Shown here one piece after another: positions 1 through 64,000 of a DNA stretch of 64,000 nt. The stretch is from contig OZ024746.1 in the NCBI GenBank assembly GCA_964016885.1, positions 50,282,001-50,346,000 on the forward strand, written 5' to 3'. Origin of the DNA: Eledone cirrhosa. Its lineage: Eukaryota. Position 1 is the first letter of the stretch. Every line of letters begins with the position of its first letter. A model generated the notes under the pieces. It was not told the origin of the DNA. It ran no database searches and worked only from the letters and a program-made list of their open reading frames with translations. The position numbers were made by a program, and so were the translations under genes.

Positions 1-73
1 TTATTGCATTTTACGATTTACTTCTGCTTTTACTTTTTTTTACGTTTTTCTGTTAAAAGACTGGTTTTTTTGC

Positions 74-3000
74 ATGTTTCGATACCAGTCGGTGAAATCA
101 ATTTTTGAACACAAAATGGTTACTGTTGTAAAAAAGTGTAAAAAGATTAATGCTTTCGAAATATTTACTTCTGCTTTTTCGTTAAAATTTTGCGAAATAT
201 TTACTTCTGCTTTTTCGTTTAAAAGTCATATTTTTACATCTTTCGAAATATTTAAAAAAATCAAATTGTAAATTGATTTCATTGCATTTTACGATTTACT
301 TCTGCTTTTACTTTTTTTACGTTTTTCTGTTAAAAGTCAATCTGCGTTTTCAAATTGCATTTTTCGAAATATTAACTTCTGATTTCGAAAATTGATTTTT
401 TTAGGTTTTTCCAAAAGAATAAATATGAGTCGCTGCATTAATCTTTTTACGTTTTTCGTAAGACTGATTTTTTTGCATGTTTCGAAATATTTAACACCAG
501 TCGGTGAAATCAATTTTTGAACACAAAATGGTTACTTTTCGACCTGTTGTAAAAAAGTGTATAAAAATTAATGCTTTCACAAATCTTTCGAAATACTTAC
601 TTCTGCTTTTTTCTTAAAATTTTGCGAAATTACTTCTGCTTTTTCGTTAAGAAGTCATATTTTAATACATCTTTCGAAATATTTAAAAAAATCAGATTGT
701 AAATTGATTTTATTGCATTTTACGATTTACTTCTGCTTTTACTTTTTTTACGTTTTTCTGTTAAAAGTCAATCTGCGTTTTCAAATTGCATTTTTCGAAA
801 TATTAACTTCTGTTTTCGAAAATTGATTTTTTTAGGTTTTTCCAAAAAGAATAAATATGAGTCGAAATATATACTTCTGCATTAATCTTTTTAACTTTTT
901 CGTAAGACTGGTTTTTTTGCATGTTTCAAAACCAGTCGGTGAAATCAATTTTTGAACACAAAATGGTTACTTTTCGACCTGTTGTAAAAAAGTGTAAAAA
1001 GATTAATGCTTTCGAAATATTTACTTCTGCTTTTTCGTTAAAAAGTCATATTTTTACATCTTTCGAAATATTTAAAAAAATCAAATTGTACATTGATTTT
1101 ATTGCATTTTACGATTTACTTCTGCTTTTACTTTTTTTACGTTTTTCTGTTAAAAGTCAATCTGCGTTTTCAAATTGCATTTTTCGAAATATTAACTTCT
1201 GATTTCGAAAATTGATTTTTTTAGGTTTTTCCAAAAGAATAAATATGAGTCGCTGCATTAATCTTTTTACGTTTTTCGTAAGACTGATTTTTTGCATGTT
1301 TCGAAATATTTAACACCAGTCGGTGAAATCAAGTTTTGAACACAAAATGGTTACTGTTCGACCTGTTGTAAAAAAGTGTAAAAAGATTAATGCTTTCGAA
1401 ATATTTACTTCTGCTTTTTCGTTAAAATTTTGCGAAATATTTACTTCTGCTTTTTCGTTAAAAAGTCATATTTTTACATCTTTCGAAATATTTAAAAAAA
1501 TCAAATTGTAAATTGATTTTATTGCATTTTACGATTTACTTCTGCTTTTACTCTTTTTTACGTTTTTCTGTTGAAAGTCAATCTGCGTTTTCAAATTGCA
1601 TTTTTCGAAATATTAACTTCTCATTTCGAAAATTGATTTTTTCAGGTTTTTCTAAAAAGAATAAATATGAGTCGAAATATATACTTCTGCATTAATCTTT
1701 TTACCTTTTTCGTAAGACTGTTTTTTTTTGCATGTTTAGAAACCGGTCGGTGAAATCAATTTTTGAACACAAAATGGTTACTTTTCGACCTGTTGTAAAA
1801 AAGTGTAAAAAGATTAATTCTTTCGAAATATTTACTTCTGCTTTTTCGTTAAAATTTTGCGAAATATTTACTTCTGCTTTTTCGTTAAGAAGTCATATTT
1901 TTACATCTTTCTAAATATTTAAAAAATCAAATTGTAAATTGATCTTATTGCATTTTACGATTTACTTCTGCTTTTTCGAAATATTAGCTTCTGTTTTCGA
2001 AAATTGATTTTTTTAGGTTTTTCCAAAAAGAATAAATATGAGTCGAAATATATACTTCTGCATTAATCTTTTTACCTTTTTCGTAAGACTGGTTTTTTTG
2101 CATGTTTTGAAACCAGTCGGTGAAATCAATTTTTGAACACAAAATGGTTACTTTTCGACCTGTTGTAAAAAAGTGTACAAAGATTAATGCCTTCGAAATA
2201 TTTACTTCTGCTTTTTCGTTAAAAAGTCATATTTTTACATCTTTCGAAATATTTAAAAAAATCAGATTGTAAATTGATTTTATTGCATTTTACGATTTAC
2301 TTCTGCTTTTACTTTTTTTACGTTTTTCTGTTAAAAGTCAATCTGCGTTTTCAAATTGCATTTTTCGAAATATTAACTTCTGATTTCGAAAATTGATTTT
2401 TTTAGGTTTTTCCAAAAAGAATAAATATGAGTCGAAATATATACTTCTGCATTAATCTTTTTACGTTTTTCGTAAGACTGATTTTTTTGCATGTTTCGAA
2501 ATATTTAACACCAGTCGGTGAAATCAATTTTTGAACACTAAATGGTTACTTTTCGACCTGTTGTAAAAAAGTGTAAAAAGATTAATGCTTTCGAAATATT
2601 TACTTCTGCTTTTTCGTTAATATTTTGCGAAATATTTACTTCTGCTTTTTCATTAAAAAGTCATATTTTTACATCTTTCGAAATATTTAAAAAAATCAAA
2701 TTGTACATTGATTTTATTGCATTTTACGATTTACTTCTGCTTTTACTTTTTTTACGTTTTTCTGTTAAAAGTCAATCTGCGTTTTCAAATTGCATTTTTC
2801 GAAATATTAACTTCTGATTTCGAAAATTGATTTTTTTAGGTTTTTCCAAAAGAATAAATATGAGTCGCTGCATTAATCTTTTTACGTTTTTCGTAAGACT
2901 GATTTTTTTGCATGTTTCTAAATATTTAACACCAGTCGGTGAAATCAATTTTTGAACACAAAATGGTTACTTTTCGAACTGTTGTAAAAAAGTGTAAAAA

Positions 3001-6000
3001 GATTAATGCTTTCGAAATATTTACTTCTGCTTTTTCGTTAAAATTTTGCGAAATATTTACTTCTGCTTTTTCGTTGAAAAGTCATATTTTTACATCTTTC
3101 GAAATATTTACAAAAATCAAATTGTGAATTGATTTTATTGCATTTTACGATTTACTTCTGCTTTTACTTTTTTTACGTTTTTCTGTTAAAAGTCAATCTG
3201 CGTTTTCAAATTGCATTTTTCGAAATATTAACTTCTGATTTCGAAAATTGATTTTTTTAGGTTTTTCCAAAAAGAATAAATATGAGTCGAAATATATACT
3301 TCTGCATTAATCTTTTTACGTTTTTATATCTTTCGAAATATTAAAAAAAATCAAATTGTGAATTGATTTTTTGCATTTTACGATTTACTTCTGCTTTTAC
3401 CTTTTTTACGTTTTTCTGTTAAAAGACTGGTTTTTTTGCATGTTTCGAAACCAGTCGGTGAAATCAATTTTTGAACACAAAATGGTTACTTTTCGACCTG
3501 TTGTAAAAAAGTATGAAAAGATTAATTCTTTCGAAATATTTACTTCTGCTTTTTCGTTAAAATTTTGCGAAATATTTACTTCTGCTTTTTAGTTAAAATT
3601 CATATTTTTACATCTTTCGAAACATTTAAAAAAATCAAATTGTAAATTGACTTTATTGCATTTTACGATTTATTTCTGCTTTTTCGAAATATTAACTTCT
3701 GTTTTCGAAAATTGATTTTTTTAGGTTTTTCCAAAAAGAATAAATATGAGTCGAAATATATACTTGTGCATTAATCTTTTTACGTTTTTCGTAAGACTGA
3801 TTTTTTTGCATGTTTCGAAATATTTAACACCAGTCGGTGAAATCAATTTTTGAACACAAAATCGTTACTTTTGGACCTGTTGTAAAAAAGTGTAAAGAAA
3901 TTAATGCTTTCACAAATCTTTCGAAATATTTACTTCTGCTTTTTCGTTAAAATTTTGCGAAATATTTACTTCTGCTTTTTCGTTAAAAAGTCATATTTTT
4001 ACATCTTTCTAAATATTTAAAAAAATCAAATTGTATATTGATTTTATTGCATTTTACGATTTACTTCTGCTTTTTCGAAATATTAACTTCTGTTTTCGAA
4101 AATTGATTTTTTTAGGTTTTTCCAAAAAGAATAAATATGAGTCGAAATATATACTTCTGCATTAATCTTTTTACCTTTTTCGTAAGACTGTTTTTTTTGC
4201 ATGTTTCGAAACCAGTCGGTGAAATCAATTTTTGAACACAAAATGGTTACTTTTCGACCTGTTGTAAAAAGTATACAAAGATTAATGCTTTCGAAATATT
4301 TACTTCTGCTTTTTCGTTAAAAAGTCATATTTTTACATCTTTTGAAATATTTAAAAAAATCAAATTGTAAATTGATTTTATTGCATTTTACGATTTACTT
4401 CTGCTTTTACTTTTTTTACGTTTTTCTGTTAAAAGTCAATCTGCGTTTTCAAATTGCATTTTTCGAAATATTAACTTCTGATTTCAAAAATTGATTTTTT
4501 TTTAGGTTTTTTCAAAAAGAATAAATATGAGTCGAAATATATACTTCTGCATTAATCTTTTTACGTTTTTATATCTTTCGAAATATTTAAAAAAATCAAA
4601 TTGTAAATTGTTTTTATTGCATTTTACGATTTACTTCTGCTTTTACTTTTTTTTACGTTTTTCTGTTAAAAGACTGGTTTTTTTGCATGTTTCGATACCA
4701 GTCGGTGAAATCAATTTTTGAACACAAAATGGTTACTTTTCGACCTGTTGTAAAAAAGTGTAAAAAGATTAATGCTTTCGAAATATTTACTTCTGCTTTT
4801 TCGTTAAAATTTTGCGAAATATTTACTTCTGCTTTTTCGTTTAAAAGTCATATTTTTACATCTTTCGAAATATTTAAAAAAATCAAATTGTAAATTGATT
4901 TCATTGCATTTTACGATTTACTTCTGCTTTTACTTTTTTTACGTTTTTCTGTTAAAAGTCAATCTGCGTTTTCAAATTGCATTTTTCGAAATATTAACTT
5001 CTGATTTCGAAAATTGATTTTTTTAGGTTTTTCCAAAAGAATAAATATGAGTCGCTGCATTAATCTTTTTACGTTTTTCGTAAGACTGATTTTTTTGCAT
5101 GTTTCGAAATATTTAACACCAGTCGGTGAAATCAATTTTTGAACACAAAATGGTTACTTTTCGACCTGTTGTAAAAAAGTGTATAAAAATTAATGCTTTC
5201 ACAAATCTTTCGAAATACTTACTTCTGCTTTTTTCTTAAAATTTTGCGAAATTACTTCTGCTTTTTCGTTAAGAAGTCATATTTTAATACATCTTTCGAA
5301 ATATTTAAAAAAATCAGATTGTAAATTGATTTTATTGCATTTTACGATTTACTTCTGCTTTTACTTTTTTTACGTTTTTCTGTTAAAAGTCAATCTGCGT
5401 TTTCAAATTGCATTTTTCGAAATATTAACTTCTGTTTTCGAAAATTGATTTTTTTAGGTTTTTCCAAAAAGAATAAATATGAGTCGAAATATATACTTCT
5501 GCATTAATCTTTTTAACTTTTTCGTAAGACTGGTTTTTTTGCATGTTTCAAAACCAGTCGGTGAAATCAATTTTTGAACACAAAATGGTTACTTTTCGAC
5601 CTGTTGTAAAAAAGTGTAAAAAGATTAATGCTTTCGAAATATTTACTTCTGCTTTTTCGTTAAAAAGTCATATTTTTACATCTTTCGAAATATTTAAAAA
5701 AATCAAATTGTACATTGATTTTATTGCATTTTACGATTTACTTCTGCTTTTACTTTTTTTACGTTTTTCTGTTAAAAGTCAATCTGCGTTTTCAAATTGC
5801 ATTTTTCGAAATATTAACTTCTGATTTCGAAAATTGATTTTTTTAGGTTTTTCCAAAAGAATAAATATGAGTCGCTGCATTAATCTTTTTACGTTTTTCG
5901 TAAGACTGATTTTTTGCATGTTTCGAAATATTTAACACCAGTCGGTGAAATCAAGTTTTGAACACAAAATGGTTACTGTTCGACCTGTTGTAAAAAAGTG

Positions 6001-9000
6001 TAAAAAGATTAATGCTTTCGAAATATTTACTTCTGCTTTTTCGTTAAAATTTTGCGAAATATTTACTTCTGCATTTTCGTTAAAAAGTCATATTTTTACA
6101 TCTTTCGAAATATTTAAAAAAATCAAATTGTAAATTGATTTTATTGCATTTTACGATTTACTTCTGCTTTTACTCTTTTTTACGTTTTTCTGTTGAAAGT
6201 CAATCTGCGTTTTCAAATTGCATTTTTCGAAATATTAACTTCTCATTTCGAAAATTGATTTTTTCAGGTTTTTCTAAAAAGAATAAATATGAGTCGAAAT
6301 ATATACTTCTGCATTAATCTTTTTACCTTTTTCGTAAGACTGTTTTTTTTTGCATGTTTAGAAACCGGTCGGTGAAATCAATTTTTGAACACAAAATGGT
6401 TACTTTTCGACCTGTTGTAAAAAAGTGTAAAAAGATTAATTCTTTCGAAATATTTACTTCTGCTTTTTCGTTAAAATTTTGCGAAATATTTACTTCTGCT
6501 TTTTCGTTAAGAAGTCATATTTTTACATCTTTCTAAATATTTAAAAAATCAAATTGTAAATTGATCTTATTGCATTTTACGATTTACTTCTGCTTTTTCG
6601 AAATATTAGCTTCTGTTTTCGAAAATTGATTTTTTTAGGTTTTTCCAAAAAGAATAAATATGAGTCGAAATATATACTTCTGCATTAATCTTTTTACCTT
6701 TTTCGTAAGACTGGTTTTTTTGCATGTTTTGAAACCAGTCGGTGAAATCAATTTTTGAACACAAAATGGTTACTTTTCGACCTGTTGTAAAAAAGTGTAC
6801 AAAGATTAATGCCTTCGAAATATTTACTTCTGCTTTTTCGTTAAAAAGTCATATTTTTACATCTTTCGAAATATTTAAAAAAATCAGATTGTAAATTGAT
6901 TTTATTGCATTTTACGATTTACTTCTGCTTTTACTTTTTTTACGTTTTTCTGTTAAAAGTCAATCTGCGTTTTCAAATTGCATTTTTCGAAATATTAACT
7001 TCTGATTTCGAAAATTGATTTTTTTAGGTTTTTCCAAAAAGAATAAATATGAGTCGAAATATATACTTCTGCATTAATCTTTTTACGTTTTTCGTAAGAC
7101 TGATTTTTTTGCATGTTTCGAAATATTTAACACCAGTCGGTGAAATCAATTTTTGAACACTAAATGGTTACTTTTCGACCTGTTGTAAAAAAGTGTAAAA
7201 AGATTAATGCTTTCGAAATATTTACTTCTGCTTTTTCGTTAATATTTTGCGAAATATTTACTTCTGCTTTTTCATTAAAAAGTCATATTTTTACATCTTT
7301 CGAAATATTTAAAAAAATCAAATTGTACATTGATTTTATTGCATTTTACGATTTACTTCTGCTTTTACTTTTTTTACGTTTTTCTGTTAAAAGTCAATCT
7401 GCGTTTTCAAATTGCATTTTTCGAAATATTAACTTCTGATTTCGAAAATTGATTTTTTTAGGTTTTTCCAAAAGAATAAATATGAGTCGCTGCATTAATC
7501 TTTTTACGTTTTTCGTAAGACTGATTTTTTTGCATGTTTCTAAATATTTAACACCAGTCGGTGAAATCAATTTTTGAACACAAAATGGTTACTTTTCGAA
7601 CTGTTGTAAAAAAGTGTAAAAAGATTAATGCTTTCGAAATATTTACTTCTGCTTTTTCGTTAAAATTTTGCGAAATATTTACTTCTGCTTTTTCGTTGAA
7701 AAGTCATATTTTTACATCTTTCGAAATATTTACAAAAATCAAATTGTGAATTGATTTTATTGCATTTTACGATTTACTTCTGCTTTTACTTTTTTTACGT
7801 TTTTCTGTTAAAAGTCAATCTGCGTTTTCAAATTGCATTTTTCGAAATATTAACTTCTGATTTCGAAAATTGATTTTTTTAGGTTTTTCCAAAAAGAATA
7901 AATATGAGTCGAAATATATACTTCTGCATTAATCTTTTTACGTTTTTATATCTTTCGAAATATTAAAAAAAATCAAATTGTGAATTGATTTTTTGCATTT
8001 TACGATTTACTTCTGCTTTTACCTTTTTTACGTTTTTCTGTTAAAAGACTGGTTTTTTTGCATGTTTCGAAACCAGTCGGTGAAATCAATTTTTGAACAC
8101 AAAATGGTTACTTTTCGACCTGTTGTAAAAAAGTATGAAAAGATTAATTCTTTCGAAATATTTACTTCTGCTTTTTCGTTAAAATTTTGCGAAATATTTA
8201 CTTCTGCTTTTTCGGTAAAATTTTGCGAAATATTTACTTCTGCTTTTTCGTTAAAATTTTGCGAAATATTTACTTCTGCTTTTTAGTTAAAATTCATATT
8301 TTTACATCTTTCGAAACATTTAAAAAAATCAAATTGTAAATTGACTTTATTGCATTTTACGATTTATTTCTGCTTTTTCGAAATATTAACTTCTATTTTC
8401 GAAAATTGATTTTTTTAGGTTTTTCCAAAAAGAATAAATATGAGTCGAAATATATACTTGTGCATTAATCTTTTTACGTTTTTCGTAAGACTGATTTTTT
8501 TGCATGTTTCGAAATATTTAACACCAGTCGGTGAAATCAATTTTTGAACACAAAATCGTTACTTTTGGACCTGTTGTAAAAAAGTGTAAAGAAATTAATG
8601 CTTTCACAAATCTTTCGAAATATTTACTTCTGCTTTTTCGTTAAAATTTTGCGAAATATTTACTTCTGCTTTTTCGTTAAAAAGTCATATTTTTACATCT
8701 TTCTAAATATTTAAAAAAATCAAATTGTATATTGATTTTATTGCATTTTACGATTTACTTCTGCTTTTTCGAAATATTAACTTCTGTTTTCGAAAATTGA
8801 TTTTTTTAGGTTTTTCCAAAAAGAATAAATATGAGTCGAAATATATACTTCTGCATTAATCTTTTTACCTTTTTCGTAAGACTGTTTTTTTTGCATGTTT
8901 CGAAACCAGTCGGTGAAATCAATTTTTGAACACAAAATGGTTACTTTTCGACCTGTTGTAAAAAGTATACAAAGATTAATGCTTTCGAAATATTTACTTC

Positions 9001-12000
9001 TGCTTTTTCGTTAAAAAGTCATATTTTTACATCTTTTGAAATATTTAAAAAAATCAAATTGTAAATTGATTTTATTGCATTTTACGATTTACTTCTGCTT
9101 TTACTTTTTTTACGTTTTTCTGTTAAAAGTCAATCTGCGTTTTCAAATTGCATTTTTCGAAATATTAACTTCTGATTTCAAAAATTGATTTTTTTTTAGG
9201 TTTTTTCAAAAAGAATAAATATGAGTCGAAATATATACTTCTGCATTAATCTTTTTACGTTTTTATATCTTTCGAAATATTTAAAAAAATCAAATTGTAA
9301 ATTGTTTTTATTGCATTTTACGATTTACTTCTGCTTTTACTTTTTTTTACGTTTTTCTGTTAAAAGACTGGTTTTTTTGCATGTTTCGATACCAGTCGGT
9401 GAAATCAATTTTTGAACACAAAATGGTTACTTTTCGACCTGTTGTAAAAAAGTGTAAAAAGATTAATGCTTTCGAAATATTTACTTCTGCTTTTTCGTTA
9501 AAATTTTGCGAAATATTTACTTCTGCTTTTTCGTTTAAAAGTCATATTTTTACATCTTTCGAAATATTTAAAAAAATCAAATTGTAAATTGATTTCATTG
9601 CATTTTACGATTTACTTCTGCTTTTACTTTTTTTACGTTTTTCTGTTAAAAGTCAATCTGCGTTTTCAAATTGCATTTTTCGAAATATTAACTTCTGATT
9701 TCGAAAATTGATTTTTTTAGGTTTTTCCAAAAGAATAAATATGAGTCGCTTCATTAATCTTTTTACGTTTTTCGTAAGACTGATTTTTTTGCATGTTTCG
9801 AAATATTTAACACCAGTCGGTGAAATCAATTTTTGAACACAAAATGGTTACTTTTCGACCTGTTGTAAAAAAGTGTATAAAAATTAATGCTTTCACAAAT
9901 CTTTCGAAATACTTACTTCTGCTTTTTTCTTAAAATTTTGCGAAATTACTTCTGCTTTTTCGTTAAGAAGTCATATTTTAATACATCTTTCGAAATATTT
10001 AAAAAAATCAGATTGTAAATTGATTTTATTGCATTTTACGATTTACTTCTGCTTTTACTTTTTTTACGTTTTTCTGTTAAAAGTCAATCTGCGTTTTCAA
10101 ATTGCATTTTTCGAAATATTAACTTCTGTTTTCGAAAATTGATTTTTTTAGGTTTTTCCAAAAAGAATAAATATGAGTCGAAATATATACTTCTGCATTA
10201 ATCTTTTTAACTTTTTCGTAAGACTGGTTTTTTTGCATGTTTCAAAACCAGTCGGTGAAATCAATTTTTGAACACAAAATGGTTACTTTTCGACCTGTTG
10301 TAAAAAAGTGTAAAAAGATTAATGCTTTCGAAATATTTACTTCTGCTTTTTCGTTAAAAAGTCATATTTTTACATCTTTCGAAATATTTAAAAAAATCAA
10401 ATTGTACATTGATTTTATTGCATTTTACGATTTACTTCTGCTTTTACTTTTTTTACGTTTTTCTGTTAAAAGTCAATCTGCGTTTTCAAATTGCATTTTT
10501 CGAAATATTAACTTCTGATTTCGAAAATTGATTTTTTTAGGTTTTTCCAAAAGAATAAATATGAGTCGCTGCATTAATCTTTTTACGTTTTTCGTAAGAC
10601 TGATTTTTTGCATGTTTCGAAATATTTAACACCAGTCGGTGAAATCAAGTTTTGAACACAAAATGGTTACTGTTCGACCTGTTGTAAAAAAGTGTAAAAA
10701 GATTAATGCTTTCGAAATATTTACTTCTGCTTTTTCGTTAAAATTTTGCGAAATATTTACTTCTGCTTTTTCGTTAAAAAGTCATATTTTTACATCTTTC
10801 GAAATATTAAAAAAAATCAAATTGTAAATTGATTTTATTGCATTTTACGATTTACTTCTGCTTTTACTCTTTTTTACGTTTTTCTGTTGAAAGTCAATCT
10901 GCGTTTTCAAATTGCATTTTTCGAAATATTAACTTCTCATTTCGAAAATTGATTTTTTCAGGTTTTTCTAAAAAGAATAAATATGAGTCGAAATATATAC
11001 TTCTGCATTAATCTTTTTACCTTTTTCGTAAGACTGTTTTTTTTTGCATGTTTAGAAACCGGTCGGTGAAATCAATTTTTGAACACAAAATGGTTACTTT
11101 TCGACCTGTTGTAAAAAAGTGTAAAAAGATTAATTCTTTCGAAATATTTACTTCTGCTTTTTCGTTAAAATTTTGCGAAATATTTACTTCTGCTTTTTCG
11201 TTAAGAAGTCATATTTTTACATCTTTCTAAATATTTAAAAAATCAAATTGTAAATTGATCTTATTGCATTTTACGATTTACTTCTGCTTTTTCGAAATAT
11301 TAGCTTCTGTTTTCGAAAATTGATTTTTTAAGGTTTTTCCAAAAAGAATAAATATGAGTCGAAATATATACTTCTGCATTAATCTTTTTACCTTTTTCGT
11401 AAGACTGGTTTTTTTGCATGTTTTGAAACCAGTCGGTGAAATCAATTTTTGAACACAAAATGGTTACTTTTCGACCTGTTGTAAAAAAGTGTACAAAGAT
11501 TAATGCCTTCGAAATATTTACTTCTGCTTTTTCGTTAAAAAGTCATATTTTTACATCTTTCGAAATATTTAAAAAAATCAGATTGTAAATTGATTTTATT
11601 GCATTTTACGATTTACTTCTGCTTTTACTTTTTTTACGTTTTTCTGTTAAAAGTCAATCTGCGTTTTCAAATTGCATTTTTCGAAATATTAACTTCTGAT
11701 TTCGAAAATTGATTTTTTTAGGTTTTTCCAAAAAGAATAAATATGAGTCGAAATATATACTTCTGCATTAATCTTTTTACGTTTTTCGTAAGACTGATTT
11801 TTTTGCATGTTTCGAAATATTTAACACCAGTCGGTGAAATCAATTTTTGAACACTAAATGGTTACTTTTCGACCTGTTGTAAAAAAGTGTAAAAAGATTA
11901 ATGCTTTCGAAATATTTACTTCTGCTTTTTCGTTAATATTTTGCGAAATATTTACTTCTGCTTTTTCATTAAAAAGTCATATTTTTACATCTTTCGAAAT

Positions 12001-15000
12001 ATTTAAAAAAATCAAATTGTACATTGATTTTATTGCATTTTACGATTTACTTCTGCTTTTACTTTTTTTACGTTTTTCTGTTAAAAGTCAATCTGCGTTT
12101 TCAAATTGCATTTTTCGAAATATTAACTTCTGATTTCGAAAATTGATTTTTTTAGGTTTTTCCAAAAGAATAAATATGAGTCGCTGCATTAATCTTTTTA
12201 CGTTTTTCGTAAGACTGATTTTTTTGCATGTTTCTAAATATTTAACACCAGTCGGTGAAATCAATTTTTGAACACAAAATGGTTACTTTTCGAACTGTTG
12301 TAAAAAAGTGTAAAAAGATTAATGCTTTCGAAATATTTACTTCTGCTTTTTCGTTAAAAATTTGCGAAATATTTACTTCTGCTTTTTCGTTGAAAAGTCA
12401 TATTTTTACATCTTTCGAAATATTTACAAAAATCAAATTGTGAATTGATTTTATTGCATTTTACGATTTACTTCTGCTTTTACTTTTTTTACGTTTTTCT
12501 GTTAAAAGTCAATCTGCGTTTTCAAATTGCATTTTTCGAAATATTAACTTCTGATTTCGAAAATTGATTTTTTTAGGTTTTTCCAAAAAGAATAAATATG
12601 AGTCGAAATATATACTTCTGCATTAATCTTTTTACGTTTTTATATCTTTCGAAATATTAAAAAAAATCAAATTGTGAATTGATTTTTTGCATTTTACGAT
12701 TTACTTCTGCTTTTACCTTTTTTACGTTTTTCTGTTAAAAGACTGGTTTTTTTGCATGTTTCGAAACCAGTCGGTGAAATCAATTTTTGAACACAAAATG
12801 GTTACTTTTCGACCTGTTGTAAAAAAGTATGAAAAGATTAATTCTTTCGAAATATTTACTTCTGCTTTTTCGTTAAAATTTTGCGAAATATTTACTTCTG
12901 CTTTTTCGGTAAAATTTTGCGAAATATTTACTTCTGCTTTTTCGTTAAAATTTTGCGAAATATTTACTTCTGCTTTTTAGTTAAAATTCATATTTTTACA
13001 TCTTTCGAAACATTTAAAAAAATCAAATTGTAAATTGACTTTATTGCATTTTACGATTTATTTCTGCTTTTTCGAAATATTAACTTCTGTTTTCGAAAAT
13101 TGATTTTTTTAGGTTTTTCCAAAAAGAATAAATATGAGTCGAAATATATACTTGTGCATTAATCTTTTTACGTTTTTCGTAAGACTGATTTTTTTGCATG
13201 TTTCGAAATATTTAACACCAGTCGGTGAAATCAATTTTTGAACACAAAATCGTTACTTTTGGACCTGTTGTAAAAAAGTGTAAAGAAATTAATGCTTTCA
13301 CAAATCTTTCGAAATATTTACTTCTGCTTTTTCGTTAAAATTTTGCGAAATATTTACTTCTGCTTTTTCGTTAAAAAGTCATATTTTTACATCTTTCTAA
13401 ATATTTAAAAAAATCAAATTGTATATTGATTTTATTGCATTTTACGATTTACTTCTGCTTTTTCGAAATATTAACTTCTGTTTTCGAAAATTGATTTTTT
13501 TAGGTTTTTCCAAAAAGAATAAATATGAGTCGAAATATATACTTCTGCATTAATCTTTTTACCTTTTTCGTAAGACTGTTTTTTTTGCATGTTTCGAAAC
13601 CAGTCGGTGAAATCAATTTTTGAACACAAAATGGTTACTTTTCGACCTGTTGTAAAAAGTATACAAAGATTAATGCTTTCGAAATATTTACTTCTGCTTT
13701 TTCGTTAAAAAGTCATATTTTTACATCTTTTGAAATATTTAAAAAAATCAAATTGTACATTGATTTTATTGCATTTTACGATTTACTTCTGCTTTTACTT
13801 TTTTTACGTTTTTCTGTTAAAAGTCAATCTGCGTTTTCAAATTGCATTTTTCGAAATATTAACTTCTGATTTCAAAAATTGATTTTTTTTTAGGTTTTTT
13901 CAAAAAGAATAAATATGAGTCGAAATATATACTTCTGCATTAATCTTTTTACGTTTTTATATCTTTCGAAATATTTAAAAAAATCAAATTGTAAATTGTT
14001 TTTATTGCATTTTACGATTTACTTCTGCTTTTACTTTTTTTTACGTTTTTCTGTTAAAAGACTGGTTTTTTTGCATGTTTCGATACCAGTCGGTGAAATC
14101 AATTTTTGAACACAAAATGGTTACTTTTCGACCTGTTGTAAAAAAGTGTAAAAAGATTAATGCTTTCGAAATATTTACTTCTGCTTTTTCGTTAAAATTT
14201 TGCGAAATATTTACTTCTGCTTTTTCGTTTAAAAGTCATATTTTTACATCTTTCGAAATATTTAAAAAAATCAAATTGTAAATTGATTTCATTGCATTTT
14301 ACGATTTACTTCTGCTTTTACTTTTTTTACGTTTTTCTGTTAAAAGTCAATCTGCGTTTTCAAATTGCATTTTTCGAAATATTAACTTCTGATTTCGAAA
14401 ATTGATTTTTTTAGGTTTTTCCAAAAGAATAAATATGAGTCGCTGCATTAATCTGTTTACGTTTTTCGTAAGACTGATTTTTTTGCATGTTTCGAAATAT
14501 TTAACACCAGTCGGTGAAATCAATTTTTGAACACAAAATGGTTACTTTTCGACCTGTTGTAAAAAAGTGTATAAAAATTAATGCTTTCACAAATCTTTCG
14601 AAATACTTACTTCTGCTTTTTTCTTAAAATTTTGCGAAATTACTTCTGCTTTTTCGTTAAGAAGTCATATTTTAATACATCTTTCGAAATATTTAAAAAA
14701 ATCAGATTGTAAATTGATTTTATTGCATTTTACGATTTACTTCTGCTTTTACTTTTTTTACGTTTTTCTGTTAAAAGTCAATCTGCGTTTTCAAATTGCA
14801 TTTTTCGAAATATTAACTTCTGTTTTCGAAAATTGATTTTTTTAGGTTTTTCCAAAAAGAATAAATATGAGTCGAAATATATACTTCTGCATTAATCTTT
14901 TTAACTTTTTCGTAAGACTGGTTTTTTTGCATGTTTCAAAACCAGTCGGTGAAATCAATTTTTGAACACAAAATGGTTACTTTTCGACCTGTTGTAAAAA

Positions 15001-15332
15001 AGTGTAAAAAGATTAATGCTTTCGAAATATTTACTTCTGCTTTTTCGTTAAAAAGTCATATTTTTACATCTTTCGAAATATTTAAAAAAATCAAATTGTA
15101 CATTGATTTTATTGCATTTTACGATTTACTTCTGCTTTTACTTTTTTTACGTTTTTCTGTTAAAAGTCAATCTGCGTTTTCAAATTGCATTTTTCGAAAT
15201 ATTAACTTCTGATTTCGAAAATTGATTTTTTTAGGTTTTTCCAAAAGAATAAATATGAGTCGCTGCATTAATCTTTTTACGTTTTTCGTAAGACTGATTT
15301 TTTGCATGTTTCGAAATATTTAACACCAGTCG
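74..15332. repeat. 11-monomer higher-order repeat of satellite A (4,622-4,694 bp unit; 3 full copies plus a partial fourth)
   Basis: Identical ORF translations recur at fixed offsets: 921, 5543, 10237, 14931 (4622, 4694, 4694) and 4687, 9381, 14075 (4694). There are 11 anchor motifs per period, and the order of monomer-specific indels is conserved. Confidence 0.95.
8154..8294. repeat. Internal 36-bp subrepeat (CGAAATATTTACTTCTGCTTTTTCGTTAAAATTTTG) at 4 copies; 1-2 copies in most A monomers
   Basis: Copies start at 8154, 8190, 8226 and 8262. The same 4-copy state occurs at ~12848-12988. The homologous monomer of HOR copy 1 (~3532-3600) has only 2 copies. Confidence 0.95.
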
Positions 15333-18300
15333 GTGAAATCAATTTTTGAACACAAAATGGTTACTTTTCGACCTGTTGTAAAAAAGTGTAAAAAGATTAA
15401 TGCTTTCGAAATATTTACTTCTGCTTTGTCGTTAAAATTTTGCGAAATATTTACTTCTGCTTTTTCGTTAAAAAGTCATATTTTTACATCTTTCGAAATA
15501 TTTAAAAAAATCAAATTGTAAATTGATTTTATTGCATTTTACGATTTACTTCTGCTTTAACTTTTTTTACGTTTTTCTGTTAGAAGTCAATCTGCGTTTT
15601 CAAATTGAATTTTTCGAAATATTAACTTCTTATTTCGAAAATTGATTTTTTTAGGTTTTTCCAAAAGAATAAATATGAGTCGCTGCATTAATCTTTTTAC
15701 GTTTTTCGTAAGACTGATTTTTTGCATGTTTCGAAATATTTAACACCAGTCGGTGAAATCAAGTTTTGAACACAAAATGGTTACTGTTCGACCTGTTGTA
15801 AAAAAGTGTAAAAAGATTAATGCTTTCGAAATATTTACTTCTGCTTTGTCGTTAAAATTTTGCGAAATATTTACTTCTGCTTTTTCGTTAAAAAGTCATA
15901 TTTTTACATCTTTCGAAATATTTAAAAAAATCAAATTGTAAATTGATTTTATTGCATTTTACGATTTTCTTCTGCTTTTACTTTTTTTACGTTTTTCTGT
16001 TAAAAGTCAATCTGCGTTTTCAAATTGAATTTTTCGAAATATTAACTTCTGATTTCGAAAATTGATTTTTTTAGGTTTTTCCAAAAGAATAAATATGAGT
16101 CGCTGCATTAATCTTTTTACGTTTTTCGTAAGACTGATTTTTTTGCATGTTTCGAAATATTTAACACCAGTCGGTGAAATCAATTTTTGAACACAAAATG
16201 GTTACTTTTCGAACTGTTGTAAAAAAGTGTAAAAAGATTAATGCTTTCGAAATATTTACTTCTGCTTTTTCGTTAAAATTTTGCAAAATATTTACTTCTG
16301 CTTTTTCGTTAAAAAGTCATATTTTTACATCTTTCGAAATATTTACAATAATCAAATTGTGAATTGATTTTATTGCATTTTACGATTTACTTCTGCTTTT
16401 ACTTTTTTTACGTTTTTCTGTTAAAAGTCAATCTGCGTTTTCAAATTGCATTTTTCGAAATATTAACTTCTGTTTTCGAAAATTGATTTTTTTAGGTTTT
16501 TCCAAAAAGAATAAATATGAGTCGAAATATATACTTCTGCATTAATCTTTTTAACTTTTTCGTAAGACTGGTTTTTTTGCATGTTTCAAAACCAGTCGGT
16601 GAAATCAATTTTTGAACACAAAATGGTTACTTTTCGACCTGTTGTAAAAAAGTGTAAAAAGATTAATGCTTTCGAAATATTTACTTCTGCTTTTTCGTTA
16701 AAAAGTCATATTTTTACATCTTTCGAAATATTTAAAAAAATCAAATTGTACATTGATTTTATTGCATTTTACGATTTACTTCTGCTTTTACTTTTTTTAC
16801 GTTTTTCTGTTAAAAGTCAATCTGCGTTTTCAAATTGCATTTTTCGAAATATTAACTTCTGATTTCGAAAATTGATTTTTTTAGGTTTTTCCAAAAGAAT
16901 AAATATGAGTCGCTGCATTAATCTTTTTACGTTTTTCGTAAGACTGATTTTTTGCATGTTTCGAAATATTTAACACCAGTCGGTGAAATCAATTTTTGAA
17001 CACAAAATGGTTACTTTTCGACCTGTTGTAAAAAAGTGTAAAAAGATTAATGCTTTCGAAATATTTACTTCTGCTTTGTCGTTAAAATTTTGCGAAATAT
17101 TTACTTCTGCTTTTTCGTTAAAAAGTCATATTTTTACATCTTTCGAAATATTTAAAAAAATCAAATTGTAAATTGATTTTATTGCATTTTACGATTTACT
17201 TCTGCTTTAACTTTTTTTACGTTTTTCTGTTAGAAGTCAATCTGCGTTTTCAAATTGAATTTTTCGAAATATTAACTTCTTATTTCGAAAATTGATTTTT
17301 TTAGGTTTTTCCAAAAGAATAAATATGAGTCGCTGCATTAATCTTTTTACGTTTTTCGTAAGACTGATTTTTTTGCATGTTTCGAAATATTTAACACCAG
17401 TCGGTGAAATCAATTTTTGAACACAAAATGGTTACTTTTCGACCTGTTGTAAAAAAGTGTAAAAAGATTAATGCTTTCGAAATATTTACTTCTGCTTTTT
17501 CGTTAAAATTTTGCGAAATATTTACTTCTGCTTTTTCGTTAAAAAGTCATATTTTTACATCTTTCGAAATATTTAAAAAAATCAAATTGTACATTGATTT
17601 TATTGCATTTTACGATTTACTTCTGCTTTTACTTTTTTTACGTTTTTCTGTTAAAAGTCAATCTGCGTTTTCAAATTGCATTTTTCGAAATATTAACTTC
17701 TGATTTCGAAAATTGATTTTTTTAGGTTTTTCCAAAAGAATAAATATGAGTCGCTGCATTAATCTTTTTACGTTTTTCGTAAGACTGATTTTTTGCATGT
17801 TTCGAAATATTTAACACCAGTCGGTGAAATCAAGTTTTGAACACAAAATAGTTACTGTTCGACCTGTTGTAAAAAAGTGTAAAAAGATTAATGCTTTCGA
17901 AATATTTACTTCTGCTTTGTCGTTAAAATTTTGCGAAATATTTACTTCTGCTTTTTCGTTAAAAAGTCATATTTTTACATCTTTCGAAATATTTAAAAAA
18001 ATCAAATTGTAAATTGATTTTATTGCATTTTACGATTTACTTCTGCTTTTACTTTTTTTACGTTTTTCTGTTAAAAGTCAATCTGCGTTTTCAAATTGAA
18101 TTTTTCGAAATATTAACTTCTGATTTCGAAAATTGATTTTTTTAGGTTTTTCCAAAAGAATAAATATGAGTCGCTGCATTAATCTTTTTACGTTTTTCGT
18201 AAGACTGATTTTTTTGCATGTTTCGAAATATTTAACACCAGTCGGTGAAATCAATTTTTGAACACAAAATGGTTACTTTTCGAACTGTTGTAAAAAAGTG

Positions 18301-20688
18301 TAAAAAGATTAATGCTTTCGAAATATTTACTTCTGCTTTTTCGTTAAAATTTTGCAAAATATTTACTTCTGCTTTTTCGTTAAAAAGTCATATTTTTACA
18401 TCTTTCGAAATATTTACAATAATCAAATTGTGAATTGATTTTATTGCATTTTACGATTTACTTCTGCTTTTACTTTTTTTACGTTTTTCTGTTAAAAGTC
18501 AATCTGCGTTTTCAAATTGCATTTTTCGAAATATTAACTTCTGATTTCGAAAATTGATTTTTTTTAGGTTTTTCCAAACGAATAAATATGAGTCGCTGCA
18601 TTAATCTTTTTACGTTTTTCGTAAGACTGATTTTTTTGCATGTTTCGAAATAATTAACACCAGTCGGTGAAATCAATTTTTGAACACAAAATGTTTACTT
18701 TTCGACCTGTTGTAGAAAAGTGTAAAAAAATTAATGCTTTCACAAATCTTTCGAAATACTTACTTCTGCTTTTTTCTTAAAATTTTGCGAAATATTTACT
18801 TCTGCTTTTTCGTTAAAAAGTCATATTTTTACATCTTCCGAAATATTTAAAAAAATCAAATTGTACATTGATTTTATTGCATTTTACGATTTACTTCTGC
18901 TTTTACTTTTTTTACGTTTTTCTGTTAAAAGTCAATCTGCGTTTTCAAATTGCATTTTTCGAAATATTAACTTCTGATTTCGAAAATTGATTTTTTTAGG
19001 TTTTTCCAAAAGAATAAATATGAGTCGCTGCATTAATCTTTTTACGTTTTTCGTAAGACTGATTTTTTGCATGTTTCGAAATATTTAACACCAGTCGGTG
19101 AAATCAATTTTTGAACACAAAATGGTTACTTTTCGACCTGTTGTAAAAAAGTGTAAAAAGATTAATGCTTTCGAAATATTTACTTCTGCTTTGTCGTTAA
19201 AATTTTGCGAAATATTTACTTCTGCTTTTTCGTTAAAAAGTCATATTTTTACATCTTTCGAAATATTTAAAAAAATCAAATTGTAAATTGATTTTATTGC
19301 ATTTTACGATTTACTTCTGCTTTAACTTTTTTTACGTTTTTCTGTTAGAAGTCAATCTGCGTTTTCAAATTGAATTTTTCGAAATATTAACTTCTTATTT
19401 CGAAAATTGATTTTTTTAGGTTTTTCCAAAAGAATAAATATGAGTCGCTGCATTAATCTTTTTACGTTTTTCGTAAGACTGATTTTTTTGCATGTTTCGA
19501 AATATTTAACACCAGTCGGTGAAATCAATTTTTGAACACAAAATGGTTACTTTTCGACCTGTTGTAAAAAAGTGTAAAAAGATTAATGCTTTCGAAATAT
19601 TTACTTCTGCTTTTTCGTTAAAATTTTGCGAAATATTTACTTCTGCTTTTTCGTTAAAAAGTCATATTTTTACATCTTTCGAAATATTTAAAAAAATCAA
19701 ATTGTACATTGATTTTATTGCATTTTACGATTTACTTCTGCTTTTACTTTTTTTACGTTTTTCTGTTAAAAGTCAATCTGCGTTTTCAAATTGCATTTTT
19801 CGAAATATTAACTTCTGATTTCGAAAATTGATTTTTTTAGGTTTTTCCAAAAGAATAAATATGAGTCGCTGCATTAATCTTTTTACGTTTTTCGTAAGAC
19901 TGATTTTTTGCATGTTTCGAAATATTTAACACCAGTCGGTGAAATCAAGTTTTGAACACAAAATGGTTACTGTTCGACCTGTTGTAAAAAAGTGTAAAAA
20001 GATTAATGCTTTCGAAATATTTACTTCTGCTTTGTCGTTAAAATTTTGCGAAATATTTACTTCTGCTTTTTCGTTAAAAAGTCATATTTTTACATCTTTC
20101 GAAATATTTAAAAAAATCAAATTGTAAATTGATTTTATTGCATTTTACGATTTACTTCTGCTTTTACTTTTTTTACGTTTTTCTGTTAAAAGTCAATCTG
20201 CGTTTTCAAATTGAATTTTTCGAAATATTAACTTCTGATTTCGAAAATTGATTTTTTTAGGTTTTTCCAAAAGAATAAATATGAGTCGCTGCATTAATCT
20301 TTTTACGTTTTTCGTAAGACTGATTTTTTTGCATGTTTCGAAATATTTAACACCAGTCGGTGAAATCAATTTTTGAACACAAAATGGTTACTTTTCGAAC
20401 TGTTGTAAAAAAGTGTAAAAAGATTAATGCTTTCGAAATATTTACTTCTGCTTTTTCGTTAAAATTTTGCAAAATATTTACTTCTGCTTTTTCGTTAAAA
20501 AGTCATATTTTTACATCTTTCGAAATATTTACAATAATCAAATTGTGAATTGATTTTATTGCATTTTACGATTTACTTCTGCTTTTACTTTTTTTACGTT
20601 TTTCTGTTAAAAGTCAATCTGCGTTTTCAAATTGCATTTTTCGAAATATTAACTTCTGATTTCGAAAATTGATCTTTTTAGGTTTTTC
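14931..20688. repeat. Border sub-array of satellite A with a 1,650-bp 4-mer followed by 2,115-bp 5-mer units
   Basis: Offset 14931 to 16581 is 1650. Offsets 16983 to 19098, 17404 to 19519, 17824 to 19939 and 18245 to 20360 are all 2115. Diagnostic variants not seen in the 11-mer include GCTTTGTCG, TGTTAGAAGTC, AAATTGAATTTTTCG and TTACAATAATC. Confidence 0.92.
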
Positions 20689-20757
20689 ACAAATTGATCA
20701 ATTTGTGCAAAACCGAAAAAAATCAATTTTAGAAATCAGAAGTAAATATTTCGAAAA
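20638..20757. other. 120-bp spacerless imperfect palindrome spanning the satellite A/B junction
   Basis: 20638-20697 matches the reverse complement of 20698-20757 at 55/60 positions (manual alignment), centred on TGA|TCA. Confidence 0.92.
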
Positions 20758-20894
20758 GTATAAAAAAATTGATTATTTTAGGTTTTTCACAAAATGATCA
20801 ATTTGTGAAAAACCGAAAAAAATCAATTTTAGATATCAGAAGTAAATATTTCGAAATGTATAAAAAAATTGATTATTTTAGGTTTTTCACAAAT
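20695..20894. repeat. Two tandem 100-bp satellite B deletion-derivative units at the start of the B array
   Basis: TGATCA starts at 20695, 20795 and 20895. Each unit is TGATCAATTTGTG...GGTTTTTCACAAA(A/T) and lacks the 196 bp normally found between the two TGATCA sites. Confidence 0.93.
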
Positions 20895-23800
20895 TGATCA
20901 TTTTACACAGTATTTCGAAAAATTGTTTTTTTTCAAAAAAGATTGATTTTTTTTCTTTCGAAATGTATACTTTCTCATTTCGAAAATTGATATATATTTT
21001 GTAGTTTTCAAAAATTTTTCAACGTGTCGAAACACGATGTATAAACGCATTTTTTTTAAAAAAAACATTTTTTCCAAATACTGTGTAAAATGATCAATTT
21101 GTGCAAAACCGAAAAAAATCAATTTTAGAAATCAGAAGTAAATATTTCGAAAAGTATAAAAAAATTGATTATTTTAGGTTTTTCACAAAATGATCAATTT
21201 GTGAAAAACCGAAAAAAAATCAATTTTAGAAATCAAAAGTAAATATTTCGAAATGTATAAAAAAATTGATTATTTTAGGTTTTTCACAAATTGATCATTT
21301 TACACAGTATTTCGAAAAATTGTTTTTTTTCAAAAAAGATTGATTTTTTTTCTTTCGAAATGTATACTTTCTCATTTCGAAAATTGATATATATTTTGTA
21401 GTTTTCAAAAATTTTTCAACGAGTCGAGACAAAACGCATTTTTTTGAAAAAAAACATTTTTTCCAAATATTGTGTAAAGTGATCAATTTGTGAAAAACCT
21501 AAAAAGATCAATTTTAGATATCAGAAGTAAATATTTCGAAATGTATAAAAAAATTGATTATTTTAGGTTTTTCACAAATTGATCATTTTACACAGTATTT
21601 CGAAAAATTGTTTTTTTTCAAAAGAGATTGATTTTTTTTCAGAAAAGTTTGATTTATTTTCGATTTCGAAAATTGATATATATTATGTATTTTTCAAAAA
21701 TTTTTCAACGTGTCGAAACACGATGTATAAACGCATTTTTTTGAAAAAAAAACATTTTTTCTAAAAATGATCAATTTGTGAAAAACCGAAAAAAATCAAT
21801 TTTAGAAATCAGAAGTAAATACTTCGAAAAGTATAAAAAAATTGATTATTTTAGGTTTTTCACAAATTGATCATTTTACACAGTATTTCGAAAAATTGTT
21901 TTTTTTCAAAAAAGATTGATTTTTTTTCTTTCGAGATATATACTTTCTGATTTCGAAATGTTTAAAAAAATTGATTATTTTAGGTTTTTCACACATTGAT
22001 CATTTTACACAGTATTTCGAAAAATTGTTTTTTTTTCGATTTCGAAAATTGATATGTATTTTGTATTTTTCAAAAATTTTTCAACGTGTCGAAACACGAT
22101 GAATAAACGCATTTTTTTGAAAAAAAACATTTTATCCAAATATTGTGTAAAGTGATCAATTTATGAAAAACCTAAAAAAATCAATTTTAGATACCAGAAG
22201 TAAATATTTCGAAATGTATAAAAAAATTGATTATTTTAGGTTTTTCACAAATTGATCATTTTACACAGTATTTCGAAAAATTGTTTTTTTTCAGAAAAGT
22301 TTGATTTATTTTCGATTTCGAAAATTGATATATATTTTGTATTTTTCAAAAATTTTTCAACGTGTCGAAACACGATGTATAAACGCATTATTTTGAAAAA
22401 AAACATTTTTTCCAAATACTGTGTAAAATGATCAATTTGTGAAAAACCGAAAAAAATCAATTTTAGAAATCAGAAGTAAATATTTCGAAATGTATAAAAA
22501 AATTGATTATTTTAGGTTTTTCACAAATTGATCATTTTACACAGTATTTCGAAAAATTGTTTTTTTTCAAAAAAGATTGATTTTTTTTCTTTCGAAATGT
22601 ATACTTTCTGATTTCGAAAATTGATATATATTTTGTATTTTTCAAAAATTTTTCAACGTGTCGAGATACGATGAATAAACGCATTTTTTTGAAAAAAAAC
22701 ATCTTTTCCAAATACTTTGTAAAATGATCAATTTGTGAAAAACCGAAAAAAATCAATTTTAGAAATCAGAAGTAAATATTTCGAAATGTATAAAAAAATT
22801 GATTATTTTAGGTTTTTCACAAAATGATCAATTTGTGAAAAACCGAAAAAAATCAATTTTAGAAATCAGAAGTAAATATTTCGAAATGTATAAAAAAATT
22901 GATTATTTTAGGTTTTTCACAAATTGATCATTTTACACAGTATTTCGAAAAATTGTTTTTTTTCAAAAAAGTTTGATTTTTTTTCTTTCGAAATGTATAC
23001 TTTCTGATTTCGAAAATTGATATATATTTTGTATTTTTCAAAAATTTTTCAACGTGTCGAAACACGATGTATAAACGCATTTTTTTTAAAAAAAACATTT
23101 TTTCCAAATACTTTGTAAAATGATCGATTTGTGTAAAAACCCCAAAAAATCAATTTTAGATATCAGAAGTAAATATTTCGAAATGTATAAAAAAATTGAT
23201 TATTTTAGGTTTTTCACAAATTGATCATTTTACACAGTATTTCGAAAAATTGTTTTTTTTCAAAAAAGTGATTTTTTTTCGATTTCGAAAATTGATATGT
23301 ATTTTGTATTTTTCAAAAATTTTTCAACGTGTCGAAACACGATTAATAAACGCATTATTTTGAAAAAAAACATTTTTTCCAAATATTGTGTAAAGTGATC
23401 AATTTGTGAAAAACCGAAAAAAATCAATTTTAGAAATCAGAAGTAAATATTTCGAAATGTATAAAAAAATTGATTATTTTAGGTTTTTCACAAAATGATC
23501 AATTTGTGAAAAACCGAAAAAAATCAATTTTAGAAATCAGAAGTAAATATTTCGAAATGTATAAAAAAATTGATTATTTTAGGTTTTTCACAAATTGATC
23601 ATTTTACACAGTATTTCGAAAAATTTTTTTTTTTCAGAAAAGTTTGATTTATTTTCGATTTCGAGAATTGATATATATTTTGTATATTTCAAAAATTTTT
23701 CAACGTGTCGAAACACAATGTATAAACGCATTTTTTTAAAAAAAAACATTTTTTCTAAATATTGTGTAAAGTGATCGATTTGTGAAAAACCCAAAAAAAT

Positions 23801-26800
23801 CAATTTTAGATATCAGAAGTAAATATTTCGAAATGTATAAAAAAATTGATTATTTTAGGTTTTTCACAAATTGATCATTTTACACAGTATTTCGAAAAAT
23901 TGTTTTTTTTCAAAAAAGTTTGATTTTTTTTCGATTTCGAAAATTGATATATATTTTGTATTTTTCAAAAATTTTTCAACGTGTCGAAACACAATGTAAA
24001 AACGCATATTTTTGAAAAAAAACATTTTTTCCAAATACTGTGTAAAATGATCAATTTGTGAAAAACCTAAAAATATCAATTTTAGATACCAGAACTAAAT
24101 ATTTCGAAATGTATAAAAAAATTGATTATTTTAGGTTTTTCACAAATTGATCATTTTACACAGTATTTCGAAAAATTGTTTTTTTTCAGAAAAGATTGAT
24201 CTTTTTTCTTTCGAAATATATACTTTCTGATTTCGAAAATTGATATATATTTTGTATTTTTCAAAAATTTTTCAACGTGTCGAAACAATGTATAAACGCA
24301 TTTTTTTAAAAAAAAACATTTTTTCCAAATACTTTGTAAAATGATCGATTTGTGAAAAACCCCAAAAAATCAATTTTAGATATCAGAAGTAAATATTTCG
24401 AAATGTATAAAAAAATTGATTATTTTAGGTTTTTCACAAATTGATCATTTTACACAGTATTTCGAAAAATTGTTTTTTTTCAAAAAAGTGATTTTTTTTC
24501 GATTTCGAAAATTGATATGTATTTTGTATTTTTCAAAAGTTTTTCAACGTGTCGAAACACAACGTATAAACGCATTTTTTAAAAAAAAAACATTTTTTCT
24601 AAATATTGTGTAAAGGTGAAAAACCTAAAAAAATCAATTTTAGAAATCAGAAGTAAATATTTTGAAATGTATAAAAATATTGATTATTTTAGGTTTTTCA
24701 CAAATTGATCATTTTACACAGTATCTCGAAAAATTGTTTTTTTCAAAAAAGATTGATTTTTTTTCTTTCGAAATATATACTTTCTGATTTCGAAAATTGA
24801 TATATATTTTGTATTTTTCAAAAATTTTTCAACGTCTCGAAACACGATGTATAAACGCATTTTTTTGAAAAAAAACATTTTTTCCAAATACTGTGTAAAA
24901 TGATCAATTTGTGCAAAACCGAAAAAAATCAATTTTAGAAATCAGAAGTAAATATTTCGAAATGTATAAAAAATTGATTATTTTAGGTTTTTCACAAATT
25001 GATCATTTTACACAGTATTTCGAAAAATTGTTTTTTTTCAAAAAAGATTGATTTTTTTTCTTTCGAAATGTATACTTTCTGATTTCGAAAATTGATATAT
25101 ATTTTGTATTTTTCAAAAATTTTTCAACGTGTCGAGATACGATGAATAAACGCATTTTTTTGAAAAAAAACATCTTTTCCAAATGCTTTGTAAAATGATC
25201 AATTTGTGAAAAACCGAAAAAAATCAATTTTAGAAATCAGAAGTAAATATTTCGAAATGTATAAAAAAATTGATTATTTTAGGTTTTTCACAAAATGATC
25301 AATTTGTGAAAAAAGTTTTCACAAATTGATCATTTTACACAGTATTTCGAAAAATTGTTTTTTTTCAAAAAAGTGATTTTTTTTTCGATTTCGAAAATTG
25401 ATATGTATTTTGTATTTTTCAAAAATTTTTCAACGTGTCGAAACACAACGTATAAACGCATTTTTTTAAAAAAAAACATTTTTTCCAAATACTGTGTAAA
25501 ATGATCAATTTGTGAAAAACCGAAAAAAATCAATTTTAGAAATCAGAAGTAAATATTTTGAAATGTATAAAAATATTGATCATTTTACACAGTATCTCGA
25601 AAAATTGTTTTTTTCAAAAAAGATTGATTTTTTTTCTTTCGAAATATATTCTTTCTGATTTCGAAAATTGATATATATTTTGTATTTTTCAAAAATTTTG
25701 CGTGTCGAAACACGATGTATAAACGCATTTTTTTGAAAAAAAAACTTTTTTTCTAAAAATGATCAATTTGTGAAAAACCGAAAAAAATCAATTTTAGAAA
25801 TCAGAAGTAAATATTTCGAAATGTATAAAAAAATTGATTATTTTAGGTTTTTCACAAATTGATCATTTTACACAGTATTTCGAAAAATTGTTTTTTTTCC
25901 AAAAAGTTTGATTTTTTTTCGATTTCGAAAATTGATATATATTTTGTATTTTTCAAAAATTTTTCAACGTGTCGAAACACGATGTATAAACGCATTTTTT
26001 AAAAAAAAAAACATTTTTTCTAAAAATGATCAATTTGTGAAAAACCGAAAAAAAATCAATTTTAGAAATCAGAAGTAAATACTTCGAAAAGTATAAAAAA
26101 ATTGATTATTTTAGGTTTTTCACAAATTGATCATTTTACACAGTATTTCGAAAAATTGTTTTTTTTCAAAAAAGATTGATTTTTTTTCTTTCGAAATATA
26201 TACTTTCTGATTTCGAAAATTGATATATATTTTGTATTTTTCAAAAATTTTTCAACGTGTCGAAACACGATGTATAAACGCATTTTTTTTTAAAAAAAAT
26301 TTTTTGTAAATATTGTGTAAAGTGATCGATTTGTGAAAAACCTAAAAAAATCAATTTTAGATATCAGAAGTAAATATTTCGAAATGTATAAAAAAATTGA
26401 TTATTTTAGGTTTTTCACAAATTGATCATTTTACACAGTATTTCGAAAAATTGTTTTTTTTCAAAAAAGTGATTTTTTTTCGATTTCGAAAATTGATATG
26501 TATTTTGTATTTTTCAAAAATTTTTCAACGTGTCTAAACACGATGAATAAACGCATTTTTTTGAAAAAAAACATTTTTTCCAAATATTGCGTAAAGTGAT
26601 CAATTTATGAAAAACCTAAAAAAATCAATTTTAGATACCAGAAGTAAATATTTCGAAATGTATAAAAAAATTGATTATTTTAGGTTTTTCACAAATTGAT
26701 CATTTTACACAGTATTTCGAAAAATTGTTTTTATTCAAAAAAGATTGATTTTTTTTCTTTCGAAATATATACTTTCTGATTTCGAAAATTGATATATATT

Positions 26801-29800
26801 TTGTATTTTTCAAAAATTTTTCAACGTGTCGAAACACGATGTATAAACGCATTTTTTTTAAAAAAAACATTTTTTCCAAATACTGTGTAAAATGATCAAT
26901 TTGTGCAAAACCGAAAAAAATCAATTTTAGAAATCAGAAGTAAATATTTCGAAAAGTATAAAAAAATTGATTATTTTAGGTTTTTCACAAAATGATCAAT
27001 TTGTGAAAAACCGAAAAAAAATCAATTTTAGAAATCAAAAGTAAATATTTCGAAATGTATAAAAAAATTGATTATTTTAGGTTTTTCACAAATTGATCAT
27101 TTTACACAGTATTTCGAAAAATTGTTTTTTTTCAAAAAAGATTGATTTTTTTTCTTTCGAAATGTATACTTTCTCATTTCGAAAATTGATATATATTTTG
27201 TAGTTTTCAAAAATTTTTCAACGAGTCGAGACAAAACGCATTTTTTTGAAAAAAAACATTTTTTCCAAATATTGTGTAAAGTGATCAATTTGTGAAAAAC
27301 CTAAAAAGATCAATTTTAGATATCAGAAGTAAATATTTCGAAATGTATAAAAAAATTGATTATTTTAGGTTTTTCACAAATTGATCATTTTACACAGTAT
27401 TTCGAAAAATTGTTTTTTTTCAAAAAAGATTGATTTTTTTTCTTTCGAAATGTATACTTTCTGATATCGAAAATTGATATATATTTTGTATTTTTCAAAA
27501 ATTTTTCAACGTGTCGAAACACGATGTATAAACGCATTTTTTTTAAAAAAAACATTTTTTCCAAATACTGTGTAAAATGATCAATTTGTGCAAAACCGAA
27601 AAAAATCAATTTTAGAAATCAGAAGTAAATATTTCGAAATGTATAAAAAATTGATTATTTTAGGTTTTTCACAAATTGATCATTTTACACAGTATTTCGA
27701 AAAATTGTTTTTTTTCAGAAAAGTTTGATTTATTTTCGATTTCGAAAATTGATATATATTTTGTATTTTTCAAAAATTTTTCAACGTGTCGAAACACAAT
27801 GTATAAACGCATTTTTTAAAAAAAAAACATTTTTCTAAATATTGTGTAAAGTGATCGATTTGTGAAAAACCCCAAAAAATCAATTTTAGATATCAGAAGT
27901 AAATATTTCGAAATATATAAAAAAATTGATTATTTTAGGTTTTTCACAAATTGATCATTTTACACAGTATTTCGAAAAATTGTTTTTTTACAAAAAAGTT
28001 TGATTTTTTTTCGATTTCGAAAATTGATATATATTTTGTACTTTTCAAAAATTTTTCAACGTGTCGAAACACAATGTAAAAACGCATATTTTTGAAAAAA
28101 AACATTTTTTCCAAATACTGTGTAAAATGGTCAATTTGTGAAAAACCGAAAAAAATCAATTTTAGAAATCAGAAGTAAATATTTTGAAATGTATAAAAAA
28201 ATTGATTATTTTAGGTTTTTCACAAATTGATCATTTTACACAGTATTTCGAAAAATTGTTTTTTTTCAAAAAAGTGATTTTTTTTCGATTTCGAAAATTG
28301 ATATGTATTTTGTATTTTTCAAAAATTTTTCAACGTGTCGAAACACGATGAATAAACGCATTATTTTGAAAAAAAACATTTTTTCCAAATATTGTGTAAA
28401 GTGATCAATTTGTGAAAAACCTAAAAATATCAATTTTAGATACCAGAACTAAATATTTCGAAATGTATAAAAAAATTGATTATTTTAGGTTTTTCACAAA
28501 TTGATCATTTTACACAGTATTTCGAAAAATTGTTTTTTTTCAAAAAAGATTGATTTTTTTTCTTTCGAAATGTATACTTTCTGATTTCGAAAATTGATAT
28601 ATATTTTGTATTTTTCAAAAGTTTTTCAACGTGTCGAGATACGATGAATAAACGCATTTTTTTGAAAAAAAACATTTTTTCCAAATACTTTGTAAAATGA
28701 TCGATTTGTGAAAAACCCCAAAAAATCAATTTTAGATATCAGAAGTAAATATTTCGAAATGTATAAAAAAATTGATTATTTTAGGTTTTTCACAAATTGA
28801 TCATTTTACACAGTATTTCGAAAAATTGTTTTTTTTCAAAAAAGTGATTTTTTTTCGATTTCGAAAATGGATATGTATTTTGTAAAATTGTTTTTTTTCA
28901 GAAAAGATTGATTTTTTTTCTTTCGAAATATATACTTTCTGATTTCGAAAATTGATATATATTTTGTATTTTTCAAAAATTTTTCAACGAGTCGAAACAC
29001 AATGTATAAACGCATTTTTTTTAAAAAAAACATTTTTTCCAAATATTGTGTGAAGTGATCAATTTGTGAAAAACCTAAAAATATCAATTTTAGATACCTG
29101 AACTAAATATTTCGAAATGTATAAAAAAATTGATTATTTTAGGTTTTTCACAAATTGATCATTTTACACAGTATTTCGAAAAATTGTTTTTTTTCAGAAA
29201 AGATTGATTTTTTTTTCTTTCGAAATATATACTTTCTGATTTCAAAAATTGATATATATTTTGTATTTTTCAAAAATTTTTCAACGTGTCGAAACACAAT
29301 GAATAAACGCATTTTTTTTTAAAAAAACATTTTTTCCAAATACTTTGTAAAATGATCGATTTGTGAAAAACCCCAAAAAATCAATTTTAGATATCAGAAG
29401 TAAATATTTCGAAATGTATAAAAAAATTGATTATTTTAGGTTTTTCACAAATTGATCATTTTACACAGTATTTCGAAAAATTGTTTTTTATCAAAAAAGT
29501 GATTTTTTTTCGATTTCGAAAATTGATATGTATTTTGTATTTTTCAAAAATTTTTCAACGTGTCGAAACACAACGTATAAACGCATTTTTTAAAAAAAAA
29601 ACATTTTTTCTAAATATTGTGTAAAGGTGAAAAACCTAAAAAAATCAATTTTAGATATCAGAAGTAAATATTTCGAAATGTATAAAAAAATTGATTATTT
29701 TAGGTTTTTCACAAATTGATCATTTTACACAGTATTTCGAAAAATTGTTTTTTTTCAAAAAAGATTGATTTTTTTTCTTTCGAAATGTATACTTTCTGAT

Positions 29801-30082
29801 TTCGAAAATTGATATATATTTTGTATTTTTCAAAAATTTTTCAACGTGTCGAGATACGATGAATAAACGCATTTTTTTGAAAAAAAACATCTTTTCCAAA
29901 TGCTTTGTAAAATGATCAATTTGTGAAAAACCGAAAAAAATCAATTTTAGAAATCAGAAGTAAATATTTCGAAATGTATAAAAAAATTGATTATTTTAGG
30001 TTTTTCACAAAATGATCAATTTGTGAAAAACCGAAAAAAATCAATTTTAGAAATCAGAAGTAAATATTTCGAAATGTATAAA

Positions 30083-30344
30083 AAAATTGATTATTTTAGG
30101 TTTTTCACAAATTGATCATTTTACACAGTATTTCGAAAAATTGTTTTTTTTCAAAAAAGATTGATTTTTTTTCTTTCGAAATGTATACTTTCTGATTTCG
30201 AAAATTGATATATATTTTGTATTTTTCAAAAATTTTTCAACGTGTCGAAACACGATGTATAAACGCATTTTTTTGAAAAAAAACATTTTTTCCAAATACT
30301 GTGTAAAATGATCAATTTGTGCAAAACCGAAAAAAATCAATTTT
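30083..30344. repeat. Representative satellite B monomer with 76-bp inverted arms (30083-30158 and 30269-30344), a 110-bp inner loop and a 33-bp outer spacer
   Basis: Left arm AAAATTGATTATTTTAGGTTTTTCACAAATTGATCATTTTACACAGTATTTCGAAAAATTGTTTTTTTTCAAAAAA matches the reverse complement of the right arm at 71/76 positions. 76+110+76+33 = 295. Confidence 0.95.
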
Positions 30345-30699
30345 AGAAATCAGAAGTAAATATTTCGAAATGTATAAAAAATTGATTATTTTAGGTTTTT
30401 CACAAATTGATCATTTTACACAGTATTTCGAAAAATTGTTTTTTTTCAAAAAAGATTGATTTTTTTTCTTTCGAAATGTATACTTTCTGATTTCGAAAAT
30501 TGATATATATTTTGTATTTTTCAAAAATTTTTCAACGTGTCGAGATACGATGAATAAACGCATTTTTTTGAAAAAAAACATCTTTTCCAAATACTTTGTA
30601 AAATGAACAATTTGTGAAAAACCGAAAAAAATCAATTTTAGAAATCAGAAGTAAATATTTCGAAATGTATAAAAAAATTGATTATTTTAGGTTTTTCAC

Positions 30700-30744
30700 A
30701 AAATGATCAATTTGTGAAAAAATTTTTCACAAATTGATCATTTT
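30700..30744. other. 45-bp perfect palindrome (22-bp arms, 1-nt centre) formed by loss of the outer spacer of satellite B
   Basis: AAAATGATCAATTTGTGAAAAA-A-TTTTTCACAAATTGATCATTTT. Sister copies lie at 25292-25336 and 48290-48334. Confidence 0.92.
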
Positions 30745-33700
30745 ACACAGTATTTCGAAAAATTGTTTTTTTTCAAAAAAGTGATTTTTTTTTCGATTTC
30801 GAAAATTGATATGTATTTTGTATTTTTCAAAAATTTTTCACGAAACACAACGTATAAACGCATTTTTTTAAAAAAAAACATTTTTTCTAAATATTGTGTA
30901 AAGGTGAAAAAACTAAAAAAATCAATTTTAGATATCAGAAGTAAATATTTCGAAATGTATAAAAAAATTTATTATTTTAGGTTTTTCACAAATTGATCAT
31001 TTTACACAGTATTTCGAAAAATTGTTTTTTTTCAAAAAAGATTGATTTTTTTTCTTTCGAAATGTATACTTTCTGATTTCGAAAATTGATATATATTTTG
31101 TATTTTTCAAAAATTTTTCAACGTGTCGAAACACAATGTAAAAACGCATATTTTTGAAAAAAAACATTTTTTCCAAATACTGTGTAAAATGATCAATTTG
31201 TGAAAAACCGAAAAAAATCAATTTTAGATATCAGAAGTAAATATTTTGAAATGTATAAAAATATTGATCATTTTACACAGTATCTCGAAAAATTGTTTTT
31301 TTCAAAAAAGATTGATTTTTTTTCTTTCGAAATATATTCTTTCTGATTTCGAAAATTGATATATATTTTGTATTTTTCAAAAATTTTGCGTGTCGAAACA
31401 CGATGTATAAACGCATTTTTTTGAAAAAAAAACTTTTTTTCTAAAAATGATCAATTTGTGAAAAACCGAAAAAAATCAATTTTAGAAATCAGAAGTAAAT
31501 ATTTCGAAATGTATAAAAAAATTGATTATTTTAGGTTTTTCACAAATTGATCATTTTACACAGTATTTCGAAAAATTGTTTTTTTTCAAAAAAGTTTGAT
31601 TTTTTTTCGATTTCGAAAATTGATATATATTTTGTATTTTTCAAAAATTTTTCAACGTGTCGAAACACGATGTATAAACGCATTTTTTAAAAAAAAAAAC
31701 ATTTTTTCTAAAAATGATCAATTTGTGAAAAACCGAAAAAAATCAATTTTAGAAATCAGGAGTAAATACTTCGAAAAGTATAAAAAAATTGATTATTTTA
31801 GGTTTTTCACAAATTGATCATTTTACACAGTATTTCGAAAAATTGTTTTTTTTCAAAAAAGATTGATTTTTTTTCTTTCGAAATATATACTTTCTGATTT
31901 CGAAAATTGATATATATTTTGTATTTTTCAAAAATTTTTCAACGTGTCGAAACACAATGTATAAACGCATTTTTTTTTAAAAAAAATTTTTTGTAAATAT
32001 TGTGTAAAGTGATCGATTTGTGAAAAACCTAAAAAAATCAATTTTAGATATCAGAAGTAAATATTTCGAAATGTATAAAAAAATTGATTATTTTAGGTTT
32101 TTCACAAATTGATCATTTTACACAGTATTTCGAAAAATTGTTTTTTTTCAAAAAAGTGATTTTTTTTCGATTTCGAAAATTGATATGTATTTTGTATTTT
32201 TCAAAAATTTTTCAACGTGTCTAAACACCATGAATAAACGCATTTTTTTGAAAAAAAACATTTTTTCCAAATATTGCGTAAAGTGATCAATTTATGAAAA
32301 ACCTAAAAAAATCAATTTTAGATACCAGAAGTAAATATTTCGAAATGTATAAAAAAATTGATTATTTTAGGTTTTTCACAAATTGATCATTTTACACAGT
32401 ATTTCGAAAAATTGTTTTTTTTCAAAAAAGTGATTTTTTTTCGATTTCGAAAATTGATATGTATTTTGTATTTTTCAAAAATTTTTCAACGTGTCTAAAC
32501 ACGATGAATAAACGCATTTTTTTGAAAAAAAACATTTTTTCCAAATATTGCGTAAAGTGATCAATTTATGAAAAACCTAAAAAAATCAATTTTAGATACC
32601 AGAAGTAAATATTTCGAAATGTATAAAAAAATTGATTATTTTAGGTTTTTCACAAATTGATCATTTTACACAGTATTTCGAAAAATTGTTTTTATTCAAA
32701 AAAGATTGATTTTTTTTCTTTCGAAATATATACTTTCTGATTTCGAAAATTGATATATATTTTGTATTTTTCAAAAATTTTTCAACGTGTCGAAACACGA
32801 TGTATAAACGCATTTTTTTAAAAAAAACATTTTTTCCAAATACTGTGTAAAATGATCAATTTGTGCAAAACCGAAAAAAATCAATTTTAGAAATCAGAAG
32901 TAAATATTTCGAAAAGTATAAAAAAATTGATTATTTTAGGTTTTTCACAAAATGATCAATTTGTGAAAAACCGAAAAAAATCAATTTTAGAAATCAAAAG
33001 TAAATATTTCGAAATGTATAAAAAAATTGATTATTTTAGGTTTTTCACAAATTGATCATTTTACACAGTATTTCGAAAAATTGTTTTTTTTCAAAAAAGA
33101 TTGATTTTTTTTCTTTCGAAATGTATACTTTCTCATTTCGAAAATTGATATATATTTTGTAGTTTTCAAAAATTTTTCAACGAGTCGAGACAAAACGCAT
33201 TTTTTTGAAAAAAAACATTTTTTCCAAATATTGTGTAAAGTGATCAATTTGTGAAAAACCTAAAAAGATCAATTTTAGATATCAGAAGTAAATATTTCGA
33301 AATGTATAAAAAAATTGATTATTTTAGGTTTTTCACAAATTGATCATTTTACACAGTATTTCGAAAAATTGTTTTTTTTCAAAAAAGATTGATTTTTTTT
33401 CTTTCGAAATGTATACTTTCTGATATCGAAAATTGATATATATTTTGTATTTTTCAAAAATTTTTCAACGTGTCGAAACACGATGTATAAACGCATTTTT
33501 TTTAAAAAAAACATTTTTTCCAAATACTGTGTAAAATGATCAATTTGTGCAAAACCGAAAAAAATCAATTTTAGAAATCAGAAGTAAATATTTCGAAATG
33601 TATAAAAAATTGATTATTTTAGGTTTTTCACAAATTGATCATTTTACACAGTATTTCGAAAAATTGTTTTTTTTCAGAAAAGTTTGATTTATTTTCGATT

Positions 33701-36700
33701 TCGAAAATTGATATATATTTTGTATTTTTCAAAAATTTTTCAACGTGTCGAAACACAATGTATAAACGCATTTTTTAAAAAAAAAACATTTTTCTAAATA
33801 TTGTGTAAAGTGATCGATTTGTGAAAAACCCCAAAAAATCAATTTTAGATATCAGAAGTAAATATTTCGAAATGTATAAAAAAATTGATTATTTTAGGTT
33901 TTTCACAAATTGATCATTTTACACAGTATTTCGAAAAATTGTTTTTTTTCAAAAAAGTGATTTTTTTTCGATTTCGAAAATTGATATGTATTTTGTATTT
34001 TTCAAAAATTTTTCAACGTGTCGAAACACGATGAATAAACGCATTATTTTGAAAAAAAACATTTTTTCCAAATATTGTGTAAAGTGATCAATTTGTGAAA
34101 AACCTAAAAATATCAATTTTAGATACCAGAACTAAATATTTCGAAATGTATAAAAAAATTGATTATTTTAGGTTTTTCACAAATTGATCATTTTACACAG
34201 TATTTCGAAAAATTGTTTTTTTTCAAAAAAGATTGATTTTTTTTCTTTCGAAATGTATACTTTCTGATTTCGAAAATTGATATATATTTTGTATTTTTCA
34301 AAAGTTTTTCAACGTGTCGAGATACGATGAATAAACGCATTTTTTTGAAAAAAAACATTTTTTCCAAATACTTTGTAAAATGATCGATTTGTGAAAAACC
34401 CCAAAAAATCAATTTTAGATATCAGAAGTAAATATTTCGAAATGTATAAAAAAATTGATTATTTTAGGTTTTTCACAAATTGATCATTTTACACAGTATT
34501 TCGAAAAATTGTTTTTTTTTCAAAAAAGTGATTTTTTTTCGATTTCGAAAATGGATATGTATTTTGTAAAATTGTTTTTTTTCAGAAAAGATTGATTTTT
34601 TTTCTTTCGAAATATATACTTTCTGATTTCGAAAATTGATATATATTTTGTATTTTTCAAAAATTTTTCAACGAGTCGAAACACAATGTATAAACGCATT
34701 TTTTTTAAAAAAAACATTTTTTCCAAATATTGTGTGAAGTGATCAATTTGTGAAAAACCTAAAAATATCAATTTTAGATACCAGAACTAAATATTTCGAA
34801 ATGTATAAAAAAATTGATTATTTTAGGTTTTTCACAAATTGATCATTTTACACAGTATTTCGAAAAATTGTTTTTTTTCAGAAAAGATTGATTTTTTTTC
34901 TTTCGAAATATATACTTTCTGATTTCAAAAATTGATATATATTTTGTATTTTTCAAAAATTTTTCAACGTGTCGAAACACAATGAATAAACGCATTTTTT
35001 TTATAAAAAACATTTTTTCCAAATACTTTGTAAAATGATCGATTTGTGAAAAACCCCAAAAAATCAATTTTAGATATCAGAAGTAAATATTTCGAAATGT
35101 ATAAAAAAATTGATTATTTTAGGTTTTTCACAAATTGATCATTTTACACAGTATTTCGAAAAATTGTTTTTTTTCAAAAAAGTGATTTTTTTTCGATTTC
35201 GAAAATTGATATGTATTTTGTATTTTTCAAAAATTTTTCAACGTGTCGAAACACAACGTATAAACGCATTTTTTAAAAAAAAAACATTTTTTCTAAATAT
35301 TGTGTAAAGGTGAAAAACCTAAAAAAATCAATTTTAGATATCAGAAGTAAATATTTCGAAATGTATAAAAAAATTGATTATTTTAGGTTTTTCACAAATT
35401 GATCATTTTACACAGTATTTCGAAAAATTGTTTTTTTTCAAAAAAGTTTGATTTTTTTTCGATTTCGAAAATTGATATATATTTTGTATTTTTCAAAAAT
35501 TTTTCAACGTGTCGAAACACAATGTAAAAACGCATATTTTTGAAAAAAAACATTTTTTCCAAATACTGTGTAAAATAATCAATTTGTGAAAAACCGAAAA
35601 AAATCAATTTTAGAAATCAGAAGTAAATATTTTGAAATGTATAAAAAAATTGATTATTTTAGGTTTTTCACAAATTGATCATTTTACACAGTATTTCGAA
35701 AAATTGTTTTTTTTCAAAAAAGATTGATTTTTTTTTCTTTCGAAATGTATACTTTCTGATATCGAAAATTGAAATATATTTTGTATTTTTCAAAAATTTT
35801 TCAACGTGTCGAGATACGATGAATAAACGCATTTTTTTGAAAAAAAACATTTTTTCCAAATACTTTGTAAAATGATCGATTTGTGAAAAACCCCAAAAAA
35901 TCAATTTTAGATATCAGAAGTAAATATTTCGAAATGTATAAAAAAATTGATTATTTTAGGTTTTTCACAAATTGATCATTTTACACAGTATTTCGAAAAA
36001 TTGTTTTTTTTCAGAAAAGATTGATTTTTTTTCTTTCGAAATATATAATTTCTGATTTCGAAAATTGATATATATTTTGTATTTTTCAAAAATTTTTCAA
36101 CGTGTCGAAACAGAATGTATAAACGCATTTTTTTTAAAAAAAACATTTTTTCTAAATATTGTGTAAAGTGATCGATTTGTGAAAAACCTAAAAAAATCAA
36201 TTTTAGATATCAGAAGTAAATATTTCGAAATGTATAAAAAAATTGATTATTTTAGGTTTTTTCACACATTGATCATTTTACACAGTATTTCGAAAAATTG
36301 TTTTTTTTCAAAAAAGTGATTTTTTTTCGATTTCCAAAATTGATATGTACTTTGTATTTTTCAAAAATTTTTCAACGTGTCGAAACACGATGAATAAACG
36401 CATTTTTTTTAAAAAAAACATTTTTTCCAAATACTTTGTAAAATGATCGATTTGTGAAAAACCCCAAAAAATCAATTTTAGATATCAGAAGTAAATATTT
36501 CGATATGTATAAAAAAATTGATTATTTTAGGTTTTTCACAAATTGATCATTTTACACAGTATTTCGAAAAATTGTTTTTTTTCAAAAAAGTGATTTTTTT
36601 TCATTTTCGAAAATTGATATGTATTTTGTATTTTTCAAAAATTTTTCAACGTGTCGAAACACAACGTATAAACGCATTTTTTAAAAAAAAAACATTTTTT

Positions 36701-39700
36701 CTAAATATTGTGTAAAGGTGAAAAACCTAAAAAAATCAATTTTAGATATCAGAAGTAAATATTTCGAAATGTATAAAAAAATTGATTATTTTAGGTTTTT
36801 CACAAATTGATCATTTTACACAGTATTTCGAAAAATTGTTTTTTTTCAAAAAAGTTTGATTTTTTTTCGATTTCGAAAATTGATATATATTTTGTATTTT
36901 TCAAAAATTTTTCAACGTGTCGAAACACAATGTAAAAACGCATATTTTTGAAAAAAAACATTTTTTCCAAATACTGTGTAAAATGATCAATTTGTGAAAA
37001 ACCGAAAAAAATCAATTTTAGAAATCAGAAGTAAATATTTTGAAATGTATAAAAAAATTGATTATTTTAGGTTTTTCACAGATCGATCATTTTACACAGT
37101 ATTTCGAAAAATTGTTTTTTTTCAAAAAAGATTGATTTTTTTTCTTTCGAAATGTATACTTTCTGATTTCGCATTTTACACAGTATTTCGAAAAATTGTT
37201 TTTTTTCAAAAAAGTGATTTTGAAAAAAAACATTTTTTCCAAATACTGTGTAAAATGATCAATATATGAAAAACCGAAAAAAATCAATTTTAGAAATCAG
37301 AAGTAAATATTTCTAAATGTATAAAAAATTGATTATTTTAGGTTTTTCACAAATTGATCATTTTACACAGTATTTCGAAAAATTGTTTTTTTTCAGAAAA
37401 GTTTGATTTATTTTCGATTTCGAAAATTGATATATATTATGTATTTTTCAAAAATTTTTCAACGTGTCGAAACACGATGTATAAACGCATTATTTTGAAA
37501 AAAAAATTTTTTCCAAATACTGTGTAAAATGATCAATTAGTGAAAAACCGAAAAAAATCAATTTTAGAAATCAGAAGTAAATATTTCGAAATGTATAAAA
37601 AAATTGATTATTTTAGGTTTTTCACAAATTGATCATTTTACACAGTATTTCGAAAAATTGTTTTTTTACAAAAAAGATTGATTTTTTTTCTTTCGAAATG
37701 TATACTTTCTGATTTCCAAAATTGATATATATTTTGTATTTTTCAAAAATTTTTCAACGTGTCGAGATACGATGAATAAACGCATTTTTTTGAAAAAAAA
37801 CATCTTTTCCAAATACTTTGTAAAATGATCAATTTGTGAAAAATCGAAAAAAATCAATTTTAGAAATCAGAAGTAAATATTTCGAAATGTATAAAAAAAT
37901 TGATTATTTTAGGTTTTTCACAAATTGATCATTTTACAATTTGTGAAAAACCTAAAAAAATCAATTTTAGAAATCAGAAGTAAATATTTCGAAATGTATA
38001 AAAAATTGATTATTTTAGGTTTTTCACAAATTGATCATTTAACACAGTATTTCGAAAAATTGTTTTTTTTCAGAAAAGTTTGATTTATTTTCGATTTCGA
38101 AAATTGATATATATTTTGTATTTTTCAAAAATTTTTCAACGTGTCGAAACACAATGTATAAACGCATTTTTTTGAAAAAAAACATTTTATCCAAATATTG
38201 TGTAAAGTGATCAATTTATGAAAAACCTAAAAAAATCAATTTTAGATACCAGAAGTAAATATTTCGAAATGTATAAAAAAATTGATTATTTTAGGTTTTT
38301 CACAAATTGATCATTTTACACAGTATTTCGAAAAATTGTTTTTTTTCAAAAAAGTGATTTTTTTTCGATTTCGAAAATTGATATGTATTTTGTATTTTTC
38401 AATAATTGTTCAACGTGTCGAAACACGATGTATAAACGCATTTTTTTGAAAAAAAAACATTTTTTCTAAAAATGATCAATTTGTGAAAAACCGAAAAAAA
38501 TCAATTTTAGAAATCAGAAGTAAATATTTCGAAATGTATAAAAAAATTGATTATTTTAGGTTTTTCACAAATTGATCATTTTACAATTTGTGAAAAACCG
38601 AAAAAAATCAATTTTAGAAATCAGAAGTAAATATTTCGAAATGTATAAAAAATTGATTATTTTAGGTTTTTCACAAATTGATCATTTTACACAGTATTTC
38701 GAAAAATTGTTTTTTTTCAGAAAAGTTTGATTTATTTTCGATTTCGAAAATTGATATATATTTTGTATTTTTCAAAAATTTTTCAACGTGTCGAAACACA
38801 ATGTAAAAACGCATATTTTTGAAAAAAAACATTTTTTCCAAATACTGTGTAAAATGATCAATTTGTGAAAAACCGAAAAAAATCAATTTTAGAAATCAGA
38901 AGTAAATATTTTGAAATGTATAAAAATATTGATCATTTTACACAGTATCTCGAAAAATTGTATTTTTCAAAAAAGATTGATTTTTTTTCTTTCGAAATAT
39001 ATTCTTTCTGATTTCGAAAATTGATATATATTTTGTATTTTTCAAAAATTTTGCGTGTCGAAACACGATGTATAAACGCATTTTTTTGAAAAAAAAACAT
39101 TTTTTCTAAAAATGATCAATTTGTGAAAAACCGAAAAAAATCAATTTTAGAAATCAGAAGTAAATATTTCGAAATGTATAAAAAAATTGATTATTTTAGG
39201 TTTTTCACAAATTGATCATTTTACACAGTATTTCGAAAAATTGTTTTTTTTCAAAAAAGATTGATTTTTTTTTTCTTTCGAAATGTATACTTTCTGATTT
39301 CGAAAATTGATATATATTTTGTATTTTTCAAAAATTTTTCAACGTGTCGAGATACGATGAATAAACGCATTTTTTTGAAAAAAAACATTTTTTCTAAATA
39401 CTGTGTAACGTGATCAATTTGTGAAAAACCTAAAAAAATCAATTTTAGATACCAGAAGTAAATATTTCGAAATGTATAAAAAAATTGATTATTTTAGGTT
39501 TTTCACAAATTGATTATTTTACACAGTATTTCGAAAAATTGTTTTTTTTCAAAAAAGATTGATTTTTTTCTTTCGAAATATATACTTTCTGATTTCGAAA
39601 ATTGATATATATTTTGTATTTTTCAAAAATTTTTCAACGTGTCAAAACACGACGTATAAACGCATTTTTTTGAAAAAAAACACTTTTTCCAAATATTGTA

Positions 39701-42700
39701 AAATGATCAATTTGTGCAAAACCGAAAAAAATCAATTTTAGAAATCAGAAGTAAATATTTCGAAAAGTATAAAAAAATTGATTATTTTAGGTTTTTCACA
39801 AAATGATCAATTTGTGAAAAACCGAAAAAAATCAATTTTAGATATCAGAAGTAAATATTTCGAAATGTATAAAAAAATTGATTATTTTAGGTTTTTCACA
39901 AATTGATCATTTTACACAGTATTTCGAAAAATTGTTTTTTTTCAAAAAAGATTGATTTTTTTTCTTTCGAAATGTATACTTTCTGATTTCGAAAATTGAT
40001 ATATATTTTGTATTTTTCAAAAATTTTTCAACGAGTCGAGACAAAACGCATTTTTTTGAAAAAAAACATTTTTTCCAAATATTGTGTAAAGTGATCAATT
40101 TGTGAAAAACCTAAAAAGATCAATTTTAGATATCAGAAGTAAATATTTCGAAATGTATAAAAAAATTGATTATTTTAGGTTTTTCACAAATTGATCATTT
40201 TACACAGTATTTCGAAAAATTGTTTTTTTTCAAAAGAGATTGATTTTTTTTCGATTTTTTCGATTTTTTTTCGATTTCGAAAATTGATATATATTATGTA
40301 TTTTTCAAAAATTTTTCAACGTGTCGAAACACGATGTATAAACGCATTTTTTTGAAAAAAAAACATTTTTTCTAAAAATGATCAATTTGTGAAAAACCGA
40401 AAAAAATCAATTTTAGAAATCAGAAGTAAATATTTCGAAAAGTATAAAAAAATTGATTATTTTAGGTTTTTCACAAATTGATCATTTTACACAGTATTTC
40501 GAAAAATTGTTTTTTTTCAAAAAAGATTGATTTTTTTTCTTTCGAGATATATACTTTCTGATTTCGAAATGTTTAAAAAAATTGATTATTTTAGGTTTTT
40601 CACACATTGATCATTTTACACAGTATTTCGAAAAATTGTTTTTTTTCAAAAAAGTGATTTTTTTCGATTTCGAAAATTGATATGTATTTTGTATTTTTCA
40701 AAAATTTTTCAACGTGTCGAAGCACGATGAATAAACGCATTTTTTTGAAAAAAAACATTTTATCCAAATATTGTGTAAAGTGATCAATTTATGAAAAACC
40801 TAAAAAAATCAATTTTAGATACCAGAAGTAAATATTTCGAAATGTATAAAAAAATTGATTATTTTAGGTTTTTCACAAATTGATCATTTTACACAGTATT
40901 TCGAAAAATTGTTTTTTTTCAGAAAAGTTTGATTTATTTTCGATTTCGAAAATTGATATATATTTTGTATTTTTCAAAAATTTTTCAACGTGTCGAAACA
41001 CGATGTATAAACGCATTATTTTGAAAAAAAACATTTTTTCCAAATACTGTGTAAAATGATCAATTTGTGAAAAACCGAAAAAAATCAATTTTAGAAATCA
41101 GAAGTAAATATTTCGAAATGTATAAAAAAATTGATTATTTTAGGTTTTTCACCAATTGATCATTTTACACAGTATTTCGAAAAATTGTTTTTTTTCAAAA
41201 AAGATTGATTTTTTTTCTTTCGAAATGTATACTTTCTGATTTCGAAAATTGATATATATTTTGTATTTTTCAAAAATTTTTCAACGTGTCGAGATACGAT
41301 GAATAAACGCATTTTTTTGAAAAAAAACATCTTTTCCAAATACTTTGTAAAATGATCAATTTGTGAAAAACCGAAAAAAATCAATTTTAGAAATCAGAAG
41401 TAAATATTTCGAAATGTATAAAAAAATTGATTATTTTAGGTTTTTCACAAAATGATCAATTTGTGAAAAACCGAAAAAAATCAATTTTAGAAATCAGAAG
41501 TAAATATTTCGAAATGTATAAAAAAATTGATTATTTTAGGTTTTTCACAAATTGATCATTTTACACAGTATTTCGAAAAATTGTTTTTTTTCAAAAAAGA
41601 TTGATTTTTTTTCTTTCGAAATGTATACTTTCTGATTTCAAAAATTGATATATATTTTGTATTTTTCAAAAATTTTTCAACGTGTCGAAACACGATGTAT
41701 AAACGCATTTTTTTAAAAAAAAACATTTTTTCCAAATACTTTGTAAAATGATCGATTTGTGAAAAACCCCAAAAAATCAATTTTAGATATCAGAAGTAAA
41801 TATTTCGAAATGTATAAAAAAATTGATTATTTTAGGTTTTTCACAAATTGATCATTTTACACAGTATTTCGAAAAATTGTTTTTTTTCAAAAAAGTGATT
41901 TTTTTTCGATTTCGAAAATTGATATGTATTTTGTATTTTTCAAAAATTTTTCAACGTGTCGAAACACGATGAATAAACGCATTATTTTGAAAAAAAACAT
42001 TTTTTCAAAATATTGTGTAAAGTGATCAATTTGTGAAAAACCGAAAAAAATCAATTTTAGAAATCAGAAGTAAATATTTCGAAATGTATAAAAAAATTGA
42101 TTATTTTAGGTTTTTCACAAAATGATCAATTTGTGAAAAACCGAAAAAAATCAATTTTAGAAATCAGAAGTAAATATTTCGAAATGTATAAAAAAATTGA
42201 TTATTTTAGGTTTTTCACAAATTGATCATTTTACACAGTATTTCGAAAAATTGTTTTTTTTCAAAAAAGATTGATTTTTTTTCTTTCGAAATGTATACTT
42301 TCTGATATCGAAAATTGATATATATTTTGTATTTTTCAAAAATTTTTCAACGTGTCGAAACACGATGTATAAACGCATTTTTTTTAAAAAAAACATTTTT
42401 TCCAAATACTGTGTAAAATGATCAATTTGTGCAAAACCGAAAAAAATCAATTTTAGAAATCAGAAGTAAATATTTCGAAATGTATAAAAAATTGATTATT
42501 TTAGGTTTTTCACAAATTGATCATTTTACACAGTATTTCGAAAAATTGTTTTTTTTCAGAAAAGTTTGATTTATTTTCGATTTCGAAAATTGATATATAT
42601 TTTGTATTTTTCAAAAATTTTTCAACGTGTCGAAACACAATGTATAAACGCATTTTTTAAAAAAAAAACATTTTTCTAAATATTGTGTAAAGTGATCGAT

Positions 42701-45700
42701 TTGTGAAAAACCCCAAAAAATCAATTTTAGATATCAGAAGTAAATATTTCGAAATGTATAAAAAAATTGATTATTTTAGGTTTTTCACAAATTGATCATT
42801 TTACACAGTATTTCGAAAAATTGTTTTTTTACAAAAAAGTTTGATTTTTTTTCGATTTCGAAAATTGATATATATTTTGTACTTTTCAAAAATTTTTCAA
42901 CGTGTCGAAACACAATGTAAAAACGCATATTTTTGAAAAAAAAAACATTTTTTACAAATACTGTGTAAAATAATCAATTTGTGAAAAACCGAAAAAAATC
43001 AATTTTAGAAATCAGAAGTAAATATTTTGAAATGTATAAAAAAATTGATTATTTTAGGTTTTTCACAAATTGATCATTTTACACAGTATTTCGAAAAATT
43101 GTTTTTTTTCAAAAAAGATTGATTTTTTTTTCTTTCGAAATGTATACTTTCTGATATTGAAAATTGAAATATATTTTGTATTTTTCAAAAGTTTTTCAAC
43201 GTGTCGAGATACGATGAATAAACGCATTTTTTTGAAAAAAAACATTTTTTCCAAATACTTTGTAAAATGATCGATTTGTGAAAAACCCCAAAAAATCAAT
43301 TTTAGATATCAGAAGTAAATATTTCGAAATGTATAAAAAAATTTATTATTTTAGGTTTTTCACAAATTGATCATTTTACACAGTATTTCGAAAAATTGTT
43401 TTTTTTCAAAAAAGATTGATTTTTTTTCTTTCGAAATGTATACTTTCTGATTTCGAAAATTGATATATATTTTGTATTTTTCAAAAATTTTTCAACGTGT
43501 CGAAACACAATGTAAAAACGCATATTTTTGAAAAAAAACATTTTTTCCAAATACTGTGTAAAATGATCAATTTGTGAAAAACCGAAAAAAATCAATTTTA
43601 GAAATCAAAAGTAAATATTTTGAAATGTATAAAAAAATTGTTTTTTTCAAAAAAGTGATTGATTTTTTTTCTTTCGAAATATATTCTTTCTGATTTCGAA
43701 ATGTATAAAAAAATTTATTATTTTAGGTTTTTCACAAATTGATCATTTTACACAGTATTTCGAAAAATTGTTTTTTTTCAAAAAAGTGATTTTTTTTCGA
43801 TTTCGAAAATTGATATGTATTTTGTATTTTTCAAAAATTTTTCAACGTGTCGAAACACGATGAATAAACGCATTATTTTGAAAAAAAACATTTTTTCCAA
43901 ATATTGTGTAAAGTGATCAATTTGTGAAAAACCGAAAAAAATCAATTTTAGAAATCAGAAGTAAATATTTCGAAATGTATAAAAAAATTGATTATTTTAG
44001 GTTTTTCACAAAATGATCAATTTGTGAAAAACCGAAAAAAATCAATTTTAGAAATCAGAAGTAAATATTTCGAAATGTATAAAAAAATTGATTATTTTAG
44101 GTTTTTCACAAATTGATCATTTTACACAGTATTTCGAAAAATTGTTTTTTTTCAAAAAAGATTGATTTTTTTTCTTTCGAAATGTATACTTTCTGATATC
44201 GAAAATTGATATATATTTTGTATTTTTCAAAAATTTTTCAACGTGTCGAAACACGATGTATAAACGCATTTTTTTTAAAAAAAACATTTTTTCCAAATAC
44301 TGTGTAAAATGATCAATTTGTGCAAAACCGAAAAAAATCAATTTTAGAAATCAGAAGTAAATATTTCGAAATGTATAAAAAATTGATTATTTTAGGTTTT
44401 TCACAAATTGATCATTTTACACAGTATTTCGAAAAATTGTTTTTTTTCAGAAAAGTTTGATTTATTTTCGATTTCGAAAATTGATATATATTTTGTATTT
44501 TTCAAAAATTTTTCAACGTGTCGAAACACAATGTATAAACGCATTTTTTAAAAAAAAAACATTTTTCTAAATATTGTGTAAAGTGATCGATTTGTGAAAA
44601 ACCCAAAAAAATCAATTTTAGATATCAGAAGTAAATATTTCGAAATGTATAAAAAAATTGATTATTTTAGGTTTTTCACAAATTGATCATTTTACACAGT
44701 ATTTCGAAAAATTGTTTTTTTTCAAAAAAGTGATTTTTTTTCGATTTCGAAAATTGATATATATTCTGTATTTTTCAAAAATTTTTCAACGTGTCGAAAC
44801 ACAATGTAAAAACGCATATTTTTGAAAAAAAACATTTTTTCCAAATACTGTGTAAAATGATCAATTTGTGAAGAACCGAAAAAAATCAATTTTAGAAATC
44901 AGAAGTAAATATTTTGAAATGTATAAAAATATTGATTATTTTAGGTTTTGATCATTTTACACAGTATTTCGAAAAATTGTTTTTTTCAAAAAAGATTGAT
45001 TTTTTTTCTTTCGAAATATATACTTTCTGATATCGAAAATTGATATATATTTTGTATTTTTCAAAAATTTTTCAACGAGTCGAAACACAATGTATAAACG
45101 CATTTTTTTTAAAAAAAACATTTTTTCCAAATATTGTGTGAAGTGATCAATTTGTGAAAAACCTAAAAATATCAATTTTAGATACCAGAACTAAATATTT
45201 CGAAATGTATAAAAAAATTGATTATTTTAGGTTTTTCACAAATTGATCATTTTACACAGTATTTCGAAAAATTGTTTTTTTTCAGAAAAGATTGATTTTT
45301 TTTCTTTCGAAATATATACTTTCTGATTTCAAAAATTGATATATATTTTGTATTTTTCAAAAATTTTTCAACGTGTCGAAACACAATGTATAAACGCATT
45401 TTTTTAAAAAAAAACATTTTTTCCAAATACTTTGTAAAATGATCGATTTGTGAAAAACCCCAAAAAATCAATTTTAGATATCAGAAGTAAATATTTCGAA
45501 ATGTATAAAAATATTGATTATTTTAGGTTTTTCACAAATTGATCATTTTACACAGTATTTCGAAAAATTGTTTTTTTTCAAAAAAGTGATTTTTTTTCGA
45601 TTTCGAAAATTGATATGTATTTTGTATTTTTCAAAAATTTTTCAACGTGTCGAAACACGATTAATAAACGCATTATTTTGAAAAAAAACATTTTTTCCAA

Positions 45701-48700
45701 ATATTGTGTAAAGTGATCAATTTGTGAAAAACCGAAAAAAATCAATTTTAGAAATCAGAAGTAAATATTTCGAAATGTATAAAAAAATTGATTATTTTAG
45801 GTTTTTCACAAAATGATCAATTTGTGAAAAACCGTAAAAAATCAATTTTAGAAATCAGAAGTAAATATTTCGAAATGTATAAAAAAATTGATTATTTTAG
45901 GTTTTTCACAAATTGATCATTTTACACAGTATTTCGAAAAATTTTTTTTTTTCAGAAAAGTTTGATTTATTTTCGATTTCGAGAATTGATATATATTTTG
46001 TATTTTTCAAAAATTTTTCAACGTGTCGAAACACAATGTATAAACGCATTTTATTAAAAAAAAACATTTTTTCTAAATATTGTGTAAAGTGATCGATTTG
46101 TGAAAAACCCAAAAAAATCAATTTTAGATATCAGAAGTAAATATTTCGAAATGTATAAAAAAATTGATTATTTTAGGTTTTTCACAAATTGATCATTTTA
46201 CACAGTATTTCGAAAAATTGTTTTTTTTCAAAAAAGTTTGATTTTTTTTCGATTTCGAAAATTGATATATATTTTGTATTTTTCAAAAATTTTTCAACGT
46301 GTCGAAACACAATGTAAAAACGCATATTTTTGAAAAAAAACATTTTTTCCAAATACTGTGTAAAATGATCAATTTGTGAAAAACCTAAAAATATCAATTT
46401 TAGATACCAGAACTAAATATTTCGAAATGTATAAAAAAATTGATTATTTTAGGTTTTTCACAAATTGATCATTTTACACAGTATTTCGAAAAATTGTTTT
46501 TTTTCAGAAAAGATTGATTTTTTTTCTTTCGAAATATATACTTTCTGATTTCGAAAATTGATATATATTTTGTATTTTTCAAAAGTTTTTCAACGTGTCG
46601 AAACAATGTATAAACGCATTTTTTTAAAAAAAAACATTTTTTCCAAATACTTTGTAAAATGATCGATTTGTGAAAAACCCCAAAAAATCAATTTTAGATA
46701 TCAGAAGTAAATATTTCGAAATGTATAAAAAAATTGATTATTTTAGGTTTTTCACAAATTGATCATTTTACACAGTATTTCGAAAAATTGTTTTTTTTCA
46801 AAAAAGTGATTTTTTTTCGATTTCGAAAATTGATATGTATTTTGTATTTTTCAAAAGTTTTTCAACGTGTCGAAACACAACGTATAAACGCATTTTTTTA
46901 AAAAAAAACATTTTTTCTAAATATTGTGTAAAGGTGAAAAACCTAAAAAAATCAATTTTAGAAATCAGAAGTAAATATTTTGAAATGTATAAAAATATTG
47001 ATTATTTTAGGTTTTTCACAAATTGATCATTTTACACAGTATCTCGAAAAATTGTTTTTTTCAAAAAAGATTGATTTTTTTTCTTTCGAAATATATACTT
47101 TCTGATTTCGAAAATTGATATATATTTTGTATTTTTCAAAAATTTTGCGTGTCGAAACACGATGTATAAACGCATTTTTTTGAAAAAAAAACATTTTTTC
47201 TAAAAATGATCAATTTGTGAAAAACCGAAAAAAATCAATTTTAGAAATCAGAAGTAAATATTTCGAAATGTATAAAAAAATTGATTATTTTAGGTTTTTC
47301 ACAAATTGATCATTTTACACAGTATTTCGACAAATTGTTTTTTTTCAAAAAAGATTGATTTTTTTTCTTTCGAAATGTATACTTTCTGATTTCGAAAATT
47401 GATATATATTTTGTATTTTTCAAAAATTTTTCAACGTGTCGAGATACGATGAATAAACGCATTTTTTTGAAAAAAAACATCTTTTCCAAATACTTTGTAA
47501 AATGATCAATTTGTGAAAAACCGAAAAAAATCAATTTTAGAAATCAGAAGTAAATATTTCGAAATGTATAAAAAAATTGATTATTTTAGGTTTTTCACAA
47601 AATGATCAATTTGTGAAAAACCGAAAAAAATCAATTTTAGAAATCAGAAGTAAATATTTCGAAATGTATAAAAAAATTGATTATTTTAGGTTTTTCACAA
47701 ATTGATCATTTTACACAGTATTTCGAAAAATTGTTTTTTTTCAAAAAAGATTGATTTTTTTTCTTTCGAAATGTATACTTTCTGATTTCGAAAATTGATA
47801 TATATTTTGTATTTTTCAAAAATTTTTCAACGTGTCGAAACACGATGTATAAACGCATTTTTTTGAAAAAAAACATTTTTTCCAAATACTGTGTAAAATG
47901 ATCAATTTGTGCAAAACCGAAAAAAATCAATTTTAGAAATCAGAAGTAAATATTTCGAAATGTATAAAAAATTGATTATTTTAGGTTTTTCACAAATTGA
48001 TCATTTTACACAGTATTTCGAAAAATTGTTTTTTTTCAAAAAAGATTGATTTTTTTTCTTTCGAAATGTATACTTTCTGATTTCGAAAATTGATATATAT
48101 TTTGTATTTTTCAAAAATTTTTCAACGTGTCGAGATACGATGAATAAACGCATTTTTTTGAAAAAAAACATCTTTTCCAAATACTTTGTAAAATGATCAA
48201 TTTGTGAAAAACCGAAAAAAATCAATTTTAGAAATCAGAAGTAAATATTTCGAAATGTATAAAAAAATTGATTATTTTAGGTTTTTCACAAAATGATCAA
48301 TTTGTGAAAAAATTTTTCAAAAATTGATCATTTTACACAGTATTTCGAAAAATTGTTTTTTTTCAAAAAAGTGATTTTTTTTTCGATTTCGAAAATTGAT
48401 ATGTATTTTGTATTTTTCAAAAATTTTTCAACGTGTCGAAACACAACGTATAAACGCATTTTTTTAAAAAAAAACATTTTTTCTAAATATTGTGTAAAGG
48501 TGAAAAAACTAAAAAAATCAATTTTAGATATCAGAAGTAAATATTTCGAAATGTATAAAAAAATTTATTATTTTAGGTTTTTCACAAATTGATCATTTTA
48601 CACAGTATTTCGAAAAATTGTTTTTTTTCAAAAAAGATTGATTTTTTTTCTTTCGAAATGTATACTTTCTGATTTCGAAAATTGATATATATTTTGTATT

Positions 48701-51700
48701 TTTCAAAAATTTTTCAACGTGTCGAAACACAATGTAAAAACGCATATTTTTGAAAAAAAACATTTTTTCCAAATACTGTGTAAAATGATCAATTTGTGAA
48801 AAACCGAAAAAAATCAATTTTAGAAATCAAAAGTAAATATTTTGAAATGTATAAAAAAATTGTTTTTTTCAAAAAAGTGATTGATTTTTTTTCTTTCGAA
48901 ATATATTCTTTCTGATTTCGAAAATTGATATATATTTTGTATTTTTCAAAAATTTTGCGTGTCGAAACACGATGTATAAACGCATTTTTTTGAAAAAAAA
49001 ACTTTTTTTCTAAAAATGATCAATTTGTGAAAAACCGAAAAAAATCAATTTTAGAAATCAGAAGTAAATATTTCGAAATGTATAAAAAAATTGATTATTT
49101 TAGGTTTTTCACAAATTGATCATTTTACACAGTATTTCGAAAAATTGTTTTTTTTCAAAAAAGTTTGATTTTTTTTCGATTTCGAAAATTGATATATATT
49201 TTGTATTTTTCAAAAATTTTTCAACGTGTCGAAACACAATGTATAAACGCATTTTTTTTAAAAAAAAACATTTTTTCTAAAAATGATCAATGTGTGAAAA
49301 ACCGAAAAAAATCAATTTTAGAAATCAGAAGTAAATACTTCGAAAAGTATAAAAAAATTGATTATTTTAGGTTTTTCACAAATTGATCATTTTACACAGT
49401 ATTTCGAAAAATTGTTTTTTTTCAAAAAAGATTGATTTTTTTTCTTTCGAAATATATACTTTCTGATTTCGAAAATTGATATATATTTTGTATTTTTCAA
49501 AAATTTTTCAACGTGTCGAAACAGAATGTATAAACGCATTTTTTTTTTAAAAAAATTTTTTGTAAATATTGTGTAAAGTGATCGATTTGTGAAAAACCTA
49601 AAAAAATCAATTTTAGATATCAGAAGTAAATATTTCGAAATGTATAAAAAAATTGATTATTTTAGGTTTTTCACAAATTGATCATTTTACACAGTATTTC
49701 GAAAAATTGTTTTTTTTCAAAAAAGTGATTTTTTTTCGATTTCGAAAATTGATATGTATTTTGTATTTTTCAAAAATTTTTCAACGTGTCTAATCACGAT
49801 GAATAAACGCATTTTTTTGAAAAAAAACATTTTTTCCAAATATTGCGTAAAGTGATCAATTTATGAAAAACCTAAAAAAATCAATTTTAGATACCAGAAG
49901 TAAATATTTCGAAATGTATAAAAAAATTGATTATTTTAGGTTTTTCACAAATTGATCATTTTACACAGTATTTCGAAAAATTGTTTTTATTCAAAAAAGA
50001 TTGATTTTTTTTGTTTCGAAATATATACTTTCTGATTTCGAAAATTGATATATATTTTGTATTTTTCAAAAATTTTTCAACGTGTCGAAACACGATGTAT
50101 AAACGCATTTTTTTTAAAAAAAACATTTTTTCCAAATACTGTGTAAAATGATCAATTTGTGCAAAACCGAAAAAAATCAATTTTAGAAATCAGAAGTAAA
50201 TATTTCGAAAAGTATAAAAAAATTGATTATTTTAGGTTTTTCACAAAATGATCAATTTGTGAAAAACCGAAAAAAATCAATTTTAGAAATCAGAAGTAAA
50301 TATTTCGAAATGTATAAAAAAATTGATTATTTTAGGTTTTTCACAAATTGATCATTTTACACAGTATTTCGAAAAATTGTTTTTTTTCATAAAAGATTGA
50401 TTTTTTTTCTTTCGAAATGTATACTTTCTCATTTCGAAAATTGATATATATTTTGTAGTTTTCAAAAATTTTTCAACGAGTCGAGACAAAACGCATTTTT
50501 TTGAAAAAAAACATTTTTTCCAAATATTGTGTAAAGTGATCAATTTGTGAAAAACCTAAAAAGATCAATTTTAGATATCAGAAGTAAATATTTCGAAATG
50601 TATAAAAAAATTGATTATTTTAGGTTTTTCACAAATTGATCATTTTACACAGTATTTCGAAAAATTGTTATTTTTCAAAAGAGATTGATTTTTTTTCAGA
50701 AAAGTTTGATTTATTTTCGATTTCGAAAATTGATATATATTATGTATTTTTCAAAAATTTTTCAACGTGTCGAAACACGATGTATAAACGCATTTTTTTG
50801 AAAAAAAAACATTTTTTCTAAAAATGATCAATTTGTGAAAAACCGAAAAAAATCAATTTTAGAAATCAGAAGTAAATATTTCGAAAAGTATAAAAAAATT
50901 GATTATTTTAGGTTTTTCACAAATTGATCATTTTACACAGTATTTCGAAAAATTGTTTTTTTTCAAAAAAGATTGATTTTTTTTCTTTCAAAATATATAC
51001 TTTCTGATTTCGAAAAGTATAAAAAAATTGATTATTTTAGGTTTTTCACAAATTGATCATTTTACACAGTATTTCGAAAAATTGTTTTTTTTCAGAAAAG
51101 TTTGATTTATTTTCGATTTCGAAAATTGATATATATTATGTATTTTTCAAAAATTTTTCAACGTGTCGAAACACGATGTATAAACGCATTATTTTGAAAA
51201 AAAACATTTTTTCCAAATACTGTGTAAAATGATCAATTTGTGAAAAACCGAAAAAAATCAATTTTCGAAATCAGAAGTGAATATTTCGAAATGTATAAAA
51301 AAATTGATTATTTTACGTTTTTCACAAATTGATCATTTTACACAGTATTTCGAAAAATTGTTTTTTTTCAAAAAAGATTGATTTTTTTTCTTTCGAAATG
51401 TATACTTTCTGATTTCGAAAATTGATATATATTTTGTATTTTTCAAAAATTTTTCAACGTGTCGAAACACGATGTATAAACGCATTTTTTTAGAAAAAAA
51501 CATTTTTTCCAAATACTGTGTAAAATGATCAATTTGTGCAAAACCGAAAAAAATCAATTTTAGAAATCAGAAGTAAATATTTCGAAATGTATAAAAAATT
51601 GATTATTTTAGGTTTTTCACAAATTGATCATTTTACACAGTATTTCGAAAAATTGTTTTTTTTCAGAAAAGTTTGATTTATTTTCGATTTCGAAAATTGA

Positions 51701-54700
51701 TATATATTTTGTATTTTTCAAAAATTTTTCAACGTGTCGAAACACAATGTATAAACGCATTTTTTAAAAAAAAAACATTTTTCTAAATATTGTGTAAAGT
51801 GATCGATTTGTGAAAAACCCAAAAAAATCAATTTTAGATATTAGAAGTAAATATTTCGAAATGTATAAAAAAATTGATTATTTTAGGTTTTTCACAAATT
51901 GATCATTTTACACAGTATTTCGAAAAATTGTTTTTTTACAAAAAAGTTTGATTTTTTTTCGATTTCGAAAATTGATATATATTTTGTACTTTTCAAAAAT
52001 TTTTCAACGTGTCGAAACACAATGTAAAAACGCATATTTTTGAAAAAAAACATTTTTTCCAAATACTGTGTAAAATGGTCAATTTGTGAAAAACCGAAAA
52101 AAATCAATTTTAGAAATCAGAAGTAAATATTTTGAAATGTATAAAAAAATTGATTATTTTAGGTTTTTCACAAATTGATCATTTTACACAGTATTTCGAA
52201 AAATTGTTTTTTTTCAAAAAAGTGATTTTTTTTCGATTTCGAAAATTGATATGTATTTTGTATTTTTCAAAAATTTTTCAACGTGTCGAAACACGATGAA
52301 TAAACGCATTATTTTGAAAAAAAACATTTTTTCCAAATATTGTGTAAAGTGATCAATTTGTGAAAAACCTAAAAATATCAATTTTAGATACCAGAACTAA
52401 ATATTTCGAAATGTATAAAAAAATTGATTATTTTAGGTTTTTCACAAATTGATCATTTTACACAGTATTTCGAAAAATTGTTTTTTTTCAAAAAAGATTG
52501 ATTTTTTTTCTTTCGAAATGTATACTTTCTGATTTCGAAAATTGATATATATTTTGTATTTTTCAAAAATTTTTCAACGTGTCGAAACACAACGTATAAA
52601 CGCATTTTTTAAAAAAAAAACATTTTTTCTAAATATTGTGTAAAGGTGAAAAACCTAAAAAAATCAATTTTAGATATCAGAAGTAAATATTTCGAAATGT
52701 ATAAAAAAATTGATTATTTTAGGTTTTTCACAAATTGATCATTTTACACAGTATTTCGAAAAATTGTTTTTTTTCAAAAAAGTTTGATTTTTTTTCGATT
52801 TCGAAAATTGATATATATTTTGTATTTTTCAAAAATTTTTCAACGTGTCGAAACACAATGTAAAAACGCATATTTTTGAAAAAAAACATTTTTTCCAAAT
52901 ACTGTGTAAAATGATCAATTTGTGAAAAACCGAAAAAAATCAATTTTAGAAATCAGAAGTAAATATTTTGAAATGTATAAAAAAATTGATTATTTTAGGT
53001 TTTTCACAGATCGATCATTTTACACAGTATTTCGAAAAATTGTTTTTTTTCAAAAAAGATTGATTTTTTTTCTTTCGAAATGTATACTTTCTGATTTCGC
53101 ATTTTACACAGTATTTCGAAAAATTGTTTTTTTTCAAAAAAGTGATTTTTTTTCGATTTCGAAAATTGATATATATTTTGTATTTTTCAAAAATTTTTCA
53201 ACGTGTCGAAACACAATGTATAAACGCATTTTTTTGAAAAAAAACATTTTTTCCAAATACTGTGTAAAATGATCAATATATGAAAAACCGAAAAAAATCA
53301 ATTTTAGAAATCAGAAGTAAATATTTCTAAATGTATAAAAAATTGATTATTTTAGGTTTTTCACAAATTGATCATTTTACACAGTATTTCGAAAAATTGT
53401 TTTTTTTCAGAAAAGTTTGATTTATTTTCGATTTCGAAAATTGATATATATGTATTTTTCAAAAATTTTTCAACGTGTCGATACACGATGTATAAACGCA
53501 TTATTTTGAAAAAAACATTTTTTCCAAATACTGTGTAAAATGATCAATTTGTGAAAAACCGAAAAAAATCAATTTTAGAAATCAGAAGTAAATATTTCGA
53601 AATGTATAAAAAAATTGATTATTTTAGGTTTTTCACAAATTGATCATTTTACAATTTGTGAAAAACCTAAAAAAATCAATTTTAGAAATCAGAAGTAAAT
53701 ATTTCGAAATGTATAAAAAATTGATTATTTTAGGTTTTTCACAAATTGATCATTTAACACAGTATTTCGAAAAATTGTTTTTTTTCAGAAAAGTTTGATT
53801 TATTTTCGATTTCGAAAATTGATATATATTTTGTATTTTTCAAAAATTTTTCAACGTGTCGAAACACAATGTATAAACGCATTTTTTTGAAAAAAAACAT
53901 TTTATCCAAATATTGTGTAAAGTGATCAATTTATGAAAAACCTAAAAAAATCAATTTTAGATACCAGAAGTAAATATTTCGAAATGTATAAAAAAATTGA
54001 TTATTTTAGGTTTTTCACAAATTGATCATTTTACACAGTATTTCGAAAAATTGTTTTTTTTCAAAAAAGTGATTTTTTTTCGATTTCGAAAATTGATATG
54101 TATTTTGTATTTTTCAATAATTTTTCAACGTGTCGAAACACGATGTATAAACGCATTTTTTTGAAAAAAAAACATTTTTTCTAAAAATGATCAATTTGTG
54201 AAAAACCGAAAAAAATCAATTTTAGAAATCAGAAGTAAATATTTCGAAATGTATAAAAAAATTGATTATTTTAGGTTTTTCACAAATTGATCATTTTACA
54301 ATTTGTGAAAAACCGAAAAAAATCAATTTTAGAAATCAGAAGTAAATATTTCGAAATGTATAAAAAATTGATTATTTTAGGTTTTTCAGAAATTGATCAT
54401 TTTACACAGTATTTCGAAAAATTGTTTTTTTTCAGAAAAGTTTGATTTATTTTCGATTTCGAAAATTGATATATATTATGTATTTTTCAAAAATTTTTCA
54501 ACGTGTCGAAACACGATGTATAAACGCATTATTTTGAAAAAAAACATTTTTTCCAAATACTGTGTAAAATGATCAATTTGTGAAAAACCGAAAAAAATCA
54601 ATTTTCGAAATCAGAAGTAAATATTTCGAAATGTATAAAAAAATTGATTATTTTACGTTTTTCACAAATTGATCATTTTACACAGTATTTCGAAAAATTG

Positions 54701-57700
54701 TTTTTTTTCAAAAAAGATTGATTTTTTTTCTTTCGAAATGTATACTTTCTGATTTCGAAAATTGATATATATTTTGTATTTTTCAAAAATTTTTCAACGT
54801 GTCGAGATACGATGAATAAACGCATTTTTTTAAAAAAAAACATCTTTTCCAAATACTTTGTAAAATGATCAATTTGTGAAAAACCGAAAAAAATCAATTT
54901 TAGAAATCAGAAGTAAATATTTCGAAATGTATAAAAAATTGATTATTTTAGGTTTTTCACAAATTGATCATTTTACACAGTATTTCGAAAAATTGTTTTT
55001 TTTCAGAAAAGTTTGATTTATTTTCGATTTCGAAAATTGATATATATTTTGTATTTTTCAAAAATTTTTCAACGTGTCGAAACACAATGTATAAACGCAT
55101 TTTTAAAAAAAAAAACATTTTTCTAAATATTGTGTAAAGTGATCGATTTGTGAAAAACCCAAAAAAATCAATTTTAGATATCAGAAGTAAATATTTCGAA
55201 ATGTATAAAAAAATTGATTATTTTAGGTTTTTCACAAATTGATCATTTTACACAGTATTTCGAAAAATTGTTTTTTTACAAAAAAGTTTGATTTTTTTTC
55301 GATTTCGAAAATTGATATATATTTTGTACTTTTCAAAAATTTTTCAACGTGTCGAAACACAATGTAAAAACGCATATTTTTGAAAAAAAACATTTTTTCC
55401 AAATACTGTGTAAAATGGTCAATTTGTGAAAAACCGAAAAAAATCAATTTTAGAAATCAGAAGTAAATATTTTGAAATGTATAAAAAAATTGATTATTTT
55501 AGGTTTTTCACAAATTGATCATTTTACACAGTATTTCGAAAAATTGTTTTTTTTCAAAAAAGTGATTTTTTTTCGATTTCGAAAATTGATATGTATTTTG
55601 TATTTTTCAAAAATTTTTCAACGTGTCGAAACACGATGAATAAACGCATTATTTTGAAAAAAAACATTTTTTCCAAATATTGTGTAAAGTGATCAATTTG
55701 TGAAAAACCTAAAAATATCAATTTTAGATACCAGAACTAAATATTTCGAAATGTATAAAAAAATTGATTATTTTAGGTTTTTCACAAATTGATCATTTTA
55801 CACAGTATTTCGAAAAATTGTTTTTTTTCAAAAAAGATTGATTTTTTTTCTTTCGAAATGTATACTTTCTGATTTCGAAAATTGATATATATTTTGTATT
55901 TTTCAAAAATTTTTCAACGTGTCGAAACACAACGTATAAACGCATTTTTTAAAAAAAAAACATTTTTTCTAAATATTGTGTAAAGGTGAAAAACCTAAAA
56001 AAATCAATTTTAGATATCAGAAGTAAATATTTCGAAATGTATAAAAAAATTGATTATTTTAGGTTTTTCACAAATTGATCATTTTACACAGTATTTCGAA
56101 AAATTGTTTTTTTTCAAAAAAGTTTGATTTTTTTTCGATTTCGAAAATTGATATATATTTTGTATTTTTCAAAAATTTTTCAACGTGTCGAAACACAATG
56201 TAAAAACGCATATTTTTGAAAAAAAACATTTTTTCCAAATACTGTGTAAAATAATCAATTTGTGAAAAACCGAAAAAAATCAATTTTAGAAATCAGAAGT
56301 AAATATTTTGAAATGTATAAAAAAATTGATTATTTTAGGTTTTTCACAAATTGATCATTTTACACAGTATTTCGAAAAATTGTTTTTTTTCAAAAAAGAT
56401 TGATTTTTTTTTCTTTCGAAATGTATACTTTCTGATATCGAAAATTGAAATATATTTTGTATTTTTCAAAAGTTTTTCAACGTGTCGAGATACGATGAAT
56501 AAACGCATTTTTTTGAAAAAAAACATTATTTCCAAATACTTTGTAAAATGATCGATTTGTGAAAAACCCCAAAAAATCAATTTTAGATATCAGAAGTAAA
56601 TATTTCGAAATGTATAAAAAAATTGATTATTTTAGGTTTTTCACAAATTGATCATTTTACACAGTATTTCGAAGAATTGTTTTTTTTCAAAAAAGTGATT
56701 TTTTTTCGATTTCGAAAATTGATATGTATTTTGTATTTTTCAAAAATTTTTCAACGTGTCGAAACACGATGAATAAAACCATTATTTTGAAAAAAAACAT
56801 TTTTTCCAAATATTGTGTAAAGTGATCAATTTGTGAAAAACCTAAAAATATCAATTTTAGATACCAGAACTAAATATTTCGAAATGTATAAAAAAATTGA
56901 TTATTTTAGGTTTTTCACAAATTGATCATTTTACACAGTATTTCGAAAAATTGTTTTTTTTCAGAAAAGATTGATTTTTTTTCTTTCGAAATATATACTT
57001 TCTGATTTCGAAAATTGATATATATTTTGTATTTTTCAAAAATTTTTCAACGTGTCGAAACAGAATGTATAAACGCATTTTTTTAAAAAAAAACATTTTT
57101 TCTAAATATTGTGTAAAGGTGAAAAACCTAAAAAAATCAATTTTAGATATCAGAAGTAAATATTTCGAAATGTATAAAAAAATTGATTATTTTAGGTTTT
57201 TCACAAATTGATCATTTTACACAGTATTTCGAAAAATTGTTTTTTTTCAAAAACGTTTGATTTTTTTTCGATTTCTAAAATTGATATATATTTTGTATTT
57301 TTCAAAAATTTTTCAACGTGTCGAAACACAATGTAAAAACGCATATTTTTGAAAAAAAACATTTTTTCCAAATACTGTGTAAAATGATCAATTTGTGAAA
57401 AACCGAAAAAAATCAATTTTAGAAATCAGAAGTAAATATTTTGAAATGTATAAAAAAATTGATTATTTTAGGTTTTTCACAGATCGATCATTTTACACAG
57501 TATTTCGAAAAATTGTTTTTTTTCAAAAAAGATTGATTTTTTTTCTTTCGAAATGTATACTTTCTGATTTCGCATTTTACACAGTATTTCGAAAAATTGT
57601 TTTTTTTCAAAAAAGTGATTTTTTTTCGATTTCGAAAATTGATATATATTTTGTATTTTTCAAAAATTTTTCAACGTGTCGAAACACAATGTATAAACGC

Positions 57701-60700
57701 ATTTTTTTGAAAAAAAACATTTTTTCCAAATACTGTGTAAAATGATCAATATATGAAAAACCGAAAAAAATCAATTTTAGAAATCAGAAGTAAATATTTC
57801 TAAATGTATAAAAAATTGATTATTTTAGGTTTTTCACAAATTGATCATTTTACACAGTATTTCGAAAAATTGTTTTTTTTCAGAAAAGTTTGATTTATTT
57901 TCGATTTCGAAAATTGATATATATGTATTTTTCAAAAATTTTTCAACGTGTCGATACACGATGTATAAACGCATTATTTTGAAAAAAACATTTTTTCCAA
58001 ATACTGTGTAAAATGATCAATTTGTGAAAAACCGAAAAAAATCAATTTTAGAAATCAGAAGTAAATATTTCGAAATGTATAAAAAAATTGATTATTTTAG
58101 GTTTTTCACAAATTGATCATTTTACAATTTGTGAAAAACCTAAAAAAATCAATTTTAGAAATCAGAAGTAAATATTTCGAAATGTATAAAAAATTGATTA
58201 TTTTAGGTTTTTCACAAATTGATCATTTAACACAGTATTTCGAAAAATTGTTTTTTTTCAGAAAAGTTTGATTTATTTTCGATTTCGAAAATTGATATAT
58301 ATTTTGTATTTTTCAAAAATTTTTCAACGTGTCGAAACACAATGTATAAACGCATTTTTTTGAAAAAAAACATTTTATCCAAATATTGTGTAAAGTGATC
58401 AATTTATGAAAAACCTAAAAAAATCAATTTTAGATACCAGAAGTAAATATTTCGAAATGTATAAAAAAATTGATTATTTTAGGTTTTTCACAAATTGATC
58501 ATTTTACACAGTATTTCGAAAAATTGTTTTTTTTCAAAAAAGTGATTTTTTTTCGATTTCGAAAATTGATATGTATTTTGTATTTTTCAATAATTTTTCA
58601 ACGTGTCGAAACACGATGTATAAACGCATTTTTTTGAAAAAAAAACATTTTTTCTAAAAATGATCAATTTGTGAAAAACCGAAAAAAATCAATTTTAGAA
58701 ATCAGAAGTAAATATTTCGAAATGTATAAAAAAATTGATTATTTTAGGTTTTTCACAAATTGATCATTTTACAATTTGTGAAAAACCGAAAAAAATCAAT
58801 TTTAGAAATCAGAAGTAAATATTTCGAAATGTATAAAAAATTGATTATTTTAGGTTTTTCAGAAATTGATCATTTTACACAGTATTTCGAAAAATTGTTT
58901 TTTTTCAGAAAAGTTTGATTTATTTTCGATTTCGAAAATTGATATATATTTTGTATTTTTCAAAAATTTTTCAACGTGTCGAAACACAATGTATAAACGC
59001 ATTTTTTAAAAAAAAAACATTTTTTCTAAATATTGTGTAAAGTGATCGATTTGTGAAAAACCTAAAAAAATCAATTTTAGATATCAGAAGTAAATATTTC
59101 GAAATGTATAAAAAAATTGATTATTTTAGGTTTTTTCACACATTGATCATTTTACACAGTATTTCGAAAAATTGTTTTTTTTCAAAAAAGTGATTTTTTT
59201 TCGATTTCGAAAATTGATATGTATTTTGTATTTTTCAAAAATTTTTCAACGTGTCGAAACAGGATGAATAAACGCATTTTTTTGAAAAAAAACATTTTAT
59301 CCAAATATTGTGTAAAGTGATCAATTTATGAAAAACCTAAAAAAATCAATTTTAGATACCAGAAGTAAATATTTCGAAATGTATAAAAAAATTGATTATT
59401 TTAGGTTTTTCACAAATTGATCATTTTACAATTTGTGAAAAACCTAAAAAAATCAATTTTAGAAATCAGAAGTAAATATTTCGAAATGTATAAAAAATTG
59501 ATTATTTTAGGTTTTTCACAAATTGATCATTTTACACAGTATTTCGAAAAATTGTTTTTTTTCAGAAAAGTTTGATTTATTTTCGATTTCGAAAATTGAT
59601 ATATATTTTGTATTTTTCAAAAATTTTTCAACGTGTCGAAACACAATGTATAAACGCATTTTTTTGAAAAAAAAACATTTTTTCTAAAAATGATCAATTT
59701 GTGAAAAACCGAAAAAAATCAATTTTAGAAATCAGAAGTAAATATTCCGAAATGTATAAAAAAATTGATTATTTTAGGTTTTTCACAAATTGATCATTTT
59801 ACAATTTGTGAAAAACCGAAAAAAATCAATTTTAGAAATCAGAAGTAAATATTTCGAAATGTATAAAAAATTGATTATTTTAGGTTTTTCACAAATTGAT
59901 CATTTTACACAGTATTTCGAAAAATTTTTTTTTTCAGAAAAGTTTGATTTATTTTCGATTTCGAATATTGATATATATTTTGTATTTTTCAAAAATTTTT
60001 CAACGTGTCGAAACACAATGTATAAACGCATTTTTTTTAAAAAAAACATTTTTTCTAAATATTGTGTAAAGTGATCGATTTGTGAAAAACCTAAAAAAAT
60101 CAATTTTAGATATCAGAAGTAAATATTTCGAAATGTATAAAAAAATTGATTATTTTAGGTTTTTTCACACATTGATCATTTTACACAGTATTTCGAAAAA
60201 TTGTTTTTTCTCAAAAAAGTGATTTTTTTTCGATTTCGAAAATTGATATGTATTTTGTATTTTTCAAAAATTTTTCAACGTGTCGTGACACGATGAATAA
60301 ACGCATTTTTTTGAAAAAAAACATTTTATCCAAATATTGTGTAAAGTGATCAATTTATGAAAAACCTAAAAAAATCAATTTTAGATACCAGAAGTAAATA
60401 TTTCGAAATGTTTAAAAAAATTGATTATTTTAGGTTTTTCACAAATTGATCATTTTACAAAGTATTTCGAAAAATTGTTTTTTTTCAAAAAAGTGATTTT
60501 TTTTCGATTTCGAAAATTGATATGTATTTTGTATTTTTCAAAAATTTTTCAACGTGTCGAAACACGATGAATAAACGCATTATTTTGAAAAAAAACATTG
60601 TTTCCAAATATTGTGTAAAGTGATCAATTTGTGAAAAACCTAAAAATATCAATTTTAGATACCAGAACTAAATATTTCGAAATGTATAAAAAAATTGATT

Positions 60701-63700
60701 ATAGGTTTTTCACAAATTGATCATTTTACACAGTATTTCGAAAAATTGTTTTTTTTTCAGAAAAGATTGATTTTTTATCTTTCGAAATATATACTTTCTG
60801 ATTTCGAAAATTGATATATATTTTGTATTTTTCAAATATTTTTCAACGTGTCGAAACACAATGTATAAACGCATTTTTTTGAAAAAAAAACATTTTTTCC
60901 AAATACTGTGTAAAATGATCAATTAGTGAAAAACCGAAAAAAATCAATTTTAGAAATCAGAAGTAAATATTTCGAAATGTATAAAAAAATTGATTATTTT
61001 AGGTTTTTCACAAATTGATCATTTTACAATTTGTGAAAAACCGAAAAAAATCAATTTTAGAAATCAGAAGTAAATATTTCGAAATGTATAAAAAATTGAT
61101 TATTTTAGGTTTTTCACAAATTGATCATTTTACACAGTATTTCGAAAAATTGTTTTTTTTCAGAAAAGTTTGATTTATTTTCGATTTCGAAAATTGATAT
61201 ATATTTTGTATTTTTCAAAAATTTTTCAACGTGTCGAAACACAATGTATAAACGCATTTTTTTGAAAAAAAAACATTTTTTCTAAAAATGATCAATTTGT
61301 GAAAAACCGAAAAAAATCAATTTTAGAAATCAGAAGTAAATATTTCGAAATGTATAAAAAATTGATTATTTTAGGTTTTTCACAAATTGATCATTTTACA
61401 CAGTATTTCGAAAAATTGTTTTTTTTCAGAAAAGTTTGATTTATTTTCGATTTCGAAAATTGATATATATTTTGTATTTTTCAAAAATTTTTCAACGTGT
61501 CGAAACACAATGTATAAACGCATTTTTTTGAAAAAAAAACATTTTTTCTAAAAATGATCAATTTGTGAAAAACCGAAAAAAATCAATTTTAGAAATCAGA
61601 AGTAAATATTTCGAAATGTATAAAAAATTGATTATTTTAGGTTTTTCACAAATTGATCATTTTACACAGTATTTCGAAAAATTTTTTTTTTCAGAAAAGT
61701 TTGATTTATTTTCGATTTCGAATATTGATATATATTTTGTATTTTTCAAAAATTTTTCAACGTGTCGAAACACAATGTATAAACGCATTTTTTTTAAAAA
61801 AAACATTTTTTCTAAATATTGTGTAAAGTGATCGATTTGTGAAAAACCTAAAAAAATCAATTTTAGATATCAGAAGTAAATATTTCGAAATGTATAAAAA
61901 AATTGATTATTTTAGGTTTTTTCACACATTGATCATTTTACACAGTATTTCGAAAAATTGTTTTTTTTCAAAAAAGTGATTTTTTTTCGATTTCGAAAAT
62001 TGATATGTATTTTGTATTTTTCAAAAATTTTTCAACGTGTCGAAACACGATGAATAAACGCATTTTTTTGAAAAAAAACATTTTATCCAAATATTGTGTA
62101 AAGTGATCAATTTATGAAAAACCTAAAAAAATCAATTTTAGATACCAGAAGTAAATATTTCGAAATGTATAAAAAAATTGATTATTTTAGGTTTTTCACA
62201 AATTGATCATTTTACAAAGTATTTCGAAAAATTGTTTTTTTTCAGAAAAGATTGATTTTTTTTCTTTGATTTTCAGATATCAGAAGTAAATATTTTGAAA
62301 TGTATAAAAAAATTGATTATTTTAGGTTTTTCACAAATTGATCATTTTACACAGTATTTCGAAAAATTGTTTTTTTTCAAAAAAGATTGATTTTTTTTCT
62401 TTCGAAATGTATACTTTCTGATTTCGAAAATTGACATATATTTTGTATTTTTCAAAAGTTTTTCAACGTGTCGAGATACGATGAATAAACGCATTTTTTT
62501 GAAAAAAAACATTTTTTCCAAATACTTTGTAAAATGATCGATTTGTGAAAAACCCCAAAAAATCAATTTTAGATATCAGAAGTAAATATTTCGAAATGTA
62601 TAAAAAAATTGATTATTTTAGGTTTTTCACAAATTGATCATTTTACACAGTATTTCGAAAAATTGTTTTTTTTCAAAAAGGTGATTTTTTTTCGATTTCG
62701 AAAATTGATATGTATTTTGTATTTTTCAAAAATTTTTCAACGTGTCGAAACACGATGAATAAACGCATTATTTTGAAAAAAAACATTTTTTCCAAATATT
62801 GTGTAAAGTGATCAATTTGTGAAAAACCTAAAAATATCAATTTTAGATACCAGAACTAAATATTTCGAAATGTATAAAAAAATTGATTATTTTAGGTTTT
62901 TCACAAATTGATCATTTTACACAGTATTTCGAAAAATTGTTTTTTTTCAGAAAAGATTGATTTTTTTTCTTTCGAATTTCTGATTTCGAAAATTGAGATA
63001 TATTTTGTATTTTTCAAAAATTTTTCAACGTGTCGAGATACGATGAATAAACGCATTTCTTTGAAAAAAAACATCTTTTCCAAATACTTTGTAAAATGAT
63101 CAATTTGTGAAAAACCGAAAAAAATCAATTTTAGAAATCAGAAGTAAATATTTCGAAATGTATAAAAAAATTGATTATTTTAGGTTTTTCACAAATTGAT
63201 CATTTTACACAGTATTTGGAAAAATTGTTTTTTTTCAAAAGAGATTGATTTTTTTTCAGAAAAGTTTGATTTATTTTCGATTTCGAAAATTGATATATAT
63301 TATGTATTTTTCAAAAATTTTTCAACGTGTCGAAACACGATGTATAAACGCATTTTTTTGAAAAAAAAACATTTTTTCTAAAAATGATCAATTTGTGAAA
63401 AACCGAAAAAAATCAATTTTAGAAATCAGAAGTAAATATTTCGAAAAGTATAAAAAAATTGATTATTTTAGGTTTTTCACAAATTGATCATTTTACACAG
63501 TATTTCGAAAAATTGTTTTTTTTCAAAAAAGATTGATTTTTTTTCTTTCAAAATATATACTTTCTGATTTCGAAAAGTATAAAAAAATTGATTATTTTAG
63601 GTTTTTCACAAATTGATCATTTTACACAGTATTTCGAAAAATTGTTTTTTTTCAGAAAAGTTTGATTTATTTTCGATTTCGAAAATTGATATATATTATG

Positions 63701-64000
63701 TATTTTTCAAAAATTTTTCAACGTGTCGAAACACGATGTATAAACGCATTATTTTGAAAAAAAACATTTTTTCCAAATACTGTGTAAAATGATCAATTTG
63801 TGAAAAACCGAAAAAAATCAATTTTCGAAATCAGAAGTAAATATTTCGAAATGTATAAAAAAATTGATTATTTTACGTTTTTCACAAATTGATCATTTTA
63901 CACAGTATTTCGAAAAATTGTTTTTTTTCAAAAAAGATTGATTTTTTTTCTTTCGAAATGTATACTTTCTGATTTCGAAAATTGATATATATTTTGTATT

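What the first reader, a model, noticed from the sequence alone, without database searches (positions are those of the whole stretch)
20638..20757. The A/B junction falls in a 24-bp shared sequence inside a 120-bp spacerless palindrome
Seen: A reads AAAATTGATTTTTTTAGGTTTTTC|CAAAAG and B reads AAAATTGATTATTTTAGGTTTTTC|ACAAAT. The junction (20665-20688) reads AAAATTGATCTTTTTAGGTTTTTC|ACAAAT, a clean in-register switch with no filler DNA and one private substitution. The last 60 bp before TGA|TCA are the reverse complement of the next 60 bp (55/60), a longer spacerless palindrome than I found inside either array. Inference: the arrays were joined by recombination or template switching through the shared box, possibly via a fold-back intermediate. 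Abrupt, base-resolved satellite-satellite junctions record how arrays arise.
Basis: partly seen in the sequence, partly recalled or inferred. Interest (0 to 1): 0.75.

Follow-up and report, generated by a model that had tools for sequence, protein, structure and literature searches.

The report
Fold-back scar joining sister satellites
The 120-base mirror-image join between two repeat arrays is real, but most of it comes from a 55-base module that the two related repeats share in opposite directions, plus a 21-base reversed patch likely copied from a nearby repeat unit during DNA repair, so it is likely a one-off scar of a known kind rather than a new element.

Summary
The palindrome at 20638-20757 is real (55/60, no spacer; longest in the 275-kb block). 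The 'private' C is not private, and the switch is not filler-free. Satellite A runs exactly to 20673 and satellite B starts at 20695. The 21 bases between match only B's opposite strand: 20665-20700 is the exact reverse complement of a rare B arm variant (6 of 904 arms). All six copies are tied to the block that opens B here; the nearest is 785 bases away. The best reading is A | short inverted copy of a nearby B arm | B, likely made by fold-back synthesis through 6- and 9-base microhomologies. Any ordinary A unit already pairs 47/51 with the right arm, because A, B and a third family share one module. Related arrays on other contigs hold longer fold-back palindromes (69/70, 70/73), and their two inter-family joins do not use the 24-base box. 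The join is single-copy, and public reads neither confirmed nor refuted it. The scan had noted an AT-rich candidate-centromere family elsewhere in this genome, probably this one (unchecked), but nothing on this join. Verdict: ordinary kind, cleanly resolved, modest interest.

The parts
1..20673 (+). Satellite A array (monomer about 421 bp; begins outside the window at G000:C6:50272560, about 30 kb in all), last monomer complete and in register
20638..20673 (+). A-derived part of the left arm: the shared ~55-bp module, 91% like B's reverse arm
20665..20673 (+). 9-bp overlap shared by A and the inverted patch (first switch point, inferred)
   Evidence: A exact to 20673, B-minus exact from 20665
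20674..20694 (-). 21-bp patch found exactly only on B's minus strand; carries the C at 20674
20695..20700 (.). Self-complementary hexamer TGATCA, centre of the palindrome and overlap between patch and B (second switch point, inferred primer)
20698..20757 (+). Right arm of the palindrome: an ordinary B reverse arm; 20695-20814 is identical to six other B blocks
20695..64000 (+). Satellite B array (monomers mostly 264-296 bp, with 100-107 bp short units; runs on to G000:C6:50547158, about 244 kb)
20765..20830 (.). Ordinary 66-bp spacerless palindrome of B's 100-bp short unit (30/33); 12 such in the window
20865..21126 (.). B's built-in inverted repeat: 76-nt arms, 92% complementary, 110-nt loop
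   Evidence: I2
21480..21515 (+). Nearest B reverse arm with the C variant: exact reverse complement of 20665-20700, likely template of the patch
27282..50572 (+). Four further copies of the same C-variant arm (27282, 33241, 40092, 50537), each 388-389 bp behind a copy of the block that opens B; a sixth lies outside the window

Best explanation
The join reads satellite A, then a 21-base piece that is the exact reverse complement of a nearby B unit, then satellite B, and it likely formed when a broken or stalled B end folded back, copied that unit and annealed to A. SHOWN: A ends at 20673, B starts at 20695, and 20665-20700 mirrors 21480-21515 exactly. INFERRED steps: (1) a 3' end on B's lower strand stopped at the self-complementary hexamer TGATCA; (2) it paired with the TGATCA of a B reverse arm 785 bases away on the same strand (388 bases if the first 396-bp block was duplicated later); (3) about 30 bases were synthesised on that template; (4) the new end, now carrying the module in A's orientation, annealed to A through 9 identical bases inside a 51-bp stretch about 90% alike; (5) the join was sealed. 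The same product follows if synthesis ran from A's end with two template switches. The 120-bp palindrome is then a by-product: 27 bp of each arm come from the module that A and B share by descent in opposite orientation, 33 bp from setting two B reverse arms head to head. No function is implied.
For: Exact-match mapping gives A to 20673, B plus from 20695, and a 36-nt match on B minus against 11-12 nt elsewhere. The C allele is absent from 64 A boxes and 892 B forward arms and present in 6 of 904 reverse arms. All six lie 388-389 bp behind the only six other copies of the exact 120 bp that open B at the join, and all six of those copies are preceded by loop sequence, not by a forward arm. An independent T>C is rare: 34 in 861 forward arms x 16 T sites, 4 in 64 A boxes x 14 T sites, i.e. 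0.25-0.45% per site. My rough likelihood ratio over 'crossover plus mutation' is about 15-25 if the template was local and about 1 if it was any arm of the array (own estimate, no call). Short inversions recur in this family: 11 inverted patches of 8 kinds in this B array, 3 of them (at 2 places) clearly more than one base, and fold-back palindromes of 69/70, 70/73 and 36/36 on C10 and 40/40 on C8. The anatomy matches the primer / insertion / microhomology layout of snap-back SD-MMEJ (PMC5728401, introduction read) and of short fold-back inversions at yeast breaks (PMC11724301, section 15 read).
Against: The case for the template rests on one diagnostic base plus its linkage: bases 20676-20700 fit an ordinary B forward arm equally well. 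The loop of 388-785 nt is far longer than the 30 bp reported for SD-MMEJ primers or the 41-nt yeast loop. The direction of copying is not fixed: the C could have passed from the join into the arm at 21480 before that block was amplified. Five of the eight kinds of inverted patch in B could be single substitutions. No public read or contig was shown to span the join.
Confidence: 0.55

Rival explanations
1. Two separate steps: B first flipped orientation at TGATCA, giving a head-to-head B-/B+ point, or the C allele was carried between arms by hairpin-guided conversion. Later a crossover or deletion between A and the inverted B arm removed all but 21-36 bp of the inverted block.
For: B arrays do flip: strand switches on C8 and long fold-back palindromes on C10. 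A and B-minus are 91% alike over 55 bp in the same direction, a ready crossover substrate. Possible arm-to-arm conversions are seen in B.
Against: It needs two or three events for a product that one repair reaction gives. No other inverted B block survives at this locus. A true mirror would copy the adjacent arm, which differs at three bases from the patch.
Confidence: 0.15
2. One reading: one crossover between A's box and a B forward arm, plus loss of B's 110-nt loop by slippage at TGATCA (or use of a 100-bp short unit with a later A>T change), plus an independent T>C.
For: 20676-20700 equals a normal forward arm. Loop-less short units are common (52 in the array), and 27 of them are followed by an arm starting like the right arm here.
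Against: Those 27 units all lie 127 kb or more from the join and none equals the join's right side (12-70 mismatches in 120 positions). The join's exact centre occurs nowhere else in the genome. The extra mutation would have to recreate the allele of the one variant linked to this very block.
Confidence: 0.15
3. Assembly or library artefact: a chimeric read joined A and B through shared sequence.
For: Single-copy join between two repeats. Three Logan contig sets of one sample and one RAD run gave no listed piece across 20664-20707.
Against: A plain mis-join would contain only A and B words, but the join has a 23-mer unique in the genome and a patch from a variant confined to this end of the array (5 of 6 copies within 30 kb). 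There is no gap from C6:50232001 to 50559987. A has no second array end elsewhere. The tool states that contig holes prove nothing, and those runs held at most 41% of the stretch's words.
Confidence: 0.1
4. The hairpin is a selected structure, such as a cruciform boundary or protein-binding site between two chromatin domains, as proposed for conserved inversion and transition sites in Tribolium madens.
For: Strong predicted stem (-44.2 kcal/mol), of the size reported for T. madens inversion sites (58-98 bp stems; PMC13081366 passages). The family is rich in dyads and may be centromeric (inferred).
Against: One copy in the genome against thousands of conserved sites in T. madens. Five mismatches are left in the stem, and its length follows from the monomers.
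Confidence: 0.05

Closest known systems
[quoted passage not shown]
   Same: Same layout: an inverted primer repeat (TGATCA), a templated insertion (21 bp), and a newly made microhomology (9 bp) to the other end; the insertion becomes part of a longer inverted repeat.
   Different: Reported primers lie within about 30 bp of the break; here the template is 388-785 bp away. No break or polymerase can be shown for a germ-line scar.
Local fold-back inverted insertions at yeast double-strand breaks (PMC11724301; abstract and section 15 read)
   Same: Short (mostly 5-34 bp) inverted copy of sequence beside one end, primed by an imperfect 10-bp inverted repeat, then joined to the other end.
   Different: 41-nt loop and 0-5 bp of overlap at the second end in yeast; here a longer loop and 9 bp inside a 51-bp homeologous module. 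Induced break versus natural satellite.
Tribolium madens TmSat1/TmSat2 inversion sites and transition zones (PMC13081366; abstract and passages read)
   Same: Two satellites from one progenitor unit, long dyads inside the monomer, sharp chimeric transitions without foreign DNA (TRANS_2, marked by a 6-nt motif), hairpin stems of 58-98 bp at inversion points.
   Different: There the sites are amplified to thousands of near-identical copies and the dyads span kilobases. Here the join is single, and the mirror is only 60 bp deep because the left array is a different family.
Mouse telomere - TLC - minor - major satellite order (PMC10880262; passages read)
   Same: Telomere-type repeat, then a small related satellite, then a larger one (TLC is 60-70% like minor satellite); rare direction switches (1.7-1.9% of arrays).
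   Different: In mouse this is a true chromosome end with a proven centromere. Here the telomere-like array is degenerate and lies mid-contig, and no centromere protein data exist.

Membership tests
Snap-back SD-MMEJ / fold-back templated insertion | Insertion is an exact inverted copy of nearby sequence | tested here: met
   20665-20700 = reverse complement of 21480-21515, 36/36; only one base tells it from a forward arm plus A
Snap-back SD-MMEJ / fold-back templated insertion | Inverted primer repeat at one end of the insertion | tested here: met
   TGATCA at 20695-20700 and 21480-21485
Snap-back SD-MMEJ / fold-back templated insertion | Microhomology to the other partner at the far end | tested here: met
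   9 bp, 20665-20673
Snap-back SD-MMEJ / fold-back templated insertion | Primer repeat within about 30-40 bp of the break | tested here: not met
   785 bp now, 388 bp in the six sister blocks; so it works like SD-MMEJ but is not filed as such
Snap-back SD-MMEJ / fold-back templated insertion | Dependence on a break and on polymerase theta or delta | not testable with these tools
   historical germ-line event
Self fold-back palindrome (breakage-fusion-bridge type; features recalled) | Left arm is a mirror copy of the adjacent right arm and the mirror continues outward | tested here: not met
   arms differ at 5 of 60, the left arm's outer 27 bp are A-type, the mirror ends at 60 bp
Simple homologous crossover between related satellites | Every base explained by parent A then parent B plus strand | tested here: not met
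   21-bp gap between the exact A and exact B-plus matches
T. madens-type conserved transition/inversion site | Both satellites descend from one unit | tested here: met
   A vs B-minus 91% over 55 bp; A vs family C 92% over 87 bp; both A-like and B-like parts in one 1.35-kb island on C8
T. madens-type conserved transition/inversion site | The site is amplified and conserved in many copies | tested here: not met
   1 copy in the genome
Centromeric satellite (for the A/B/C family) | One main region per chromosome on most chromosomes | tested here: inconclusive
   Arrays seen on 5 contigs (C6, C7, C8, C10, C18); listings stop at 100 hits, so the rest of the genome was not mapped; C1-C5 and C9 gave no listed hit
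Centromeric satellite (for the A/B/C family) | CENP-A binding or location at the primary constriction | not testable with these tools
   needs ChIP/CUT&Tag or FISH

The most novel reading that the evidence does not exclude
A, B and C are the centromere-region satellite library of this (probably octopus-type) genome, all cut from one palindrome-rich progenitor that still survives unamplified as a 1.35-kb island between outward-facing telomere-like arrays on C8. The shared 55-bp module would drive fold-back repair, so that hairpin-primed template switching is the routine way these arrays flip, join and spawn new families; this join is a base-resolved record of one such step with its template still identifiable next door.
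Probability: 0.25. Interest if true: 0.6.

Novelty: new member of a known kind. Interest (0 to 1): 0.3.

Why it matters
On its own it is one repair scar. Its value is that the template of the patch can still be named, which is rare inside satellite DNA, and it points to fold-back synthesis over several hundred bases rather than a plain crossover as the way two sister arrays were joined. If the family proves centromeric, the set of such scars (C6, C8, C10) gives a direct test of whether dyad-rich satellites remodel themselves by hairpin-primed repair. My searches of the held library listed no paper on this family or on cephalopod centromeric satellites (listings only), but most subscription papers are not searched.

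Tried and rejected
(1) Read support: the look-up of sequencing runs gave 7 runs, 4 holding 9-41% of the words. Two lays (X1-X4, then X2-X5) listed no piece spanning the centre, with 727 and 44 pieces not shown. A-type pieces were present at high depth in X2-X4, so A is real, but the join was neither shown nor excluded; I count this as inconclusive. (2) Other A/B joins: the join pattern gave 6 hits; five on C7 and C8 are B-internal variants. A has no second array. (3) Self fold-back of the right arm: rejected, three diagnostic bases differ. (5) Genome-wide map of the family by a rare shared variant: no suitable variant; held stretches explain 973 of 1881 hits of the B 30-mer. (6) Sequence and near look-ups of earlier findings returned nothing relevant. 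(7) PMC13652916 (cichlid centroids; abstract only): a different scale and structure, not used. One search timed out after printing the alignments used here; its second half was rerun. No supplements were read; those of PMC13081366 (Fig. S8, S10) could bear on how close TRANS_2 is to this join.

Full report
SETTING. The window is G000:C6:50282001-50346000 in a 3.0-Gb genome; C6 is 102.6 Mb long. Joining the neighbouring stretches gives this order: unique DNA; 26 kb of degenerate TTAGGG repeats ending near 50272559; satellite A (about 421-bp monomer, 30 kb); satellite B (264-296-bp monomers, 244 kb, to 50547158); unique DNA; a 200-N gap at 50559988. The flanking repeats looked like octopus DNA to me; that is recall, not a test.

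THE OBSERVATION. The 60+60 palindrome is there, 55/60, no spacer. It is the best of 28 hairpins with a 0-1 nt spacer in the window and the best of 13 with loops up to 10 nt in the A+B block. It folds at -44.2 kcal/mol, against -25.7 for a B stretch and -13.6 for an A stretch of equal length. Its centre is unique in the genome.

WHY A PALINDROME IS EXPECTED. A's last 55 bp are 91% like B's minus strand and 81% like a second place on B's plus strand. Each B monomer carries a 76-nt inverted repeat, a 'forward' and a 'reverse' arm around a 110-nt loop. Short units that lost the loop give a 66-bp spacerless palindrome 12 times in the window and 52 times in the array. The previous, ordinary A monomer pairs with the join's right arm at 47/51, one better than the join itself. 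So 27 bp of each arm are inherited similarity. A third family, C, found through loose ends in public contigs and located on C10 and C18 (987 hits, 100 listed), is 92% like A over 87 bp. A 1.35-kb island at C8:31025670-31027010 holds A-like units and a longer form of B's arm cassette side by side. A, B and C are sister satellites.

WHAT THE JOIN IS MADE OF. Exact A sequence runs to 20673; exact plus-strand B runs back to 20695. Across 20674 the longest exact match is 11 nt in A, 12 nt in B plus and 36 nt in B minus (20665-20700). The C at 20674 is in 0 of 64 A boxes, 0 of 892 forward arms and 6 of 904 reverse arms of this array. It also occurs in 5 of 1013 box copies at the other loci held, none matching all 36 nt. 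The 120 bp that open B at 20695 have six identical copies, all preceded by loop sequence, and each is followed 388-389 bp later by one of the six C-variant arms. The nearest is at 21480, the fifth reverse arm after the join; 20695-21090 is a near-duplicate of the next block, so the distance may have been 388 bp when the join formed. The join therefore reads: A | 9-bp overlap | 21-bp inverted B patch | TGATCA overlap | B.

MECHANISM. Shown: the three parts, the overlaps, the exact mirror copy and its linkage. Inferred: a lower-strand B end at TGATCA folded back onto the TGATCA of the variant arm, about 30 bases were synthesised, and the new end annealed to A's module. This is the layout of snap-back SD-MMEJ (PMC5728401, abstract and introduction) and of short fold-back insertions in yeast (PMC11724301, abstract and section 15), but with a loop ten to twenty times longer than they report, so I say it works like these and do not file it under them. 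The weak point is that one base carries the argument, since 20676-20700 also equals a forward arm. The alternative needs a T>C whose per-site frequency is 0.25-0.45%, landing on the allele of the linked neighbour, and a loop loss seen nowhere else. The 27 loop-less units followed by a similar right arm are all 127 kb or more away and none is identical. My estimate of the odds is about 15-25 to 1 for a local template and even for a distant one (no call).

IS IT SPECIAL? No. The same family holds longer near-spacerless palindromes on C10 (69/70 and 70/73 with 4-nt loops, 45/46, and 36/36 with none) and C8 (40/40), while the C7, C18 and C10 B-array stretches scanned had none above the threshold. 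Within this B array there are 11 inverted patches of 8 kinds, three clearly multi-base. The two C/B joins on C10 overlap by 10 and 7 bp around TCGAAA and do not use the box. On C7, B does begin at the box directly after a CCCTAA array, a single case.

IS IT REAL? Not shown directly. Public contigs of one sample and one RAD run gave no listed spanning piece, which the tool says proves nothing. A mis-join is unlikely because the join holds words found in neither array and borrows from a variant confined to this end of B; I leave 10%.

KNOWN PARALLELS. Tribolium madens has two satellites from one ~110-bp unit with sharp chimeric transitions and hairpin-forming inversion sites, but in thousands of conserved copies (PMC13081366, abstract and passages). 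Mouse has the order telomere - small related satellite - larger satellite, with rare direction switches (PMC10880262, passages). Seven searches (listings) showed no paper on this family. Earlier AI notes on this genome call an AT-rich family a candidate centromere on 12 of 27 chromosome-sized sequences. My five loci, four with an assembly gap within 17 kb, are compatible with that, but I did not check that it is the same family or the count.

VERDICT. Observation partly confirmed; interpretation partly supported and corrected. A single fold-back-type scar between sister satellites, new member of a known kind, interest 0.3. The wider family is the more promising lead.

Noticed in passing
G000:C6:50246400-50272559 (L031-L034), directly left of satellite A: 26 kb of degenerate TTAGGG repeats, G-rich strand pointing into A, in the middle of a 102.6-Mb contig; no opposing CCCTAA arm.
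   Followed up: partly
G000:C8:31025670-31027010 (L111-L112): 1.35-kb AT-rich island with A-like units at both ends (about 280-bp inverted repeat, 82%), a 218-bp palindromic cassette that looks like a longer form of B's arms, and telomere-like arrays pointing outward on both sides; a possible unamplified progenitor of A and B.
   Followed up: partly
G000:C7:29460001-29519053 (L103-L108): At least 14 kb of CCCTAA repeats run straight into a B array that starts at the forward-arm box and ends at an assembly gap.
   Followed up: partly
G000:C10:37575500-37586400 (L085-L086): 11-kb block of family C with an embedded 1.4-kb B stretch, several strand flips and fold-back palindromes with 70-73-nt arms; a B array of at least 89 kb (probably about 230 kb) ends 26 kb to the left.
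   Followed up: partly
G000:C18:12846070 onward (L110): Array of family C (about 390-bp units) preceded by a G-rich, telomere-like repeat of another type; the same repeat type flanks the C8 island.
   Followed up: partly
C6 50.3 of 102.6 Mb; C7 29.5 of 94.0; C8 31.0-31.6 of 60.6; C10 37.3-37.6 of 55.3; C18 12.8 of 43.9: The A/B/C family sits at one internal region on each of five contigs, four with a 200-N gap within 17 kb: a candidate centromere-region satellite; rest of the genome not mapped.
   Followed up: partly
window 1-14500: Satellite A has a higher-order repeat of about 4.6-4.7 kb (11 monomers) that gives way to plain 420-bp monomers in the last 6 kb before the join.
   Followed up: no
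window 37172-37257; G000:C6:50357056-50357127 and 50405370-50405443: Single loop-deletion hairpin (38/40 arms) and two local inversions with small fold-back patches inside the B array.
   Followed up: partly
L028 (G000:C6:51000001-51002000): An unrelated GC-rich tandem repeat of about 60 bp, 450 kb right of B.
   Followed up: no
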